Shown here: piece after piece, positions 1 to 64,000 of the stretch | How positions within the stretch are numbered: the first letter of the stretch is position 1 | How the letters are laid out: the number at the start of each line of letters is the position of its first letter | IMG/VR virus record: IMGVR_UViG_3300024239_000011 | Coordinates: 248,001 to 312,000 of that record | Direction: 5' to 3' (one strand) | DNA length: 64,000 nucleotides | Program-made: the position numbers and the translations under genes | The notes under the pieces: generated by a model | Databases searched by the model: none | Seen by the model: the letters and a program-made list of their open reading frames with translations, nothing else | What the model was told of the DNA's origin: nothing

Positions 1-1498
1 CTTCGCCTATGCGACGTTCAAGGTCCATCTGGGTGGAGATCGTTTCTCCCTTCAGTTTGCTAACAACTGCCTTGGTGTCGGACTGGATTTGCTTGATTTC
101 GCGATCCCGATCCATTTCAAGTTTGGTAATGTCGTTCCCGGATCGTGCGATTTCATTGATCAATTGGGTATGGTGTTTTTCCATTTCCGTCTTGATCGTG
201 GTAATGCGGGTTTCGATGCGTTCTATTACGTCATGAATATGCGCTTCGTCTTTCAACGCCTGTCCACAAGCTTTACAATTCTTACTGTCCGGGTCGGACA
301 GTTCTGCTTCTGCTTTCGTAAGCTCTTCCTGTAATGCGGCGGTACGAGTTGCTGTGCTGACTTTGGTGGCTTCTAGAGTCGCACCAACACGCCCGATGGC
401 AGTTTCAGTCTGGGTATTGATGCGGGCAATAGCTTCTTCGCATTGGCGTTCAGTGCGCTCAACCTGGGCAGCAACGGTAGTATCCAGTTGGTCAAGATCA
501 CGTTGATAGCGGTCTAGTTCGTTCTGAAGTCGCGTGACTTGCTGTTCATCGACGCCAGAACTCGTTTCAAGTTCCTTGATCTCAGCAAGCAAACGAGTGG
601 CTTCGGTTTCGATCTGACGGATTTCTTGGGTAATAACATCCCGATCCGCTTTCAACGCTTGTATGGCACGGTCATAGATGTCTTGATCATCAAAGGCTTT
701 CACTTCGGCATCGAAGTCGATACCGGAAAGGGCACTGAGGTTGCCTTCGATTTCTGCGATGGTGTTATGCTGGGTGGTATCCCAACGTTGCACCTTCAAC
801 ATCAGGTCATCAATGCTGGTTTGGATTTTATCGTTCGCTGCTTTGATAGCCTCTATTTTATTCTCTTCCGACTCAATCTCGCGCTTAGAGTTGCGCATCA
901 ACTCCATGATCGTTTCAGCTTTTTCAGACAGCAACTTGATACCAAGAATTTGCTCGATGATTTCGCGTTGCTCGGTTGGCTTCATCATCAAAAACGGGGC
1001 AGTGTAAGTGTTCATAGCTACGACGTGCTTGAACATCTCAAAGTCGATACCGACCACCGTATCAATGGCTTCCTGTGTATCCTTACCAGTACCCTGTTGG
1101 TCGCCAACCTCTTTGACGATTTCCTCGGAATTATCGGACGCACGAACAACGCCGTCCACAATCCACCGAAAGATTTTGGGTTTCTGCCCCCGTTCAACCC
1201 GGTACGTGTGACCTTTCTTCTGGAATTCCAAGGTCACTAAACTCTGTTTATTGTTGATGTTGTTTACAAAGTTGCCCACACGCCGAATCGGTGAAATGGC
1301 ATGTCCGTACAGAGCATAAGAAATGCCATTTACGATGGTGGTTTTTCCAACCCCATTTCTCGCAGAATTGTCGCCCTGTGGCTGGTCTAGGTTCTCGCCC
1401 AGGATGAGGGTCAGTCCCTTACGATCTAGAGATACTACCTGCTCGACGTTACCCACCGAGAGAAAGTTTTTCATCGTGATCTTGGTGAATTCCAACAT
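1..1498 (-). CDS. gp46: T4 gp46-like (Rad50/SbcC) recombination ATPase, 3' end beyond window
   Basis: Manual translation from ATG at 1498: MLEFTKITMKNFLSVGNVEQ; Walker A SARNGVGKTTIVN; long coiled coil; CKAC zinc hook near 266-277. Absent from the ORF track because it runs off the window. Confidence 0.93.
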   Translation of the reverse strand, partial: MLEFTKITMKNFLSVGNVEQVVSLDRKGLTLILGENLDQPQGDNSARNGVGKTTIVNGISYALYGHAISPIRRVGNFVNNINNKQSLVTLEFQKKGHTYRVERGQKPKIFRWIVDGVVRASDNSEEIVKEVGDQQGTGKDTQEAIDTVVGIDFEMFKHVVAMNTYTAPFLMMKPTEQREIIEQILGIKLLSEKAETIMELMRNSKREIESEENKIEAIKAANDKIQTSIDDLMLKVQRWDTTQHNTIAEIEGNLSALSGIDFDAEVKAFDDQDIYDRAIQALKADRDVITQEIRQIETEATRLLAEIKELETSSGVDEQQVTRLQNELDRYQRDLDQLDTTVAAQVERTERQCEEAIARINTQTETAIGRVGATLEATKVSTATRTAALQEELTKAEAELSDPDSKNCKACGQALKDEAHIHDVIERIETRITTIKTEMEKHHTQLINEIARSGNDITKLEMDRDREIKQIQSDTKAVVSKLKGETISTQMDLERRIGE

Positions 1499-1514
1499 AG
1501 TTCGCCTTTTGTTC

Positions 1515-2468
1515 TCATACTGGGAATATTAATAGCTCAGTTTTCTCGGTGGCTGCAATTTTCTTCCCGTTGTCGGTTTCCACCTTGGTCTGCTGGATCG
1601 TGTATTTGGCATCAAACGCTTCAATACGCGCCCACGAGTAAAGGTCACGGATTTCTGGGCAGTCGTCATATGACAGCACCCACGGGTGTGGACATACCCG
1701 CAGAAGGTCTGCCATGCGGCGGTGATCGTCCTCGGTGAAGGCATGCTGGTACAGATCACCGCCCTTCATGTAATACGGCGGGTCCAAATAGATGAAAGCT
1801 GGTCGGCTGGTGTCGGTGATCATTGCAGCAAAATCGCTGTTGGTGACCCTCGCATCGACCGAAATAAACTGCTTGTGGATCAGGTCGATTTTCTTGCAGA
1901 TGTTGGATGGACTCCAACGGCAATCAATTGGGTACTTGGTATTGGCATCTTGGTTGCGCCCACCTAATGGACCGCCGGATTTGACGCCGAGACCTGAGTA
2001 GGAGATTTGGTGGATCGCCAGCTTCCGGAACCCACATTCAACTATTTCGCTGATAGTGGTTGGGGTTGGATTGTCCAAGAAGAACTGCTTGTAGTCGTCA
2101 AACGCCTGGATGGACGGCTTAAAGCTATTGACCAGTTCCTTTAGCTCTTCTGGATTGTTGATGACTGCGTTCCATAGTGAGAAAATTCCTACATCCTTGT
2201 CGTTGATCCAGAAGGATCGATAGCCAAATGTCTTCTCTTTTGCGTTCTTTCCCTTGGTTGGTGTATCAAAGGAGAACAACAAATCAAACGGGTCTTGTGA
2301 TACCTGCTTGGTGTGGTCGTTGTCTTCAAGCACCATCAGTCCCACGCTACCGCCGCCGAAGAATGGCTCACGATATTCCATCGCATCGTTGCTGGTAGCA
2401 GCAATGGCGGTTAGAATTTCATCGCGGAACTTGGACTTTCCGCCCGGATACCGAAAGAATGAAGCCAT
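1515..2468 (-). CDS. Dam/D12-class DNA adenine methyltransferase
   Basis: FRYPGGKSK, EPFFGGGS (motif I), YLDPPYY (motif IV), WVLSYDD, terminal ELLI. Confidence 0.92.
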   Translation of the reverse strand: MASFFRYPGGKSKFRDEILTAIAATSNDAMEYREPFFGGGSVGLMVLEDNDHTKQVSQDPFDLLFSFDTPTKGKNAKEKTFGYRSFWINDKDVGIFSLWNAVINNPEELKELVNSFKPSIQAFDDYKQFFLDNPTPTTISEIVECGFRKLAIHQISYSGLGVKSGGPLGGRNQDANTKYPIDCRWSPSNICKKIDLIHKQFISVDARVTNSDFAAMITDTSRPAFIYLDPPYYMKGGDLYQHAFTEDDHRRMADLLRVCPHPWVLSYDDCPEIRDLYSWARIEAFDAKYTIQQTKVETDNGKKIAATEKTELLIFPV

Positions 2469-2477
2469 TTCAACTCC

Positions 2478-3443
2478 TTAACCAAATAAGTCTTTGTTTA
2501 TCGCAGATAGGCTGGCTTCTGGACAATTTTTATCTTTGATGGTTAACGTTTTGGCGAAATGGTCCGGTATGGATATTTCTATTGAGAATTTTAAGTCATC
2601 CTCGACTTTACTACTTGCGTTATGTAATCGGAAATTAACTTTCCAATACTCGGTTGTAATCATATAGATGCGGGCAGCTTCGTCCATTTCGGGTGTTAGA
2701 CCGGAAAATAGGGATGAATTGTCGGGGATATTCGTGTAGAGGTGTTTTATTTTTCCGAAGTTGGTTTTAGGGTATGGAAGTGACCCGTTTACATTGATTG
2801 GGTATACTGTAATGTAATCTGATTTTCTTGGGTCGGTGCGTAGAACTGCTTTATAGTAGTCGTGCGTTCCCAGGATGGTTTGGACAATCCCATTTACTAG
2901 TACGTCGCTGGGGGTACGTTGAAAGATCGAGAAAATTATGTTGGTAAGTTGTTGACACAATTTGAGCGGCTTCACATCCAGCCGGTGCCAAAGCGACCCT
3001 ATGTGAGGGGTTAAAACGCTGAGTGTGTCTTTAATCGCGGTGCGCTCGGCGTCGGTTAACTCACATCCACAAATGGTTGTAGTTCTTTCTGAAATACGGA
3101 GCGATTTCTGTTCATCGCTGTTGTGTTTAAGGGATATTCCGCGTCGAATTGACGGGTTGTGTAAAAGAACATCACTTACGTCACCTCCAACAGCTAGGTG
3201 ATCCGATAGGCAAATAGCATTAAGGTTTGAACAATCGTTCAAACCTTCCGTTGCTAAAATATAATCGAGTAGAGTGTTACCAGCAGCCAACATCAGCCGA
3301 TATTCATAGGACGTGCCATTGTATTGAAGGTCGGCAAGTTCTGCCTTTTTCAAATAGTAGGATTTGTCCAGTCGGAGTGTTGCCCCTCGCATGGCAGCGG
3401 CGTCCATAACACTTGCTTCGAACGCATCACCTTTATTAGTCAT
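2478..3443 (-). CDS. HaeIII-family type II restriction endonuclease-like protein
   Basis: NKGDAFE, GDVSDVL, GISLKHN, LGTHDYYK and FRLHNASSKVEDDLKF resemble HaeIII-family blocks (GDVRD, SIKHNH, FRIHNASTKVE.SLKF). Confidence 0.8.
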   Translation of the reverse strand: MTNKGDAFEASVMDAAAMRGATLRLDKSYYLKKAELADLQYNGTSYEYRLMLAAGNTLLDYILATEGLNDCSNLNAICLSDHLAVGGDVSDVLLHNPSIRRGISLKHNSDEQKSLRISERTTTICGCELTDAERTAIKDTLSVLTPHIGSLWHRLDVKPLKLCQQLTNIIFSIFQRTPSDVLVNGIVQTILGTHDYYKAVLRTDPRKSDYITVYPINVNGSLPYPKTNFGKIKHLYTNIPDNSSLFSGLTPEMDEAARIYMITTEYWKVNFRLHNASSKVEDDLKFSIEISIPDHFAKTLTIKDKNCPEASLSAINKDLFG

Positions 3444-4077
3444 TGTATGGGACGTAGGTATGCGTTTCTACGTTGATAAGCGGACGCAGCATATGAGCAT
3501 ACACATCATAATTCTGGTGTGAGCAATCTTTGACCGGTGAGGGGGTGATCGGTAGATTTTCAATGAAAGTTTTGCTCTGCCACCCGGTCAGAACCACCCG
3601 CGCCCATTTCTCGTCACGAGATTCGGCTTCGCAATAACCGAACACGTAGATATCGCATTTTGGTGGCGTAGCAAACCCGCGGTCAGTAATTGCCTGAATA
3701 CGGTTGATCAAGCTGACGGTGGTTGCCAGCTTTACATCAACCGTCTTACCATTTTCAGTGAAATCGGTGTCATCGTATGCCCGGAAAGTGAGGTCCACCG
3801 GGAGGTTCTTAATTTTGGCATAGGCAAACTCCCCTAGCATTCCCATGCGGGTAACGATAAATGGATCATCGTCAGTGTTCTTGATGCCGCGTCCATAGCT
3901 TCCGGGTTTTGTATTACACCCTCGGTGTTTAGACGCGGCATCACACAATTCCCATTCAACGCCTTCAATTTTGATCACCAATGCCGGGTTTGCACGTGGA
4001 CGTTCCAGTGGTCCCAATTTGATGGTGGTGCTGATTTCAGGGGTGATTTGATTAGGCGTGTAGGAAATTTCATTCAT
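3436..4077 (-). CDS. Putative PD-(D/E)XK nuclease-fold protein
   Basis: GMLGEFAYAK...DTDF...TVDVK...DIYVF pattern; overlaps neighbours in an operon. Confidence 0.5.
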   Translation of the reverse strand: MNEISYTPNQITPEISTTIKLGPLERPRANPALVIKIEGVEWELCDAASKHRGCNTKPGSYGRGIKNTDDDPFIVTRMGMLGEFAYAKIKNLPVDLTFRAYDDTDFTENGKTVDVKLATTVSLINRIQAITDRGFATPPKCDIYVFGYCEAESRDEKWARVVLTGWQSKTFIENLPITPSPVKDCSHQNYDVYAHMLRPLINVETHTYVPYND

Positions 4078-4667
4078 GCAGCAAGCCCTTCGACCACAGT
4101 GTAGTCGCGATGCTCGAACCCGATAATCAGGCTGATTGATTCGTCCCAGATGACGGGGAATTCGCGACCACCAACCCCGTATACCAGAAACAGCTTGTGG
4201 TCAGCGGTTTCTTTATCCCAATACAAGTGGGTGTATTCACCGCGCATGATTTTCTTGTTGAGATCGATCCATTGCGGGTAGGATAAATGCTCAAACCCGC
4301 ACTTTTCATCTGCGTCTTTCTTGGAATCGGACAATGCTTTGCGGGCATATGTCGTCATGAAGATCAGTGTATCGAAGAAATGTTCGAGTAAGTATTCACG
4401 GGGTAGAACACCCGTAATGTGCTTCGATCCGTTGTCGCGGGTGCGGGTAACTGCGACGAAGAAATCGTCTCCGTTATACTGCCAACGGACGGCATACACG
4501 GAGACAGCCGAATCTTGTTCCAATAATTTACAGTTCCATGGATTGCTCAAATCAAGAACCATGCTGCACATCTGACAATAATCCTCATGGGACACTTCCA
4601 GATCATAAAACTCTGCCATCTGACGCTTGAAATTACGGAAGGCATTGCCGGTAGCGGACGGAAACAT
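4074..4667 (-). CDS. Hypothetical protein
   Basis: ORF in operon; start at MFPSATG with GGAG upstream. Confidence 0.6.
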   Translation of the reverse strand: MFPSATGNAFRNFKRQMAEFYDLEVSHEDYCQMCSMVLDLSNPWNCKLLEQDSAVSVYAVRWQYNGDDFFVAVTRTRDNGSKHITGVLPREYLLEHFFDTLIFMTTYARKALSDSKKDADEKCGFEHLSYPQWIDLNKKIMRGEYTHLYWDKETADHKLFLVYGVGGREFPVIWDESISLIIGFEHRDYTVVEGLAA

Positions 4668-4947
4668 GCGACAACTCCGAAACAAGAGGAACGGACAACA
4701 AATATGCCGCTGAAGGCGGCTCAGCGGCAATATATTTGTCCACAAGATGAATGGATGTTTTACTTACAGTCACGCATGATTAAGTAATCCCATGCTTGAT
4801 TTCCAGTTGGTAAATGTCCGCATTCTTCTTGGAACAGCATAGTGGGAAGCAAGACGCTGACCAGAATGAGAATGGTGAGAACGATGGGTGCTACGAGGGT
4901 GATGAACGCAATCGGTTTCATGATCCGTCCTGTGTGGGGGAAATCCC

Positions 4948-5304
4948 CTACCGTATACACTCTGCATACAAAGGGAGCAAATCGTTATATAGAGCCATCA
5001 CATCACCTCCGTTCTTTTGCACATAGAAGCTATGTGGTGGTTGGGTACCTTTCATTTTGTTGCACTCTTGACAAGCGGCAACAATGTTGATCCAGCTATG
5101 GGCGCCACCCTTCGAACGCGGGATTATATGGTCCCGCGTTGGATGATCCATGATCTTTCCGCAGTAGGCGCAACGATGGTTCTGAGCTTCTGACAGCCGG
5201 GAAAGCGACACCCCGATCCCATCTGGGTCGTAGCTGCATTCCCGGCGCAAATCTGACCAGATCAACTGGACGCCCATATCATCGCGCATCAAACGCTTCT
5301 CCAA
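4948..5304 (-). CDS. HNH endonuclease
   Basis: CAYCG...TRDHIIPRSKGG...NIVAACQECNKMKG. Confidence 0.9.
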   Translation of the reverse strand: MEKRLMRDDMGVQLIWSDLRRECSYDPDGIGVSLSRLSEAQNHRCAYCGKIMDHPTRDHIIPRSKGGAHSWINIVAACQECNKMKGTQPPHSFYVQKNGGDVMALYNDLLPLYAECIR

Positions 5305-6302
5305 ATCTCAACCAGAATAGCGTTGTCGATGGTAGCCGAATCGACAGCCAACAAACCTTCTTCAATGATCTGGTCGATAGTTTGAAAATTCACTTCTAGT
5401 GCGGTGTTGCTCATTTCATCCACAAGGTTTTTGGGGCGAAGTTCCATTTCACGGACTTGGAACATCCGTTCCAGTTCGTCGCGGATGGTCGCCATTTCCT
5501 CGTAGGACAAATCAACATCAATGGTAACGCGGGCGTACACGTCTGGGGTCAAATACTTCGACGGGTCTGCGATAATATCTGAAAGATTGGTCGTGATGTA
5601 TTTCGGGCAGTTTTCCCAATCGCGATAGATGGGCTTGCCGCCGTGTTCGATCAGCATGCAACCGCGTTCGAAGTCCCATGCGTCGGCGTAGTTGTGAGGG
5701 AACGCATTACCGATATAGTGAATGTTGCCCGACCGCTGGCGTTTATGGAAGTGTCCGGTGAATACGTACTCCTGATTAGTGAACAGGTTCTTGTTGACCG
5801 TCCCGTGGTCCTGGCATTCGATCATCGCGTTAAGCAGAAAACCGGGGATTTCAAAGTGTCCAAAGACGTATTTTTCTTGCCACTCGGGAATACTCTTCCA
5901 TTCGTCTCCAATCATCCAGGGCTGGAAGCGCGTGTCACCAATGACCAATGGATGCTGAACGACCGTCACTTTTTCAAGCAATTGACCAAACCGCGCGGAT
6001 GTCACGTCACGTTTGTCCTTGAAAAACATATCGTGATTTCCCACGACAAAGTAAACGTTCGTGAAATATTCTGCCAGCCGTGTCAACCCTTCAATACCGT
6101 AATTTAGTGTATTCACGTTGATAGTGCTGCGATTATGGAAGAAGTCACCCAAGAAAATACAAGTTTCAGCACCAAATTCATCGGCTTCCTTTATAAACCA
6201 ATCAATAAAATCCAAACAGTCGTTGTTATGGGTGTCTGAATTACTTCGGCACCCAAAATGTATATCTGTGAAGACTGCTGCTTTCTGGAATGCCATCGTC
6301 AT
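5289..6302 (-). CDS. gp47: T4 gp47-like (Mre11/SbcD) recombination nuclease
   Basis: Metallophosphoesterase motifs DIHFG, GDFFH, GNHD, GHFE, GHFH; typical gp55-gp47-gp46 order. Confidence 0.95.
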   Translation of the reverse strand: MTMAFQKAAVFTDIHFGCRSNSDTHNNDCLDFIDWFIKEADEFGAETCIFLGDFFHNRSTINVNTLNYGIEGLTRLAEYFTNVYFVVGNHDMFFKDKRDVTSARFGQLLEKVTVVQHPLVIGDTRFQPWMIGDEWKSIPEWQEKYVFGHFEIPGFLLNAMIECQDHGTVNKNLFTNQEYVFTGHFHKRQRSGNIHYIGNAFPHNYADAWDFERGCMLIEHGGKPIYRDWENCPKYITTNLSDIIADPSKYLTPDVYARVTIDVDLSYEEMATIRDELERMFQVREMELRPKNLVDEMSNTALEVNFQTIDQIIEEGLLAVDSATIDNAILVEIWRSV

Positions 6303-6344
6303 TGTTCACCTTTTGTTCTTAGTGGATTGTCGGTATTCTCGGTA

Positions 6345-6566
6345 TTATTTCAGTCGCTCGACATACCGACGCACGTAATCGCCCCAATCACCAACTACCG
6401 CATTATCAGAACCGTTGATTTCAACGCCGTAGCTCGCGATACTAACCCTAATCCCTGGTGGAATAGGCATACGCACGCTCTTGATTTCAAGATCGGGGTT
6501 CCTGGCAACAAAAATCAAAATACCGTCGTCAATCTTGACTAGATTGATGGGATAATGGATAACCAT
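6345..6566 (-). CDS. Hypothetical protein
   Basis: ORF with AGGA RBS, co-directional. Confidence 0.6.
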   Translation of the reverse strand: MVIHYPINLVKIDDGILIFVARNPDLEIKSVRMPIPPGIRVSIASYGVEINGSDNAVVGDWGDYVRRYVERLK

Positions 6567-6586
6567 GTTCGTTCCTTTTTCCTGTT

Positions 6587-6796
6587 CTAATCATCTTCTA
6601 GCGCATTTTGACGCAGATCGTCAAAAAATGCTTTTACTTGTGGGTCAGATTTTGGTTCATATCCGGGGAGTGTTGTGACATGGGAACCCGGTAATTTTTG
6701 TGCGCTCATTGGTGATAGCTCAATAAAGTCGTCAACGACGACCGTTGGCATAACCCGCCGTATCTCAGTGATTTTGCGTTGCATTTCGTCGTTCAA
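6587..6796 (-). CDS. Small protein containing a major-capsid (gp23) Gol-region-like fragment
   Basis: IRRVMPTVVVDDFIELSPM resembles gp23 IRRVMPTVIA..LVGVQPM; shares DPQVxxFF tail with the upstream ORF. Confidence 0.7.
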   Translation of the reverse strand: MNDEMQRKITEIRRVMPTVVVDDFIELSPMSAQKLPGSHVTTLPGYEPKSDPQVKAFFDDLRQNALEDD

Positions 6797-7014
6797 TCTT
6801 CGACCTCGGTTTTGTTTTGCTCAAAGAAATCCACCACCTGTGGGTCGGGTTCCTTCATAGGTGAAATTTTGGGTGCGCATATACCGGGCATGTCGGTTAG
6901 AACTTCCGGCATTACTCTGCGTATTACGGGAAGGATAACCTTCGTCATACCTACCGGTCCATCCAACAATGCCTGTTTGGTTTCTAGCCAGTGGGACGTG
7001 GTTGGTTTGATCAA
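6793..7014 (-). CDS. Small protein containing gp23 N-terminal and Gol-region-like fragments
   Basis: WLETKQALLDG and KVILPVIRRVMP match jumbo-phage gp23 N-terminal motifs. Confidence 0.75.
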   Translation of the reverse strand: MIKPTTSHWLETKQALLDGPVGMTKVILPVIRRVMPEVLTDMPGICAPKISPMKEPDPQVVDFFEQNKTEVED

Positions 7015-7259
7015 TTCTCTGGCTCCCGACTGTTCGCGAGAAAGAATCCACGCCCGCTCGTTTTCGCGGATTTCTTCTTCGGTTCGATCTCGGCGGTAAT
7101 CTCATGCGACATCGCTGCAATAATTTCAGCCTCAATATCGGGGTGTGCTTCATGATGGCGAAACTGCTGCCCGAATTGCGGCTCGTCTATGATGAATTTA
7201 ATCAAGGGCGTCCATCGCTTCTTGGCGCTGTTGCTCAAAATAGCTGCGAGTGTCGCCAT
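7011..7259 (-). CDS. Small protein containing a gp23 internal helix-like fragment
   Basis: DIEAEIIAAMSHEITAEI resembles gp23 D(I/V)EAEIMAALAQEITAEID; KRWT resembles the preceding ARWT. Confidence 0.7.
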   Translation of the reverse strand: MATLAAILSNSAKKRWTPLIKFIIDEPQFGQQFRHHEAHPDIEAEIIAAMSHEITAEIEPKKKSAKTSGRGFFLANSREPEN

Positions 7260-7554
7260 GGATTTCTTCCATGCGTTCTTTAATTACCGCGAGGACTTTT
7301 TTAGTATGTGGACTGATTTTTTCGGGCGACCTCGCGAATTTGTCCAGTAAACGCCGGATTTTATGAGGATGGGTACGAACCATTTGATCGTAATAGTCTG
7401 GATCGATCTCATCACCATCTTCATCTTCGAGCGCCAGTTCATCGGCGTCTACGTCCTTATAGCAGTCCTCGTCGGGGACTTCCGTATCATCTTCAATGAT
7501 CGACGGACGGTAAAAATTTGCCGTATGACCCTTACCGTAATATCGTCCAGTCAT
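7198..7554 (-). CDS. Hypothetical acidic protein
   Basis: ORF coupled to the upstream gene by TGATG overlap. Confidence 0.6.
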   Translation of the reverse strand: MTGRYYGKGHTANFYRPSIIEDDTEVPDEDCYKDVDADELALEDEDGDEIDPDYYDQMVRTHPHKIRRLLDKFARSPEKISPHTKKVLAVIKERMEEIHGDTRSYFEQQRQEAMDALD

Positions 7555-7865
7555 CAGTCAAAATCCTTCATTGCATCCGCACGCTGCGCTTCCCAGAAAT
7601 TCGTGATTGCTGTGGTATTACTGCGTTGCGCCGCGAGTAGCTGTTCAAATTCGGTAACCCAATCAAGAAACCCATCAACTTCGTGTGGCTCTACGATTTC
7701 TGCGGCATATTCACGCATGTGACCCATGAACTCTGCGCACAATTCCGCTGGGATCATGGTCAGATCGATAACGAATCGGTTAAAGTCGATATCACCGTAT
7801 TGGTCTTGGTGAACCACGATTTGATAAACGTTTTCATCCCCTTCGGGAATTACATTTATGGTCAT
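7554..7865 (-). CDS. Hypothetical protein
   Basis: ORF overlapping the folD stop (ATGA). Confidence 0.65.
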   Translation of the reverse strand: MTINVIPEGDENVYQIVVHQDQYGDIDFNRFVIDLTMIPAELCAEFMGHMREYAAEIVEPHEVDGFLDWVTEFEQLLAAQRSNTTAITNFWEAQRADAMKDFD

Positions 7866-8752
7866 CGGAAAATTCCACTGTCATGGGTTAAAGTAATACC
7901 GCGTTGCCGGGCACACGCCATTACCGTGTTGTGCATCAAGCATGCGATGGTCATTGGTCCTACGCCGCCCGGAACTGGGGTGATCGCCCCCGCGACCTCT
8001 TTCACGGCATCAAAGTCAACGTCGCCGCAGAGTTTACCATCGGGAAGGCGGTTGATACCCACGTCGATAATCACCGCCCCTGGCTTCACCCAATCTTTCT
8101 TGACCAGTTTCGCCACGCCAGTAGCCACCACCAGAATGTCGGCGGTACTGCATTCGGCTTCGATATCCTTGGTATGCTCATGGCACATTGCGATAGAGCA
8201 ATGCTCGTGTAACAGCAACGTAGCTATTGGTTTGCCCACAATGGTCGAACACCCAACTACGACCGCCTTTTTGCCGGTCAGATCGTGCCCCAGATGCTTC
8301 TTGATCAGCATGAGGCATCCCATGGGGGTACAGGGAATGATCCCGCCGCCATTAGTGACCAACAAACCCACGTTGTCGATGTGGAAACCATCTACATCCT
8401 TTTCTGGGGCGATGGCATTGATGACCGCGTGCTTACTGATGTGGGGCGGGAGGGGAAGTTGAACCAGAATGCCGTGAACCTGATCACTCTGGTTGAGCAT
8501 GTCGATATAGCCGAGTAAACTGTCCTGGGTGGTATGGGTGGACAGATTGAACATCAGTGATTGGACGCCAATTTCCTCGGCGGCTTTCGCCTTGTTGCGT
8601 ACATAGATATGGCTTGCCGGATCATCACCGACCATGATCACCGCAAGGCATGGTACGGTACCATGTCCTTTGAGTTCCGTGATTTGGTGGGAGAGGGTTT
8701 GAAGAAGGCGTTTTGATTCGGCTTTGCCGTCTATAATTTGAGCATCTGGCAT
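7862..8752 (-). CDS. folD: Bifunctional methylenetetrahydrofolate dehydrogenase/cyclohydrolase
   Basis: IIDGK, YVRNK, GILVQLPLP, EKDVDGFH, PCTP, DVGINR, ITPVPGGVGPMT; start chosen at MPDAQ. Confidence 0.97.
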   Translation of the reverse strand: MPDAQIIDGKAESKRLLQTLSHQITELKGHGTVPCLAVIMVGDDPASHIYVRNKAKAAEEIGVQSLMFNLSTHTTQDSLLGYIDMLNQSDQVHGILVQLPLPPHISKHAVINAIAPEKDVDGFHIDNVGLLVTNGGGIIPCTPMGCLMLIKKHLGHDLTGKKAVVVGCSTIVGKPIATLLLHEHCSIAMCHEHTKDIEAECSTADILVVATGVAKLVKKDWVKPGAVIIDVGINRLPDGKLCGDVDFDAVKEVAGAITPVPGGVGPMTIACLMHNTVMACARQRGITLTHDSGIFR

Positions 8753-8840
8753 ACTGTGCGACCTTTCGGTTTGATCCGAAAGAGTACCAAACTGGCAAAA
8801 CATGGAGCAATTTTATTCATCATGTTTTGCCAGTTGGTTT

Positions 8841-10580
8841 CTACTTCAATACCAGCGCATATACCGCGTTACCACAATCATATATAAGGTTCCACCCGTT
8901 CTGGCGCATGTTTTCGATTTCGGTTTGTGCAGGATCAAAATGGTCTAACTTTCCCTTCAGTTTGTGCTTTTGAAACCCATTTCGAGATTGTAAATTCATA
9001 TTTCCTTTGAAATAGAAATAGTTGGGTGGGGAGGTGTTGATATATTCAAATCCAAGTGCCTCGTATAATTTCCCCCGTCCCCAACGTAAATCTGCATAGG
9101 AGATGATGGAAGACGGATTATGATGTGTAATGAACGCATTCAGTAATTTACCAGCACCACCAATCACCGTCGTATTAAGTCCGCTTGAATACCGTAAAAT
9201 TTCCCACTCATATTTGTGCGAATACCGGCTTTTGGAAAAACTCATTGCTGCAACAAGATCATTATCAAAAAGTAGACCATATGTGACGGCGGCATGTGCA
9301 TGCCCTTGTAGGTGGGTTTCGGAAAAAAACATCTTGCTTGTTTGATGATCCAATTCGACTACTTCAGTCTTACGGGCATATATGCTATTAGCATTTCCAA
9401 GAATTGCACAAATACGGCTTTCAACGATTTCGCGTTGAAGCAACCATTCATTTTCCCATACATGGATTAATGTTATTCCGCGTTCTGTGCATAGCTTTGT
9501 TTTCATGGAATGGTAGTTCTTTGGTTTCCCGGCATTGATTGAATGCCACCATAACCCATCGTACTCGAACGCAATGTTTTTTGAGGGTACGAAAATGTCC
9601 AATTCGTACCCTTTTAACAAATGCCTGTTATTCGTTGTTACATCATAACCGAACCCGCGAATGAAATCCGTTAATTCGCGTTGTCCACTCGATACGAAGT
9701 GAACTTTTGGGGTAATTCCATGTTGTTTGAACCGGTGACACACCGGGAAAATAGATATCCCCAACTGTTGGGCGATTTCTTTTAATGTATATGTTTGATT
9801 TTGTTCTTTAAGCCAGTCAATATCATCCAGTTTATCTGCGACTCCTGCTGGAAAATGATATTGGTTTGGTTTACGTACCCCTATGGACGTGAATAGCTCT
9901 TGTAGCTTCTCTTTAATGTGAAGAACTTTCATGGGATTGTCACGCCCATACTTTGCGATCCAGTGGTTTTTGGTTTGCTTAATAACCTCTGAATTTTGAG
10001 ATGGGTAATCTGTTCCAAACTTTTGGCGGTTGGTTTCTTTGACTTTTTCGATGATTTTGGTTGATTGAGTTGGCCAAGCAACTCCATGGTTGTGAAGATT
10101 TGATTGCTGAACTTTATCTAGAATTTCAGCATTCATGGTAGGTGACTTCACCCCATATCGATCAATACAAGTTTGAGCGGTTGCGTGTTTGACAGCATCC
10201 GTCATTGATGCGAAATCCGCACCGTATTTTTCTCGGTTAGTCGTTTTCCGCTTGGTAATGATGTTTTGGCGATCTGTTTCCGAGCGATGTTCGCGTGCTT
10301 TTTCAGCGTTTTCTCGGTTACACGCGCATACCGACTGGTTGCCGCAAAATTTTAGATAGCCTTTATTAAAGGAAACAAAGGTAGGGCGCGAACCGTTAAC
10401 GCACATTATCTCGGGGACGGTTTTTCCATTCAAATATAGCCACAGTTTTTCTATATCAGGGACATCGAAGCCTCCAATAAAAGCTTCGATGTCTGCCCAA
10501 AAGTGTTCTTTTGCTATCTTCAGTTTTACTCGTGTATCAGAGTGTGATGATAGCATTTCAAGGTGGTGTTCTCGGTACAT
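8841..10580 (-). CDS. Hef/Vsr-like free-standing homing endonuclease with N-terminal repeats
   Basis: Repeated T..(E/K)KYG...P units; ELDIFVPSKNIAFEYDGLWWH; IHVWENEW; IYARK; SYADLRW; IYDCG; AT-rich. Confidence 0.8.
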   Translation of the reverse strand: MYREHHLEMLSSHSDTRVKLKIAKEHFWADIEAFIGGFDVPDIEKLWLYLNGKTVPEIMCVNGSRPTFVSFNKGYLKFCGNQSVCACNRENAEKAREHRSETDRQNIITKRKTTNREKYGADFASMTDAVKHATAQTCIDRYGVKSPTMNAEILDKVQQSNLHNHGVAWPTQSTKIIEKVKETNRQKFGTDYPSQNSEVIKQTKNHWIAKYGRDNPMKVLHIKEKLQELFTSIGVRKPNQYHFPAGVADKLDDIDWLKEQNQTYTLKEIAQQLGISIFPVCHRFKQHGITPKVHFVSSGQRELTDFIRGFGYDVTTNNRHLLKGYELDIFVPSKNIAFEYDGLWWHSINAGKPKNYHSMKTKLCTERGITLIHVWENEWLLQREIVESRICAILGNANSIYARKTEVVELDHQTSKMFFSETHLQGHAHAAVTYGLLFDNDLVAAMSFSKSRYSHKYEWEILRYSSGLNTTVIGGAGKLLNAFITHHNPSSIISYADLRWGRGKLYEALGFEYINTSPPNYFYFKGNMNLQSRNGFQKHKLKGKLDHFDPAQTEIENMRQNGWNLIYDCGNAVYALVLK

Positions 10581-10616
10581 GTCGGTAAATTAGCAAATTA
10601 CCGCATTATAACCAAT

Positions 10617-11486
10617 TTATTCCTCGCGATAATTCTTCTCCATTTCACGCATTTTATATTCATGTTCAATCTGACGTGTGAACGATGGGTTGTGACCCAT
10701 TGCTTGAAGCATATCATCGCGAATACTTTGGTTTTTCTTTTCGATGTTTAACACTCTAGTAAAAGATGCAGTAATTACTGCTGTGTAATAGGCAAAGGGA
10801 TTTGGTGTAATTGATCGTGACTCGTCAAATTGTAGTCCAACCTGGGAAAGCTGCACTAGGGCTTGGCTTTTCATTTCGTCAATGTATGTGTAACCGCGCC
10901 AATTTCCGCGTTGACTATATTTGTCCACCAATTTCATGAACATAAAAGCGAGCCGGTGGGTAATTTTACCATGGTCGGTGCAGAATTGATCACCTTTCCA
11001 ATGGCTCCGTAACACTTCAACAAACTGCCCGTCTTTGAGAATGTAGTGTTTAAAGGGCGGGAAGTTCATCCGTGCCCGTTCTTCGTCCTCTCCGTCTGCA
11101 TTTTTCTTTTTCTTCTTGTATTCCGGTGGAATGTGTTCATCCGTCATGACGCGGAATACGAGATTTTCAGTTTTGATATCATCAGCCGATGTATTGACTT
11201 GAATTTCTTGGGGGCGAAATCCCATTTCAAGCAATTCTTCTTTTTTCTGCTTGGTGACGCGCTCGGCGTTATTCGCCTTGGCTGTTTGAATCATTTCTTC
11301 GGTGATATCGGACAAACGACCTTGTTTTTTCTGATCACCGCCCTCACCAACGATAATGTCGTAGTATCGAAACCTATCCTGTTGATACTCCGGATCAAGC
11401 AATGAGCAATAGGTTAGCTTTGATTTGTGTATTTCGATAAGGAGTTCCTTGTTAGACAAGTAATTGATGCGTGGCGGTACTGACAT
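10617..11486 (-). CDS. gp55: T4 gp55-like late-transcription sigma factor
   Basis: NYLSNKELL, NWRGYTYIDEMK, QFDESRS..NPFAYYT, EKK.Q.IRD. Confidence 0.92.
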   Translation of the reverse strand: MSVPPRINYLSNKELLIEIHKSKLTYCSLLDPEYQQDRFRYYDIIVGEGGDQKKQGRLSDITEEMIQTAKANNAERVTKQKKEELLEMGFRPQEIQVNTSADDIKTENLVFRVMTDEHIPPEYKKKKKNADGEDEERARMNFPPFKHYILKDGQFVEVLRSHWKGDQFCTDHGKITHRLAFMFMKLVDKYSQRGNWRGYTYIDEMKSQALVQLSQVGLQFDESRSITPNPFAYYTAVITASFTRVLNIEKKNQSIRDDMLQAMGHNPSFTRQIEHEYKMREMEKNYREE

Positions 11487-11583
11487 TGAAATTCCTTAAC
11501 TGTTAATGGAACGCGATTTAATACTAATATCCTATAATATTTGTTGACACAATAAATAATTAACTTTGGTTTTTTAGTTCCAC

Positions 11584-11589
11584 TAAATA
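11584..11589 (+). promoter_or_regulatory. Late promoter TAAATA for the baseplate block
   Basis: cacTAAATAc 24 nt before the ATG at 11614; the same hexamer precedes other structural blocks. Confidence 0.7.
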
Positions 11590-11613
11590 CTCTATATGTG
11601 AAGGAGAGTATTC

Positions 11614-12507
11614 ATGGCAACGGATGATACCCCGACGATTGGGCAGAAAATGTTGAATGATGCAGAAACACTTCAGAGTGACTTTGCGCGTGATACGGCT
11701 TCGCTTGCTGATAAAATTGGTTCCATTATGCCATCGTTTGGATCGCGGGGGGTGGGTACTAATACTGGGGCGTTGTCTAAGGGAGAGCAGTATCTTCGGA
11801 ACACTTATGGGCAGAACCAGAATGCGAATATATCCCAACCTGCCTCTGGACAGACAACCACCAAGTTTGACCACCGGGCACGTCTACGCCCAATGCCAAA
11901 AGCGGAAGAGTTTGTGTATGGTGAGCGGGATCGTAATACCAACATTTTGTTTCCGTTGTATGAGTCTGGTGGACTGATTTGGCCATTTACACCATCCATC
12001 AATATTCAACAAAGCGTTGAATATACGGCGTATCAAGCAGTGCATAGCAATCAGGAATACAAGGCGTATTCTCATACTCCTGCCTTTTCATTTGCCTGTG
12101 CTGGTATATGGACTGCGCAGAATGAGCAAGAAAAAGCCTATTGTCTTGCCGGTTTGCATTTCCTTCGAACTGTGACGAAGATGCATTTTGGCATCAATGA
12201 TAAGGACAATCGCGGAACACCACCCCCTGTGTTGCTGTTTTCTGCATATGGTAATCTGATGTTCAACGATCTCCCGGTGATTATCAATTCATTCACGGTG
12301 GACTTTACTAATGATGTTGACTATGTGCAATTCCAACGAACGGTTGGGCAACAACGCCAAACTGGCACCGCGTGGTTGCCTGCTAAATTTAATGTGTCGG
12401 TACAGATGACGGTGCAAAAAACGCCAAGTCAAATGCGTAATGATTTCAATCTTAATAAGTTCCGTACTGGGGAGTTGTTGCTTTCTGGGAAAGGTGGGTG
12501 GTTCTGA
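11614..12507 (+). CDS. Baseplate/tail-tube initiator-like structural protein
   Basis: HFLRTVTKM.FG, GTPPPVLLFSAYG, DVDY motifs; position ahead of gp53-hub-gp5. Confidence 0.7.
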   Translation: MATDDTPTIGQKMLNDAETLQSDFARDTASLADKIGSIMPSFGSRGVGTNTGALSKGEQYLRNTYGQNQNANISQPASGQTTTKFDHRARLRPMPKAEEFVYGERDRNTNILFPLYESGGLIWPFTPSINIQQSVEYTAYQAVHSNQEYKAYSHTPAFSFACAGIWTAQNEQEKAYCLAGLHFLRTVTKMHFGINDKDNRGTPPPVLLFSAYGNLMFNDLPVIINSFTVDFTNDVDYVQFQRTVGQQRQTGTAWLPAKFNVSVQMTVQKTPSQMRNDFNLNKFRTGELLLSGKGGWF

Positions 12508-12803
12508 TGGCTACATATTCCGGACACTCGCCGTATGTGACGACCCCTCAAAATTCGTGGTATTTGGGCTACTATAATCACCGCAGTATCCTTCCAAACA
12601 TCACTGATGATTTGGTCGTGATAGAGCAGAAGCATCAGCACAGACCTGACCTTCTCAGTTACGACATGTACGGTACTGTGGATTTCTGGTGGGTTTTTGC
12701 GGCGAGAAATATGGATTTGATCAAAGACCCGATCTATGACTTGAACGCCGGGATGCAAATTTACGTTCCGTCGATGGCAAGTATTTCCTCAATGGTGTTC
12801 TAA
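12507..12803 (+). CDS. gp53-like (LysM-like) baseplate wedge protein
   Basis: HRPDLLSYDMYG...WWVFA.RN...DPIYD...G..IYVP. Confidence 0.85.
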   Translation: MATYSGHSPYVTTPQNSWYLGYYNHRSILPNITDDLVVIEQKHQHRPDLLSYDMYGTVDFWWVFAARNMDLIKDPIYDLNAGMQIYVPSMASISSMVF

Positions 12804-15800
12804 TGGCTACTTCGTCACCACCGCCCATGGCGGGGGAAGACCCCTCCAAGGTCAAATCTTCATCTACTGGGACTGACGGGAAAACCGTCCAGACTATGAA
12901 GGTTCCGGTCACATTCAATGAGAACGCGACCAATAGGACTGAGAATGATCGCTTGGCAGGGATTAATCTCAGTCAAATCGAGGAAAACTGCCTTAATCGG
13001 TACCACAATTATACCTACCATTGGCGGATGTTCCTGATCAATGACATGGACGAACGCGAAAAGCTTCTCAGTGGTGATATCGGGAAATACGCTGACACGA
13101 TCAAGAGCCTAGAGAAAGCTGGGCGCCTTCTGACAATTGTCGAAAGTGGTGTTACTGGGTATGGTATTGACGAAGTGCAAATGGTCACCAAGTGTGCGGA
13201 TCGAAATACCACCACAATCGGGTTCAATATTGAGCTAACCGAGCCAATGGGTTCGAGTTTTCTTGATAAGCTTGGTTTGGCGACCGTCCATCTTGGGGTG
13301 CCTACGTTCCGTGAGGCTCCATGGCATTTGGAATTGACCTTCATGGGGTACGAACCGGAAACCGGGTTGCCACGACGGATCACTGATGGGCAAGGGCGTC
13401 CAATCTACAAACTTTGGCCGGTCTACCTGACCGACATCAAGACGACGATGATCCATAGTTTGACCAAGTATAGTATTAAAGCGGTTCCTGCCTGTGAGAA
13501 GGCGAGAGCGAATAACCTTGCCTTGCTGCGTACTGGGGCAAAAATCACTGCCAGTACGCTTGGGGAAGCGTTGACAAAACTTGCGGAAGAAATGCCCGCA
13601 AAGATGTCAGAGAGCGATTACTACATTCAAGACAACAAGTACCGCTTTGAGTTCCACCCGCCGGAAATGGCATCGTGGCGTCTGGTCGAACAGGGCGATG
13701 GTTTCATCAAGCCGAACCGGTCTAGCGGGTGGGATAAGGTCCAAATCGACAAAACGTCGGTTCAATTTGCCGCGAGTTCGAATATCTATGACATCATCGA
13801 TATTCTCTCCATTTGCACCACTGAGTGTCAGCACAATTTGGGGGTCGTGAACCAAGACCTAAAACAACGGCAGGATGGCGACAATGGTGAGCGTGCTGCG
13901 GGCGGCTCGATCACCGATATCAGCCAGACCAACTTTCAGGCAGTTTCCGTTTATCCGGAGGTTACCAAGCTAACGTTTCGTCCCACGACCGGCGATTATG
14001 ACCGTGAGATTGTGTACCACATTCATCAACGGGATATCTCAACCCCGCTCATCGATCAGCGGCAGACAGAACGCCTCGCAAGAGACAAAGTAGCGGCACA
14101 ACAGCGGTATTTTGAGTTCGGGCGCCGCTTGAATAAACGTTACGACTATATGTACACCGGTCTCAACACCGAAATATTGAGCCTGGATATCAAGCTCGAC
14201 AATTTGTATCGCGCAACCCTTGCTCATATGGGCGGGCTGTACAGCAATCCTTTGATCACCGAAGGGTACTTCCTTGATAAGGAAAAGATCAAGGTGCGTA
14301 TGGATGCTCTAAAAAGCACGTTCGAGAACAATAAGCGCGAGATCAGAAAGATCGATGAAGAATTGAAGTCCAGCAGTGTTACTGCCGGGAAGCGCAAAGA
14401 GCTTGAGTTGCAGCGAAATAAGTTGGAAAGCAACAATAACGCTTACAAAGAACGTATGCGGACGTTGGCGATGGGTACCGCCAAACCGAATGATCCGACT
14501 AATGACGCGGTGTTCGAAGTCGAACAGTCGGCTCTTTCACGGGATGCGGAAATTCATGGCTCGCCATATGCACAGCAGCTTGCCAAGACCCAGAATGATC
14601 GTCTCAAGAAGTTCAAGAAGGATAATGAAAAGGTTGCGTATGCCGAAAATCTTCAGGGTGACCTTCAGGTGACTTTGGATTGGTATGCGTCAACTGGTAA
14701 AGGCACCAGTCTGATTATCTTTGGTGAAGACGACCGTAAGGCAGAAGCCGATTTCTTGATGTCAGTTGAGACCAAGTATGGGCGCGGGCGAGGCATCGCG
14801 GCATCGGTCTTGAATCAGGTTTACACGTCGAACGCATACGGGGATATGGTCACGATTGACCTCGAAGTGCGTGGCGATCCGTATTGGCTCGGGATGGACT
14901 CCTACGAGCTTTTGAAATACCAGCACGATACGATCAGTCGCTCACGTCCTGATACCTCCAAAGGCACGCCAAGCGGTGACGGACCACATCAGGTGAACGG
15001 GTACCCGAACTTCGTTGAAGCGCAGCATTTGTTCCTGCTGACGTTCAATGCGCCTAAAGAATATGACGAAATGGGTCTCACCCGGAATAACGGGAACGAG
15101 CCATCTTTTTTCGAGCGCGTGTATCACGTTCGCGAGGTTACCAGCATTTTCCGCCAAGGGCAGTTTATCCAGCGCCTCAAGGCGAATATGGACCCTCATG
15201 TTGCCCCTGCCTCGCTGATCGAACGAGTCAAGTTGCTTCAGGATATGCGTAAGGGAGAAGTGAGTGTTGTTACACCAAACTCCCCGGCGGCAACCACGAA
15301 GAACAATTCCCCGCTTAAAGCCAAAACGGCAACCGGAACATCTGCGACAAGCGCGGATTATGATTCTAAACGGTACGACTTCATCAAGGGGGTCGAGGGC
15401 GAGAAGTTGAAATCCTATACGGATACTACTGGACACCGCACCGTTGGCGTCGGGTTTAACATGGATGCTCCCGGTGCCAAGGAAAAATTTAATTCGACCT
15501 TGGGTACTGATGACCAGTATTTTCAGGATGTGTATAGCGGGCGTCAGAATATTACCCCTGAACAATCTAAGCAACTATTCAGTACAAGCGTAGTTGATGC
15601 GGAAGGCGTTGTTGATCGAAAACTTAGTGGAACTTCGCTAAGTGAAAACGAACGTATCGCTATGGTGTCGATGGCGTACAACAACCCGTCGTTGATTGGG
15701 TCGGGAATGACATCAGCCGTGCAAAATGGGGACAAGCAAGCGGTGGTCGATGAAATCCTCTATAAGTCAAATGGCGGCAACAGCAAGGGTATTGCTAATC

Positions 15801-15889
15801 GTCGCTATCAGGAAGCCGCCTTGTTTGCTGGTTCTGAGAGCATTGCCAGTGTGCCTGAATATAAGAAATATGCATCGAGGTATGCCTAA
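12803..15889 (+). CDS. Baseplate hub protein with C-terminal T4-type (GH24) lysozyme
   Basis: K.YDY.YTG.N and LEVRGDPYWL hub motifs; EGEKLKSYTDTTGHRTVGVGFN with intact E/D/T triad. Confidence 0.85.
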   Translation: MATSSPPPMAGEDPSKVKSSSTGTDGKTVQTMKVPVTFNENATNRTENDRLAGINLSQIEENCLNRYHNYTYHWRMFLINDMDEREKLLSGDIGKYADTIKSLEKAGRLLTIVESGVTGYGIDEVQMVTKCADRNTTTIGFNIELTEPMGSSFLDKLGLATVHLGVPTFREAPWHLELTFMGYEPETGLPRRITDGQGRPIYKLWPVYLTDIKTTMIHSLTKYSIKAVPACEKARANNLALLRTGAKITASTLGEALTKLAEEMPAKMSESDYYIQDNKYRFEFHPPEMASWRLVEQGDGFIKPNRSSGWDKVQIDKTSVQFAASSNIYDIIDILSICTTECQHNLGVVNQDLKQRQDGDNGERAAGGSITDISQTNFQAVSVYPEVTKLTFRPTTGDYDREIVYHIHQRDISTPLIDQRQTERLARDKVAAQQRYFEFGRRLNKRYDYMYTGLNTEILSLDIKLDNLYRATLAHMGGLYSNPLITEGYFLDKEKIKVRMDALKSTFENNKREIRKIDEELKSSSVTAGKRKELELQRNKLESNNNAYKERMRTLAMGTAKPNDPTNDAVFEVEQSALSRDAEIHGSPYAQQLAKTQNDRLKKFKKDNEKVAYAENLQGDLQVTLDWYASTGKGTSLIIFGEDDRKAEADFLMSVETKYGRGRGIAASVLNQVYTSNAYGDMVTIDLEVRGDPYWLGMDSYELLKYQHDTISRSRPDTSKGTPSGDGPHQVNGYPNFVEAQHLFLLTFNAPKEYDEMGLTRNNGNEPSFFERVYHVREVTSIFRQGQFIQRLKANMDPHVAPASLIERVKLLQDMRKGEVSVVTPNSPAATTKNNSPLKAKTATGTSATSADYDSKRYDFIKGVEGEKLKSYTDTTGHRTVGVGFNMDAPGAKEKFNSTLGTDDQYFQDVYSGRQNITPEQSKQLFSTSVVDAEGVVDRKLSGTSLSENERIAMVSMAYNNPSLIGSGMTSAVQNGDKQAVVDEILYKSNGGNSKGIANRRYQEAALFAGSESIASVPEYKKYASRYA

Positions 15890-18564
15890 TGTCGTTGGAT
15901 TTGTGGTCTCGTAAAGTAAAGAAGTCGCACCTTCTGCAATCGTCTAACGCGATGCCGCGTTACGACAAAATCTATGTCGGCTTGGTCATGGCGAACGACG
16001 ATCCCGATGGGATGGGGCGTCTCATGGTGTACATTCCGGAATTGTGCGGCGGGCGAATGACCGATTCTGAGGCATGGTTTCTTGTGAACTATGCGTCTCC
16101 ATTTGCGGGCGCTACCAATCCTTGGCCCGACCTTAGCACGGGGGATAGCGGAAACAAACGTGACGGAACCACTTTTGCTGACACACAGAAATCCTACGGT
16201 TTTTGGGCAACCCCGCCAGATTTGAACAATCAGGTACTTATTGCGTTTGCCTCGGGCGACCCGATGCGTGGGTTCTGGTTTGCGTGTCTGTACCAGCAAA
16301 ATATGAACCATATGGTCCCTGGTATTGGTGCGGGGAAGTCCTATGATGGTGATGAGAACGGAGTGGCGCAGCCTGTTGCTGAATACAACAAGGATGTAAG
16401 CGCGCCGTCTACCGCTGCGATGACCCAACGCGCGTCTCACCCACTTCGGGATGCTCTGAAGAAACAGGGGTTGAGTGTTGATGGGTTGCGCGGCGTATCG
16501 ACCGCATCGGCACGTCGAGAGTCGCCCAGCCGCGTCTTCGGGTTGCTCACACCGGGCGGGTCGCAATTCGTCATGGATGATGGCGACCCCCATAATGAAC
16601 AAAACGCTTACATTCGCCTGCGTACCGTGCAAGGTGCCCAAGTCGTAATTTCAGACACTTATGGGCACATCTATCTCATCAGTCGCGACGGGAATTCCTG
16701 GGTTGAACTGAATAATGATGGGCATATCGACGTTTATTCACGTCTTGCCGTGAACATCCACGGGGAAACCGACGTAAATATTCGTGCAGATCAGGATGTG
16801 AACATCGAAGCTGGTCGCAACATCAATATGAAGGCGGTCGAGGGTGATTTGAAGCTTGAAGTGGATGGAAACATTCACATGACAGCGGCTCGGAATTTCT
16901 CTCTCACGGCGCACGGAAACGGGGATATCAAGATCGATTCCCACCTCAAGATTTCTTCTTTGAATTACGATTTGCGGGTGGATCAGGATCGCACGATCTG
17001 GGTGGGTAAGGACACCCATATCAAGCATCCGGGTGGTGGTACCCGCAACTGGGGTGAGGCAAAGTCTTACGGGTTCCCTGGTCCGTGTATTATCCCACAA
17101 CCAGTAATCATTTCGTGTGGTGATGTGAAAGATGCTGCCTCGGCGGGGTCGGCGGCTGTTCCGGCGGTCAACACGCATGCTTTGAACAAGACGGTAACGG
17201 CATCGGTCACCACCCGTGTCCCCGAACATGAGCCGTGGGCGCCTCACACGGTACCAGCCCAAGGGGCACCGAAGGAATCCTATGAACCCGGCTTCGACCC
17301 GGCCAAGTATCAGGATTTGGAGCAGGAAAGTTCCCCCAATGATGGTTGCGGGGAGCCGAAAGCGGTTGACCGCATGGCAACGTCCGACCGAGGGAAGAAA
17401 TTTATCACAGGGTTGAACGATAACCCGTTCAGTTTGTATGCGGTATCGAGTGATGATCAAACGCTTCGGATTGGTTATGGGACAGTCGGACCTCGCGAAG
17501 AGATCATGACGGACTTCCGCTATGGTATTACTGAAGAGGATGCGTGGACCAATTTCGAACGTCGATTGAACCGAGACGGGGAAATCCCAGTCAAATCCAA
17601 TATCTCAGTCGAGTTGACCCAGGCGCAATATGACGCCTTGGTAAGTCTTGTTTTGGATTTGGGTGTCGGTGCCCTTAGTCGTGAGATCGATGGGGTACGT
17701 CTTCGTGACGTGATCAACGAAGGTAGGCACGATGATGCAGCCAAGATAATTGCGGTTCTGGGTGGGAATTCAAACCGTCGTCGCCAAGAAAGCGTTCTAT
17801 ACGCGACTTGTAACTACGGAAGCCTCGGTGATCGTTGCTCGTGGTTCAAGAAAGGTATGAACGATGCCAAGAACGTCTACAAGGGGCAGAACGACACCAT
17901 TCGCCGCCAAATCCAAGGATCGTGCTGGCGTATGAACCAGCCCGACCTTCCTGGCGGTGATGAGTTTGTTACCGAATTGCGCACAAAGTACCCGAAAGAG
18001 AGTGTACAGAATTACAAGACGCCGTGTATCTCGAAGAAGATCGAGGAACACAGTACCAGTGGTACCATCGTTGAAAACGGCGATATACCAATCGGGAAGT
18101 ATTTCAAGCTCAAGGATTTCTGTCAGAGCGATACTGCTCGGGCGGCAGGCATCCCGAACAATCCAACTGAAGAGGAAGTTGAAAATCTCAAGGCGCTAGT
18201 CACCAATGTCATTGACCCATTCATTGATGGTACCGGATGTCAAATCCGTATTACCAGTGGATACCGTAGTCCTGCACTGAACAATTATATGCGTGGTGGG
18301 CGTGCCGATGTAGCGAAACGTAGTCAGCACAGTCGTGGTCAAGCAGTGGACTTTATTCCACAAGGAATGACAACCAGACAGGCGGCGCTTTGGATTGCAG
18401 ATAACCTTCAATTTGACCAGCTTATTCACGAAGCCCGCAATACACGGTGGGTACATGTGAGTTGGAACCGTGCAGGTAATCGGGTAAATGACGGGCGTAC
18501 AAAAGTGTTTTCATGGAACACCACGTCTGGTCGGAAGTATTACGGTGAAATTGTTGACGTGTAG
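15889..18564 (+). CDS. gp5-like central spike: OB-fold, beta-helix, degenerate lysozyme, peptidase M15A
   Basis: DPDGMGRL.V.IP, SYGFW..PPD, RVPEHEPW; LTQAQYDALVS; ITSGYRS..SQH..GQAVD..WVHVS. Confidence 0.88.
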   Translation: MSLDLWSRKVKKSHLLQSSNAMPRYDKIYVGLVMANDDPDGMGRLMVYIPELCGGRMTDSEAWFLVNYASPFAGATNPWPDLSTGDSGNKRDGTTFADTQKSYGFWATPPDLNNQVLIAFASGDPMRGFWFACLYQQNMNHMVPGIGAGKSYDGDENGVAQPVAEYNKDVSAPSTAAMTQRASHPLRDALKKQGLSVDGLRGVSTASARRESPSRVFGLLTPGGSQFVMDDGDPHNEQNAYIRLRTVQGAQVVISDTYGHIYLISRDGNSWVELNNDGHIDVYSRLAVNIHGETDVNIRADQDVNIEAGRNINMKAVEGDLKLEVDGNIHMTAARNFSLTAHGNGDIKIDSHLKISSLNYDLRVDQDRTIWVGKDTHIKHPGGGTRNWGEAKSYGFPGPCIIPQPVIISCGDVKDAASAGSAAVPAVNTHALNKTVTASVTTRVPEHEPWAPHTVPAQGAPKESYEPGFDPAKYQDLEQESSPNDGCGEPKAVDRMATSDRGKKFITGLNDNPFSLYAVSSDDQTLRIGYGTVGPREEIMTDFRYGITEEDAWTNFERRLNRDGEIPVKSNISVELTQAQYDALVSLVLDLGVGALSREIDGVRLRDVINEGRHDDAAKIIAVLGGNSNRRRQESVLYATCNYGSLGDRCSWFKKGMNDAKNVYKGQNDTIRRQIQGSCWRMNQPDLPGGDEFVTELRTKYPKESVQNYKTPCISKKIEEHSTSGTIVENGDIPIGKYFKLKDFCQSDTARAAGIPNNPTEEEVENLKALVTNVIDPFIDGTGCQIRITSGYRSPALNNYMRGGRADVAKRSQHSRGQAVDFIPQGMTTRQAALWIADNLQFDQLIHEARNTRWVHVSWNRAGNRVNDGRTKVFSWNTTSGRKYYGEIVDV

Positions 18565-18567
18565 GGG

Positions 18568-18596
18568 TTGACAACTACCGGACACCTCGCTAAAGT
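18568..18596 (+). promoter_or_regulatory. Sigma70-type early promoter
   Basis: TTGACA-17 nt-TAAAGT upstream of the small ORF at 18627. Confidence 0.6.
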
Positions 18597-18626
18597 AGTG
18601 CCCATAACAAGCCACGAGGGAGTGCC

Positions 18627-18800
18627 ATGGCTAAGCGTATTGTTCTGACCCGCACGTTGAAGGTCGCGAAGGGCAATCTGGAAATCGGTCGTAAGGTCGC
18701 CGTTTCCGATTTGGACCCGCACGAGGTCAATGACCTGATCGCTCTGACCGGCGCCGTCATCCAGGGTCAGTACCTCGTGCGTCCCAGCGCGGTGGCGTGA
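18627..18800 (+). CDS. Small hypothetical protein (57 aa, MAKRIVLTRTLK...)
   Basis: GAGGGAG RBS, own promoter and terminator; below the ORF-track cutoff. Confidence 0.7.
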   Translation: MAKRIVLTRTLKVAKGNLEIGRKVAVSDLDPHEVNDLIALTGAVIQGQYLVRPSAVA

Positions 18801-18828
18801 TTTCGCGGTCTGAACAACTGGACTACAA

Positions 18829-18858
18829 AGAAACGGCGGCTAATTAGCCGCCGTTTCT
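18829..18858. terminator. Bidirectional intrinsic terminator
   Basis: AGAAACGGCGGC-TAATTA-GCCGCCGTTTCT between convergent genes. Confidence 0.75.
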
Positions 18859-19184
18859 GCTTGCCATTTCTTCCACATCGAACGCATGTTGTCACACATC
18901 AACATGTCTTCGGTGATTGGTACCTCGATTTCAAACATGCTGTCTGATAGAATAACCGTTCCGGTAGGTTCGGTCACTGTTGGGAAAAAATTTAACGCCA
19001 GCCGGGCTGCATCCGTGTGGATTTGTGAATCTAATGGGTTTGCCATGGTTCCCATGTTTACCTTGGTGTGCCCGATGATCGTTCCGTGTTGAACCACGGT
19101 AACCTGATAGATCAGGCTGACCGCCTCAATCAAAGACCAGTTCGGTTGGGGAAATGTAAAAGTATCCGGGTCGGTAGTCTGCAT
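18840..19184 (-). CDS. Hypothetical protein
   Basis: ORF in a minus-strand operon. Confidence 0.55.
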   Translation of the reverse strand: MQTTDPDTFTFPQPNWSLIEAVSLIYQVTVVQHGTIIGHTKVNMGTMANPLDSQIHTDAARLALNFFPTVTEPTGTVILSDSMFEIEVPITEDMLMCDNMRSMWKKWQAETAAN

Positions 19185-19560
19185 AATTCACCGTGTTGAC
19201 TTGTAGGTATACTTTGACATCCGAACCATCCACCGGTTTCATCCAGATGTACTTGACCGTGCGGTTGGGTTCTCCCTTAAATCGATCAATAATTTGATCA
19301 AGCGCCATCTGTTCGTCGGTGAACTCGATGTACGCTCCATAGTCGCCAATCACGACCCGATCATACCCGGTCGCTAGGACAGTCCCCACAGGCGTCCAGA
19401 ACACCTTGCGAGGATCGCCATTTGGGGACAGTTTCAATTGCGAGAGGTAATGGAGCCGCACGATCTGCGATTCGTCGGGCGGAAGGGGCTTGTAGAAACT
19501 TGAAGACCCCTTCTCTGTCCGCGACTGAACCTTATCAAGAATGGCTCGTAGGTTCTTCAT
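19126..19560 (-). CDS. Conserved-looking hypothetical phage protein
   Basis: ATGYDRVVIGDYGAYIEF...V.YADY..G.FYISP; function not recognised. Confidence 0.65.
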   Translation of the reverse strand: MKNLRAILDKVQSRTEKGSSSFYKPLPPDESQIVRLHYLSQLKLSPNGDPRKVFWTPVGTVLATGYDRVVIGDYGAYIEFTDEQMALDQIIDRFKGEPNRTVKYIWMKPVDGSDVKVYLQVNTVNYADYRPGYFYISPTELVFD

Positions 19561-19579
19561 CTTCAGATGCCCGTCTAGA

Positions 19580-20179
19580 TTACCCAAGAACAGTGTGCTT
19601 TTCGATGGGCGGAAGACCACGGTTCTCTCGGATCATGTTGATGGACATGCAGCCCTGCTCGATAGCATCATCCAGGGACACGTGGGTATGGGGTAGTTTG
19701 TCGAACCAACGCTTCGGATATCGGCTTTTCACGCTATGACGGAACTCGCACTTCTGCATCGCCATACCGAAGGACTTCATGCATAGTCCAGCATGTCCCA
19801 TGGGGTCTTGACCGGTGTACCGGATCAAGTACCAATGGACCCACATGTAATCGAACGCCGCAGGGTATCCCACAAAGATGGGGCGCAGACCACGGTTCAC
19901 CGTCACATCGGTGAGCCATGCAAGATACCGCTTCATTGTCTGTTCGCAGTCTTGTTGATTCACCTGGGTCGCATTCCAGGCGTCTGGGAACTTAGCCCAG
20001 AATTTCATCGTCTCGGGGTCTTGGACCGCGCCGGGGTAGGGTAGGACGTTGGTAGTAAAACTACTGGTCACTTCCTTGTCTATGGTCATAGCAACACTTG
20101 CGAAGCTAAGCATCGAGTTGATGGCAGGAATAGGACCGTCGCTTTCAATATCCGTGCTGATGTAGATTTCGCCGCTCAT
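19580..20179 (-). CDS. DEDDh 3'-5' exonuclease (RNase AS/Rv2179c-like)
   Basis: YISTDIESDGPIP, AFDY, H.SLDDAIEQ. Confidence 0.8.
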   Translation of the reverse strand: MSGEIYISTDIESDGPIPAINSMLSFASVAMTIDKEVTSSFTTNVLPYPGAVQDPETMKFWAKFPDAWNATQVNQQDCEQTMKRYLAWLTDVTVNRGLRPIFVGYPAAFDYMWVHWYLIRYTGQDPMGHAGLCMKSFGMAMQKCEFRHSVKSRYPKRWFDKLPHTHVSLDDAIEQGCMSINMIRENRGLPPIEKHTVLG

Positions 20180-20235
20180 AGTTCTTCTCTCAGGTTGACT
20201 GAAGAACCTAACGCGACCAAACTCAGGTGGTCAAT

Positions 20236-20793
20236 TTATTCGGTGCGGTCGAGGAAGCGATCAAATCGCTGATTAACAAGACGAAGAAGTTGGTCATTCT
20301 TGGGTCCGATGGTGTTCCGAACACGACCATTTGCCATGGTCGCAAGATATGCCACCGGTTTGTTGGCGCGGTTGCGCAAGAAATACAAGCGCACTACATC
20401 ATTACCTTCTTGATGGGTAATGTGAGAACCATCCCGAAAACCATGTTCTTCTTTGCCGGGCTTAGTTGGGTCTGTCCATACGGGACCGAGCTTGGTCAAC
20501 CCAATGTTCTGCCCGTCTCCGATCACCACCAGACCAAATTGCTCCACGAAGTGTTTGATGTGGTTGACGAAGTATGGGTGCTTAAATTCCGGCTGGACGT
20601 TGGTTATGTGAGTGACGCAGCCGCGCTTCACCACCATTGTGTTCAATGGCTGATTGTCTGGTGATACCAACACGTAGGTGCGGGCGCCGTTGACGGGGAT
20701 AACCAGTTCAACGATCTCAGCAACATGGTCGTCTCCGGGAAACGACATGATTGTTTTCTTCGGTTGGGTTGGGAATTGTTCAAGTCCAAGCAT
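20236..20793 (-). CDS. Hypothetical late protein
   Basis: TAAATA (20799-20804, minus strand) 5 nt before the ATG. Confidence 0.65.
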   Translation of the reverse strand: MLGLEQFPTQPKKTIMSFPGDDHVAEIVELVIPVNGARTYVLVSPDNQPLNTMVVKRGCVTHITNVQPEFKHPYFVNHIKHFVEQFGLVVIGDGQNIGLTKLGPVWTDPTKPGKEEHGFRDGSHITHQEGNDVVRLYFLRNRANKPVAYLATMANGRVRNTIGPKNDQLLRLVNQRFDRFLDRTE

Positions 20794-20866
20794 ATGGTTA
20801 TTTATTGCGCGGACTTGACTTGGTTGGATGTAGATGATATTTTAAATGATCCAATAAGAGGAATAA

Positions 20867-21241
20867 ATGGATCGTTCTCGTGCAAAAGACAGGTCTTTTC
20901 GCGTATGCTTACTCATGGCGCGACTAATGAAAGACCCTGCATGCTATCCCGATGAACGGGATACCGCAGCAATGCGGATACGAGAAGCCATCGATAAATG
21001 GGGTTTCTGTCCGTCTGATTTTGGGTTGACGTGGGTTGACATTCCTCGGTTTTTACCCGGTGATAAGGAAAAATTTATCCAGGGATACAACGAGGGATAC
21101 CGGGGTATTTCCCATTCGGGGAATAGAGCGATTATTGACTATTATGAATCTGGTATTGATTGGGGTGATCATGACCGTCGCGTAAATTGGGTGCGTGATC
21201 CGAACTATGTTTGGTTGCGCTATACCGAACAAGTCGATTAG
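20867..21241 (+). CDS. Hypothetical protein
   Basis: GAGG RBS; clean ORF. Confidence 0.65.
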   Translation: MDRSRAKDRSFRVCLLMARLMKDPACYPDERDTAAMRIREAIDKWGFCPSDFGLTWVDIPRFLPGDKEKFIQGYNEGYRGISHSGNRAIIDYYESGIDWGDHDRRVNWVRDPNYVWLRYTEQVD

Positions 21242-22434
21242 ATAATCCGCTTGATCGTTTCGATCTGACCCGGTGGAACCAAGAACTCAGACTCGGCATC
21301 CTGATACCGTTCCTTGCCAGTCAACCGCACCTGACATTCGAGAATGCCGACATCCTTGGGGGATCGTCCAACCAGCTTGGTCACCAGGGTTTTGGGACTC
21401 ATGAACACCGGGTTCGGGCGTTTGATCTTGTTCATCCAGAGGTACCAGTTGTACAGGCTGGCGGTATCTTCGATGTCTGGGTTCTTGGGATCGCGAACGC
21501 TTGCGTTGATGTGTAGGATCGCTGATAAGCTGTCCATTCCAGGCGTACCCTTGAACTGGTCGAAGATTTTCTCACGCTGACACCAGTCCAAAATCTGACG
21601 GAATTTCAACTCGCCATTGGCGATCATCACCATTTCGATCAGGCAGCGCCGTAGCTCTTTGGCGATATGGATGTCATGAGTAAAGGAAATTTCGGTGGTG
21701 CTGATGGTCCCCAGACCCAACCGATCATCCGGTTTGCTCTCGTGGAACCCGTCCTTCTCGATCTCGGCGGCGAACGCAGAGGCGTGATAAAGAGTTTCTA
21801 CGTCGCCATGCGCCGGGCGCCGATCTTTCTCGTCGCCATAGAGGTGGGTCTTGCGGAGCCATTCCTTGAGTTTCGGGACAGTTTCGTTGTAGAACTGCTC
21901 CCACAGCTTAATCATTTCAGCCGTTTTCTTGAGAACTTCAACCGCCGCTTTGTGGGCAGCAAGCTCATCCGGTTCCATGTATTCCGGATTGAGGTATCCG
22001 TTCTCAACGTGTTTCTCGATTATTTGATCGACGTATGGGAACACCTTGACGATTTCTGCGCTACGGTATTGCTCGTAATTCCGCTCGACGCTTTCAATGA
22101 AAAGGTTCAGCCATTTGCGCGACTCGCCTTCACTGCGAAGAATCCACTCGGCAACGTTCTGCATGGAAGCAAAAGCATAGGTGTCGGAATTTATGCGTCG
22201 GATGAATGTCTCGATATACCAAAACGCATCACTGGCTTCGGGATCATCCAACATCACACGACTGGCGGAATACTCGAAATCGCGCCAAGCCGAGTCCGCT
22301 TTCTTTATGAGTGCCTGAAGTTCTTTCGCGCGCCGGTCAAAATCGGTAAGCGCCTTGATCCGCAGTTGGATGAAGATGGCGATATTGCGAGGTGCGTTTT
22401 GAATAGCTTCGGTGATGACTTCTCTGATGCGCAT
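21238..22434 (-). CDS. Putative head-packaged protein with ADP-ribosyltransferase-like C-terminal domain
   Basis: MRIREVITE leader; TLYHAS..I..DGF, ISFT, ESEFLV; TAAATA at 22457-22462. Confidence 0.55.
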   Translation of the reverse strand: MRIREVITEAIQNAPRNIAIFIQLRIKALTDFDRRAKELQALIKKADSAWRDFEYSASRVMLDDPEASDAFWYIETFIRRINSDTYAFASMQNVAEWILRSEGESRKWLNLFIESVERNYEQYRSAEIVKVFPYVDQIIEKHVENGYLNPEYMEPDELAAHKAAVEVLKKTAEMIKLWEQFYNETVPKLKEWLRKTHLYGDEKDRRPAHGDVETLYHASAFAAEIEKDGFHESKPDDRLGLGTISTTEISFTHDIHIAKELRRCLIEMVMIANGELKFRQILDWCQREKIFDQFKGTPGMDSLSAILHINASVRDPKNPDIEDTASLYNWYLWMNKIKRPNPVFMSPKTLVTKLVGRSPKDVGILECQVRLTGKERYQDAESEFLVPPGQIETIKRII

Positions 22435-22477
22435 AGTGTGTTCCTTCGTTCGTTCTTATTTACCCGAGTGAACGAAG

Positions 22478-22506
22478 ATTTGGTGCCCATGTGATGGGCA
22501 CCAAAT
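22478..22506. terminator. Hairpin, likely terminator
   Basis: ATTTGGTGCCCAT-GTG-ATGGGCACCAAAT just after the stop at 22510. Confidence 0.6.
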
Positions 22507-22509
22507 GTA

Positions 22510-23043
22510 TTACGATGCTGTATTCAAACTGGTGTACCAGTATGCGCCGTCGAGACCCGGTTCGATGATCGCAGTAATTGGCGTTCCGTCAAAAGCGGTC
22601 AACGGTGTTGCGATCAAGTTGAACTTCGGTTCATTTTTCGGTTTGCGCAGGCGTCGCAACATATCCCAACGTTGTGTTTGTGACATGGCCACCGTGGCTG
22701 GCAACTTACTGATGATTTCCTCGACCGCTATCACCGAGGTTTCGCCCAACCCGGAGAGCAGATCATACATCTGTTTTTCGGCATCGACGCGGTTCGGGGC
22801 GTCCTTGTCCACGGTCACGTCCAGGGTAATCAGACAATGCGGTCGCACACCCACGTTGAGGACCATCGTGGCATAGCGCGGCATGATTTCCGCCACCAAG
22901 ATGCCGTCGATGTAAATGTTTTCGACCTCGCCCTTTTTGTTGACGAGGACTTCAAACCCACGCCTTTCCGCAGCCTCCATCAATTGCCGGATGGCTTTTT
23001 TGGTGGTTTTAAAGCCACTGATGAACGAATTGGGATTTTTCAT
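22510..23043 (-). CDS. Hypothetical protein
   Basis: Start MKNPNSF with GAGG RBS. Confidence 0.65.
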   Translation of the reverse strand: MKNPNSFISGFKTTKKAIRQLMEAAERRGFEVLVNKKGEVENIYIDGILVAEIMPRYATMVLNVGVRPHCLITLDVTVDKDAPNRVDAEKQMYDLLSGLGETSVIAVEEIISKLPATVAMSQTQRWDMLRRLRKPKNEPKFNLIATPLTAFDGTPITAIIEPGLDGAYWYTSLNTAS

Positions 23044-23386
23044 GGTTAACCCTCGGTTTCCTGGCGCATGCGACGATCTTCCTCGCGATGCCATGCTTCG
23101 TCCTGGGCGGCTCGTCCAAGACTTTCTGGTTGTTGATGATCGGCGTACCGGGAATCTTATGGTCCCAGAAGCCGATAGTGACCGTGGTGACGTGCATGAC
23201 GGACGCCGGGTGGGCAATCCTTTCCCGCTTCATCACCTCGGGGTCAAGGTACGGCAGCGCCGACCTGTAGGCATCGGTGGTTCGCAGCCACGCCGTTGAA
23301 CATGTCGGCGGCTTCGGTCAGCCCAGCATTGCGGACTTGTTCGATCAGCGCCGATACCTGCTCGACGCCTTTGCTGTCGATACCAC

Positions 23387-23755
23387 TCATTGGGGAAATT
23401 CCTTCACAAATTCATCCCGCAATGCAGGGGCGGTGAATGCCAGCCACTTGGCGACTTGATCACGACGGACCAACCCAACCAACTTGGTCAAGTCGAGCGC
23501 GAAGGTACCGCGATCTTCGGGATAGAAGTTCAGCAGATCACCGATGATCAGATGAGCAGGGTCGCACAATTGGAAGTCGATGTTCCAATCCTGATGCGCC
23601 TGGAAGAACGCATGTGCGTCCTCACCAATGAACACCCGTCCGACCTCGGTGAATTCGAAGCTGTCGGCATACATCTTACCGTATTTGTTGCGCTGGTCCG
23701 TGAGGTAATACCCCAGGACCACGCCCATGATGGCGACCGGCTTACGCAGCGACAT
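23387..23755 (-). CDS. Hypothetical protein
   Basis: Start MSLRKP overlapping the upstream ORF. Confidence 0.6.
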   Translation of the reverse strand: MSLRKPVAIMGVVLGYYLTDQRNKYGKMYADSFEFTEVGRVFIGEDAHAFFQAHQDWNIDFQLCDPAHLIIGDLLNFYPEDRGTFALDLTKLVGLVRRDQVAKWLAFTAPALRDEFVKEFPQ

Positions 23756-23993
23756 CCCACAGCCCCTTGTCCTTAGCAGCGTCCACAACGCGCTTGTAAT
23801 GCTCGGGCATCTGACTGCCCAGCAACGCCAGGATGGTGCGCGGGACCGACTCGTAGTCGCTCGGCTCGTTGCTGCGACGGCGAATGATGCTGCCGTTGCA
23901 CACGTACATGTCCACCGGGATCGGACCCGTGCGATCCACCCCAACGAAGCGACATCCGCCACCATCATGAATGAATACCGGTTTCTCGGACAT
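23742..23993 (-). CDS. Hypothetical protein
   Basis: Start MSEKPV with AAGGGG RBS. Confidence 0.6.
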   Translation of the reverse strand: MSEKPVFIHDGGGCRFVGVDRTGPIPVDMYVCNGSIIRRRSNEPSDYESVPRTILALLGSQMPEHYKRVVDAAKDKGLWDVAA

Positions 23994-24120
23994 GGCAACC
24001 CCCTTGAAAGCTCCCTGAACTATACCACCCACATTTGTAAAGTCAATAGCAGTAGGGAAATAAAGCCGTTGTTTAACCACGGGCTAAATACACCTGAGTT
24101 AACTCGGGATTGGAATTTGG

Positions 24121-24522
24121 ATGGTCCAGAAGGTTAAGCAATCAAACATCTTCATTGGTTTTAGCTCTGAGGGTGCAACCCCAGACAAGACCAAGTTGTT
24201 TGATATCGAACTGGTGAAGCGCGATCTGCTCAATCACTTGTACACTGCTCGCGGTGAGCGGGTGATGAACCCTGAATACGGGTCGATCATATGGGAATTG
24301 CTTTTTGAACCATTGACCGAAGGCACTGCGGCGATGATTGTGGATGACGTGACGCGGATTGTGAATTCAGAACGGCGCCTTCAGTTGCAAAATTGCGATA
24401 TCGAGCCGTTGGAACATGGCATCCGCATCAAGCTGGACTTGCTGTTCCTGCCATACGACATCGTGGACACAATGTTTGCTGATTTTGACAAAAGAAGTTA
24501 TGAGCGCAGAGGTGGTGTATAA
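24121..24522 (+). CDS. gp25: gp25-like baseplate wedge subunit
   Basis: LVKRDLLNHLYT..GERVM.PEYGS.IWELLFEP; TAAATA at 24085-24090. Confidence 0.92.
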   Translation: MVQKVKQSNIFIGFSSEGATPDKTKLFDIELVKRDLLNHLYTARGERVMNPEYGSIIWELLFEPLTEGTAAMIVDDVTRIVNSERRLQLQNCDIEPLEHGIRIKLDLLFLPYDIVDTMFADFDKRSYERRGGV

Positions 24523-27500
24523 TGAGTCAGGGTATTCGACAAAATAATCTCTTATCCGGTGAAGACTGGAAGAAAATCTATCGTGCATTCACCTCGGTAA
24601 ATTTCTCTGCATACGACTTCGACACCATCCGTCAGGCGATGGTTGATTACGTTCGCATCAACTTTCCCGAAGATTTCAACGACTGGATTGAATCGTCTGA
24701 GTTTGTTGCGCTCATTGATCTTCTTGCGTATCTTGGACAGAGCCTTGCGTTCCGTATGGACCTCAACGCCCGTGAGAACTTCATTGATACCGCCGAACGA
24801 CGTGAAAGCATTTTACGTTTGGCGCGTCTGCTCTCATACAATCCACGTCGCAATTTCCCGGCAACGGGGCTGGTGAAGATTACCCAGGTCATCACCGATG
24901 AAGATATTCTCGACAGTAATGGCGTCAACCTCGCAAACACGCCGATTCTTTGGGACGACGCAAATAACCCCGATTGGTTTGAGCAGTTCATTCTTGTGAT
25001 GAATGCTTCGTTCGTGAAAACCAACCCCTATGGTCGTCCGGTTAATAATGGAATTGTGGGGCAGGTTCGCACGCATCTGTATGAATTTAACAATCAGAAT
25101 ATGGCTCGCACGTCTTACGCATTTTCTGCAAATGCGGGTGGGAACACTTTGCCATTCGAAATTGTTAATCCGAATTTTGAAAATGGTGCCGCGTTTTATG
25201 AACGTAGCCCAAATCCCGAAGAAGCTTTCCATATCGTTTACCGAAACGATGGGAATGGAAATAGTAGTTCGAATACCGGGTTCTTTTTGATGTTTAAACA
25301 GGGACAATTAAAGTATGAGGACTTTGAGCTTACTGTCCCTGTTGAAAATCGTGTTATCGAGATTAATACTGATGGTATTAATGATAATGATGTGTGGGTA
25401 CAAGAAGTTGATGAACAGGGGCGTATCCTAAACGATTGGACCAAAGTACCGACGATTACTGGTAACAACATCATTTACAATAGTATTAACCGCAATGAGC
25501 GCGATATCTTTCAAGTCATAACTCGTGATCGCGATCAGATTAGCTTGCGTTTCGCAGATGGACGTTTTGGTAACGTTCCAACTGGTGTGATCCGGTGCTG
25601 GTACCGCCAGAGCAGCGGTACTGAATATGAATTGCGTCCCCAGGATATCAGCGGATTCATTCTTAATATCCCTTATGTGAATAATCGGGGCGAAGTTCAC
25701 AACCTCGGTCTGCAATACGCACTACAGTACACTGTCACCAATGCTCAACAGCGTGAAACGATTGAGCAAATACGTCTACGTGCGCCACAGGTCAATCAGA
25801 CTTATGGTCGCATGGTCAATGGTGAAGATTACAACGTCTATCCATTGAATACTAATCGCGCGATCAAGCTGAAGGCGGTCAACCGGACTTATGCCGGGCA
25901 CAACCGTTACTTCGATCTTAATGACCCGACCGGTAAGTATCAGAATACCAATGTCTTTGCCGAGGATGGTATCATCTACCGGGAGTTTGAGTACAAATAT
26001 GATGAAGAACCGTTGCCGACTTCCAAGGATGCCAGTGAGATTATCTATGACCGAATTATACCAATGGTACAGGCACCGGAGCTTGCGAATTTCTACTACT
26101 GGTACGTGACAACAAACGACACCATCCACCCGCATGTCGGGGATTTTCGGGTCGAGAACACCACTACGTTGATCTGGCGTCGTGCTGAAAAAGCGTTATA
26201 TTCTTCGACTGGTGTATTTGGTACCAGTTTGACCAATCCGGTACCGGTGGGTGGAACAACAATTGGTGCCAGTCATTACATCACTGCGGGGGCAATCGCG
26301 AAGTTCCGGGATGCTGGTTGGGCCAATATCAAAAGTGTGCGGGGCGATGGTACCTATGTCGGAAATGGTGCAAGTGCTAGTGGACCTGGGGCAATTGAAT
26401 TGGATCAGGCGGTGGCAACGGGTGATCCGTTAGAATTTATTATTCCGACTTTCCGCCGGGTATTCATTGATGCCGAACTTGAAAAAATACGTGAGCAAAT
26501 TCGGGAAACCAATACATTTGGTCTACGCTATGATGTGTATGATCGGGCGTGGAAGGTCATCACTGCACCAAATCTAAACGAAGAGGCGGTATACAGCACT
26601 GAGTTTGCTGGCGATACCAGCCTGACGAATAAAGATGCAAGCTGGATGATTAAAGCGGTTTATACTCCAAGCTCGTGGAAGTTCACGTGCCGTGGTTTGC
26701 AGTATGTTTTTGAGAGCGACAAGGATGTTCGCTTCTTCTACTTCAACGGCTATAAGACGGTGGATATTGCGACCGCTAAGGCGGTTAAGGACTATATCCG
26801 TATTCTTAAGGTTAACAACAAGCCACTCAACACTGAGCAGTTTGGTGAGGATATAAAGTTTGAATTGTATGATTCGTTTATGTACGAAGACGGTCATATT
26901 GAGCCGCGCCGAGTGAAGATTAAGCCGGTTGATAGTGATGATGATGGTAACCCGGACAATCCATTGGCGTTTGATGCCGTGGTATATCCTCACCGGTTTG
27001 AACAGCCATGGGATACGACCCAAATACCATCACCAAATGAAGATTCGGTATGGGACTATCTGGTGTTCTGGCGTCTATACACTGATAATGACGGCTATCA
27101 GTATTATAAGCCTATGGTCAAGGGTTCGGATATTCGTCGGTACGAAGACACCGCAAATGTAGATTGGCAGTATGGTGATGTTGGTTATAGCCCAATTACC
27201 AAAAAGTTCTATGAGTGCTTGGTTGAGGGTCAGAAGCCTACCACCCCGGCTGCCGCTGGTAAATATGTAGCCCATGAGGGTCGTGGTCTTGTGTCCGAGG
27301 CGGAAGATGCTGGATTGCTTTTCCAGTGGCGTCACTTCGCGGCATTCGATCACCGGATTGACCCGGCGCCGTCGAATATCATTGATATGTTCGTGTTGAC
27401 CCAGGAATACTACAACCGCGTCACTACTTGGATCAACAGCAACCGCCGCGCCGCTGAGTTCCCCAAGGCGCCGACCAGCGATGATCTGCGTCAGTTGTTC

Positions 27501-27932
27501 ACCGATTTGAACGCAGTAAAGATGCAGGGCGACGAAGTGATCTACCACCCGGTGACGTTCAAGCCGGTGTTCGGTGAGAGCGCCCGCGAGGAATTGCGGG
27601 TCAAGTTCAAGGCGATCAAACTCCCCACCGCCACGCTGTCGGATGGTGAGATCAAGAGCCAGATCATCCGCTCGATCAATGACTTCTTCGTGATTGAAAA
27701 TTGGGACTTCGGGGAAAGTTTCTACTTTACCGAACTGGCGACCTACATTCACCAGAACCTCATTACCGAAATTGCTTCGGTGGTACCAGTCCCGATGAAT
27801 GAGGACGCAAAATTTGGTAACTTGTTCCAAATCCGTTGCGAGCCTGACGAAGTGTTTATCTCGACTGCTACCGTGGCGGACGTGCAGATTGTCACGACCT
27901 ATACTCAGTCGAATCTTCGGATCGGTAACTGA
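24522..27932 (+). CDS. gp6: gp6-like baseplate wedge subunit
   Basis: YDFDTIRQ.MVDY, ARENFIDTAERRES, FADG.FG..P, RMVNGEDY. Confidence 0.9.
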   Translation: MSQGIRQNNLLSGEDWKKIYRAFTSVNFSAYDFDTIRQAMVDYVRINFPEDFNDWIESSEFVALIDLLAYLGQSLAFRMDLNARENFIDTAERRESILRLARLLSYNPRRNFPATGLVKITQVITDEDILDSNGVNLANTPILWDDANNPDWFEQFILVMNASFVKTNPYGRPVNNGIVGQVRTHLYEFNNQNMARTSYAFSANAGGNTLPFEIVNPNFENGAAFYERSPNPEEAFHIVYRNDGNGNSSSNTGFFLMFKQGQLKYEDFELTVPVENRVIEINTDGINDNDVWVQEVDEQGRILNDWTKVPTITGNNIIYNSINRNERDIFQVITRDRDQISLRFADGRFGNVPTGVIRCWYRQSSGTEYELRPQDISGFILNIPYVNNRGEVHNLGLQYALQYTVTNAQQRETIEQIRLRAPQVNQTYGRMVNGEDYNVYPLNTNRAIKLKAVNRTYAGHNRYFDLNDPTGKYQNTNVFAEDGIIYREFEYKYDEEPLPTSKDASEIIYDRIIPMVQAPELANFYYWYVTTNDTIHPHVGDFRVENTTTLIWRRAEKALYSSTGVFGTSLTNPVPVGGTTIGASHYITAGAIAKFRDAGWANIKSVRGDGTYVGNGASASGPGAIELDQAVATGDPLEFIIPTFRRVFIDAELEKIREQIRETNTFGLRYDVYDRAWKVITAPNLNEEAVYSTEFAGDTSLTNKDASWMIKAVYTPSSWKFTCRGLQYVFESDKDVRFFYFNGYKTVDIATAKAVKDYIRILKVNNKPLNTEQFGEDIKFELYDSFMYEDGHIEPRRVKIKPVDSDDDGNPDNPLAFDAVVYPHRFEQPWDTTQIPSPNEDSVWDYLVFWRLYTDNDGYQYYKPMVKGSDIRRYEDTANVDWQYGDVGYSPITKKFYECLVEGQKPTTPAAAGKYVAHEGRGLVSEAEDAGLLFQWRHFAAFDHRIDPAPSNIIDMFVLTQEYYNRVTTWINSNRRAAEFPKAPTSDDLRQLFTDLNAVKMQGDEVIYHPVTFKPVFGESAREELRVKFKAIKLPTATLSDGEIKSQIIRSINDFFVIENWDFGESFYFTELATYIHQNLITEIASVVPVPMNEDAKFGNLFQIRCEPDEVFISTATVADVQIVTTYTQSNLRIGN

Positions 27933-27960
27933 GGGGTCTAGCACCCCTCAGTTTCTCTTC
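27927..27960 (+). terminator. Intrinsic terminator after gp6
   Basis: AACTGAGGGGT-CTAGC-ACCCCTCAGTT followed by pyrimidines. Confidence 0.65.
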
Positions 27961-28083
27961 TGTCAAGTCAATTTTACTTTTGCACAACGGGTCAAAAAGG
28001 AAATTTGACCTGAGGTCCATGACACTCGTAGTGTCCGTGTATTCGTCGTAAAGACGCTCTGACACTAGACTACGAGGTAACAC

Positions 28084-28479
28084 ATGGCAACCATCACTAA
28101 GACCGCAAAGCAGGCAGAAATCATCCGCACCGCTCTGGTCACCGACAAGCTCCCGACCGCTCTGCGCCCGTCCCTGAACAGCTACGCTACCACCCAGAAC
28201 TTCCCCCACAACGAAGACTTCGTGAAGACCATCGTTGCGCTCCGTCCGGAGTGGCTGCCGACCCGTTCGACCGAGATCAAGGGTTCGTTTGCGACCAACA
28301 AGAAGGCGCTGCTGCTGATGGCTGCTGCCGGTTGGAATAAGCCGCATGCCAAGACCAAGGTCGGCACCGCGCTGATCAACTATTGCTCGACCAAGCACAA
28401 GAACCATGACGCCGTGTTCGCCGCCACCATCAAGGCGCTGCGTCCGGATTGGTTCGGTGGCGAGCGCGTGCTGCCTTAA
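28084..28479 (+). CDS. Hypothetical protein with internal two-fold repeat
   Basis: KTIVALRPEWL and ATIKALRPDWF; GAGG RBS; strongly biased codons. Confidence 0.75.
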   Translation: MATITKTAKQAEIIRTALVTDKLPTALRPSLNSYATTQNFPHNEDFVKTIVALRPEWLPTRSTEIKGSFATNKKALLLMAAAGWNKPHAKTKVGTALINYCSTKHKNHDAVFAATIKALRPDWFGGERVLP

Positions 28480-28757
28480 TCTGTGATCTGGCTTTGGGCA
28501 CTTGTTTTGTGATAAGTGTCCAAAGTCAAGTTTTGGCCCGACGAATCATTTGAGGTATTTGATGCTTAGAGTTGTACTTGTTCGCCAGAAAATGAGTGAC
28601 ATTCGGGCGCGTGATTTCGAAGAGAAGTATATCGACGCCCCGTTGCCGACCACTCGTGCCGACTATGATGCGCTTCGGAAGAAGCTGTCGGAAGCTGGTG
28701 ATCTTCTTGGCAGCAACGCATGCATGATCATCAGCGTCACGGAAGTGGAGGCTGATG

Positions 28758-29162
28758 ATGCCTAAGATGACACGCCGTGGTTTCTTTGCTGGGTTGGTGG
28801 CGCTGGTCGCCAGTACGGCTCTTCCGAAGATTGCCACCGCCAATCCGACAAAGACCGAGGCGCTTGATCGGATACATACTCGCCGCGCGCTCATGACGAT
28901 CCAACAAGACATCGAGAAGGTGATGCGCGAGTTTGTTTTCGAACGAAATGACGCTGCCACGCGCGTCGCAGTTCGGAACAACCTGATCTCGATGCTCGAA
29001 CGCTATATTCCCTACGATTACAGCGTTGTGTGCGACCCGACCAATAATACGGACGCTCGTATTGAGCGCGGTGAATTGTGGGTGGATATCGTGCTGAAAT
29101 TCGATCCCACCGACCGAGATTACATCTATATCCCCGCCCGTCTGGTCGGAATGAAGGTCTGA
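28758..29162 (+). CDS. Twin-arginine signal fused to a tail-sheath (gp18) C-terminal domain
   Basis: MTRRGFFAGLVALVA; ALDRI..RR, FVFE.ND..TR, YDY.VVCD.TNNT..RI.R.EL.VDI, YIYIP. Confidence 0.8.
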   Translation: MPKMTRRGFFAGLVALVASTALPKIATANPTKTEALDRIHTRRALMTIQQDIEKVMREFVFERNDAATRVAVRNNLISMLERYIPYDYSVVCDPTNNTDARIERGELWVDIVLKFDPTDRDYIYIPARLVGMKV

Positions 29163-29163
29163 T

Positions 29164-30123
29164 ATGAGACAGAAAGTCGTCATGATGGTGGGGTTCCCCG
29201 CCGCAGGGAAGGGCACCCTCACCCGTGAATTATCCGACGAAGGCTATGTGGTGTTGAACCGCGATAGCGTCGGTGGATCGATTGCGGGTCTGGTTCCGAA
29301 GCTGGAAGACCTTCTGGCGGCTGGCAAGTCTGTGGTGCTGGACAACACCAACGGGACCGTCGAAACCCGCAAGCAGTTCATCGACGTGTGCAAGAACCGT
29401 GGCGTTGCCATTGAGGCGTTCCACGTCGATACGTCGATTGAAGATGCCCAGATCAACGCTCTGCATCGCATGTGGGACCGTTACCGGATGATCTTCTACA
29501 CCGATGCCGATATCAAGGCGCATCCGGACGCGAAGAAAGACCCCAATATCTTCCCGGTGCATGTGCTGTTCTCGTATCGCAAGCAGTTCGAGAAGCCCAC
29601 TACCGCCGAAGGTTTCACTGCGGTCAAGAAGATCAATTTCGAACGCCGTCCGCTGGGGTCAGAATACCATAATTCTGCGGTGATCTTCGACTACGACGAC
29701 ACCTTGCGCACAGTGGCTCCCGGTGCTGCTTACAAGTACCCGACCAAGCCCGAAGAAGTGACCATTCTCCCTGGTCGTGCTGAGAAACTTCAGGCACTCG
29801 CCAATCAGGGCGTGATCCTGCTTGGGGTGTCCAATCAGTCGGGCATTGCCAAGGGTCATTTGTCGGTTGAAGACGCCGACCGGTGCTTCCGCCACACTAA
29901 TGAGCAGCTTGGGGTGAATGTTGACTATAAGTTTTGTCGTCATGCGGTACCGCCGGTTAGTTGCTATTGTCGCAAGCCAGGGCAAGGTATCGCAATAGAA
30001 CTAATACGCCGTTACTATCTTGATCCAGCGAAGGTGCTGTTTGTTGGTGATCAAACTACTGATAGGACATTTGCGATGCGGGCGGGATTTGCCTATTCGG
30101 ACCAAGCCGATTATTTCGCTTAG
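29164..30123 (+). CDS. Polynucleotide 5'-kinase/3'-phosphatase-like (P-loop plus HAD)
   Basis: GFPAAGKGT, VLDNTN...R; DYDDT, SNQSG, CYCRKP, VGD...D. Confidence 0.85.
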   Translation: MRQKVVMMVGFPAAGKGTLTRELSDEGYVVLNRDSVGGSIAGLVPKLEDLLAAGKSVVLDNTNGTVETRKQFIDVCKNRGVAIEAFHVDTSIEDAQINALHRMWDRYRMIFYTDADIKAHPDAKKDPNIFPVHVLFSYRKQFEKPTTAEGFTAVKKINFERRPLGSEYHNSAVIFDYDDTLRTVAPGAAYKYPTKPEEVTILPGRAEKLQALANQGVILLGVSNQSGIAKGHLSVEDADRCFRHTNEQLGVNVDYKFCRHAVPPVSCYCRKPGQGIAIELIRRYYLDPAKVLFVGDQTTDRTFAMRAGFAYSDQADYFA

Positions 30124-30241
30124 GTAGCCCGTCTGATCTAATTGCCTGTTTTGTTCTCACGATGGTGGGTGACATGACTACTGACAAGACTTGGGCTACC
30201 AAACTTGGTTTCACCTTCGTAGATGTGGATGAGTATTTCAA

Positions 30242-30472
30242 ATGAAAGATTTTGTTGAATTGGTGAGAACCGGACAAACCGAAGCAGCCTACCGACGTTT
30301 ACAATACGTTTTGCGGTCCAAGATTACCGAGCAACTAAAAATGGCACCGGATGAAGCGAATGCTTTCGTCGCGCGGGCGTATACCGTTCCCATGCCTCCG
30401 GAGCGGAGCATGACGCTTGAAGAAGCCTTTAAAGAATGCCGGTTAGCATTTATGCAAATTATGTCGGTATGA
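30242..30472 (+). CDS. Hypothetical protein, paralog A
   Basis: Similar to the next ORF (G...A...LQYV.R......QLKM.P.....FV.R). Confidence 0.65.
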   Translation: MKDFVELVRTGQTEAAYRRLQYVLRSKITEQLKMAPDEANAFVARAYTVPMPPERSMTLEEAFKECRLAFMQIMSV

Positions 30473-30492
30473 CCGAACACTTGAGGTGAACG

Positions 30493-30729
30493 ATGAGAAC
30501 ATACCTTCATTTAATGGGTCAGGGAAAAGCTCGTGAAGCATTTTTGCATTTGCAATATGTCACCCGGTACGAGCTTGCAACACAACTAAAGATGTCACCA
30601 ACATCACGTGATGACTTTGTTCAACGAAGCGATCCATATAAAGTATTGTCAGTGAATAATGCTCTGCAATATTATCATATGGCAACCGAGGCATTGAAAA
30701 ATGGAATCGAAGGAGATTGCTCCCTATGA
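30493..30729 (+). CDS. Hypothetical protein, paralog B
   Basis: GAGG RBS; similar to the previous ORF. Confidence 0.65.
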   Translation: MRTYLHLMGQGKAREAFLHLQYVTRYELATQLKMSPTSRDDFVQRSDPYKVLSVNNALQYYHMATEALKNGIEGDCSL

Positions 30730-31040
30730 ATAGTTATCAAATCATTAAATTGTGGTCTGTCCACACTACGGTTAATGAGTGGGGTGCTGTCGGTTCATTG
30801 GTTGGTTATTTCACCAGCGAAGACAAAGCCAAAGTCGCTGCTGAAGGGCGCGGCTGGTGGGGTGGCGAAGGGGCGATCCGTGAGACGGCGGGGATTACCG
30901 TCCATCCCGGTTTGACCTTCCCGTTGGCGGACATCACGCCGTTGAAACTCGATGTGGATTTGATCACCGATGCCGCAAAGGTGCGGCAGGATGCTTTGAA
31001 GAAGTTGACACCGCGTGAACGAGAAATCCTGGGGGTGTAA
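30726..31040 (+). CDS. Hypothetical protein
   Basis: C-terminal ALKKLTPREREILGV tail common in small phage proteins. Confidence 0.7.
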   Translation: MNSYQIIKLWSVHTTVNEWGAVGSLVGYFTSEDKAKVAAEGRGWWGGEGAIRETAGITVHPGLTFPLADITPLKLDVDLITDAAKVRQDALKKLTPREREILGV

Positions 31041-31354
31041 TGTTTAGTTTCTATGTTCTCAGCATCCTTGCCTGTATTTTTGGGGCAATGGCATCCGTGT
31101 TGATTTCTCATCTCATCTACGATTTATTTGGATTGATTACGAACGCTTGGATACGGCGCCCGATCCGGTTAGCGGTGGTAATTGTAGCGGTGCCGTTTAT
31201 TATGCTTTGTACCTATTCTGGTCGCATCATCCATGCATTCACCGGGCAGGTAAAACAGATCGAGCTTGCTCAGATTGACGGTAAGCCGGTTTATGCAAAA
31301 GCGTGGCGCTACAAGGAATTGTGGCAAGACGAATGGACAGATTGGGAGTTGTAG
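31040..31354 (+). CDS. Hypothetical membrane protein
   Basis: Two hydrophobic segments. Confidence 0.6.
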   Translation: MFSFYVLSILACIFGAMASVLISHLIYDLFGLITNAWIRRPIRLAVVIVAVPFIMLCTYSGRIIHAFTGQVKQIELAQIDGKPVYAKAWRYKELWQDEWTDWEL

Positions 31355-31357
31355 CAA

Positions 31358-31627
31358 ATGGTTGCCTATAATAGTGGACCCATGTCGATGGGACAACTGA
31401 TCAAGCAAGCACATAGTATTGGAAATTTCGCAGATGACGCACCTCTGTTCTTGGATTTTACGGGTGGTTATTGGTGTTGTGGTCGGGTTGAATTTATTAC
31501 CAACGATGCTGTGCTGATGCACATGCTTGAGGATGATGACGGGAAGTATACCGGTGAGAATGTCACTGTTGTCCCGCTTGAGGGTTTAGAACTTGCGTGG
31601 TGGAACCATGCCGAGAAAGAAGACTAA
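31358..31627 (+). CDS. Hypothetical protein
   Basis: Tightly packed operon ORF. Confidence 0.55.
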   Translation: MVAYNSGPMSMGQLIKQAHSIGNFADDAPLFLDFTGGYWCCGRVEFITNDAVLMHMLEDDDGKYTGENVTVVPLEGLELAWWNHAEKED

Positions 31628-31961
31628 GGAACAGAAGGCATCCAAGCCGACAAATACGGCTATCAATGTCTTACAGAAAACGCTTGAAAAATCCATCACA
31701 ACAGCCGAACAGCAGTTTGAAAAACTGCGTGGTAGGGTTGCCTTGGAGATATTGGTTTTTTCAGAGCATGGGTTTAAAAACGTACCCGTGCGCATGGAAG
31801 AAGATGTTCTTCTGCTCGCAACTGCATACGACAAATTCCTAAAAGGAGATGTCTTTGCGAAGTTTAGTGCGTGGTGCAAAAACGAGGGATACCGGTTCAA
31901 ACTCTGGCAGACCGACGATGGTGCGTCAAAGATTGTTCGTGGTGTGTTGATGGAGTGGTAA
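31608..31961 (+). CDS. Hypothetical protein
   Basis: Tightly packed operon ORF. Confidence 0.55.
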   Translation: MPRKKTKEQKASKPTNTAINVLQKTLEKSITTAEQQFEKLRGRVALEILVFSEHGFKNVPVRMEEDVLLLATAYDKFLKGDVFAKFSAWCKNEGYRFKLWQTDDGASKIVRGVLMEW

Positions 31962-32198
31962 GTGAATATTTTTCAATTCATGTCGGATAGTCCGGTGTTG
32001 ACGTTTTTTCTGGCTGTCATCGCATCGAACCTGATTTTTCAGTGTTGGAATAGATTCTGGCGTCATTGGACATTGCGCAAAAATGGTTATCCCCCGGCGC
32101 ATTGCAATGCCGATGGTGATTTTCAAACAGAAGTAAACATTGAGGATGAGATCGAGGATGACGATTATGAAAAAGTTCGTAGAACCCGTACAGCTTGA
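31962..32198 (+). CDS. Small membrane protein
   Basis: One TM segment then GYPPAHCNADGDF. Confidence 0.65.
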   Translation: MNIFQFMSDSPVLTFFLAVIASNLIFQCWNRFWRHWTLRKNGYPPAHCNADGDFQTEVNIEDEIEDDDYEKVRRTRTA

Positions 32199-32676
32199 AC
32201 TTCCATATGTTCCGCCCAAACCTCGTCCTCGGCGTTTTAGCGACGACATGTGGCGATTGGCCACTGAGCAATCAATGCCAGATATCATCGCGTGGCTGGG
32301 TAACAGCTACAAACCGTCACAGTATGAGGAAGTATTCGAAGACATCCTTGACGTAGTGATGCACGAAGATAGTGGGTATGACCGTCTAAAGCGTCTGGAT
32401 ACCAAACATGGTTGGTATGGGTCTGACGACGATCTTCATGAGATCATCGCTTGTATTGACACCTTCAACGTTCACCAACAAGCAATGCGTTATTGGGTAC
32501 AGGCATACAACGTAAAACCTCAATACCACATGGGCACCTTGGTACATACTAAGTATGGTCTTGGTGAAATTACCCGTATCATTGAAGAAACGGCTGAATA
32601 TGTCGTGCGGTGTGATGGTCAATCGGCGGGGAGTGGCTACGTTCTTGCGTATGAAGATATCAATGTTTCCCGCTGA
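32167..32676 (+). CDS. Hypothetical protein
   Basis: GAGG RBS; clean ORF. Confidence 0.65.
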   Translation: MKKFVEPVQLELPYVPPKPRPRRFSDDMWRLATEQSMPDIIAWLGNSYKPSQYEEVFEDILDVVMHEDSGYDRLKRLDTKHGWYGSDDDLHEIIACIDTFNVHQQAMRYWVQAYNVKPQYHMGTLVHTKYGLGEITRIIEETAEYVVRCDGQSAGSGYVLAYEDINVSR

Positions 32677-33085
32677 AATTGTTAAACAGCAGACCGATTC
32701 GGATTGCTTCTTGTGTTGCGTGGCAATGGCTCTCGCAGTTCCATATGAAACCCTCTGTAAGCGTATTGGTGATCTGGTCAAGCCAATACAGGTGCGCGGT
32801 TCATATGATGCTGACGAGGTTGTTGTGCTGACACGGATGGGGTTGACCGAACATGTCCATTACATACGCCTAATTATGATGCCGCAATACGCCCAGACGC
32901 CGTTCCTGCGCAACGTATTATGGGGTAGGAGAGCAATTATCGCGGTGGCGAGCAAGAACAACCGAGATGGTAAACATGCCATCTACTGGGATGGAAACGA
33001 GCTTCACGACCCATCCAACCGCGAGATTTACTCGTGGGGCGAAGTCCACCCGATTTCCATGATCATTTTTCAAGAGGTTAGTTGA
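32663..33085 (+). CDS. Putative C39-like cysteine peptidase
   Basis: QQTDSDC...AM, HAIYWDG, HDP (Q/C/H/D pattern). Confidence 0.6.
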   Translation: MFPAEIVKQQTDSDCFLCCVAMALAVPYETLCKRIGDLVKPIQVRGSYDADEVVVLTRMGLTEHVHYIRLIMMPQYAQTPFLRNVLWGRRAIIAVASKNNRDGKHAIYWDGNELHDPSNREIYSWGEVHPISMIIFQEVS

Positions 33086-33387
33086 TGAAACTTATGGAGA
33101 AAGTCACGGTCACTCGTGAAATTGATGTAGCGCCCTGTGTGAAGTGCGGTGGTGATGACATCGACATTTATGACTGTGGATATTCAACCTTCAATGTCGG
33201 TGGTGGTGAGTGTCGCACATGTGGTCATAAGGTGACGAATAACCACCTGGGTTGCTTTCCAACAAAGACGGAATTGGCAGCCATCTGGAATGCCGGGAAT
33301 GACCTTGAGGGGTTGATAAAAGCCGAGAAAGACAAAATTGAAATTGCCCAGGCTCGGATTGCCGAACTGGAAAAGCACCGGAAATGA
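33085..33387 (+). CDS. Lar-like zinc-ribbon protein
   Basis: PCVKCGG...CRTCG...AAIWN. Confidence 0.55.
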   Translation: MKLMEKVTVTREIDVAPCVKCGGDDIDIYDCGYSTFNVGGGECRTCGHKVTNNHLGCFPTKTELAAIWNAGNDLEGLIKAEKDKIEIAQARIAELEKHRK

Positions 33388-33417
33388 AAATGGGGTCCGA
33401 TGGACCCCATTTTCTTT
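33386..33417. terminator. Bidirectional terminator
   Basis: GAAAATGGGGTCC-GAT-GGACCCCATTTTC between convergent genes. Confidence 0.7.
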
Positions 33418-33835
33418 AGATCGGACGGAAGCGCGGCGTGCGATCTTCCTGTGTGGTGCGCGCCGCCAGGAATTCCCGCACTTTCGGATTGGAGTGCGGA
33501 CGGAACACATGCTCGTGGTGCTTCCAGAACGCCTTGCGATCATCCGGGGACGTACCCCGATAGTCGCCGCTGCCTTCCATGCCGTTGTGCATCGTCTTGA
33601 AGCACAGCATGTTCTCCCCGAACCGGCGAATGCGGTAGTGAACGATGTCCAGCGTGCCGATCACGGTGAAGCACTCGAACCCGCCGATGGCGCCGCTTAC
33701 CACGAGGTCGATGCCGTGTTCGAAGTTCTCGATGGGCGTGTTCATGTTCTCGATGGCAGTGACACCGAACGGCGCCACCGGCTTATCCAGCACGACCACT
33801 TCCGCTTCATCGATGTATTCAAGACCGGTTTTCAT
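33416..33835 (-). CDS. Hypothetical protein
   Basis: ORF ending at the terminator. Confidence 0.55.
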   Translation of the reverse strand: MKTGLEYIDEAEVVVLDKPVAPFGVTAIENMNTPIENFEHGIDLVVSGAIGGFECFTVIGTLDIVHYRIRRFGENMLCFKTMHNGMEGSGDYRGTSPDDRKAFWKHHEHVFRPHSNPKVREFLAARTTQEDRTPRFRPI

Positions 33836-34079
33836 GCGCAACCCCTTTAAATGTTGGGCAGACAATAACAACCCCCAATCATAAAGTCAATCGGATGGGG
33901 GTTGACAATTATGGGTTGCCATGTATTATTACCCGAGATTTGATGAGGCAACGACAATGGCTGCGTTCGGTAGGGGTCACCCAGAACCCGCGAAGCGATG
34001 CCATATACCCGTACTTCCAATTGCTGGGTCCGCAGGATGTGTCCAACGTCCTTGCTTTCCGTTTGGGGCTGATGTTGCG

Positions 34080-34442
34080 ATGACTGATCTTTACACCTCC
34101 CTGGTATCCATCGGCTTTGGTCTGGGTGCCAGTCTGAGCATCGGGCTTGGCTTCCTGACCATGGTCGAAACCAAGGTCGAACAGTGTCGGCGTGAGCGCC
34201 TGTACGAAGCCATGGTCAAGTATGCGTTCAAGGGTCGTCAGGGCATGTTTTCATCCGTGCTGCGGGAGACATGGGAACTCGGGCTGCCTCTGAAGCCCTT
34301 GGTCGCGTACCTCGACTGGTTCCGCTTCCAGAAGCTTCAGTACCCGTGGTATGCTGAGCAGTTGGATCGCATCTTCCTCTATAGTCTGCGCCGGGTCGTA
34401 ATCGAGGGCGAAACCCCCGAGAACCTTCGGTACTATAGATAA
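34080..34442 (+). CDS. Hypothetical protein with N-terminal TM segment
   Basis: Start MTDLY coupled to a small upstream ORF. Confidence 0.6.
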   Translation: MTDLYTSLVSIGFGLGASLSIGLGFLTMVETKVEQCRRERLYEAMVKYAFKGRQGMFSSVLRETWELGLPLKPLVAYLDWFRFQKLQYPWYAEQLDRIFLYSLRRVVIEGETPENLRYYR

Positions 34443-34487
34443 AACCCGGTTTTTACCCTCGCTAAATAACCAAAACGCGGGGGTAAA

Positions 34488-35432
34488 ATGACCGACGATC
34501 TGATTGTTTTTCCTGAAGAGAACAAAACAAGAACATCAACTGAACTTGTCATTGGTGACTGTCTCGAAGTCGTGAAGAGATTGCGGGATGACGGAGTGCG
34601 TTTCGATGCCATCGTCACTGATCCGCCCTACGAGATCAACTACATGAATAAGGCATGGGATTCCACTGGCGTGGCATTCTCGGTCAATACCTGGGCATTG
34701 TTTCGTGAAGTATTAAAGCCGGGTGGGTTCTTGTTGGCGTTCTCAGCCACCCGTCTCTATCATCGAATGGCAGTTGCGATTGAAGACGCTGGGTATGAGG
34801 TCTACCCAATGCTCGCGTGGCAATTCCCCGGTGGACTTCCCAAGCCAATGAACGTCGCGAATCTTTTCGACCGCGACAATCAGGTTGAACGAAAGGTCGT
34901 TGGTACCAAAAAAGCTTCTGGATATACCAAGGCACTGGTTCAGCACGGGGTCCAGAATTACAATTCCTTTGAGTTCGCGCAGTATGAAACTGCGGTGTCC
35001 GACGAAGCAAAGGAATGGAACGGCTACTACTACGGTGTGAATACACTGAAGCCTGCGATGGAGCCGATCTTCATGGGCCGGAACCCGATCTCGGAACCGC
35101 GCGTCATTGACAATTTGCGGGTCCATCGTACCGGGGCGATCAATATTGGGGAACTAAAAGAACGCCGGGGTGGGAATTATCCGACCAACGTCATTGAATG
35201 TCGGAAGTCAAACAAGAACGAACACCAGTCGGACCATCCGACTGTCAAGCCGACATTGTTGATGGAGGACTTGGTTACTTTGGTTTGTCCGAAGGGAGGC
35301 CGTGTTCTTGATCCGTTCGCCGGAACCGGTACAACCGGTATCGCGTGTCAAAATGTCGGTCGGGATTGTACTCTCATCGAACACAATCCCGACATGGAAC
35401 CAGTAATTCGGCGCCGTCTCAACCAGGGATGA
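34488..35432 (+). CDS. Beta-class N4-C/N6-A DNA methyltransferase
   Basis: GDCL, VTDPPY, HPTVKP, VLDPFAGTGTT; TAAATA at 34463-34468. Confidence 0.92.
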   Translation: MTDDLIVFPEENKTRTSTELVIGDCLEVVKRLRDDGVRFDAIVTDPPYEINYMNKAWDSTGVAFSVNTWALFREVLKPGGFLLAFSATRLYHRMAVAIEDAGYEVYPMLAWQFPGGLPKPMNVANLFDRDNQVERKVVGTKKASGYTKALVQHGVQNYNSFEFAQYETAVSDEAKEWNGYYYGVNTLKPAMEPIFMGRNPISEPRVIDNLRVHRTGAINIGELKERRGGNYPTNVIECRKSNKNEHQSDHPTVKPTLLMEDLVTLVCPKGGRVLDPFAGTGTTGIACQNVGRDCTLIEHNPDMEPVIRRRLNQG

Positions 35433-36603
35433 AGTCCTCTTCTTCCTCGTGGATGACCAGACTAAAACCCAGCGTGTCCGGAATACTCGGGTCTTTCCCA
35501 ATGAGAGCGACCAGTTCTTGGAGAAGATCGGCGGCACGTGTCAAGTCGTTTCCGACTCGTTCTTCTTTGACCTTCCGAGTTCCATCTTCATGGAAGTTGT
35601 TGTAGACGCCCTTGATGCCGCCATTCCCCTTCAGAAACGCCAGTGCCTTTTCTTCATCCGTAATCCCCATGTTGCGCAAGCGAGTTACCACACCTGCCAT
35701 TTCAGAAATTCTGCTGCGCGCCCACCGTGTACAAGCATCCTTTACCGGTGTTACATAATGCGCCACGCAGACGCTCGTGATAGGAACCTTTGTATTCTCT
35801 GCGGGTTTGAGTCCGCTTTCCGCGATCAGATGGGCGAACACCGAAGGGTTCGCCTCGACGTGCGCTACCATGGCGGGCATACGCGCAAGCTGACGTAATC
35901 TAATTTCATCCGAACATCCCGCTTGCATGAGAAGGGTCCGGTCGGCGTCGCAGTCGGCGGAACGGTCATCCATCGGGATGAAGTTAAAGTTCAAGCCCCA
36001 CAGGAAGGAGAACTGCTCCTTCAAGAACTCACGCGGGGCGCCAAGCTTGGTCTGGAAAGCCACAAAGGCACTGCGCGCCCTCTCGTGGTCCAGGCAGTCC
36101 GCCAGTTCGTAGCGCGACTCCTTACCGTCACACACCGCTTTCCACATGGGGCAACCGAGGTATTCCGCCCACAGCAGAAAGAGGTGCTTCATGTCCTTCC
36201 GACTGACTTTGCACGGAAGGCGGTGTTTGCCGTAACGAAGCGCGCTTACTTCCCACGGGTACGGAATGCGCATTTTCCATACGGAGCGCGCGGGGGAACC
36301 CTGGCGCGGCACCTCCTTGAACCAGCCGAGGCTAAAATCCGATGCCCAATAAAGGGTCTTCGGAATGCCCAGGCGTTCGGACAAGGCCGCTTGCCAGGAC
36401 TTGTCCCGCCAGCGCATTACGCCTTCCGCCACACCCTTGGATTGGGTGGAGGTACCATGCTCGAACCTGAAACAAATGACCGGCGCCATCGTCTCATAGA
36501 CGATATAATCCGGGCGGTTCCCCACGCCCCAGCCGTCGCCATAGAAAAAATCGGGTCCACTGATCGCCGGGGCGCTGTGACCGGCACGGGCAGATTTGAG
36601 CAT
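35419..36603 (-). CDS. Hypothetical protein (394 aa)
   Basis: Long ORF with GGAGG RBS. Confidence 0.7.
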   Translation of the reverse strand: MLKSARAGHSAPAISGPDFFYGDGWGVGNRPDYIVYETMAPVICFRFEHGTSTQSKGVAEGVMRWRDKSWQAALSERLGIPKTLYWASDFSLGWFKEVPRQGSPARSVWKMRIPYPWEVSALRYGKHRLPCKVSRKDMKHLFLLWAEYLGCPMWKAVCDGKESRYELADCLDHERARSAFVAFQTKLGAPREFLKEQFSFLWGLNFNFIPMDDRSADCDADRTLLMQAGCSDEIRLRQLARMPAMVAHVEANPSVFAHLIAESGLKPAENTKVPITSVCVAHYVTPVKDACTRWARSRISEMAGVVTRLRNMGITDEEKALAFLKGNGGIKGVYNNFHEDGTRKVKEERVGNDLTRAADLLQELVALIGKDPSIPDTLGFSLVIHEEEEDFIPG

Positions 36604-36826
36604 TTTCGCCTCCCTCTATCTCTTTCATCCTATCTTCTCGCGAAAAAATGTCAAGCCGCCCTGGATCATTCAAAGCGATTTTCGCTCTAACTCCGTGAAA
36701 ACAATCACCTTTTCCTCATTCAGTTTGTCGCCTTGCCAAAATCGGTCAAAGTGTGTACAAATAGATCATCGAATTGCCACACGGCGTAATAACGAAATGC
36801 CACCCGGCTCAAACGGAGTAACTGCC

Positions 36827-37468
36827 ATGAACTTCAGCCCCGCCCTGTCGAACAGCATGCCCACCGAAGAGCGCATCCAGCAGATGCGCGAAAACATCCT
36901 GAACAACTCGCCGCGTGGCACGGACGACGCCATGACCGCCATCGGGGTCACCGAAGAGTTCCAGCGCCGCATTCTGCGCCGTGCCTTCAACTCCACCCTG
37001 AAGCCCGGCGGCTCCAACCATGATCTGGTCACCACCGGCAAGTGGATGCGCCACCGCGAAAAGACCGCCGGGCTGGAAGGCGCCCCCAAGGGCAAGCCGG
37101 TGATGGCTTACCAGCCCACCGTGTCCACGGTGGTCGAAATGCAGCGGATTATTGGGTCGCATGCCGACGCTCTTCCTCCCGCTGTCATTGAAAATATGGC
37201 GGTGGTCGCGGACATCTTTACTCAGCGATCCGGCAAATCGCTGCGCGAAATGGACCTCTACACCATCGGTGAAGCGATCTCCAAATCGCACGAAGCCAGC
37301 GCGACCCAGTTGATCATCGAGCGCAAGGATCGCGAAACGGCTGAAAAGCTTCTGGAAGCCGAGCGCCGTGTTTCCGAAACTGAGCGGAAGGCTAAGGAAC
37401 AGCTTGCCGATATCGTCAATCGTCTGCTGCCCGCCGGGTCCGCCAATCTTCCTGCCGCTGCTGGCTAA
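36827..37468 (+). CDS. Hypothetical protein with C-terminal coiled coil
   Basis: GGAG RBS before MNFSP; biased codons. Confidence 0.7.
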   Translation: MNFSPALSNSMPTEERIQQMRENILNNSPRGTDDAMTAIGVTEEFQRRILRRAFNSTLKPGGSNHDLVTTGKWMRHREKTAGLEGAPKGKPVMAYQPTVSTVVEMQRIIGSHADALPPAVIENMAVVADIFTQRSGKSLREMDLYTIGEAISKSHEASATQLIIERKDRETAEKLLEAERRVSETERKAKEQLADIVNRLLPAGSANLPAAAG

Positions 37469-37540
37469 AACTTCGCCGCAGGCTCTTTACATTAAGTCCC
37501 CGCCACGTTATACTGGCGGGGACTTCGTTTGGAGGTAGTC

Positions 37541-38632
37541 ATGGACCCGCTTCTTCTTTCCGACAAGCTTACGAAGGCGTTCCAGCGTGTGGTTGACACA
37601 CCGGACGCAGTGGCGGGCGCCATTGTCCGAATGCTCACCGCCGAGGGCAAAACCCTCCACGACGTGAGGCTGATCGTTGACGATACGTTGATCGATCTGG
37701 TCCGCCGCCAAGCCGCTGAACTGGAAACTCTCCGTCAGTACGCGCCCCGTACCTGGGCTGACTTCGAACAACTGGCTGCGTCCAAGATCAGCATGAAGGG
37801 TGCCAAGGGTACGTGGATTGGCAATTTGGCGAAGCGTATCAAGTTCGATCCCAATATGCTGAAACAGTGCAAGGACACTGGTTATGTACCCAGGTCCGTC
37901 GTGCAAATGGTGATGCAGCTTCCTGATCTGGACACGACCGGCGTTGACCTGACCAAGGAAATCGAAGACTTCCTGATCCAGTGTGACAACAACGGCATCA
38001 GTCAGTACACTCTTGCTAAGGTTCTGTCGGCTATTGCCGGGAAGGACATTACCGAAGGGCAGATACAGCGAGCCTATCAGAAAGCGCCCAAGGGCGAGAT
38101 TCTGCCCGCCGACAGCGACGTGTCCCTGAAATCCGCCGAACTCAAGCGCATTGGCGAAAGCCTGTTCGGTATGTCGAACAAGCGGAAGCTGTATCGCTTC
38201 ATGGATACCTGGGGGGTCCACAACGGTGTCGAATATGTGAGAGGCGGGGCGGATAAGGTTCTCAAACTTTCTCAAACGAAGAAACTTCGGGAGGCGTACT
38301 ACCGCGAACTGAAGCTTCGTGCTGCCAACCCGAAGTATGCTGCGCTGAGCCTTCAATATGCTCTGGTTCCGCGCTGCAAGAAGGGTTCCAAGGATCGTGG
38401 CAACATGTCGTCTGAGGCGTTCGTTGCTCTGGCGAAGGGCTGGTTCGGGGATGATTTCGTCCCGTACATCGCCGCCTTCATCGGTTTCGATGAACGCAGC
38501 ATTCGCGACATCGTTAGCGGCTCTCGCCCGGTCACCGTTGAGTTGGAACAGTGGTTGCAGCAAGTTGTGAGCAACCCGGCCCCGGTCAACGATGATGGCG
38601 GCGCCGACGAGGAAGAACGCGAAGCGGTGTAA
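37541..38632 (+). CDS. Hypothetical protein, possible C-terminal HTH
   Basis: GGAGG RBS; IAAFIGFDERSIRDIVSG.RPV resembles an XRE-type HTH. Confidence 0.7.
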   Translation: MDPLLLSDKLTKAFQRVVDTPDAVAGAIVRMLTAEGKTLHDVRLIVDDTLIDLVRRQAAELETLRQYAPRTWADFEQLAASKISMKGAKGTWIGNLAKRIKFDPNMLKQCKDTGYVPRSVVQMVMQLPDLDTTGVDLTKEIEDFLIQCDNNGISQYTLAKVLSAIAGKDITEGQIQRAYQKAPKGEILPADSDVSLKSAELKRIGESLFGMSNKRKLYRFMDTWGVHNGVEYVRGGADKVLKLSQTKKLREAYYRELKLRAANPKYAALSLQYALVPRCKKGSKDRGNMSSEAFVALAKGWFGDDFVPYIAAFIGFDERSIRDIVSGSRPVTVELEQWLQQVVSNPAPVNDDGGADEEEREAV

Positions 38633-38634
38633 AG

Positions 38635-38665
38635 GAAAAGGCGGGGATCACTCCCCGCCTTTCTC
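38635..38665. terminator. Bidirectional terminator
   Basis: AAAGGCGGGGA-TCAC-TCCCCGCCTTT between convergent genes. Confidence 0.75.
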
Positions 38666-41600
38666 TTAGTTACCCCAGTAATGGGTGGCTGGTTTTTCCC
38701 GTAGGAATTGTGCCATCGCACTGTTGGAGTATTGCAGCCCGCGATACGAGCGGAGGTGCAGAATAATGTTGTTCTGCCCGTTCGTCGGCGCCGGGATGTT
38801 CCGGCGGAACTTCAGGATGGTTCCGTCGATGAACCAATCCTGATACCGTATCAACTGTTCTTCAATCGTTCGCGTTTCACCGGTTTCAGGATCAACAAAT
38901 CCTTCGTGTTCGATAATAACGCGAATATCTAGAAGCTCAGCATCATATGCGCGTGACAATTGATACCAACGCCCAGCATCAGCCTGGGTCACGCCTTTCG
39001 TCCCAACTGGGATGGCATCTAGCTGTCCTTGGAAGCCCTTATCCAACAATCCTTCCCAGCGATACCCACCGGGAATATATTGCGGTGCCCCACCATCGAC
39101 AACAATTGTTCCAGCCGGGTAAGACGCACCGGAAATTTCCCAGTTCGAGACGGTGGCAGAGAAGGTCAGTACCCATCCTTCAGTTGGGGCATATGGGAAT
39201 TTCACTACAACTTCATCCGTGTCATTGCGAGTAACGGTGTAGCTTTCCTTCCGATACTCTTTCACCATCACCTTGCCGTGATCAACATACTCTGCCTTGA
39301 TCATTACGGCATCGTCATTCATGGGGTCGAACCAACCAGGGAGAATAAATTCTTCCTTTAGCCCATCAGATACTTCCATATGATTTCGATAAATGTTGCG
39401 AATACCAGATGATGTTCCGCCAGTACCACGACGAATATTCAACAGACGGTTATTCACCACGTCGATGCCCATGTATTCGATTCGTTCACCATCTACAAAT
39501 ACGGCTTCTGGGGTCAGTAGCGGACGTACCGACGAAACAACGTTATTCCCAAAGAATGCAGTTGCTAATGCATCAGATGCACTGTCACTGATTGAGAAAT
39601 CTTGTCCGTCTACCCGACGTATGATCAAATGCCCATGTTCGGTAATCGCTGCTGAAATCGTAACTGCACGAAGATCGGCGTTCGAGTTGATTGCCATTGC
39701 GATGTCCGCGTGAGTGATGATCCCATCCGCAGCACCACCAGCGGCATTGTCGCTGACAACCACGTGTACTGGTGGAACTGGTGTTGATGACAGTAGATCA
39801 ATGTTGACCACCAACGTTGCAGTGGTTGCATACATTGTCACGTCTTTTCGTGACAGAATAGCAGCTTCATTATTAGTCACGAACACTTTTGCATCAACAA
39901 CCTGCATATGACGATCATCAAAATCCAATGCAGTATTCAGCTTGGTCTTGTGGGCATCAGCAATGCGTAGGTATTCCCATTCGTCCTGGCTGTTCTTGAA
40001 TAATCGGAAACCAACCGGCTGTTGCGCGGAGCGATTGGTAAACGTCGTTACAACCACACGCCAATCCCCACTATGCCGATTGTTGAAGCTCACGAGCGGG
40101 CGGCTTCGGTTATCATCCCATCCAAAATACGCATCCCAACTGAGATTATCCCAGCCGATGGTGCTGTTTTGAATGGTGTAATCCATGCCGTAGATATTAC
40201 GGCGCCCGTTTGTGTTGACCCACAACGAATTTGCATCGCTGGGGACACGGGTCAGTGGATATTTTCCATTTACAGTCGCGGTGAAGACCTCAGTCCGAAT
40301 ACCCATCGCTTCATCGTCACTAAATGTGGTGACAGTAATCCAGTCACCATCTTCCAACGTCAGCCCTGCAAACGTTGGACCATAGAGATGCAATTCGTTT
40401 CCGTTCTTGATGTCGTAGTCATACTTGCCATGTTCATACCAAACAAAGCAAATATCGGCATTCTTGCTGGGTGCATCAAAGAAGTGAATCTCGCGGGTAG
40501 CTTCTTCAACCGCACGAGCCAATGATGCTGCGTAGTTTCCGGTATTACGCATTCCGGCGCTGGTAATCATACGACTCCAACGACCGCGCCCCAAATAGAG
40601 GATCATATCCCCATCTTCGAACCCGAACTCGTTCTGATTGGTTTGATTTGGGTTAGGACGATTCATCCCTTTCGTTGCCCACGTACCAGCAAACGCCACT
40701 CCCAGCCAATTACGAACATTGGTGCCTTCTGGTTTTGGGGTGTTATCAAATGGCACGCCATCATAACCACCATCGTCAAACCCGAAATACCCTTCTATAA
40801 CAAAGTAATCACCCGCTTTTAGATCGTCATCACCATCACATGGTAACGCATCATTAGCATCGATTGGCCCTCGGAAACGCTGCGGAATGGTAAAACTGCC
40901 CACATCCACCGTTCCCGTCGCATCACCACCGACTGTTCCTGCGGGATACACGGGGACAAGTGGAGTCGTATTCTGCCCAATCCAGATTTGGGTGTCAGCA
41001 ACCGAGGTAATTGGACGTTCGAAGCGGTATGCAAAGCAACCGCCGTCACCCAGGAAGTACCGAGTTGTTGGTGGCATCAGACGAATACCACGACCAACGT
41101 CATCCGCTACCAACGGATCGCCAATTGACGTTCCGGCTGGTTGACCGTTCTCACAGATCAAATCAGCTTCGGTGATCTTTTTATAAACCAATACAGCCCC
41201 ATGGTGCGGTACCGTTGGGGACGGGACATCAGTCAGAATAATCGGCTCACCGGCAGTATATTGATACTGATGAGTACGAACTTTGACAATGTTCGGGGTG
41301 TTGAATGCGACGATAGCAACCTCTCCCGGTTCACCATCAGTCAGAACAACTTCATGAGTACCGGTATCATGTTTGATCACGGAATAATCACCGAGGGACA
41401 ACACTTCGCCGTCACGAACAACCGATATATGTGACTGAGAATAGGTAATCCCTTCTGGATTTTTCAGCATCAATGGCGGCATGATGCCATTAGTCGGGCT
41501 AAACCGAGCGATTTCCACAATGCGCTGGTTCTGATTGTTTTGGAAGTCATTCGATGCCGCATCCTCGATCTCGTATGTCACCGTCACGAGGGTTCCTTCA

Positions 41601-44600
41601 GTGGGGGCAACCCCAAGGAACAATTGCTGTTCGATAACATTAAATTCGGTGATCTCAGTGACCGGTTGAGTGCCAGCTTGTGTCCAAACGCGAATATTTG
41701 GAGTTGCTGCCGGAAGTTTGGTCAATGTAAATTCACCCACGCCAACCGACACAAACGTATCGATGTTTTCCACATTGGTACCACCAGTAGAGAATGATGT
41801 GATCTTGATGACCGCACCCTTCGGCGGGGCAATACCCAATTCAACTACACCAGTGTCCCAGTGCAAGTAATACTGATCAGCACGTACCGCAGTATCGCTG
41901 CTAAACAATGGATCACCGGTCATTGGGTTGCGCGAAACCATTTCAAGCATCATGTTCTCGCCGTCCAGCCCGACCGTGACAAATACCGTTTCGCGGCTTG
42001 ATGGCTTTTGTCGCAGTTCAAAGTGCGTCGTAACATCATCAGCTTCGTAACGCGCCGATACAACAGACGGCGCACCAGCGGTGGCTTCGGTGTATACGGT
42101 GATGCCTAGGCTATCCGCCGTCCGCGTTGCTATCAGTTCTTGTGGACGATTTTCATCCATATAAGGGTTGGTCATGGCAGGTTTGCCCTGTAATTCGATG
42201 CGGACTTCCGTACCTTGCACAACACTTTCATCGAAAATGACATGCCATGTGCCAGCTATATTTTCGAGATGATAACCATCTAGTCTACGGCGTCCGTTGA
42301 CATACACACGTGCATGCCAATTTAGGTCATCCGCACTACCGATAACGCCTACAACAGGCGCCCCATCAAGTTGGAAATCTTGTTGCCCGTCGAGGGCTTC
42401 AAAGGTTTTGGACGGACCCGCCAGGAAGAAACCACCATCAACAATTACATCATCAAACCCGCTGGTAGAAGCCGGGGCAGTAAACGTGCCTCCCATTATG
42501 TTCATATCGTAGTAACGAGTTGATTTCTTCTCGCTCATGGTTGTTTCTACACCATCTACAATATCATTGGTGACAACCGCAACCGTGATTAGATCACCGT
42601 GATTAGGAAGTGCGTTGAACCTTACTTTCCACAGGTCTTCTGTTGTATTGTAATAGAAATCATATGCATCGGAAAGTTGAACTATGCCGTTGTATTCAAC
42701 AACCACTACATCGCCGTCCATCTTGTCGCGAATGCTATCGAAGATATGGTCGCCCCATCCAAGGGAGTTGTCCATTCCATCCTGCCAATATGTGACAGGG
42801 ACTTCATCTTGACCGTTGTACACGAAATTCATCACTGGAACATGGTTGCCCACATCTTCAGAGAACTTGGTGTCCAACAGATCGCCACCATCCATGCGGG
42901 TACCCTTGAAGTTGATATCCAAGAGTTCTCGCATATCTTTCGCAGGCATACCAGGGGTTGGGCGATAGTAAAGCATGATGCGCTCAGCCTGGGTCAACAA
43001 ATTCGGGTCCATGGTATTGTCGTATGGAACCGTAATATTGTCTCCTTTCTCATTAACCAGGGTCAACACATCATCCCGGTACGTGAGTAGGTTCATCGGT
43101 ATGTTGTCACTACCAAAGATAATGTCACTTGGAAGTGACGCTTTGATTTCGATAGTGTTGGCATCAACATACTTCATAACCTTATATGCGCCCACCATGG
43201 TCGTTTGCGAACGACGACGAATGTAAATGGTCTGTCCATCCTTAGGCGTTTCATTAATACGCAGACGTACCCCTGGATCGGTCTTATAGGTGATCATTAG
43301 TTGATCACCGGATTTTGGTGTTGGACTGATCATCACAATTTGCCCATTACCATACATAAACGTGTACAAAGGATCGGCATTTGTTACACGCGGCGTTCCG
43401 TTGCGCGGAATAATCGCGTCAGGTGTAATCAACTCCCAATTAGATTGATCGGTTGCAAAATCCACGCTGGTATGCGAGGTGGTACACACAAAAACTGATC
43501 CGCTGTGTTTAGCCAAATCATTGACCACATACACCTTTTCCGCTGCCCATGCCTTAACTCCACGTAAATTGCGCTTTACTTTTACGCTAATAGTGGATTC
43601 GTGATATGGTATGTTTTTAAGTGCAATTGTACCGGTGCTTGTCCCACGAATAACGATATCTTCGCGTTGTTCCATCGAGACAATTTCATAGTCAGGTGTG
43701 TAGGTTTTTGCATCATTATCTCGTGAGATTTCTAACGCATCACCATCGGTGTAATAATTTGCCGTTGTTGCCCAATCAAGTAGACGACCATCCACGTAGA
43801 CTTCGAGATCATGTTCATCTACCCGGAACGGCAATTCAAACAGCTTCGTGTGTCCATCACCAGTCAGCACTACTTCTGGAATTGGCTGGGGGATAACCAC
43901 ATAAGCGGCAATCTGGGGGATTGCATCGCTCCAATGTTTTAGTTTTTCGCCGTCAAAATCACCAGTGGAAACATACGATTTGATGCACAAGTAGTTCTTT
44001 GTGCGCCAACGGATAATATCCCCAACCACATACGAAATATTAGCGTCATATGCAGACGGATTCATATCATAATGCGGTGCCACCACATTGTGGTTGGCTG
44101 GGGTTTTAACAATGACTCGGTTGGATGCCCCAGGTTTTAGGCTGGCAATGCGTGTTGGAATTGGGTGGTTGGGTGAACGCAAATACACAACTTTCCAATG
44201 ATCTTGGTTTAGACCATCGTAGTTATGGAACCACACACGATCACCAAGACGATGCGCACGCTTGGTGGTCGATTCCTCACGTTGACCATAGTGTTCACGG
44301 TACAACTTCAACAGAGCTTGCTCACCATCCACGTACCAATCAATCCATTTTACACGGTCAAAGTGAATCGTAGTCTTCATCGAGCGTACCGGATAATGGT
44401 CGTCCGCGATTTTCTGGAAGTTTTCGTACCAATCCTTGTGATGTCGGCTGTTACGAAAATCCGTGGCCGTATATGGATCAGCAATAGTGTACGTACCATC
44501 CCCATTCCATACCACGTCGATTACTGCGTGATCCTTAATGGTACGATCCAATGGGAATACTGGCTTATCAAAGTCGGTAACACGGGCATGACCGGTTTCC

Positions 44601-47600
44601 ATCGGGAGAATCTTCGACAATGTAAAATCGCGGATTTTCGAGTGGTACGGCTTGACTTCGTTGATGTATCCAATAATTGAGTCGGTCTTGTCTTTACGCA
44701 ACACCGGTTCTTGAATCAACGGCTCGTTGATACCCTTGATGAACAGAAACGATGTTTTGAATGCCCAATCGACCATCCGGTGTTCGGTATGAGCGTAATG
44801 TACCATAGCAAAGAACAGGGCATTGATTTCACCCTTGGACAGTAACCCTGGTATATCAGCATCACCCATCAATGCTTTCAGCATAGCCTTGAACTCAAGG
44901 CTACCATCACGGAGGCGGACAGTCTCCCAATATGCGTTCAAATCAGTTGGATGATTGTCCTTAATGATTTGGCGCCGACTTTCGTCGTAGAACCGATCAC
45001 TCAGCTTAATAGTACCATTCTTGTAGGCTACCATTTTCCAACGACCGAAGGCTTCACCATCAACCTTGCCCTGGTATTCCTGCCAGTACCAGAGGTCAAT
45101 GTCCTTTTTGTCAATCCGGATCAGATCGCCTGCTGAGAAACCAACCTCACGGTCGTGGATATCGCGTTCAACTTCACTTGGGAATACATAACGCGGGATG
45201 TTCAGCTTCGAATAACCAGTATCATACCAGTCAACGGTAGACCAGAAATCAATAGTTTTATAATGCTGAACTGCATCGCAAGACCAACGACCGGCAACGG
45301 TCGGATCGTAACTCCACAGAGACCAGAAGCCATAGGTTGAAGTATTACCACGAACCAGAACTCGGGTACCACGTTCTAGAACGAAGTCAGGGTCGATTTC
45401 CTTGGCATTGCGTTCGTCAAATGAGTCAACTTCCATGTGGTAGTCTAAATCACCAACTACCTCAAACCAATTGTTGTTGTCCACGCCAACCACTGCGTTC
45501 GAAACACACTGTATCCACTTGGTGCCACGATTGTCATTACCACGACGAACATAGATATTAGCCCCTTCCGGTAGGTGGCTACCGGCGGCACAATCAGTGG
45601 CGCGAACGAATACCTTGTCGTTTTCGTGGTAAACGTAGATGCCGTTCTCCGTGGCATCTATCTGGTTCTTCACCAGTACGCGGTTGCCCTCCCGGACAAA
45701 CACACGGTCGATGGTACCAGGGAATGTACCGCCAGTTAAATCAACGTTGCCGTCAATCGTCGCGGTGGCCAAATCGACATCAATCTTCGCAAGCAGACCT
45801 ATACTTGAACCAACATGCTTCTGCGCTACTAATGCCCGTGGAGATTTTTCAGTGAACGTCAGCAAACCTTCATCGGACGATTGAAGATACGTAAGATCAC
45901 CTTGCATGACCGGGCGCTTGGTCAGCATGGTATTCACTCGCTCTACAATGATGCGACGTGCCATGTAGCGGTCATTGAACCATGACTGGCGCGGACGGAA
46001 GAGGTTGCCATAACGTTCCACCGTGGACAGGCTCAGGTCGGGAACGTCCATGTATTCGACGTTGAAGCCAACCAACGAGTCGGTCATCTTTCGCCACAAT
46101 AATGGATCGGGGTATGACCGGTCATCACCTTCGCGCATCAACACCCATTCACGGTGAACGTTGTCTTCGCGGTCGGTACGACGATAGTTAACCTGAACAA
46201 TACTGTTCTCATCGTTGAGCAGATAATCAACACCTGAAATGATTGTCGCATCTGGTGAGATTGGTGCGAACCATGGCATATCAAATGTCGATGGGTTCTC
46301 AATGAACTTAGCAACCTGAGTGGTCGTCAATTTGCGCCATTCAACCGGGGGAACTGTTGCCTTGTTTTTGACCCAGAAATAGTATACGGTTTTATAATCA
46401 CCGGTAGCCGGATCATATTCGGTGCGCTCACACCATGCCGGGTTGTTGGCATCCTTTACTGATCCAGTTGGTTTGGCGTCAAATGCTTCGATTGCCTTAC
46501 CCTTGTTGATTTCGACTTGACGTGCCCATTCGGTGGGAGGAACCGTTGAACGGGTCCACTCGTACACATCAATCGTGGCACGGGGCGCCAAACGACCCCA
46601 CACGTACTTGCGATACTTGTTATCACTAATCTCGTAGTCGAGGAACTTGACGGTACTCAAATCCCACCACAGGCGATGTTCTTCTCCACCACCCCAGGCA
46701 ATTTCCGGATTCATACGATGGTATTTGGGGTCGCCATTATTGTATACTGCCGGATCAATTTCCAGTTTGTACCAAATTTCTGCATCAGCCGTGCCCGGTA
46801 TGATGCCCTTGGCAGGATCATACAGGTGAACGTACTGCTGTACCTCAGTGGTTTTCTTGTCATAGATTACCGCATTGAAAATACGATTGTTATCTACTTT
46901 TGCTGGTTGGATACGAACCGGTATGGTATCGAAATTATTACCGTTGTATTGATATACTGCATACTTACCATTACCCGCATCATCTACATAGGCAAGGTCA
47001 CCTGACAACCACTGCCCGGTATTCAGCGTTGCATTGCGTGCAGATATGGTTGCAAAACGGCGTGGGAAGAATTTCATCACGGCAGGACCAGTGGTTCCGC
47101 CCTGCGAAGTCCAATCAAACATGTCGTCAATTACCACCGGAATGATGAATTCCGTAGTAGATGGTACTGACTTCACATAATGAATACCACGTACATCCGG
47201 TATCGACTTGGTATCTGTAGTGATTACGATCAAGTCGTCAATAGCAAGATTATGGGTGTCCGAAACTGTGATTTTAGTTTCAGTATCCGACACATATTCG
47301 ACCTTGGTAACATTAACAACAGCCGTACCGAGGTTCTGAACAGAGAACATCTGCCATTCGTCATTGATGTCGTATACCCAAATTTTTTCACCCGTCACAA
47401 AGTTCTTACCCTTCTGAAGGATTTCGTAGTGAACACTGGACAAGTCGGTAAGATCAAGGGCATAATGATCAGATTCATCCACACGGGCATAACCAGCAAC
47501 CGGAAGATCACCCTCACGGGTTTCATTGATTGCGCGTAGCGGGAAAATGGTTTCCATTTCCCGGTTTGGTTTCACCACCCACCGGTTCTCGGTTTCTACC

Positions 47601-50600
47601 AACCGTCCAGCGTCAATGTCTTCCACGATAGTTGAAGCACTGGTGTGTGCGGACAACACCGAGTAATACCGGTTGTCGAATTTAACCTCTTCATATTTTG
47701 AATAGAAGGTATTCGGTGCCCATGACTGAACTTCAAGTGGAATATTGACTACATCATCGTTCGGCAGATCAGCAATGGTACTGTTGTTGGCGAAAAACTC
47801 AACCAACTGCGGACGTGACCGTACTTCTCGTTGACGCAACAAGAATTCAAAGGTCAATTTATTGGTAACGCCACCATAGTTTCCGACGCGGAATGCCCAT
47901 TCATCAAAGAATTTAACTTCTTCCGCGTCCAGCACAAAGAAACTACGCAAGAGTTTTTGCATAGCATCAGAGGTGCCTTTCTGACGCATGGCACCCTGGA
48001 AGAACTGGAACTCGGTCTTAGGATCAAGCAACAGATCATTCATATAAGCGCGACCCTGGTAGCCCACTAAGTGCAGCGAGTAATTACGCAGGGTTGGATT
48101 ATCTACCCCATCTTCAATACCAAAGAAATGACGGAAGTCATCCACGGTCTTTTCGAAGTTTGGGATCAAAACATTGTCGGTCACAATAAAACCGGGGGCA
48201 TCCATGCGCCCAACCCAATCCATTGACCGCGTTGCCGACAGACGGAGACGTGGCTGACGCAGGTTGAATACCGGATCATAGATCAGATCATTGAAAATTG
48301 TCACGTTGTCGAAAATGATAACGTGTTCAACTTCACTGACAAACAAACGGGTCAGATAAATCAATTGGTCGTTACGTGACGTGACCACCAATTCATTACC
48401 GACGCGCGAGACATCGGTTTCGCGCGGTTGTATCATAAAGCCATCGCGATTAAGCATCGAATATGCACCACGCACAATGCGTTCGATATTCTGTACTTCG
48501 CCATGGTCGGTGACGAATTTGACATATTTTGATGCCGGTGACAGTGCAATAGTATTACCCGGTGCCCAACGTCCGAGAGACCAGAACAAAAAGTCCTTGC
48601 CAACCGAGACCCAATCAATCGTCTCTTCGTTGGCAAAATCCATTTGTTCGAAAACCCATCCGTCTTTCTTCAGCCAGCGTCCATAATCCACAAGGAAGTC
48701 AAAAACATCTTGTGGATTGTAAAATTCAGTACCATACGGTACATTAAGAATGTTTCCGGCACGGTTTGCATCAAGATAATGAATTACCGTGATGCCTTTA
48801 TTATTCGGACCAAGATCAAGTGGTTTCCAGAAGGAATCCCCAAACTCTTCACCGGAACGATGGTTGTCAATGCACTTGTATTCAACTCCCTGATTAACAA
48901 CGATATCCCCTGCCGTGTACACAACATGAGCTTGCCATGGACGACCAGTTTTTTCGGTCTTACCAACGGCAACCTTGGTCTTGCGACCATTGATATCACT
49001 TGGAATGGTGCGGAATACTGGATCAACCACATCGTAACCAAACACCTTCCATCCTCGACCGGTCCACTGCACGATTACGCCGCTATAGGTGTGATCGGCA
49101 ATGCTCGGGCTGCGATATAGGAAGACGTTGATGTTTTCGCTCGGGACCAAACCGAAGTTATCGGCACGAGCCTGTAAGGTGTTCTGATCCACAAACCCCG
49201 CCATTTTGTGACCAAGACGCACGTCAATACCACGAATGACCTTACCGAACGCCTCGGTAATATCCTGACCACGGCTTTTGATGTAATCACAAACCCATTG
49301 TTGTACCCCGGTCACGCGATAACGCTGCGGAAGATCAACCTCAGAGGATTCTTCGCCATGCAAGGTCAAATAGCTGTGCGGACGACGGGCACGAATATCA
49401 TCGTACACCCACTGACGGGTTTGCTTCTGGTTGCGATAAATTTCCTTCAGGCGGACGGTATCCCAACAGTATTCGATCAGTCGCACCGGCTTGATCAAAT
49501 ATCCGCTCATGGTAGCAGCGAACGGGAAGTTCGGGCTGCGGCGCCATGCGGTTTCTGTCGGTCCATGATCCCCGAATTTCCATTCCTGCTGTGCTTCAAA
49601 CGCAGTCGGAAGGCGCGAACAAATACCAGCAGATACCGGATCAATCAAATTACCAAGATCATCTACCGGAATGTACTGCGACATTCCGGGACGCTGGTAC
49701 TCTGAATAGGTACCAGCGGTCGGTCCACGAGCGATAATGCCGTTTTCAAGATCGCCCCACAACTTGGTATTGCCGCGCGTATATGGAGCCACGCCGTAAT
49801 GGGCATCCCACCAATCCGGCTTTTGTGACATACCAAGCATTTCCCATGGGTGTGTATGGGGGCGGTCGGTATCAAAATAGTACAAATAGATGCCACGCCA
49901 ATGCCCTGGCAACGGCTGCCCGTCACGATCAGGAACCGCTCCGTAATTCCATGTGAATGGATTGTCGGCAATCCACGTCTGGTTTTCACGATAATTGACG
50001 CGAGACATCGTTGCCCACCGTTCAAAGGCAGGACGGATAATGCTGTTCCATTCAGCCCATGAATAATCGGTCAAATAGCCTGCACCACCCTCACTCGCGG
50101 GGCGCCGGAATTTACCAGATACGTACCGACGATGGTCGAAAATCCGTTCAGCCCCTCGTTGGGCAAAACGCAGCGACGAATTGTTGTAAACGCGCTTCTC
50201 AAATTCGAGTACAACGCTGTTCAGGAACTCATATTCCCCGGTGAAGCTTTCGATATACGAACCATCATGTGCCTGAATAAACTGACGTGGGTTCAGCAGC
50301 GTCTCATCCACTACCATCCCAGGACGGAAAATAGCATAGATGCCCATTTGAGAGGGCGACGGTGGCACGTAGGTGAAATACCCATCATACCGGATCAGAC
50401 GAATTTTATCGGTTTCATTGAGGCTGAAATCGCCAAGCAGACGTATTTCGTCTACGTCAGTCTCGTAGTCCCACCCACGATCCAATAATTTCGGAAATTC
50501 GCCGTTCTTTTCCAAATAGACGAATGATTTTTCGATGTTCTCGCGGGTGCCTGGAATCAGATATTCGTTGACACCGGTAAAGCAGTCCACCGAAACTTCG

Positions 50601-53600
50601 AAAACCTTGAAGTTATCACCCGCCGGGCACATTGTGGAGTATGCAAAGGGGAAATCAACAGTCTTACCAACATTGATTTCTTCCAATGCCCGATTGACGA
50701 AATCTTCAGGGGAAATCAGTCGATCAATACCCTGCTCATAGATATCCACAATCTTACGGATAAATTTGTTACGGAAACGGCTGAACTCATGTTCCGCATA
50801 CTGTATCGACAACATGAAGTCAATGTTTTGATCTGATGCCATAATCATAGTCTTCAACATCGGCGCTCGATGTTGAAGAATTACGCGACCAAACGAACGA
50901 TCCTTTGGGGTGTCACGGTAGTTGTTTACCCCGTACACGTTCCCGTTAAAATTCTTCTGACTCTTCAATATCGTCGTGAAGTGATCAAAGAATTCATTAT
51001 AACTGATTTCACTTACTTCACGAGAATCCGGGTTGCCCTGAAGATTGAACGGAACCTCATAGACGCCAACCAGATTATCTGGCGCTCGCCGCACATAGGT
51101 GTAAATGGTCACAAGGTTATTCTTCGCAACACCGTTACGCAAACTGACAACACCATCAGATACCGAATAATCAGTGTACAAATTGAGTTCTTCGGCATTA
51201 ACCATTACAGAAATGGCATCCGGATCGATCAATTCATCAACGGTTAAGTTGTGCGAAATTGCGAAATCAGTTTGACCTTCGGTAGAGATGTAGGTGTGTT
51301 TGATGCGCTGACGGCTTGGCATATCCACCAAGTACCAGTCGTTTGAATAATCAAAACTGCCATCAATTTTCTGGGTACGATGGAAGTAATACCCCGTAAT
51401 CTCATCCTTATCCAGGGCATAATTGAACCGTTCGGTGGTTAAGTAATTCTTGTAAATGGGATGACCACTTGCGCTGTGTTTGACGCGCATTTCAAGAATT
51501 GTGTCCATTGGAACGCCCGCCGATGCTTCATCGGTGAATCCAAAAACGCGGCTACCGGCGAACGTGGATTCTGGGTAACGCCCCGGATCATCCAAGGCAA
51601 CGCCGTCGATGTCGTAGAGTGCAAATAATGGGGGCTGGTTCGAGTGGGTCTTGCGCTGAACTTCAATCCAGTTGTCGCCATCGAAGCGGAAATCACGGTC
51701 AAGGTTTGAGAACCCGTATCGAGAACGAATGGTGTCGCCAACCGAAGGAAGACCACTTTCATTCTCGCCAACAATGACCGGCGATAGTACCACACGTCCA
51801 GTGGATTTGATACCAGATACACGGTAAATGCGATTGTTGTATTCTGGGTTTGGATCATTGGTGATCAAGATGGTCATACCATCGCGGATCAAAATGCCCT
51901 TCTCGGTATCCCAGATAATCGCGGTGATCTTGGTTTGTGCAGTCCCGGTAGGTTTACGAATGCTTAGTGTGTTATTGGCGTTGATACGATAATCGAAACC
52001 AATACGCACTGGACGATCATTGAAATAGAATACCGCACGCAACGCTTCGTCCGGAGTTAACCCAAGACCCATCGTCGGATTGGATAGATCAATGGTGTAC
52101 GATCCCGCATCGACAAACCAAGTCGAAGTCGGATCATTGGCAGTATCTACCCAGTTTTTACCACGTGCTGATACATCAAGCAGCAAGGGTGCAATACCAA
52201 ACTCACGTAACGGGGGCTGATTGTGAATAAAATCAGGATTGGAAGCAGCGAACCCATTGATCTGAGTGAACGTTAATACGTCTTCCTTAACATCCACATC
52301 ACCAACACGACGTTGACCATACTGATACAATTCCAAATTACGCTTGAACTCAATGATTGGACGCTCAGCGCGAATCGCGTCGTCCGTACCACGGTCGGCA
52401 CGAGCAACGACATCCTCGTGGAACCACCGGTTCCCGCGACTCCATGGATTGCCGTCAATACAACCACGCTCCATCACAAGATAATCTGGACGGGCACTGG
52501 TTGTCGCCAAAGCAACACTACCCCAACCAAGACCCTGCTCGGCATCCCACCCAAATGGTTCAATGCGCAGATTGATTTCTTTTCCAACCCCGGCAACTTT
52601 ATACATACAGGTCTTGTAGGTATACTTGGTGACTTGTTCGAAACCATATGTAACAAAGATGATCAGCATGTTGTTGGTCAGCGCAATCGGCTCGGACGGC
52701 GACGCATACGATGCTTCCCATTTGTCGTCATAGGGGTCAGTCACATCCGGTGGGGTCATCGGATCAAATGGACGCCACGGGTTGTCCTGATTTGCTCGCT
52801 TGTAATGACCACTAAAATCAAAATATTTCTTACCGTTAATGGTCGTGATGAAGTTTTGAATATCAGTATTCGGGTCTTCAATGAAAAATACGTAGGGTGT
52901 GACCGTATAACGACCAAGATCATCCCAGCGATGACCACCTTCACCCTCTGGTTCTTCAATCAGGAATGCAGATACACCAACTCCTTCAATAATGAAAGTC
53001 TTGTTGTTGAACTGATCGCTATTCACGTCGCGGCGAATAGTCAAACGCATTCCACTGGTGAGGGTTAGCGGTTCTACCGTTCCGTCGTGCGGCTCAGTGA
53101 TGCTGTCATCAGACGGCAGCCGATATTTTCCCGTGAATATTAATGGATAATCCGTATTCCCGACCAAAGTTCGTTCCACATCAGTCAAACTGAGAATTTC
53201 AATCGGTTTCGGTCCACGCGGCATCCAATAATACCGTTTGAAATTCATAAGCTTATCGATGTCTACCGGCGGACACCATGAATAAAACTCATTGTCGAAA
53301 AGACGGTTATGGTCGTTTATCAAACCGCCATGAAAACGCAGATGGTTCAATAGATCATCGTAGAACAAAGCATGCGTCACCGAAGCAGTTTCCGTGGCGC
53401 GGCTGATTGCTATGGGTTCCATCGAATAATCTTGGCGTGTCTTTGATGGCTCCTGAATGTAGAAATCCTTTTCAGGGTCAGTATACAATGGATAGCGTCC
53501 AATGTATCCACTGACTACTTCCGATGCCTGTGGCTGGAATAGATGATCTACAGTGGCGCCAAAAAACCGCTGAAGGGTCTGGCTTTGAAGAACCGAAGGC

Positions 53601-53632
53601 AAATGCTTGATTACTTGTCTTTTCTCGACCAT
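38666..53632 (-). CDS. Giant (4988 aa) baseplate/virion structural protein
   Basis: Uninterrupted 15 kb ORF; YINEVKPYHSKIR; YFDTDRPH..PWEM; four W/Y-x4-Y-x2-(G/N)D CBM5/12-like repeats; RVLVKNQ...ENGIY fibre motif; TAAATA at 53664-53669. Confidence 0.85.
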   Translation of the reverse strand: MVEKRQVIKHLPSVLQSQTLQRFFGATVDHLFQPQASEVVSGYIGRYPLYTDPEKDFYIQEPSKTRQDYSMEPIAISRATETASVTHALFYDDLLNHLRFHGGLINDHNRLFDNEFYSWCPPVDIDKLMNFKRYYWMPRGPKPIEILSLTDVERTLVGNTDYPLIFTGKYRLPSDDSITEPHDGTVEPLTLTSGMRLTIRRDVNSDQFNNKTFIIEGVGVSAFLIEEPEGEGGHRWDDLGRYTVTPYVFFIEDPNTDIQNFITTINGKKYFDFSGHYKRANQDNPWRPFDPMTPPDVTDPYDDKWEASYASPSEPIALTNNMLIIFVTYGFEQVTKYTYKTCMYKVAGVGKEINLRIEPFGWDAEQGLGWGSVALATTSARPDYLVMERGCIDGNPWSRGNRWFHEDVVARADRGTDDAIRAERPIIEFKRNLELYQYGQRRVGDVDVKEDVLTFTQINGFAASNPDFIHNQPPLREFGIAPLLLDVSARGKNWVDTANDPTSTWFVDAGSYTIDLSNPTMGLGLTPDEALRAVFYFNDRPVRIGFDYRINANNTLSIRKPTGTAQTKITAIIWDTEKGILIRDGMTILITNDPNPEYNNRIYRVSGIKSTGRVVLSPVIVGENESGLPSVGDTIRSRYGFSNLDRDFRFDGDNWIEVQRKTHSNQPPLFALYDIDGVALDDPGRYPESTFAGSRVFGFTDEASAGVPMDTILEMRVKHSASGHPIYKNYLTTERFNYALDKDEITGYYFHRTQKIDGSFDYSNDWYLVDMPSRQRIKHTYISTEGQTDFAISHNLTVDELIDPDAISVMVNAEELNLYTDYSVSDGVVSLRNGVAKNNLVTIYTYVRRAPDNLVGVYEVPFNLQGNPDSREVSEISYNEFFDHFTTILKSQKNFNGNVYGVNNYRDTPKDRSFGRVILQHRAPMLKTMIMASDQNIDFMLSIQYAEHEFSRFRNKFIRKIVDIYEQGIDRLISPEDFVNRALEEINVGKTVDFPFAYSTMCPAGDNFKVFEVSVDCFTGVNEYLIPGTRENIEKSFVYLEKNGEFPKLLDRGWDYETDVDEIRLLGDFSLNETDKIRLIRYDGYFTYVPPSPSQMGIYAIFRPGMVVDETLLNPRQFIQAHDGSYIESFTGEYEFLNSVVLEFEKRVYNNSSLRFAQRGAERIFDHRRYVSGKFRRPASEGGAGYLTDYSWAEWNSIIRPAFERWATMSRVNYRENQTWIADNPFTWNYGAVPDRDGQPLPGHWRGIYLYYFDTDRPHTHPWEMLGMSQKPDWWDAHYGVAPYTRGNTKLWGDLENGIIARGPTAGTYSEYQRPGMSQYIPVDDLGNLIDPVSAGICSRLPTAFEAQQEWKFGDHGPTETAWRRSPNFPFAATMSGYLIKPVRLIEYCWDTVRLKEIYRNQKQTRQWVYDDIRARRPHSYLTLHGEESSEVDLPQRYRVTGVQQWVCDYIKSRGQDITEAFGKVIRGIDVRLGHKMAGFVDQNTLQARADNFGLVPSENINVFLYRSPSIADHTYSGVIVQWTGRGWKVFGYDVVDPVFRTIPSDINGRKTKVAVGKTEKTGRPWQAHVVYTAGDIVVNQGVEYKCIDNHRSGEEFGDSFWKPLDLGPNNKGITVIHYLDANRAGNILNVPYGTEFYNPQDVFDFLVDYGRWLKKDGWVFEQMDFANEETIDWVSVGKDFLFWSLGRWAPGNTIALSPASKYVKFVTDHGEVQNIERIVRGAYSMLNRDGFMIQPRETDVSRVGNELVVTSRNDQLIYLTRLFVSEVEHVIIFDNVTIFNDLIYDPVFNLRQPRLRLSATRSMDWVGRMDAPGFIVTDNVLIPNFEKTVDDFRHFFGIEDGVDNPTLRNYSLHLVGYQGRAYMNDLLLDPKTEFQFFQGAMRQKGTSDAMQKLLRSFFVLDAEEVKFFDEWAFRVGNYGGVTNKLTFEFLLRQREVRSRPQLVEFFANNSTIADLPNDDVVNIPLEVQSWAPNTFYSKYEEVKFDNRYYSVLSAHTSASTIVEDIDAGRLVETENRWVVKPNREMETIFPLRAINETREGDLPVAGYARVDESDHYALDLTDLSSVHYEILQKGKNFVTGEKIWVYDINDEWQMFSVQNLGTAVVNVTKVEYVSDTETKITVSDTHNLAIDDLIVITTDTKSIPDVRGIHYVKSVPSTTEFIIPVVIDDMFDWTSQGGTTGPAVMKFFPRRFATISARNATLNTGQWLSGDLAYVDDAGNGKYAVYQYNGNNFDTIPVRIQPAKVDNNRIFNAVIYDKKTTEVQQYVHLYDPAKGIIPGTADAEIWYKLEIDPAVYNNGDPKYHRMNPEIAWGGGEEHRLWWDLSTVKFLDYEISDNKYRKYVWGRLAPRATIDVYEWTRSTVPPTEWARQVEINKGKAIEAFDAKPTGSVKDANNPAWCERTEYDPATGDYKTVYYFWVKNKATVPPVEWRKLTTTQVAKFIENPSTFDMPWFAPISPDATIISGVDYLLNDENSIVQVNYRRTDREDNVHREWVLMREGDDRSYPDPLLWRKMTDSLVGFNVEYMDVPDLSLSTVERYGNLFRPRQSWFNDRYMARRIIVERVNTMLTKRPVMQGDLTYLQSSDEGLLTFTEKSPRALVAQKHVGSSIGLLAKIDVDLATATIDGNVDLTGGTFPGTIDRVFVREGNRVLVKNQIDATENGIYVYHENDKVFVRATDCAAGSHLPEGANIYVRRGNDNRGTKWIQCVSNAVVGVDNNNWFEVVGDLDYHMEVDSFDERNAKEIDPDFVLERGTRVLVRGNTSTYGFWSLWSYDPTVAGRWSCDAVQHYKTIDFWSTVDWYDTGYSKLNIPRYVFPSEVERDIHDREVGFSAGDLIRIDKKDIDLWYWQEYQGKVDGEAFGRWKMVAYKNGTIKLSDRFYDESRRQIIKDNHPTDLNAYWETVRLRDGSLEFKAMLKALMGDADIPGLLSKGEINALFFAMVHYAHTEHRMVDWAFKTSFLFIKGINEPLIQEPVLRKDKTDSIIGYINEVKPYHSKIRDFTLSKILPMETGHARVTDFDKPVFPLDRTIKDHAVIDVVWNGDGTYTIADPYTATDFRNSRHHKDWYENFQKIADDHYPVRSMKTTIHFDRVKWIDWYVDGEQALLKLYREHYGQREESTTKRAHRLGDRVWFHNYDGLNQDHWKVVYLRSPNHPIPTRIASLKPGASNRVIVKTPANHNVVAPHYDMNPSAYDANISYVVGDIIRWRTKNYLCIKSYVSTGDFDGEKLKHWSDAIPQIAAYVVIPQPIPEVVLTGDGHTKLFELPFRVDEHDLEVYVDGRLLDWATTANYYTDGDALEISRDNDAKTYTPDYEIVSMEQREDIVIRGTSTGTIALKNIPYHESTISVKVKRNLRGVKAWAAEKVYVVNDLAKHSGSVFVCTTSHTSVDFATDQSNWELITPDAIIPRNGTPRVTNADPLYTFMYGNGQIVMISPTPKSGDQLMITYKTDPGVRLRINETPKDGQTIYIRRRSQTTMVGAYKVMKYVDANTIEIKASLPSDIIFGSDNIPMNLLTYRDDVLTLVNEKGDNITVPYDNTMDPNLLTQAERIMLYYRPTPGMPAKDMRELLDINFKGTRMDGGDLLDTKFSEDVGNHVPVMNFVYNGQDEVPVTYWQDGMDNSLGWGDHIFDSIRDKMDGDVVVVEYNGIVQLSDAYDFYYNTTEDLWKVRFNALPNHGDLITVAVVTNDIVDGVETTMSEKKSTRYYDMNIMGGTFTAPASTSGFDDVIVDGGFFLAGPSKTFEALDGQQDFQLDGAPVVGVIGSADDLNWHARVYVNGRRRLDGYHLENIAGTWHVIFDESVVQGTEVRIELQGKPAMTNPYMDENRPQELIATRTADSLGITVYTEATAGAPSVVSARYEADDVTTHFELRQKPSSRETVFVTVGLDGENMMLEMVSRNPMTGDPLFSSDTAVRADQYYLHWDTGVVELGIAPPKGAVIKITSFSTGGTNVENIDTFVSVGVGEFTLTKLPAATPNIRVWTQAGTQPVTEITEFNVIEQQLFLGVAPTEGTLVTVTYEIEDAASNDFQNNQNQRIVEIARFSPTNGIMPPLMLKNPEGITYSQSHISVVRDGEVLSLGDYSVIKHDTGTHEVVLTDGEPGEVAIVAFNTPNIVKVRTHQYQYTAGEPIILTDVPSPTVPHHGAVLVYKKITEADLICENGQPAGTSIGDPLVADDVGRGIRLMPPTTRYFLGDGGCFAYRFERPITSVADTQIWIGQNTTPLVPVYPAGTVGGDATGTVDVGSFTIPQRFRGPIDANDALPCDGDDDLKAGDYFVIEGYFGFDDGGYDGVPFDNTPKPEGTNVRNWLGVAFAGTWATKGMNRPNPNQTNQNEFGFEDGDMILYLGRGRWSRMITSAGMRNTGNYAASLARAVEEATREIHFFDAPSKNADICFVWYEHGKYDYDIKNGNELHLYGPTFAGLTLEDGDWITVTTFSDDEAMGIRTEVFTATVNGKYPLTRVPSDANSLWVNTNGRRNIYGMDYTIQNSTIGWDNLSWDAYFGWDDNRSRPLVSFNNRHSGDWRVVVTTFTNRSAQQPVGFRLFKNSQDEWEYLRIADAHKTKLNTALDFDDRHMQVVDAKVFVTNNEAAILSRKDVTMYATTATLVVNIDLLSSTPVPPVHVVVSDNAAGGAADGIITHADIAMAINSNADLRAVTISAAITEHGHLIIRRVDGQDFSISDSASDALATAFFGNNVVSSVRPLLTPEAVFVDGERIEYMGIDVVNNRLLNIRRGTGGTSSGIRNIYRNHMEVSDGLKEEFILPGWFDPMNDDAVMIKAEYVDHGKVMVKEYRKESYTVTRNDTDEVVVKFPYAPTEGWVLTFSATVSNWEISGASYPAGTIVVDGGAPQYIPGGYRWEGLLDKGFQGQLDAIPVGTKGVTQADAGRWYQLSRAYDAELLDIRVIIEHEGFVDPETGETRTIEEQLIRYQDWFIDGTILKFRRNIPAPTNGQNNIILHLRSYRGLQYSNSAMAQFLREKPATHYWGN

Positions 53633-53744
53633 ATCGACCTTGACTGTTTAATTAATGCATAGGTATTTACGCCGGTATTATCACCGCAGTTATTTATCCC
53701 GACCGAAAATAAAGCCGGGAACAAATAAAGTTTTCTGGACAGTC

Positions 53745-53773
53745 TTGACAGCATCAATCTAGCGTTGTATGGT
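53745..53773 (+). promoter_or_regulatory. Sigma70-type early promoter
   Basis: TTGACA-17 nt-TATGGT. Confidence 0.6.
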
Positions 53774-53800
53774 ATTCACAACACAGCGGGAGTTATCTCG

Positions 53801-53977
53801 ATGTCCTCGAATACTAAGAAGCGTCATCCGGTCGAATACCTCGGTCATGTTGCCGGGTATGCCACCACCAAGCGCGGCGCTCTGCGCATCATGCGCAAGC
53901 TGAACAGCCTCGTGACCAAGATGGCTTTGAGCAAGGGCAAGAAGCCCGTCTGGCAGGCGGTCGAATGGGAGGGCTAA
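53801..53977 (+). CDS. Small basic hypothetical protein
   Basis: GGAG RBS downstream of the promoter. Confidence 0.65.
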   Translation: MSSNTKKRHPVEYLGHVAGYATTKRGALRIMRKLNSLVTKMALSKGKKPVWQAVEWEG

Positions 53978-53980
53978 GAC

Positions 53981-54463
53981 ATGTCCAGAACTGTTCGTAA
54001 GGTTCCCAATTGGGTGTCCAATCGCCACTGCAACAAGCATTTGGATAAGCCGTGTGCGGTTAGCTCTCATGGCTCCCCGCGCAAGTTCGATACCGACCGC
54101 GACATGTTCATCTTCGAATATACGCATGGGCTGTCGAAGCCGATGAACCTGTTCGCGGGTGACGGGGTTTTGGTTGGTCGCAAGGGCGCCAAGGCGGTCA
54201 AGAAGGCGTATTCCAAGAAGGCGCGTCGTCAGAGCATGGCGGTTCTCGAAGCCGAATTGCTGATGGCGATGGAACCCATCGATCCGATCTTCGACCCCGA
54301 GGATGATTACTTCCCGTCGTATGACGACGATCTGGACCTCGATCCGTTCGATGAGCATTATGCGGCGAACGACGATTGGGATTACGTCGATGACGGGATG
54401 GATTTCTGCGATCCCTGGTACGACGATTACCACTCCCACTATTACCCCATGGCTGCGGAGTAA
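53981..54463 (+). CDS. Hypothetical protein, basic N-terminus and Asp/aromatic-rich tail
   Basis: GGAGG RBS; composition. Confidence 0.75.
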   Translation: MSRTVRKVPNWVSNRHCNKHLDKPCAVSSHGSPRKFDTDRDMFIFEYTHGLSKPMNLFAGDGVLVGRKGAKAVKKAYSKKARRQSMAVLEAELLMAMEPIDPIFDPEDDYFPSYDDDLDLDPFDEHYAANDDWDYVDDGMDFCDPWYDDYHSHYYPMAAE

Positions 54464-54468
54464 CCACC

Positions 54469-54648
54469 ATGTACATGATCACCGGCTACGACGACCTGTG
54501 CATGGACATCAACATCAAGGTTGAGTCCTTCATGGAAGCCATCCAGATCATCCGCAAGCTGCGTGATACGTGTATCGTGTGGCTCACTCGCGAGAGTAAG
54601 ACCCCTGGGAAGTATGTCCCCACCAAGTATTCCACCGCGTGGGTCTAA
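54469..54648 (+). CDS. Small hypothetical protein (59 aa, MYMITGYDD...)
   Basis: GGAG RBS; ends at the terminator. Confidence 0.6.
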   Translation: MYMITGYDDLCMDINIKVESFMEAIQIIRKLRDTCIVWLTRESKTPGKYVPTKYSTAWV

Positions 54649-54650
54649 GG

Positions 54651-54683
54651 GAAAGGCGGGAGAAATCCCGCCTTTTCTTTTTC
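54651..54683 (+). terminator. Intrinsic terminator
   Basis: AAAGGCGGGA-GAAA-TCCCGCCTTT followed by a T-tract. Confidence 0.8.
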
Positions 54684-54746
54684 TATCACTTGACTTTTAG
54701 TACGGTGAATGTCAAAAATCCATAAGCGTTCACCGGAGTTTTCGCC

Positions 54747-55358
54747 ATGCCCTACGACCCCAGTGCTTTCATTCACTTCGCGATGCAGAACGGCGTGTTT
54801 CCTGAAGGCGGGAAGTACGGTGATCGTATTACCTTCACCATCCATGCGCCCAATAATCTAATGTTGGTGTTGGACGCCGGGCGGAATACCGGGGTACTGC
54901 CGCCCTCGTTGGAGTTCGACAAGCGCAACGGTAAGATCACCAAGGTCTGCAATGGGTTCGACAAGTACCCCGAAATGCTAAAGTGGATAATCACCTGCTA
55001 CGTGTCCCAGCGCGTCACCCGTATGACTGGTTTGAAGGTAATCAAGATGACCCAACTGGTCGATTACGACGCTGCCACCCAGGAATTCGACAAGATGGGT
55101 CGCGGCGTCCGCTCTGGCATTCGTGACTGGTTCACGCGCCTGGGGCAGGACATGCTTGCGGTACCAGTGATGGAGGCGCTTGCCCTCACCGAACGTGCGA
55201 TGATACTGCTGTCGAAGTTGACGGAAGAACAGGCGGATGTTCTGTATGAGGAAACGGAAACCGTGCGTCGCAAGTCGCAATTGGGTTTAATCGAATATAT
55301 GTCGGAGCAAGAGATTCTGGTTGAATTGCTCGACCAGATTGAGAAGGAAGTTCAGTGA
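54747..55358 (+). CDS. Hypothetical protein abutting the repeat array
   Basis: GGAG RBS; stop codon 6 nt before the first repeat; no Cas motif recognised. Confidence 0.75.
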   Translation: MPYDPSAFIHFAMQNGVFPEGGKYGDRITFTIHAPNNLMLVLDAGRNTGVLPPSLEFDKRNGKITKVCNGFDKYPEMLKWIITCYVSQRVTRMTGLKVIKMTQLVDYDAATQEFDKMGRGVRSGIRDWFTRLGQDMLAVPVMEALALTERAMILLSKLTEEQADVLYEETETVRRKSQLGLIEYMSEQEILVELLDQIEKEVQ

Positions 55359-55364
55359 TCATTT

Positions 55365-56284
55365 CTGTCGCACCACGATCCGTGGTAATTTCTTAGGTAC
55401 GGTTTGTCCACCATGGTACTATCGCACCACGACTGCCGTGGTATTTCTTCGCTTTTACGGCTGGGTCCATGGCCACGCCCGTCTTTCGGACCACGAGCAG
55501 ATTGCCGTGATATTTGCTTCAAAGAAAGCACAAGGAATGGCGCTCTGCGAAACACTTTCGCACCACGATTGCCGTGGTATTACCAACATTCACGGTAATG
55601 GTTCTGAATCTGCGGCTTTCGCACCACGAGCAACCGTGGTATTGCCTTCCAACGACAGGAGGAATGCATGCGCAGTCTTTCACTTTCGCACCACGAGCAG
55701 ATTGCCGTGGTATGTTTCCCTGATCGGGACGACATCTACGCCCTGTTCAGACTTTCGCACCACGAGCAGATTGCCGTTGGTATTGCTTCGCGCGACCTGA
55801 TCAATTTCCTCGAAGAGATTCGCCTTTCGCACCACGGGTGAATTGTCGTGGTATTTGCTTCCGATGAAATGGAACATGCCGCCAAAACCGACGTACTTTC
55901 GCACCACGGGCAAGTTGCCATGGTATTGCTTCACCAGCAAAAACAGACCGCATGTCGCGATGGTCAGCTTTCGCACCACGGGCAAATTGCCGTGATATTG
56001 CTTCCAGCTTGGTCACCACCAGCGTGTCGCCCTCGCGCTTTCGCACCACGGGCGAATTGCCGTGGTATTGCTTCTCTGACTATCGCCAAGCAGCAGGTCG
56101 ATCTCTATCGCACCACGGGTGAATTGCCGTGGTATTGCTTCCCCCGGCAACTACCTTGCCTTCGTCCATGTTGATCCTTCGCACCACGGGCGAATTGCCG
56201 TGGTATTGCTTCCCATAGCTGCTGGATTTGACAGCATGATGTTCGAGCTTTCGCACCACGGGCGAATTGCCGTGGTATTGCTTC
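55365..56284 (-). CRISPR. CRISPR-like array, 14 repeats and 13 unique spacers (about 26-35 nt)
   Basis: Plus-strand consensus CTTTCGCACCACGGGCGAATTGCCGTGGTATTGCTTC (37 nt); starts at 55365, 55419, 55483, 55555, 55616, 55683, 55752, 55824, 55896, 55968, 56038, 56105, 56176, 56248; hairpin ACCACGG/CCGTGGT; decay increases leftward; minus strand ends in GAAAG (orientation inferred). Confidence 0.9.
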
Positions 56285-56344
56285 ACCGCGCGCCCTGAGT
56301 ACACGTAGCCGTCATGTAACGGGCTGTCATGTGCAGTTATCGAT

Positions 56345-56488
56345 GCATACCACGGTTCTCGTGGTGCGAACGACACCCTGTTCAAGGGCGTCGATTTGTA
56401 TTTGGTAATACACCACGCCAATCGTGGTGCGACAGCTACCTACAATCGTTGCCAACAGTCCTATAACAATACCACGACAATCGTGGTC
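56345..56488 (+). CRISPR. Three inverted degenerate repeats with two spacer-sized gaps
   Basis: ATACCACGGTTCTCGTGGTGCGAAC, ACACCACGCCAATCGTGGTGCGACAG and AATACCACGACAATCGTGGTC are reverse complements of the short-loop variants in the main array. Confidence 0.75.
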
Positions 56489-56563
56489 TTTTTATTTGCC
56501 ATACTATACAGACAGGTGTATGCATGTATGCATGAATGATTAACCGAATCATGAGGTGCAAAT

Positions 56564-56974
56564 ATGTCCTACCCTACTCGCGAAGAAATCCAAGCTGCCG
56601 CTCTGCCGCTGATGAAGGCTCAACAGCTTCGTCTTGGCTTCTATGTAACTGACGATATTGTGGCAGAACTGGCGAAGGAATTCGGCGTCGATCTCAACGA
56701 GAAGATCGAAACCGGTCGCAGCAAGTTCGGCAACCTGTTCGACTGGGTGACTGCTCGGATGACTTCCACCGGGCAGCACGTCAAGATCAAGCCGAAGCAT
56801 TATCGGCTGGTGCTTTTCCCGTCTGTGACCGATCAGCGGGATGCCAAGGTGGACCACAAGACGGCTCCATCCAAGAATGATTTGTTGCTCAAACTGGCAC
56901 AGCAAATCGACACAATGGCGCAGAACATGGCGCAGATCAACGAAACATTCCGCCAGCTTCAAAAGGCGGCGTAA
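56564..56974 (+). CDS. Stand-alone Mrr N-terminal-like winged-helix protein with coiled-coil tail
   Basis: PT.EE....LPLM...IVAELAKEFG...TGRSKF.N..DW....M...G resembles Mrr_N; no nuclease domain. Confidence 0.6.
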   Translation: MSYPTREEIQAAALPLMKAQQLRLGFYVTDDIVAELAKEFGVDLNEKIETGRSKFGNLFDWVTARMTSTGQHVKIKPKHYRLVLFPSVTDQRDAKVDHKTAPSKNDLLLKLAQQIDTMAQNMAQINETFRQLQKAA

Positions 56975-56977
56975 ACG

Positions 56978-57009
56978 AAGAAACCCCGCCACTGGCGGGG
57001 TTTCTTTTT
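56978..57009. terminator. Bidirectional terminator
   Basis: AAGAAACCCCGCC-ACT-GGCGGGGTTTCTT followed by T. Confidence 0.8.
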
Positions 57010-57017
57010 CGAGTTAT

Positions 57018-57251
57018 TCACCAACACTCTTCGCATCGCAATTCGAATACCGTGTCTTGATCACAGTTTTCGGGGATCGTCACTTTCAATTTCGCTCGAT
57101 CTATGTGAAGGATGCGTAGGGTGATTTTCACCGTGACATCAGGAAAGATCACAATGTCGTCAACCAAAGGGACGACAGGCATTGTTTTGGTGAATGATCT
57201 GCTCGACATACCATGGCGAAATGTCATATCGAATAAGACGAGGTATTTCAT
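57018..57251 (-). CDS. Hypothetical protein
   Basis: ATGA overlap with the upstream ORF. Confidence 0.55.
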   Translation of the reverse strand: MKYLVLFDMTFRHGMSSRSFTKTMPVVPLVDDIVIFPDVTVKITLRILHIDRAKLKVTIPENCDQDTVFELRCEECW

Positions 57252-57925
57252 TCCGCTTCGTCCCATTCTTTATCAAACGGACGGATGAATTCCCACCGGT
57301 CATTACACCAACGGATATGTTCACATGGCACTTCACTGTATGGGGTTTTACGCCCATCAATCCAGTCGATCTGCACTCTCTTGGTGTCCGTGTCGATAAT
57401 GACCACTGTACCTTCGCGGTCAGCGTCCTGCCACACCGAATCGCCTTCGAATAGGGTGTGTTCGGTTTGTTCCAAACGACGTTCAAGGGTTGCCATGATC
57501 TCTTCGGCTGACATGGCATACCGTGTGACAACGGTATCCGGTCCCAACAGCCCAAGTGCCCGTGATACCAGCCCATCGATGAAACCAAGTTTCACCCCAT
57601 CACTGGCTTCTTCACCCGCCAGTGTGGACATGAGGCGTGCTGCCATGATTGCTTCGAGGTAGATGTCCAGCTTGGCGACCCGGTGATTGTCGAAACCACC
57701 CGCATAAGCATGTAAGGCACGCGCCAATTCGGCATGTCCGATCCCAGCTTCGTCCGACATGGCATTGAGTGCGATGAGCAGCCCGCGCCCGATATCAGTC
57801 ATCACGTCGTCGGGAACATTTTCACCGCCATGGATACCACGCACCATCAGCACGGAGTTGACCAGATCGACTACTTGCTGGGCAATGACCATTGACAACC
57901 GATCACCAATCACATCTTCAGCCAT
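57248..57925 (-). CDS. Hypothetical protein
   Basis: GAGG RBS before MAEDVIG. Confidence 0.65.
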   Translation of the reverse strand: MAEDVIGDRLSMVIAQQVVDLVNSVLMVRGIHGGENVPDDVMTDIGRGLLIALNAMSDEAGIGHAELARALHAYAGGFDNHRVAKLDIYLEAIMAARLMSTLAGEEASDGVKLGFIDGLVSRALGLLGPDTVVTRYAMSAEEIMATLERRLEQTEHTLFEGDSVWQDADREGTVVIIDTDTKRVQIDWIDGRKTPYSEVPCEHIRWCNDRWEFIRPFDKEWDEAE

Positions 57926-58052
57926 TTTGCCCTCAGTCCCTTTGAAAAGGATAGGATAACGATACTCGGTATGCGTGTCAAGCCGGTGAATTAAAGCCAG
58001 AGATAAATATTGGTTAAATACCACAGACGGTATTTCAGGGGATGGTATTACC

Positions 58053-58637
58053 ATGAATAAGAAGCAAACAATTGCAAAATGCGAAGTTGATGATTTCTTT
58101 GATAAGGGCGGTGCTACCGCCATGGGTCACATCTTCATTCATGACCCGGAAACCGGTGAAGTATTTGTGAATAAACGTAATGCGATTCACTACGAATCAT
58201 TTTCTATAGCCATCATCAAGGCATTGGCCCAAAAACAAGACGGGCACATTTACACGATGGCATTTGGTAATGGAGCCTCGGCGGTATCTGGTATTGGAAC
58301 GATCACTTACTTGACCCCAAATGTGGTTGGGTATGGAGCAGAATTGTATAACCAGACTTACGCTAAGAACATTCTCGAAGACAACATGGAAGTTCGTCAT
58401 ACCCCTGGTGAACTTTATACCGATCTTGTTATTCGAGTAACATTGGGGTTTGGTGAACCCTCAGGACAACGTGCTTTTGATGACGCGATTAGTCTTGAAG
58501 ACGCTTATGTTTTTGATGAAATTGCGTTGAAAGCATTTGACGGCACTTTACTTACACATGTGATTTTTCACCCTGTGCAAAAAAGTTTGAATAGACAAAT
58601 CGAATTAGTTTATACCATCCGCGTCGCGATGGTTTGA
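58053..58637 (+). CDS. Baseplate/tail structural protein
   Basis: NAIHYE, MAFGNG, FDEIALK, LLTHVIFHPVQKSLNRQIE..YT; TAAATA at 58004 and 58015. Confidence 0.75.
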   Translation: MNKKQTIAKCEVDDFFDKGGATAMGHIFIHDPETGEVFVNKRNAIHYESFSIAIIKALAQKQDGHIYTMAFGNGASAVSGIGTITYLTPNVVGYGAELYNQTYAKNILEDNMEVRHTPGELYTDLVIRVTLGFGEPSGQRAFDDAISLEDAYVFDEIALKAFDGTLLTHVIFHPVQKSLNRQIELVYTIRVAMV

Positions 58638-58649
58638 TGTGCGGATACT

Positions 58650-58682
58650 AATGAAAAACGGCGGGAACCCGCCGTTTTTCAT
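58650..58682. terminator. Bidirectional terminator
   Basis: ATGAAAAACGGCGG-GAAC-CCGCCGTTTTTCAT between convergent genes. Confidence 0.8.
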
Positions 58683-58723
58683 TACGTACTCATGCTATTC
58701 CTCGAATTTCTTGTTCCGTGGGA

Positions 58724-59740
58724 TTAATACACCAATTCGTCTTGTTCGTGACCTTCGTAAATGATAATCTGCCCGGATACCGCCAGTTCCTTAGCAATAA
58801 CGACGATGAGCGACTGCGCCTGATCCACGTCGCGTAGGCGTACTGGTCCCATTGCGTCCATGTCTTCCTTAAGCATTTTTGCCGCACGTTCGGACATGTT
58901 CTTCATGAACAAGTCTTTGATGCCATCAGAGGCACCCTTGAGCGCCAGGGACAGTCGGTCTTTTTCCACCTGACGCAGTAATGTTTGGATACCAGCGGCA
59001 TCCAAGCGCACCAAATCCTCGAAGGTGAACATCAGCGCCTTGATCTTTTCCGCCGATTCGCGGTTGCGTTCTTCGAGCGAGGACATCAAGCGGTTTTCGG
59101 TGGTGCGGTCGAGGTTGTTGAAAATATCTGCCATCAATTCGTGGGTATCGCGGCGTTGGGTGCGGGCGAGGTTGCCCATAAATTCGGTACGCAAGATATC
59201 TTCAACCTGATCCAACACTTCCTTCTGTACCGCCTCCATACGCAGCATGCGCATCACCACTTCCATGGCGAAATTTTCCGGCAGTAGTGCCAGCACGCGG
59301 GCGGCGTGGTCGGGCTTGATCTTGGCCAGCACGACGGCGACGGTCTGCGGGTATTCGTTCTTCAGGTAATTGGCCAGCACCGCTTCGTTGACGTTGCCCA
59401 GCTTGTCCCACATGGTACGACCAGCGGGACCGCGAATCTCTTCCATGATTCGGCTGGCTTGATCGCTGGGTAATGCCTTAGTGAGAAGTCGTTCCGTGCT
59501 TTCGATGGAACCGACTAGCGTACCAGTGGTCAAAAGGTTGTCTGCAAATTCTGCATACAGAGTTTCGATCAATTCAGGCGTAACGGTGCCTAGGTTCGCC
59601 ATGATCTGCGACACTTCCTTGATTTCGTCATCATCAAGGCGGTGCAGAATTTGCGACCCGTGATCTTCCCCGAGTGCCATGAGGAAGATGGCGGCTTTTT
59701 GTGGACCCGTCAGGCAACGATAGTCGGTCTTTATCGGCAT
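58724..59740 (-). CDS. fliG: Flagellar motor switch protein FliG, alphaproteobacterial type
   Basis: [54 protein letters not shown]; full length; TAAATA at 59769-59774. Confidence 0.97.
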
Positions 59741-59818
59741 TTTTCACCTGTTTGCATCAACGATGCCTTATTTAACCGGACAAAGGTGAAGAAATATCCG
59801 AGGAAAGTCAATAAGAGA

Positions 59819-60082
59819 TCAGCCCAAAATGGCGACTGGAAGCACTCCATGGTATTGCGGATACCGATGCCCCAGCACCGTTTTGGGAATGAATACGGTG
59901 GACACTTCACCGCGATGAGCCGCGATGATCATATTCACCTGAAAGAACTGGTTGGGGTGTGACGTCATCCAGGCAGTTTCCGCTTTCTTATGCGCATCCA
60001 GGGCAGATTCCGCCGTCACGGTGATTGCATTCACTGGGTCGCCGTTGCCGTATGGGGGTGTAATAACGGTGAACTTGGTCAT
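59819..60082 (-). CDS. Hypothetical protein
   Basis: GAGGG RBS; lies between ate and fliG. Confidence 0.6.
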   Translation of the reverse strand: MTKFTVITPPYGNGDPVNAITVTAESALDAHKKAETAWMTSHPNQFFQVNMIIAAHRGEVSTVFIPKTVLGHRYPQYHGVLPVAILG

Positions 60083-60084
60083 GA

Positions 60085-60807
60085 TCAGTCACCCTCGTTT
60101 TCCAATGGTTGCCACCCGTTCGAGCCGCAGACTTCGAGCGGTTTGAAGCGGGTTTTATATTTCATGGTTTGTGCCCCTTTTACCCAAAATCCCAGATAGA
60201 AATACGGAAGGTTTTGGCGTTTGAGTTCTTCAATTACCCAGAGGATCGCAAAAGTACCTAGCGACCGTTTATCCATGGACGGCTCGAAGAACTGGTAGTT
60301 TCCAGAAAACCCGTCATTCAATCGGTCGATCAGGGTCACTCCGATAAGATGCCCATTGGCATCCCGGAATTCGTATAGGAACGTTTCAATCGGGCTGATC
60401 TCAACCATCGACCGATAGTCCTCAAAACTCATCAACGCCATGTCACCGCCAGTGTGTCGCGTTTCCTGATAGCGTGTGAACAATCCGTATTGTTCCTTGG
60501 TCGCAACATTCTTCACGCGAGTAACAATCAAATCGGTATTTGTCTTGATAATTTTGCGCATGGTGCGGTCAGGAGCAAACCCATCAACAACAATACGCAC
60601 AGATTTACACTCCGAGCAGCCCGTGCAGGTTGGAGTATAGATGATGTTATGACTGCGCCGATAGTTTGACGCTGCCATATCACTATAAAATTTCTCGGCA
60701 TTTTTCAGGCTGGAAATTTCAGTCACGGTTTTACGTTCAGCCCGTGCCGGAAGATATGGGCACGGCAGCGGTGACGTTGTGAAGTAATATGGAGATTTTC
60801 TCGTCAT
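60085..60807 (-). CDS. ate: Bacterial ATE/Bpt family aminoacyl-tRNA--protein transferase
   Basis: PCPYLP..ERK, YRRS...Y.P.C..C..C.SVRI, Y...RH..G.M, SLGTF.IL, YLGFWV, M.YK.RF.P.E. Confidence 0.93.
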   Translation of the reverse strand: MTRKSPYYFTTSPLPCPYLPARAERKTVTEISSLKNAEKFYSDMAASNYRRSHNIIYTPTCTGCSECKSVRIVVDGFAPDRTMRKIIKTNTDLIVTRVKNVATKEQYGLFTRYQETRHTGGDMALMSFEDYRSMVEISPIETFLYEFRDANGHLIGVTLIDRLNDGFSGNYQFFEPSMDKRSLGTFAILWVIEELKRQNLPYFYLGFWVKGAQTMKYKTRFKPLEVCGSNGWQPLENEGD

Positions 60808-60881
60808 TGAACACCTGTGATACACCACCCGCCATGTTAGCGTTCTGGTTGTGCATTGTCAATGATCGCCTAAATACGATC

Positions 60882-61073
60882 ATGAGGTATTACCATATTA
60901 CAATTCGCTACGGTGGAACTAAAAAAACGCCTTTTTGGGATGAACCAAGAACGTTTTCGGTATGTGCAGATCGCGAAGATTTGGCACTCGAAGAACTTTT
61001 GCGCCGGTACCCAAGGTATCTTGGATTTGAGGTCGAACATATTGAAGAAAGCCTCATCTCAGAAAACGCATAA
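60882..61073 (+). CDS. Small late hypothetical protein
   Basis: TAAATA (60871-60876) 5 nt before the ATG. Confidence 0.55.
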   Translation: MRYYHITIRYGGTKKTPFWDEPRTFSVCADREDLALEELLRRYPRYLGFEVEHIEESLISENA

Positions 61074-61119
61074 TAAAACTACCGGCTAAATATCATCATT
61101 ACCATTTGGCGTAGGTGGA

Positions 61120-61929
61120 ATGATGGCGATTACGTATACACTTAATAAAACAGATGGAACACAACTTTGCATTGTAAATGAGCTTGTTGAAGATACAACC
61201 ACAATTCCATTGGCGCTTTTTGGTAAAAACCGACTTAATTACGGTAAAAAGCTAAACGAAAATTTTGTTAAGCTACTTGAAAACTTTAATGACGCTGCCG
61301 CGCCATCCAATCCTCTTATCGGGCAATTGTGGTATAATCGTACAACAGGCGATCTCAAGCTATACAATGGTACAACATTTGCTGGTTTGAACGCCGATAC
61401 GTTGGACGGCGTTCATAGTGATGAACTGTTGCTAAAATCTCAAAATTTAGCAGATTTACCAGATAAAGCAACCGCGCGTAGTATTTTGTCCGTGTATGAA
61501 AAAACACAGGTATATACCCGAGCAGAAACGTACTCAAAAACTGAAGCTGAAAGTTTATTTGTCAATGTATCCGGCGACACCATGACCGGGTTCTTGTCTC
61601 TTCATGCTGACCCTACGAATGCACTTCACGCCACCACCAAACAATATGTGGATAACCTCGGTGCCTATGGTCACACCGATAACCCAACCATCGCCGCTGG
61701 TACCTATGTGGACTACAACCTTCAGACTATTTTTGCAGACGCAGGGTATGACGCGAGGGCGGCAGATGTTGGTGTGAAGGTTCTCGACGTAACTAGTGGT
61801 TCGCCAACTGAGAATTGGTATATTGACGCAGGAGCGGTTGCAACTATTGCAGTAAACAATACCACAGTGCGAATAATAAACGAATATACGTCGGCACTTA
61901 CTTTCTACATCACAATTATCAAGGTCTAA
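61120..61929 (+). CDS. Tail-fibre/baseplate-associated protein
   Basis: YTLNKTDG, LFGKN..NYG..LNENFVKLLENF, P..GQLWY, GDTMTG.L, HATTKQYVD; TAAATA at 61087. Confidence 0.8.
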   Translation: MMAITYTLNKTDGTQLCIVNELVEDTTTIPLALFGKNRLNYGKKLNENFVKLLENFNDAAAPSNPLIGQLWYNRTTGDLKLYNGTTFAGLNADTLDGVHSDELLLKSQNLADLPDKATARSILSVYEKTQVYTRAETYSKTEAESLFVNVSGDTMTGFLSLHADPTNALHATTKQYVDNLGAYGHTDNPTIAAGTYVDYNLQTIFADAGYDARAADVGVKVLDVTSGSPTENWYIDAGAVATIAVNNTTVRIINEYTSALTFYITIIKV

Positions 61930-61930
61930 T

Positions 61931-63874
61931 ATGATCACCCGCACATACTACCGCGCAAATGGTAATTTCATATTGGTCCCTGACCGTGGTGTCAAAACCG
62001 CAGCGGACTACTATGGCTATAATACTTTATATGCGTCATCTGCTGCTAGTGGATATCAGGAAAGCTCAAAGGTCACCTTGCACTTGTACGAGGACATGAC
62101 GACTGGAAAATTGAGCTTGCACGTCATAAACGACATGTCCCAGGGATTGGGTGATACCGGTGGTGGTGCTAACTATGTTGTGGTGGATAATCTTCCGACA
62201 GGACATCAAGTAATTGCAGCGGATGATCCTGGCGAGGCATGGTCTAATAGTACGACACAGGCTATTGGTAATTTTGGATGGGGTGATTGCTGCACTGATG
62301 GTATGGTAATCGATAATATTCAAGATATGACTGCAATTATGATTACCTGTTCTGGGTATAGCGGCGTTGATCAATTCAAGCTTGCGAGCTATGATGGACG
62401 CATTCAATATCTCCCTCTGACAACAACACTAACAATCGAGAAGATTGTCGAAGAGATAGACGAAACATTGTTTTTACAAGAAAACCCGGTCGCAGGGCAA
62501 TACACAGGTTCTCAAGTTGTATCTTTTACTAAGGCGGCGAATGTTACTGCTAAAATCGCGCTCAATGCCACCCCATCCAATTCAAAAATTATCGCATATG
62601 ACGCCAATGAAAATCCATTCATTGCGGTCGTTGATGACGGGCGTGGACGTGTAGTCTTTGATGGCGGGTTCCCTAGATACTACAACTCAAATTGGAACGG
62701 GGTTGGGTATTACACTCTGCTCAAAGCAGAGCATATGTTTCTCTATCAATGCATGAACTGGATTGTCAATCCGGTAAAGGTTCGTAATGGTAATAAGTCA
62801 ATACTAATATTCAATGACAGCATCACTGGTGAGAATTACCCACTCAGTTCGTTTAATACAACATTGGATGGGGTTGCCGCGATTGCCGGTTATACTCTTG
62901 TACACAAGGATCGGTCAAGCTTTGGGGCAGGAGATCAAGTAACAATCCCATTTGTTGAACTTGATCAGTATGCAGCGGTTATTGTGTTTTCAACAAGATA
63001 CTGGGGTTCGCCCAGTATTACGGCAGAAACCGGGGCAAATTTCAAGATATACCGGGAAGCCGGAAACGGTATTATGGTGATCACGGACCATTCCGATGGC
63101 ACAACGTCATTTCAGCATACCGCGAACGTTATTGCAAACCAGTTTGGGGCTAATTTTTACGGGTCTGTGGATAGAACCCCCGTCGCAGTTTCGACGTTGA
63201 AGCAAAATTATGGCGTCCATCCTCTTTGGAATAATATCCCTGGAAGTATTGTTGGGGGAGGTAGTGAAGGTAATATATCCGTCACCAATTTCCCTGATTA
63301 TAATGACACGTCGTGGGTAATTGATCCGGCAGACATTTACACCTTTAATGCTCTTGTCCAAGACGAGATTGGGTTCTTCTATCATTTCTCATTTGGATAT
63401 GCAATTGGCGTTGATGAACCGATACAATTGAATTTTTCACCGGAGACATTGAAGGATGTGGTGAACGTTGATTTCTACGTCGCTCAATATGCCGGTACTA
63501 CGAGTGGGTTTGTGATTGATGCCATCGGAAATGTCCTCGGGTCATTTCGTAATGATGGGACGTTCTCAATGACGTGGTACGATCCAGATTTCGCGACCGT
63601 ACAATTGACGAAAGGTGATGCGCCAATTGTAATCAATATTCGTGTTACGCATCCCTTCTCGTATACCAAGAAAGTTTCTCTGATACGCTATGTGAAGGCG
63701 TGCAATCCTTTAAGTTCATCTTCAATTCTTGATGCACTTCATGGTGCTGAGTTGCGGGATCATCTTGGATCACCAGCAAGGATTATTCGTGACTTCCGCG
63801 ATATTACCAATAATGATCCAAACAAGAAACCATCATTTGCGCTGTCATATCTGTACTACTATTTGCTTCCGTGA
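61931..63874 (+). CDS. Putative virion/tail-associated protein
   Basis: Long ORF coupled to the fibre gene; GRVVFDGGFP, VITDH motifs; function not recognised. Confidence 0.6.
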   Translation: MITRTYYRANGNFILVPDRGVKTAADYYGYNTLYASSAASGYQESSKVTLHLYEDMTTGKLSLHVINDMSQGLGDTGGGANYVVVDNLPTGHQVIAADDPGEAWSNSTTQAIGNFGWGDCCTDGMVIDNIQDMTAIMITCSGYSGVDQFKLASYDGRIQYLPLTTTLTIEKIVEEIDETLFLQENPVAGQYTGSQVVSFTKAANVTAKIALNATPSNSKIIAYDANENPFIAVVDDGRGRVVFDGGFPRYYNSNWNGVGYYTLLKAEHMFLYQCMNWIVNPVKVRNGNKSILIFNDSITGENYPLSSFNTTLDGVAAIAGYTLVHKDRSSFGAGDQVTIPFVELDQYAAVIVFSTRYWGSPSITAETGANFKIYREAGNGIMVITDHSDGTTSFQHTANVIANQFGANFYGSVDRTPVAVSTLKQNYGVHPLWNNIPGSIVGGGSEGNISVTNFPDYNDTSWVIDPADIYTFNALVQDEIGFFYHFSFGYAIGVDEPIQLNFSPETLKDVVNVDFYVAQYAGTTSGFVIDAIGNVLGSFRNDGTFSMTWYDPDFATVQLTKGDAPIVINIRVTHPFSYTKKVSLIRYVKACNPLSSSSILDALHGAELRDHLGSPARIIRDFRDITNNDPNKKPSFALSYLYYYLLP

Positions 63875-63949
63875 TTGTGGTTTGTGGGCGCACGCATTCA
63901 CCATACTCGAAGAATAAATACCAGGAATGTTTGAGTAGAGGGGTTGCGG

Positions 63950-64000
63950 ATGGTCTATTTTATTAACAAATACGATGGCACACAGGTAGCGGCAATTGCC
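63950..64000 (+). CDS. Start of a fibre-like paralog (MVYFINKYDGTQ...), truncated by the window
   Basis: Resembles the N-terminus of 61120; TAAATA at 63915-63920 and GAGG RBS. Confidence 0.6.
   Translation, partial: MVYFINKYDGTQVAAIA

What the first reader, a model, noticed from the sequence alone, without database searches (positions are those of the whole stretch)
58724..59774. Full-length flagellar rotor gene fliG under a phage late promoter
Seen: an intact 338-aa FliG with EYPQ, MFTF and torque-helix charges, no other flagellar gene in the window, a TAAATA 28 nt upstream and its own terminator. Known: FliG links the C-ring to the stator and its excess disturbs motility. Inference: late-stage control of host swimming, for example stalling rotation to block flagellotropic competitors or prevent progeny adsorbing, or altering dispersal before lysis.
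Basis: partly seen in the sequence, partly recalled or inferred. Interest (0 to 1): 0.78.

Follow-up and report, generated by a model that had tools for sequence, protein, structure and literature searches.

The report
Giant phage carries flagellar rotor gene
A huge bacteriophage (at least 543 kb, probably about 870 kb) carries an intact copy of its host's flagellar rotor gene fliG behind a T4-type late-promoter motif, and elsewhere in its genome it also has fliM, two fliN, a flagellin operon and cheY-like genes, so the phage appears equipped to take over the swimming motor of the cell it infects.

Summary
Window 58724-59740 (-) encodes an intact 338-aa FliG with all three Pfam domains; it passes the NCBIfam fliG equivalog cut-off. 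EYPQ, MFTF and the torque-helix charges are present. TAAATA lies 28 nt upstream, and a perfect hairpin terminator lies downstream.

- **Not a chimera.** The gene sits among Atu_ph07-like virion genes. The same junctions occur in other assemblies and in about 1%-divergent strain variants. Its GC3 has drifted towards the phage value.
- **Late promoter, in silico.** TAAATA is the most enriched upstream hexamer in the genome (129 seen, 11 expected). It heads the neighbouring structural operons, and the window encodes a gp55-type late sigma factor. However, fliG's site has the least typical flanks of 99 sites.
- **Terminator.** It is bidirectional and shared with the convergent gene.
- **Not a lone gene.** The window holds no other flagellar gene, but the genome also encodes FliM, two FliN, a membrane-anchored FliG_C fragment, flagellin-FlbT-FlaF, CheY-like proteins and a GGDEF-EAL protein.

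FliG is about 80% identical to Magnetospirillum FliG and sits on a very long branch. Its changes concentrate in the FliF-binding N domain; the FliM- and stator-facing domains are conserved. I favour late retuning or rebuilding of the host switch (0.42) over stalling (0.30). No precedent was found.

The parts
58724..59740 (-). fliG coding sequence, 338 aa, full-length flagellar rotor/switch protein (FliG_N, FliG_M, FliG_C)
   Evidence: ORF. Pfam, three domains. TIGR00207 above cut-off. About 80% identity to Magnetospirillum FliG.
59744..59749 (-). Shine-Dalgarno sequence AGGTGA, 4 nt before the ATG
   Evidence: Read from the sequence.
59754..59766 (-). Small 5-bp stem-loop (GCAUC-GUU-GAUGC) in the predicted 5' leader, with no U-run after it on the minus strand, so not a terminator
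   Evidence: Sequence. Listed as a hairpin on the plus strand.
59769..59774 (-). TAAATA, the core of a T4-type (gp55-dependent) late promoter, 28 nt before the start codon; its flanks are non-consensus (GT before, A after)
   Evidence: Genome-wide enrichment: 129 observed against 11.1 expected, Z 35. Modal distance 20-34 nt. The same motif lies 27-32 nt before adjacent structural genes. Flank score is the lowest of 99 sites.
58650..58683 (.). Bidirectional intrinsic terminator (16-bp perfect palindrome with A- and T-runs) shared by fliG and the convergent virion gene
   Evidence: Terminator scan hits on both strands. Fold -32.4 kcal/mol, z -5.45.
59819..60082 (-). orf87, a small phage-type hypothetical protein directly upstream of fliG on the same strand
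   Evidence: ORF. No Pfam, PHROG or NCBIfam hit. Atlas neighbours are small viral hypotheticals. Conserved with fliG in other contigs.
60085..60828 (-). Arginyl/leucyl-tRNA-protein transferase (ATE/Bpt type, N-degron pathway), first gene of the minus-strand insert
   Evidence: Pfam ATE_N and ATE_C. NCBIfam NF002343 scores 290.7 bits against a cut-off of 267.
60834..60862 (-). Sigma70-like promoter TTGACA-17-TAACAT in front of the ATE gene; possible read-through source for fliG
   Evidence: Promoter scan, 10 of 12 matches. TTGACA lies 28 nt before the ATE start.
58053..58637 (+). Conserved jumbo-phage virion gene (phrog_11259; homologue of Atu_ph07 gp177), convergent with fliG
   Evidence: PHROG E 7.5e-56. 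Homologues in 93 jumbo phage records, annotated 'structural protein' in phage CBB. Synteny with Atu_ph07.
61120..63874 (+). Tail-fibre-like gene (61120-61929) and virion structural gene (61931-63874), a late operon headed by TAAATA on the other side of the insert
   Evidence: PHROG tail fibre and virion structural hits. TAAATA 27 nt upstream of 61120.
10617..11486 (-). gp55-type late sigma factor, the probable reader of the TAAATA promoters
   Evidence: phrog_12791 'sigma factor for late transcription' E 2.6e-82 and phrog_234 E 8.6e-19. 40% identity to Atu_ph07 gp694.

Best explanation
This is a resident phage gene, captured long ago from a Magnetospirillum-like alphaproteobacterial host, that encodes a working FliG.

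Shown:
- It is intact and keeps every surface that faces FliM and the MotA stator.
- It lies in an opposite-strand insert (ATE-orf87-fliG) inside a conserved virion-gene block.
- It has a TAAATA motif of the kind that heads the phage's structural operons, and the phage encodes a gp55-type late sigma factor.
- The genome also encodes FliM with an intact CheY-binding peptide, two FliN, flagellin with FlbT and FlaF, CheY-like proteins with complete phospho-acceptor sites, and a GGDEF-EAL enzyme.

Inferred:
- Late in infection the phage makes its own switch-complex subunits.
- These subunits enter or rebuild the C-ring on the host's MS ring through the conserved FliG_M-FliM and FliG_C-stator interfaces.
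- Together with the phage CheY and flagellin, they keep the infected cell swimming but under phage-set behaviour (retuning or sustaining motility rather than abolishing it).
- The diverged parts (FliG_N, FliM_C and FliN) would make the phage ring partly its own.
For: Identity and integrity.

Phage context:
- The neighbours are baseplate, tail-fibre and virion genes related to Atu_ph07 and Phosso.
- The same ATE-orf87-fliG arrangement occurs in an ENA 869,618-bp contig and in a JGI contig.
- Strain-variant contigs from two other runs bridge both junctions. The three fliG differences listed are all at third codon positions, two of them synonymous.
- GC3 is 0.65, against 0.78-0.94 in host fliG and 0.535 +/- 0.105 in phage genes.

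Origin: the best hits are Magnetospirillum FliG at 76-80%, and FliM likewise at 75-78%. In the tree the gene joins the Magnetospirillum/Rhodospirillaceae polytomy on a 0.59 branch, against a median of 0.02.

Conservation pattern: at columns at least 95% conserved in 80 bacteria, the phage differs at 1 of 54 in the M domain and 2 of 70 in the C domain. The torque-helix charges and EYPQ...R are kept.

Partners in the same genome:
- FliM, 224 bits.
- Two FliN.
- Flagellin, FlbT and FlaF.
- CheY-like proteins with DD...D...T...K intact.
- A GGDEF-EAL protein.
- The FliM CheY-binding motif and middle domain are conserved.

Promoter. The T4-family late consensus and its variants are described in PMC2988020. 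The Atu_ph07 late sigma factor is described in PMC6102473.

FliF binding: a model of phage FliG_N with the host FliF C-terminus scored 0.46 against 0.00 for the best control. The tool rates this as weak support.
Against: - At conserved columns, FliG_N carries 10 of 50 changes against 3 of 124 elsewhere (p = 2.6e-4). Yet the host FliF C-terminal peptide it should bind is nearly invariant. The anchor domain is therefore not under normal cellular constraint.
- The phage also has a membrane-tethered FliG_C fragment that looks like a decoy. A second, unrelated huge phage has only FliG_M and FliM_M fragments. Both fit interference rather than support.
- A motor needs only about 34 FliG (general knowledge). 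A late promoter shared with structural genes might give far more than that.
- FliG, unlike FliM and FliN, is reported not to exchange in assembled motors (my recollection of Fukuoka et al. 2010, not checked here).
- No FliF or MotA was found in the 543 kb held.
- Expression and any effect on motility are untested.
- The flanks of fliG's promoter are the least consensus-like of 99 sites.
Confidence: 0.42

Rival explanations
1. Motor sabotage. The phage FliG is a competitor that binds FliM and the MotA stator but is poorly anchored to the MS ring. It acts together with the membrane-tethered FliG_C decoy to stall or uncouple the flagellum late in infection. One purpose would be to stop flagellum-dependent phages (including its own progeny) from adsorbing to an already infected cell.
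For: - Divergence is concentrated in the FliF-binding N domain while M and C are conserved, although host FliF_C is invariant.
- The TM-FliG_C paralogue has a predicted membrane helix and an altered torque helix: R285 to H and E292 to Y.
- The unrelated huge phage G001 carries only the mutually binding FliG_M and FliM_M domains.
- fliG has a late-promoter motif of the type that heads the structural genes.
- Phage proteins that block type IV pili for superinfection exclusion are a known analogue (from memory: Tip, Aqs1).
Against: - A poison subunit does not need all five torque-helix charges, the MFxF hinge and the EYPQ...R motif, yet all are kept.
- The N-domain changes are mostly conservative (F to L or Y, M/L swaps, V to A). 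The domain still scores E 3.7e-35 against FliG_N and is modelled on the host FliF tail with weak support.
- The same genome carries positive motility factors that stalling does not explain: flagellin with FlbT and FlaF, a complete FliM, and FliN.
Confidence: 0.3
2. Virion cargo or a non-motor role. FliG is made with the structural proteins because it is packaged and injected into the next host to act on its motor at once. Alternatively, the phage FliG, FliM and FliN build a ring used for something other than swimming.
For: - The gene lies inside the virion-gene block behind the same promoter motif as its structural neighbours.
- The relative Atu_ph07 packages 112 additional virion-associated proteins (PMC6102473).
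Against: - There is no proteomic evidence.
- The insert is on the opposite strand to the structural operons and sits at a variable slot that holds unrelated small genes in Atu_ph07.
- The other motility genes are scattered and mostly not next to virion genes.
Confidence: 0.1
3. Passenger gene. A host fragment was picked up by the phage and is carried with no selected function.
For: Huge phages accumulate host genes. The branch is long, and the promoter flanks are atypical.
Against: - The frame is intact after enough time for GC3 to fall from about 0.8-0.9 to 0.65.
- The M and C domains are almost unchanged.
- The strain-variant differences listed within fliG are all at third codon positions.
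- The gene is co-carried with FliM, FliN, CheY and flagellin of similar origin.
Confidence: 0.07
4. Assembly chimera or host contamination.
For: The gene is 80% identical to a bacterial gene, and its GC is at the 90th percentile of the genome.
Against: - One 92-kb contig covers the region with no differences, and contigs from other runs carrying about 1% strain differences bridge both junctions.
- Synteny is identical in ENA and JGI assemblies.
- Composition is intermediate between host and phage.
- Conserved phage genes lie on both sides.
Confidence: 0.01

Closest known systems
Cellular FliG of Magnetospirillum and other Rhodospirillales (flagellar rotor/switch protein, TIGR00207)
   Same: Same length (338 against 339 aa), same three domains and 76-80% identity. 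It keeps EYPQ...R, MFxF and the torque-helix charges.
   Different: - It is encoded by a phage, away from any fliF-fliG-fliH operon.
- It sits on a branch about 30 times the median length.
- It has 10 changes at otherwise invariant positions of the FliF-binding N domain.
- GC3 is shifted towards the phage value.
- It carries a late phage promoter motif.
Host-derived auxiliary genes of phages that replace labile host parts (for example cyanophage psbA)
   Same: It is a full-length, function-preserving copy of a host gene carried by a lytic-type phage and expressed from phage signals, plausibly to keep a host machine running during infection (inference).
   Different: The target is a motility machine rather than metabolism. 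Several interacting subunits are carried (FliG, FliM, FliN) together with signalling and filament genes. Parts of the subunits have diverged. No precedent was found in the papers searched.
Phage proteins that disable host surface motility organelles for superinfection exclusion (Tip of D3112, Aqs1 of DMS3, both acting on the type IV pilus ATPase; from memory)
   Same: A phage product aimed at the motor of an appendage that phages use as a receptor.
   Different: Those are small novel proteins, not copies of the motor's own subunit. There is no evidence here that the flagellum is switched off.
T4-family late promoters (TATAAATA, read by gp55 with gp33 and gp45)
   Same: - The same core sits at the position expected of a -10-type element, with no -35 element.
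- A gp55 homologue is present.
- The motif heads structural genes.
- Positions -13/-12 vary, as in phage Aeh1.
   Different: The consensus here is [A/C]TAAATA[C]. The fliG copy reads GTTAAATAA, the least typical of 99 sites. No transcript 5' ends are available.
Agrobacterium phage Atu_ph07 and Sinorhizobium phage Phosso (Rak2-like/T4-superfamily jumbo phages of alphaproteobacteria)
   Same: The baseplate wedge is 42-43% identical, and phrog_11259, the late sigma factor and the giant virion protein are shared, in the same local gene order.
   Different: They have no fliG by tblastn. At the equivalent slot Atu_ph07 has three small hypothetical genes on the opposite strand.

Membership tests
FliG (flagellar motor switch/rotor protein) | Three-domain architecture FliG_N, FliG_M, FliG_C over the full length | tested here: met
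   Pfam E 3.7e-35, 9.7e-35 and 4.1e-42. Full-length matches to solved FliG chains.
FliG (flagellar motor switch/rotor protein) | Score above the curated equivalog cut-off (TIGR00207) | tested here: met
   273.8 bits against a cut-off of 226.7.
FliG (flagellar motor switch/rotor protein) | EHPQR-type FliM-binding motif in the middle domain | tested here: met
   E129-Y130-P131-Q132 and R164, identical to host sequences. Only 1 of 54 conserved M-domain columns is changed.
FliG (flagellar motor switch/rotor protein) | MFxF hinge and conserved charged residues of the torque helix that face MotA | tested here: met
   M237-F240; K268, R285, E292/D293 and R301 aligned with Vibrio and T. maritima FliG.
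FliG (flagellar motor switch/rotor protein) | N domain binds the C-terminal tail of FliF (MS ring) | tested here: inconclusive
   The complex model with the Magnetospirillum FliF tail scored 0.46 against 0.00 for the best control, which the tool rates 'weak support'. Ten of 50 conserved N-domain columns are changed while host FliF_C is near-invariant.
FliG (flagellar motor switch/rotor protein) | Encoded within a flagellar operon next to fliF and fliH | tested here: not met
   Hosts have fliF-fliG-fliH-fliN. Here the neighbours are ATE, orf87 and virion genes. No FliF is found in the 543 kb. This is a feature of the locus, not of the protein.
FliG (flagellar motor switch/rotor protein) | Generates torque in, or assembles into, a flagellar motor | not testable with these tools
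   Needs complementation and localisation experiments.
T4-type gp55-dependent late promoter | TATAAATA-like element at about -10 with no -35 requirement | tested here: met
   The TAAATA core is present 28 nt before the ATG. The genome-wide consensus is [A/C]TAAATA[C]. fliG's flanks are the least typical of 99 sites.
T4-type gp55-dependent late promoter | Phage encodes a gp55-family sigma factor | tested here: met
   Window 10617-11486 (-): phrog_12791 E 2.6e-82 and phrog_234 E 8.6e-19; 40% identity to Atu_ph07 gp694.
T4-type gp55-dependent late promoter | The motif precedes late (virion) genes | tested here: met
   The motif lies 19-32 nt upstream of a virion structural gene (11614), a baseplate wedge gene (24121), the giant virion protein, the tail-fibre gene and the phrog_11259 gene.
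T4-type gp55-dependent late promoter | Transcripts start just downstream of the motif late in infection | not testable with these tools
   No infection transcriptome exists. The single RNA run holds only three short contigs.
Moron-like accessory insert in a phage structural region | Own promoter and terminator, inserted between genes that are adjacent or conserved in relatives | tested here: met
   Promoter motifs and terminator. At the same place Atu_ph07 has unrelated small opposite-strand genes between the gp177 block and the radical-SAM genes.

The most novel reading that the evidence does not exclude
The phage builds its own partly orthogonal switch complex on the host's MS ring: phage FliG with a re-tuned FliF-binding domain, FliM carrying a PopZ-like N-terminal tag and a diverged C-terminal domain, and two phage FliN. 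It drives this ring with its own CheY and clothes the flagellum in its own flagellin. In effect it takes over the navigation of the infected cell (virocell taxis) before lysis. This would be the first virus known to encode the rotor of a bacterial flagellar motor.
Probability: 0.25. Interest if true: 0.92.

Novelty: new variant of a known kind. Interest (0 to 1): 0.8.

Why it matters
Phages are known to use flagella as receptors and to carry host-like metabolic genes. I found no report of a phage encoding the flagellar rotor or the whole C-ring. FliG and FliM are essentially absent from 50,697 GenBank phage records and 2.9 million IMG/VR contigs; the exceptions are this phage and one unrelated huge phage that carries fragments.

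If the proteins act on the host motor, infected cells would swim to the phage's advantage. That would extend the 'virocell' idea from metabolism to behaviour, and it would bear on dispersal and host finding in stratified habitats where Magnetospirillum-like bacteria navigate.

The phage copies are also natural experiments. The FliM- and stator-facing surfaces are frozen, while the MS-ring anchor and the FliM_C/FliN base have drifted. This may show which C-ring interfaces can be re-engineered.

It is directly testable in genetically tractable, non-pathogenic Magnetospirillum strains.

Tried and rejected
- **Megablast of the 8-kb region against GenBank phages:** no match.
- **tblastn of FliG against GenBank phages:** five records, all 'UNVERIFIED'. 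The best one is a bacterial fliF-fliG-fliH-fliI-like operon by ORF layout, so none counts as a phage fliG.
- **IMG/VR scans:**
  - FliG alone found only the G001 FliG_M fragment.
  - A FliG alignment added one 19-kb contig at 33% identity, not followed up.
  - FliM alone found nothing, and a FliM alignment found G001 again.
  - Host FliF found nothing.
- **Homologues of the TM-FliG_C protein among 5.8 billion proteins:** only its own cluster.
- **Own-genome searches:** FliF absent. MotA gave only a 14.5-bit chance-level hit.
- **The 869-kb ENA contig and the 326-kb JGI contig** could not be searched because they are not held. Absence of FliF and MotA therefore applies only to the 543 kb.
- **Predicted FliF-contact residues:** only 3 of the 10 phage-specific N-domain changes are contact residues, against about 27% expected, so I make no claim of an interface-specific change.
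- **orf87:** no family and no informative atlas neighbour.
- **Rfam** on 55000-61500: only a chance-level sRNA hit. No tRNAs in the window.
- **RNA run X5:** too little sequence to show transcription.
- **Literature searches** for phage-encoded FliG, C-ring or flagellar genes in huge phages found nothing relevant.
- **Donor within the Magnetospirillum group:** unresolved (polytomy, long branch). I did not run an AU test.
Full report
**1. What is at the coordinates**

The minus strand of window 58724-59740 holds a 338-codon ORF.
- Pfam finds all three FliG domains: FliG_N 3.7e-35, FliG_M 9.7e-35 and FliG_C 4.1e-42.
- It passes NCBI's fliG equivalog model, 273.8 bits against a cut-off of 226.7.
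- It aligns end to end with solved FliG chains.

- E129-Y130-P131-Q132 with R164.
- M237-F238-T239-F240.
- The charged residues K268, R285, E292/D293 and R301. In the printed alignments these sit opposite the conserved charges of Vibrio and Thermotoga FliG.

Upstream of the ATG are an AGGTGA Shine-Dalgarno sequence (59744-59749), a small stem-loop, and TAAATA at 59769-59774, 28 nt before the ATG. Downstream, at 58650-58683, is a perfect 16-bp hairpin flanked by an A-run and a T-run. Both strands score as terminators, and it folds at -32.4 kcal/mol, z = -5.45. It is therefore a bidirectional terminator shared with the convergent gene 58053-58637.

**2. Is it really a phage gene?**

The window is positions 248001-312000 of a 543,035-bp IMG/VR virus record. 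The window encodes:
- baseplate wedge and hub proteins, tail lysozyme, several virion structural proteins and a tail-fibre-like protein;
- a 4,988-aa giant protein and a gp55-type late sigma factor.

The nearest cultivated relatives are Agrobacterium phage Atu_ph07 and Sinorhizobium phage Phosso. Their baseplate wedge is 42-43% identical and the local gene order is shared.

fliG is the last gene of a three-gene minus-strand insert (ATE-type aminoacyl-tRNA-protein transferase, orf87, fliG). The insert sits between plus-strand virion operons. At the same slot Atu_ph07 has three unrelated small genes on the opposite strand.

Several results exclude a chimera:
- The identical protein with the same neighbours occurs in an ENA contig of 869,618 bp and in a JGI contig.
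- One run has a 92-kb contig covering 57000-62000 without a difference.
- Two other runs of the same study carry about 1%-divergent strain variants whose contigs bridge the virion-gene/fliG and fliG/orf87/ATE junctions.
- The three differences listed inside fliG are all third-position changes: two synonymous and one E332D in the variable tail.
- GC3 of fliG is 0.65. Host fliG genes have 0.78-0.94 and phage genes 0.535 +/- 0.105. The gene has therefore spent a long time in the phage.

**3. Where it came from and how it has changed**

Among 5.8 billion proteins, the best non-self hits are Magnetospirillum and related Rhodospirillales FliG at 76-80% identity. The species-genome scan gives the same answer.

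In a tree of 80 bacterial FliG plus the phage copy, the phage gene attaches to the unresolved base of the Magnetospirillum/Rhodospirillaceae group. Its terminal branch is 0.59 substitutions per site, against a median of 0.02. Magnetospirillum FliGs are 84-99% identical to each other but only 74-80% to the phage copy. The exact donor is not resolved.

The divergence is not uniform. At columns at least 95% conserved in the 80 bacteria, the phage differs at:
- 10 of 50 columns in the N domain;
- 1 of 54 columns in the M domain;
- 2 of 70 columns in the C domain (Fisher p = 2.6e-4).

The N-domain changes are mostly conservative (F32L, F62Y, V63A, V95A, M/L swaps), with R60T, S70L and R94Q as well.

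The N domain is the part that binds the C-terminal tail of FliF. That tail is almost invariant across the Magnetospirillum group, so variation in the partner does not explain the drift. A model of phage FliG 1-115 with the Magnetospirillum FliF tail scored 0.46 against 0.00 for the best of three controls. The tool itself grades this as weak support. Only 3 of the 10 changed residues are predicted contact residues, which is about chance.

**4. The promoter claim**

I called about 676 genes crudely and compared upstream gaps with the whole genome.
- TAAATA is by far the most enriched hexamer: 129 occurrences against 11.1 expected (Z 35), in 121 of 400 upstream regions.
- It peaks 20-34 nt before start codons, with an A or C preferred just before it.
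- It precedes the tail-fibre operon (27 nt), the phrog_11259 gene (32 nt), the giant virion protein (31 nt), a virion structural gene and a baseplate wedge gene.
- It also precedes fliG (28 nt), one phage cheY-like gene (27 nt) and, further upstream, the flagellin gene (48 nt).
- The window encodes a homologue of the T4 gp55 late sigma factor at 10617-11486: phrog_12791 E 2.6e-82 and 40% identity to Atu_ph07 gp694.

The T4-family late promoter is an 8-bp TATAAATA-type element whose first two positions vary in some relatives (PMC2988020). Atu_ph07's late sigma factor is described in PMC6102473. The 'late promoter' reading is thus well supported in silico.

There are two cautions:
- fliG's site (GTTAAATAA) has the lowest flank score of 99 such sites.
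- The upstream ATE gene has a sigma70-like TTGACA-17-TAACAT promoter with no terminator before fliG, so read-through is possible.

No expression data exist. One wastewater RNA run holds only three 151-nt contigs matching the stretch.

**5. fliG is not alone**

The window has no other flagellar gene, but the genome does (G000 coordinates):

| Gene product | Position | Notes |
|---|---|---|
| FliM, 456 aa | 68291-69661 | TIGR01397 above cut-off |
| FliN, two copies | 69624-70186 | directly downstream of fliM |
| TM-FliG_C, 177 aa | 151814-152347 | predicted membrane helix plus FliG_C only; R285 to H and E292 to Y on the torque helix; no homologue of that architecture elsewhere |
| Flagellin, FlbT, FlaF | 358888-360504 | operon |
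| CheY-like receivers | 323789-324172 and 127374-127820 | two clear copies with intact D-D-D-T-K sites; a third, weaker one at 464174-464641 |
| GGDEF-EAL protein and ClpP | 373456-374871 and 368671-369258 | - |

- No FliF or MotA was found in the 543 kb.
- FliM is 75-78% identical to Magnetospirillum FliM.
- It keeps the CheY-binding peptide and the middle domain, but 13 of 36 conserved columns of its C-terminal FliN-like domain are changed.
- It also has an extra N-terminal segment matching the first 37 positions of the PopZ family model (E 8.5e-7).

The pattern across the set is consistent:
- Signal input (FliM_N), the FliG_M-FliM_M joint and the stator face (FliG_C) are conserved.
- The MS-ring anchor (FliG_N) and the base of the ring (FliM_C, FliN) have diverged.

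**6. How rare is it?**

- FliG hits in 50,697 GenBank phage records are limited to 'UNVERIFIED' records. The best has the ORF layout of a bacterial fliF-fliG-fliH-fliI operon.
- In IMG/VR, scans with FliG, FliM and alignments of each returned one unrelated 359-kb phage, G001, besides this genome. The FliG alignment scan also returned one 19-kb contig at 33% identity.
- G001 has 36% GC and shares no structural genes with this phage. It has a FliG_M-only gene immediately followed by a FliM-middle-only gene.
- Literature searches found no description of phage-encoded C-ring genes.

**7. Interpretation**

Shown:
- an intact, long-resident, host-derived fliG in a phage;
- a genome-wide late-promoter motif in front of it;
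- a companion set of switch, signalling and filament genes.

Inferred: that the products act on the host motor. I favour retuning or rebuilding the switch so that the infected cell keeps swimming under phage control (0.42), for three reasons:
- Every activity-bearing residue is retained.
- The partners FliM, FliN, flagellin, FlbT and FlaF are positive factors.
- The N domain is still a recognisable FliG_N that models onto the host FliF tail.

The rival is interference: stalling or uncoupling the motor, perhaps to block flagellotropic superinfection (0.30). It is supported by:
- the altered anchor domain despite an invariant partner;
- the decoy-like TM-FliG_C;
- the fragment pair in G001;
- the likelihood of overproduction from a late promoter.

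Virion cargo or a non-motor use (0.10), a passenger gene (0.07) and a chimera (0.01) are less likely.

**8. Limits**

- Gene calls for the motif analysis were crude.
- The tree used the quick method.
- The complex score is weak by the tool's own calibration.
- About 326 kb of the probable full genome could not be searched.
- No transcript, protein or phenotype data exist.

Noticed in passing
Whole record G000 (window = 248001-312000); loci L104-L109: The 543,035-bp record is not the whole genome. Other contigs run past its right end into sequence absent from it. An ENA contig of 869,618 bp is collinear with it. A JGI contig of 326,607 bp starts at the junction, and 543,035 + 326,607 = 869,642. 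The genome is therefore probably about 870 kb, larger than the 735 kb usually cited as the largest phage genome and the 831 kb listed in a 2026 data set.
   Followed up: partly
G000:68291-70186 (L096:8291-10186): A phage fliM-fliN-fliN operon. FliM has an intact CheY-binding peptide and a diverged C-terminal domain. It also has an extra N-terminal segment (residues 27-63, 'EPTMEDILTSIRRVLTEDDDD') that matches the start of the PopZ polar-organiser family (E 8.5e-7) and is absent from host FliMs.
   Followed up: partly
G000:151814-152347 (L002:1243-1776): A 177-aa protein made of a predicted membrane helix (residues 10-28) plus a FliG C-terminal domain only, with two of the torque-helix charges replaced. 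It is a possible stator decoy. No protein of this architecture was found elsewhere.
   Followed up: partly
G000:358888-360504, 323789-324172, 127374-127820, 373456-374871, 368671-369258: A flagellin-FlbT-FlaF operon, two CheY-like receivers with complete phospho-acceptor sites (one behind a TAAATA at 27 nt), a GGDEF-EAL protein and ClpP.
   Followed up: partly
L003:9989-10896 (IMGVR_UViG_3300035698_035310, 359 kb, 36% GC): An unrelated huge phage carries a FliG middle-domain-only gene overlapping by 4 nt the start of a FliM middle-domain-only gene. These are the two domains that bind each other in the C-ring. It has no other flagellar gene.
   Followed up: partly
window 60085-60828: An ATE/Bpt-type aminoacyl-tRNA-protein transferase (N-degron pathway) lies directly upstream of fliG, with a phage ClpP elsewhere in the genome. 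The phage may mark proteins for Clp degradation. Any link to FliG is unknown.
   Followed up: no
window 55896-56284: A tandem array of about six copies of a 70-71-nt unit in an intergenic region. Each unit holds a hairpin (CCACGGGCAAATTGCCGTGG). It matches no Rfam family.
   Followed up: no
window 38666-53632: A 4,988-aa ORF with a weak CBM_5_12 hit, preceded by TAAATA. It sits in the same position as the 13.3-kb virion structural gene gp180 of Atu_ph07.
   Followed up: no
window 59004-59504 in run X4 (and X3): Short contigs at very high depth (up to about 4,600x, against about 9x for the phage) match the conserved middle of fliG at 90% or more and then run on into unlike sequence. They come from an abundant bacterium with a similar fliG in the same sample, which is a candidate host.
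   Followed up: no
GenBank MT835480.1 (L099), OR846819.1 and related 'Listeria phage' records: The only GenBank 'phage' records with a FliG hit are flagged UNVERIFIED. The best one shows a fliF-fliG-fliH-fliI-like ORF layout, so it is probably bacterial DNA filed as phage.
   Followed up: partly
L107:8260-9459 (just beyond the right end of G000): An IS605 OrfB/TnpB (Cas12f-like) gene lies in the part of the genome missing from the 543-kb record.
   Followed up: no

What the first reader, a model, noticed from the sequence alone, without database searches (positions are those of the whole stretch)
60085..60807. Phage-encoded ATE/Bpt N-degron aminoacyl-transferase
Seen: a complete ATE-family protein with its Cys cluster. 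Known: bacterial Bpt adds Leu to N-terminal Asp/Glu, routing proteins to ClpS-ClpAP. Inference: the phage may redirect host proteolysis (defence proteins, regulators) or consume charged tRNA. It lies co-directional with fliG in a small host-takeover cluster.
Basis: partly seen in the sequence, partly recalled or inferred. Interest (0 to 1): 0.68.

Follow-up and report, generated by a model that had tools for sequence, protein, structure and literature searches.

The report
Huge phage carries a Bpt aminoacyl-transferase
A huge bacteriophage (at least 543 kb) carries an intact, long-resident copy of the bacterial Bpt enzyme, which tags proteins for ClpS-ClpAP degradation, and the same phage also encodes ClpA and ClpP, so it probably steers protein breakdown in its host.

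Summary
Window 60807..60085 (- strand) encodes a 240-aa protein with ATE_N and ATE_C domains. It scores above the curated NCBIfam cut-off, has an ATE1-like predicted fold, and keeps all four metal-site cysteines.

It lies in real phage DNA, next to tail-fibre and baseplate genes of an Atu_ph07/Rak2-like huge phage. It is the first gene of a three-gene unit, bpt-orf87-fliG. That unit recurs with the same gene order on the five other contigs whose DNA I could read, from four other metagenome samples; the database reports at least 10 carrier contigs.

The gene came from a Magnetospirillum-like alphaproteobacterium (best identity 52-58%) and has been in the phage a long time: its GC content matches the phage and its tree branch is about ten times the median. 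It still keeps 55 of 63 near-invariant columns and every mapped acceptor-site and catalytic residue.

The amino-acid donor pocket is uncharged, as in Bpt and unlike Ate1, so this is not an arginyltransferase. All four pocket residues differ from the cellular consensus.

The same phage record encodes ClpA, with ClpS-docking residues conserved, and ClpP. It has no ClpS and no Aat.

I found no genuine ATE homologue in GenBank phages, PHROGs or IMG/VR. Activity, substrates and timing are untested. It is a new phage-borne member of a known enzyme family.

The parts
60085..60807 (-). bpt: 240-aa ATE_N+ATE_C aminoacyl-tRNA-protein transferase (Bpt type), stop codon included
60834..60862 (-). sigma-70-like promoter candidate, TTGACA-17 nt-TAACAT, about 27 nt upstream of the start codon
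   Evidence: It matches 10 of 12 consensus positions, but the number of such sites in the region (2) does not exceed shuffles (mean 4.1), so it is consistent with a promoter, not evidence for one
60812..60816 (-). AGGTG Shine-Dalgarno, 4 nt before the ATG at 60807
   Evidence: Read from the sequence. orf87 and fliG have similar GGTG-type sites
59819..60082 (-). orf87: 87-aa ORFan. Its ATG lies 2 nt after the bpt stop, suggesting translational coupling
   Evidence: No Pfam, PHROG or PADLOC hit. Only an identical copy among 5.8 billion proteins. The protein atlas gives only weak similarity to small viral hypothetical proteins
58724..59740 (-). fliG: full-length flagellar motor switch protein homologue (338 aa)
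   Evidence: FliG_N, FliG_M and FliG_C. TIGR00207 273.8 bits against a cut-off of 226.7. 79-80% identical to Magnetospirillum FliG
58657..58676 (.). GC-rich hairpin with T-runs on both strands, between the end of fliG and the convergent gene 58053..58637; a probable bidirectional terminator

Best explanation
This is a functional, phage-adapted Bpt-type aminoacyl-tRNA-protein transferase. An ancestor of this huge phage acquired it long ago from a Magnetospirillum-like (Rhodospirillales) bacterium, which is probably the host lineage. SHOWN: the domain architecture and fold; the 4-Cys site; the equivalents of klAte1 R80, Y25, Y87 and K304; an uncharged donor pocket; a conserved operon in independent assemblies; and ClpA and ClpP genes in the same phage record. 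INFERRED: the enzyme takes a hydrophobic amino acid, most likely Leu, from aminoacyl-tRNA and adds it to N-terminal Asp or Glu exposed by endoproteolysis. The new N-terminus is bound by host ClpS, which docks on the N-domain of ClpA (phage or host copy) and delivers the protein to ClpP. The phage would thereby keep up or raise flux through the Leu/N-degron pathway during infection, removing cleaved host or phage proteins. The targets are unknown.
For: Family membership: Pfam and NCBIfam hits and an ATE1-like fold. Residue mapping used the profile alignment to klAte1 and the mutagenesis data in PMC9351520. It gives R50=R80, Y18=Y25, Y57=Y87, K218=K304 and C16/C61/C64/C67; each of these is conserved in 106 or 107 of the 107 cellular sequences compared and kept in the phage. 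The donor pocket G169/A187/V191/F203 has no acidic residue, whereas Ate1 has Glu277 at the third position. The phage keeps 55 of 63 columns that are at least 95% conserved. Natural variants show 7 synonymous-only codons against 3 amino-acid-changing codons, over about 160 synonymous and 560 nonsynonymous sites. The ORF is intact and the bpt-orf87-fliG order is the same on the five other contigs read, from four other samples; the database reports at least 10 carrier contigs. Gene GC is 47.6% and GC3 53.5%, like the phage (48.7% GC) and unlike cellular bpt (66% GC, 89% GC3). The phage protein sits inside a supported (SH-aLRT 97) clade of 80 Rhodospirillales-type Bpt sequences. Pathway partners in the same record: ClpA-like, 760 aa (TIGR02639 834 bits, Clp_N plus two AAA modules, IGF loop). 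Its E30/E35/T86/R91 equal E. coli ClpA E23/E28/T81/R86, the ClpS contacts. ClpP scores NF001368 312 bits against a cut-off of 249 and has the Ser/His/Asp motifs. Complex prediction of the phage ClpA N-domain with Magnetospirillum ClpS scored 0.72 with best control 0.00; 51 of 78 solved complexes and 2 of 108 mismatched pairs reach that mark; the runs agree in at least 88% of contacts; partner pLDDT is at least 91; a like complex has been solved, so the pass may be from memory. Host-like genomes encode ClpS. The phage has 10 tRNA-Leu genes.
Against: The terminal branch is very long (2.6 against a median of 0.24). Eight near-invariant columns are changed, three of them non-conservatively (G48N, V170N, K214T). 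All four donor-pocket residues differ from the cellular consensus, and V191 and F203 occur in none of 107 cellular sequences, so activity or specificity may have changed. ClpS and Aat were not found in the 543-kb record. bpt, clpP and clpA lie about 60 and 125 kb apart, so their coupling is inferred only. ClpA is common in this phage group without Bpt, so ClpA need not exist for Bpt's sake. Leu as donor has been demonstrated only for Vibrio vulnificus Bpt (as cited in PMC9351520 and PMC12493166), not for any alphaproteobacterial enzyme. Nine of the ten variable codons cluster in codons 16-34, so the synonymous-to-nonsynonymous ratio may reflect one recombination patch.
Confidence: 0.6

Rival explanations
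1. Neofunctionalised transferase. The phage enzyme still uses aminoacyl-tRNA, but its remodelled donor pocket selects a different amino acid, or it acts on a particular phage or host target (for example a flagellar or virion protein). The modification would then not be primarily a degradation signal.
For: All four donor-pocket positions differ from the cellular consensus (A/M,V/L/V changed to G/A/V/F). V191 and F203 are unique among 107 cellular sequences, and the neighbouring V170 is Asn. The terminal branch is ten times the median. The gene is co-transcribed with a phage-specific ORFan and a FliG copy.
Against: The acceptor-pocket residues for acidic N-termini are unchanged. The pocket remains small and hydrophobic, which is compatible with Leu. 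Phe, Trp and Tyr would also be ClpS ligands, so the outcome could be the same. The pocket mapping rests on a sequence alignment to a yeast enzyme at about 18% identity.
Confidence: 0.2
2. Passenger or decaying gene: a host gene picked up by a huge phage, with no role in infection.
For: Only one narrow phage lineage carries it; nothing lies between 99% and 58% identity among 5.8 billion proteins. It sits 2.2 kb from a mosaic junction where a 98.6%-identical relative carries different genes. It has more changes at conserved columns than almost any cellular sequence (8, against a median of 0).
Against: Full GC amelioration implies long residence, yet the frame is intact and all mapped functional residues are kept. 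The Shine-Dalgarno site and operon structure are in order. The gene is intact in all the other contigs read, from four other samples, with more synonymous than nonsynonymous change.
Confidence: 0.1
3. The enzyme acts as a sink for charged tRNA, depleting Leu-tRNA to throttle host translation.
For: None beyond the fact that the enzyme consumes aminoacyl-tRNA.
Against: The reaction is stoichiometric with acceptor N-termini, which are scarce. The phage invests in 66 tRNA genes, including 10 tRNA-Leu, and an IleRS, which points to sustaining translation.
Confidence: 0.03
4. Artefact: bacterial DNA mis-assembled or mis-binned into a viral contig.
For: The only other 'phage' records with an ATE gene are mislabelled bacterial contigs ('Acinetobacter phage MD-2021a', which carry minD, ftsK, aat and tufA).
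Against: Here the gene is flanked by phage structural genes within a few hundred bases. It has phage-like GC. It is at most 58% identical to any cellular protein. The same junctions occur in independent assemblies from ENA, JGI and Logan.
Confidence: 0.02

Closest known systems
Bacterial Bpt (aspartate/glutamate leucyltransferase), characterised in Vibrio vulnificus; nearest sequences are Bpt of Magnetospirillum, Phaeospirillum and Telmatospirillum (Rhodospirillales)
   Same: Same length (about 240 aa) and ATE_N+ATE_C architecture. Same C-P-Y and C-x2-C-x2-C cysteines and R-R-S-H acceptor motif. Same Y-K catalytic motif and uncharged donor pocket. 52-58% identity, and it falls inside that clade on the tree.
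   Different: It is encoded by a phage. GC content is ameliorated to the phage's. The branch is about ten times longer. The donor pocket is G/A/V/F instead of A/(M,V)/L/V. Eight near-invariant columns are changed. In cells bpt sits among housekeeping genes (and where it lies next to aat); here it heads an operon with an ORFan and fliG.
Eukaryotic Ate1 arginyltransferase (PDB 7WFX/7WG1, 8E3S, 7TIF, 8TZV)
   Same: Same fold (TMq 0.65-0.75). Same acceptor-site Arg and Tyr residues and catalytic Lys, and a 4-Cys metal site at the same place.
   Different: Ate1 is twice as long. Its Cys motif is CxxC plus CC. Its donor pocket is Ser/Ser/Glu/Tyr, with the Glu essential for Arg; the phage protein has Val at that position. 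It is therefore not an arginyltransferase, despite the NCBIfam product name.
Aat / LFTR (leucyl/phenylalanyl-tRNA-protein transferase)
   Same: It is the other bacterial N-degron aminoacyl-transferase, also uses aminoacyl-tRNA, and feeds ClpS-ClpAP.
   Different: It belongs to a different Pfam family (PF03588) and accepts N-terminal Arg, Lys or Met. It was not found in the phage record.
Clp components already reported in jumbo phages (ClpP, ClpS, ClpA, ClpX; Iyer et al. 2021, PMC7824862)
   Same: The same idea that jumbo phages redirect host Clp proteolysis. This phage's ClpA is 42-50% identical to those of Atu_ph07, Phosso and PA5oct.
   Different: That survey of 224 jumbo phages mentions no aminoacyl-transferase ('arginyl' occurs 0 times). 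This phage has Bpt, ClpA and ClpP but no ClpS in the record examined. It therefore adds the degron-making step rather than the degron-reading step.

Membership tests
ATE/Bpt aminoacyl-tRNA-protein transferases (Pfam ATE_N + ATE_C) | Both domains present, full length, in order | tested here: met
   ATE_N covers 2-72 of 72 positions (63.2 bits); ATE_C covers 1-120 of 122 (128.4 bits)
ATE/Bpt aminoacyl-tRNA-protein transferases (Pfam ATE_N + ATE_C) | Curated equivalog score | tested here: met
   NF002343 scores 290.1 bits against a cut-off of 267. Three sibling models fall just below or at their cut-offs
ATE/Bpt aminoacyl-tRNA-protein transferases (Pfam ATE_N + ATE_C) | Four-cysteine metal (Zn or Fe-S) site in ATE_N | tested here: met
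   C16, C61, C64 and C67 are present, and invariant in 107 cellular Bpt sequences. Metal binding itself was not tested, and the model confidence is low in this region
ATE/Bpt aminoacyl-tRNA-protein transferases (Pfam ATE_N + ATE_C) | Acceptor pocket for acidic N-termini (klAte1 R80, Y25, Y87) and conserved active-site Lys (K304) | tested here: met
   R50, Y18, Y57 and K218, by profile alignment to 7WG1 with the 4-residue tag offset checked on the C-P motif
ATE/Bpt aminoacyl-tRNA-protein transferases (Pfam ATE_N + ATE_C) | GNAT-containing ATE fold | tested here: met
   The top 32 Foldseek matches are all ATE1 chains, followed by MprF and FemX aminoacyl-transferases
Bpt subtype (hydrophobic donor, Leu) as opposed to Ate1 subtype (Arg) | Donor pocket without the acidic residue (klAte1 E277); hydrophobic residues as in Vv Bpt A168/A185/Q189/L201 | tested here: met
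   The phage has G169/A187/V191/F203, all uncharged. However, none equals the commonest cellular residue
Bpt subtype (hydrophobic donor, Leu) as opposed to Ate1 subtype (Arg) | Leu transfer to N-terminal Asp/Glu | not testable with these tools
   Needs an enzyme assay
Bacterial Leu/N-degron pathway as a phage-borne set | N-recognin ClpS | tested here: not met
   PF02617 was not found in the 543-kb record, and orf87 shows no ClpS likeness. ClpS is present in three host-like genomes. The record is a fragment of a larger genome, so absence from the phage is not shown
Bacterial Leu/N-degron pathway as a phage-borne set | ClpA with an N-domain able to dock ClpS, and a ClpP-docking loop | tested here: met
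   Clp_N plus AAA_2, with ClpA the best model. E30/E35/T86/R91 are conserved. An I-G-F loop is present. Complex score 0.72 against best control 0.00; the pass may be from memory of the solved E. coli complex
Bacterial Leu/N-degron pathway as a phage-borne set | ClpP peptidase with catalytic triad | tested here: met
   PF00574 267 bits; NF001368 312 bits against a cut-off of 249; Ser, His and Asp motifs present
Bacterial Leu/N-degron pathway as a phage-borne set | Aat (L/F-transferase) | tested here: not met
   PF03588 was not found in the record

The most novel reading that the evidence does not exclude
The phage runs its own re-tuned N-degron system. Its Bpt, with a remodelled donor pocket, would attach a residue chosen for the phage ClpA-ClpP machine. 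The bpt-orf87-fliG operon would act together on one target, for example removing or replacing parts of the host flagellar switch to change motility or block superinfection. This would be the first viral use of tRNA-dependent N-terminal tagging and would give the first natural substrates of any bacterial-type Bpt.
Probability: 0.12. Interest if true: 0.8.

Novelty: new member of a known kind. Interest (0 to 1): 0.55.

Why it matters
Bpt has been known since 2006, yet to my knowledge no natural substrate has been assigned to it in any bacterium. To my knowledge, and in the collections searched here, no virus has been reported to encode an aminoacyl-tRNA-protein transferase.

Jumbo phages are already known to carry ClpS, ClpP, ClpA or ClpX. 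A phage that carries the degron-making enzyme together with ClpA and ClpP suggests that tRNA-dependent N-terminal tagging is another lever by which viruses control host proteolysis.

It also offers a compact system in which Bpt substrates could be found. The four natural substitutions in the donor pocket are a ready-made test of what sets amino-acid specificity in this family.

Tried and rejected
Nothing can be said about transcription.

2. Survey of viruses.
- tblastn against 50,697 GenBank phage records gave only two hits. Both are bacterial contigs mislabelled 'Acinetobacter phage MD-2021a'.
- PHROGs has no family for the protein.
- Three pattern scans of IMG/VR with one protein and two alignments found no relative. 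These scans need exact peptide patterns and leave out the window's own record, so distant viral ATE genes could be missed.

3. orf87 as a hidden ClpS. There is no Pfam hit, it is an ORFan, and the atlas gives only small viral hypothetical proteins below the 0.9 lead threshold. I rejected the idea for lack of evidence.

4. Phage LeuRS. The PF13603 hit turned out to be an IleRS.

5. Defence or anti-defence annotation. There are no PADLOC hits in the operon or its neighbours. No Rfam family occurs in 57-62 kb.

6. Literature. Searches combining Bpt, arginyltransferase, N-end rule and phage terms found no report of a phage-encoded ATE/Bpt. The original Bpt paper (Graciet et al. 2006) is not held, so it is cited only through PMC9351520 and PMC12493166.

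7. The 869,618-bp ENA contig could not be searched because the record is not held.

8. The large representative protein search was not used. It carries no genomic context and could not show whether a hit is viral.

9. The tally of 126 of 201 alphaproteobacterial genomes with a Bpt match includes one unpublished genome (G043).

Full report
THE OBSERVATION

On the - strand of the window an open frame runs 60828..60085.

- Pfam finds ATE_N (E 2.8e-17) and ATE_C (E 2.9e-37), both matched end to end.
- NCBIfam's equivalog NF002343 ('arginyltransferase', the name NCBI gives to bacterial Bpt) scores 290 bits against a cut-off of 267.
- An AlphaFold2 model built on 20 sequences (mean pLDDT 76.9) finds only ATE1 chains as its first 32 Foldseek matches. 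The best is human ATE1 at TMq 0.75. Other aminoacyl-tRNA transferases (MprF, FemX) follow.
All four are invariant in 107 cellular Bpt sequences.

THE PHAGE CONTEXT

The same window encodes a 1136-aa baseplate wedge protein (phrog_10646, 1233 bits), a baseplate hub with lysozyme and M15 peptidase domains, virion structural proteins and a homing endonuclease. The wedge protein is 38-43% identical to those of Agrobacterium phage Atu_ph07, Sinorhizobium phage Phosso, PA5oct and the Rak2-like phages.

A tail-fibre-like gene starts 313 nt from the bpt start codon on the other strand.

The window is positions 248001-312000 of a single 543,035-bp IMG/VR virus contig with 48.7% GC and 66 tRNA genes, ten of them tRNA-Leu.

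Assembly artefact or host contamination is excluded for three reasons:
- The gene has phage-like composition: GC 47.6% and GC3 53.5%, against 66% and 89% in cellular bpt.
- It is at most 58% identical to any cellular protein.
- The same gene order, with the same flanks where the contig reaches them, occurs on the five other contigs whose DNA I could read. These come from four other samples in ENA, JGI and Logan; the database reports at least 10 carrier contigs.

LOCAL ANATOMY

bpt is the first of three co-directional genes.

- A TTGACA-17-TAACAT site lies at 60862-60834. An AGGTG Shine-Dalgarno lies 4 nt before the ATG.
- The ATG of an 87-aa ORF follows the bpt stop after 2 nt.
- After 78 nt comes a full-length fliG (FliG_N, FliG_M and FliG_C; TIGR00207 above cut-off).
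- A GC-rich hairpin with T-runs on both strands at 58657-58676 separates fliG from a convergent gene.

The promoter match is only consistent with a promoter, because such sites are no more frequent here than in shuffled sequence. orf87 is an ORFan: no family hit, only identical copies among 5.8 billion proteins, and no ClpS likeness. There is no Rfam family in 57-62 kb.

ORIGIN AND AGE

The word-based search of 5.8 billion proteins returned one 99% cluster, which is the same phage lineage. After that came only proteins at 51-58% identity, of which those carrying an informative name are almost all Magnetospirillum or Rhodospirillales. The best of these (P0002, 58%) sits in an ordinary bacterial chromosome between motAB and parC/recO/era/rnc.

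In an even sample of 201 alphaproteobacterial genomes, a Magnetospirillum genome (G001) was best at 55%; the next were 50% and below.

I built a maximum-likelihood tree of 108 sequences. It places the phage protein inside a supported clade (SH-aLRT 97) of 80 rows. The clade is almost entirely Rhodospirillales-type Bpt from Magnetospirillum, Telmatospirillum, Novispirillum and relatives. The phage's terminal branch is 2.6, against a median of 0.24, and long branches are placed with less certainty.

FliG tells the same story for the donor lineage: it is 79-80% identical to Magnetospirillum FliG, and the same genomes rank first. However, bpt and fliG are on different contigs or about 1 Mb apart in the cellular genomes searched. 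fliG is also much less ameliorated (GC3 65%) than bpt (GC3 53.5%). The two genes were therefore captured separately, bpt earlier, and brought together in the phage.

IS THE ENZYME STILL AN ENZYME?

I mapped functional residues from the K. lactis Ate1 crystal-structure paper (PMC9351520) through a profile alignment to chain 7WG1. I checked the four-residue tag offset on the paper's Cys298-Pro299 motif.

- The acceptor-pocket Arg80 (essential; R80E is inactive) is phage R50.
- Tyr25 is Y18, and Tyr87 is Y57.
- The conserved active-site Lys304 is K218.
- Each of these is conserved in 106 or 107 of the 107 cellular sequences compared, and all are retained in the phage.

Overall the phage keeps 55 of the 63 columns that are at least 95% conserved in cells. 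The eight changes are F8Y, L31I, L44M, G48N, F49Y, V170N, Y207F and K214T. That is more than almost any cellular sequence shows (median 0, maximum 8).

Among natural phage variants, seven codons vary synonymously only and three change the amino acid, over about 160 synonymous and 560 nonsynonymous sites. That gives a ratio near 0.15-0.2. Nine of the ten variable codons lie in codons 16-34, so one recombination patch could explain much of it.

Long residence, an intact frame, retained functional residues and an orderly operon together argue for a working protein. They do not prove it.

WHICH AMINO ACID?

In Ate1 the pocket for the arginine of Arg-tRNA is Ser255/Ser273/Glu277/Tyr289, and Glu277 is essential. 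In V. vulnificus Bpt, which transfers Leu, the equivalents are Ala/Ala/Gln/Leu (PMC9351520).

In the 107 cellular sequences the four positions are mostly A, M or V, L and V. The phage has G169, A187, V191 and F203. There is no acidic residue, so the NCBIfam product name 'arginyltransferase' should not be read literally: this is the Bpt subtype.

All four positions depart from the commonest residue, however. V191 and F203 occur in none of the 107 cellular sequences, and the adjacent near-invariant Val170 is Asn. Leu remains the best guess, but a shifted donor preference is a real possibility. The mapping is by sequence to an enzyme about 18% identical, and no bacterial Bpt structure exists in the PDB.

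THE REST OF THE PATHWAY

A search of the whole 543-kb record gave the following.

- ClpS (PF02617) and Aat (PF03588) were not found.
- A ClpP is present: PF00574 267 bits; NF001368 312 bits against a cut-off of 249; Ser, His and Asp motifs intact.
- A 760-aa ClpA-like protein is present. It has a Clp_N domain and two AAA modules, and ClpA is its best NCBIfam model (834 bits, below the equivalog cut-off of 993). It has an I-G-F ClpP-docking loop.

The four E. coli ClpA N-domain residues reported to contact ClpS are Glu23, Glu28, Thr81 and Arg86 (PMC12493166). They align with identical residues E30, E35, T86 and R91 of the phage protein. The Magnetospirillum ClpS has the matching E-x-x-E-x-K helix.

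I ran a complex prediction of the phage ClpA N-domain with that ClpS.
- Score 0.72, with the best of three controls at 0.00.
- That mark is reached by 51 of 78 solved complexes and 2 of 108 mismatched pairs.
- The runs agree in at least 88% of contacts, and partner pLDDT is at least 91.
- The interface includes residues 31, 33-35 and 86-89.
- A like complex has been solved, so this shows likeness and may be from memory.

Three host-like genomes encode ClpS.

ClpA is common in this phage group: 42-50% identity in Atu_ph07, Phosso and PA5oct. The comparative study of 224 jumbo phages already lists phage ClpP, ClpS, ClpA and ClpX, but no aminoacyl-transferase (PMC7824862). bpt, clpP and clpA lie about 60 and 125 kb apart in the record, so their functional link is an inference.

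MOST LIKELY MECHANISM

Shown: an intact Bpt-type transferase gene in a conserved phage operon, and ClpA and ClpP genes in the same genome.

Inferred:
- The enzyme adds Leu, or another hydrophobic residue, from aminoacyl-tRNA to N-terminal Asp or Glu created by proteolytic cleavage.
- Host ClpS reads the new N-terminus and hands the protein to ClpA-ClpP, whether phage or host copies.
- The phage thereby maintains or boosts this degradation route during infection.

What is degraded is unknown.

RARITY

- tblastn of the protein against 50,697 GenBank phage records gave only two hits. Both are bacterial contigs (minD, ftsK, aat, tufA) filed under a phage name.
- PHROGs has no matching family.
- Three IMG/VR pattern scans found nothing beyond the window's own record, which is left out. 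Their sensitivity is limited to shared peptide patterns.
- Full-text searches found no report of a phage-encoded ATE/Bpt.

I therefore rate it a new, phage-borne member of a known enzyme family, not a new kind of system.

CAVEAT ON COMPLETENESS

Three independent assemblies continue identically for at least 7.7 kb beyond the right end of the 543-kb record, and that sequence does not match the record's other end. One of them is an 869,618-bp contig. On it the bpt operon lies near 480 kb and the record's end near 246 kb.

The record is thus a fragment. 'No ClpS, no Aat' holds only for the part examined. The larger contig is not held here.

LIMITS

There is no biochemistry. Residue mapping is by alignment. 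The tree places a long branch. The tally includes one unpublished genome (G043), from which nothing was used.

Noticed in passing
G000 right end (L128, L130:1-7726); ENA ERZ27245855:k141_178484: The 543-kb IMG/VR record, rated 100% complete by CheckV, is a fragment. Three independent assemblies extend identically past its right end; the extension carries TnpB/IS605, an M32 carboxypeptidase and hypothetical genes. One of the three is an 869,618-bp contig that would contain the whole record plus about 245 kb and about 81 kb. If that contig is all phage, it would exceed the largest phage genome known to me (735 kb).
   Followed up: partly
window 58724-59740 (-): A full-length FliG (N, M and C domains) in a phage, 79-80% identical to Magnetospirillum FliG. 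It is less GC-ameliorated than bpt, so probably a later capture. Its function in a phage is unexplained.
   Followed up: partly
G000:C1:432992-435274 (-) and G000:C1:368680-369219 (-), outside the window: The phage encodes a ClpA-like unfoldase (760 aa) and a ClpP with an intact triad. A DUF2201 metallopeptidase/VWA protein lies just upstream of clpP. A reading frame near clpA ends with sequence that looks, by eye only, like the C-terminal part of DnaJ; no family search was run on it.
   Followed up: partly
L006:9973-15337 (related phage, ENA ERZ4201046 NODE_195), against window left of 56496: A 98.6%-identical relative diverges completely 2.2 kb beyond fliG. There it carries genes with faint or weak Pfam hits to Csf3, a CRISPR-associated (Cas6-like) protein and a DinG-type helicase, possibly a type IV CRISPR-Cas module. 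The window has different, unannotated ORFs at that place.
   Followed up: no
window 38666-53632 (-): A single 4988-aa open reading frame whose only Pfam hit is two CBM_5_12 carbohydrate-binding modules. It is presumably a giant fibre or surface protein.
   Followed up: no
G000:C1:77583-172508: 64 of the 66 tRNA genes lie on one strand within a 95-kb stretch. They include 10 tRNA-Leu covering all six Leu anticodon families, 4 tRNA-Arg, and one tRNA-like gene with a four-base anticodon loop call (ctta).
   Followed up: no
G000:C1:~529505-532336 (+) (L132): The phage encodes an isoleucyl-tRNA synthetase (TIGR00392, 739 bits against a cut-off of 621).
   Followed up: partly
window 7862-8803 (-) and 8841-10580 (-): A FolD-type methylene-tetrahydrofolate dehydrogenase/cyclohydrolase lies next to a 579-aa homing endonuclease (phrog_3339).
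   Followed up: no
phage database records CAKLQH020000030.1 and CAKLQF020000028.1: Records named 'Acinetobacter phage MD-2021a' are bacterial chromosome contigs (minD, minE, ftsK, trxB, aat, bpt, rimI, tufA). They will give false 'phage' hits for host genes.
   Followed up: yes
L003:7517-10726 (bacterial contig with the closest cellular Bpt): In this Rhodospirillales-like chromosome, bpt lies two genes downstream of motA-motB. This is a curious echo of the bpt-fliG pairing in the phage and is probably coincidence.
   Followed up: no
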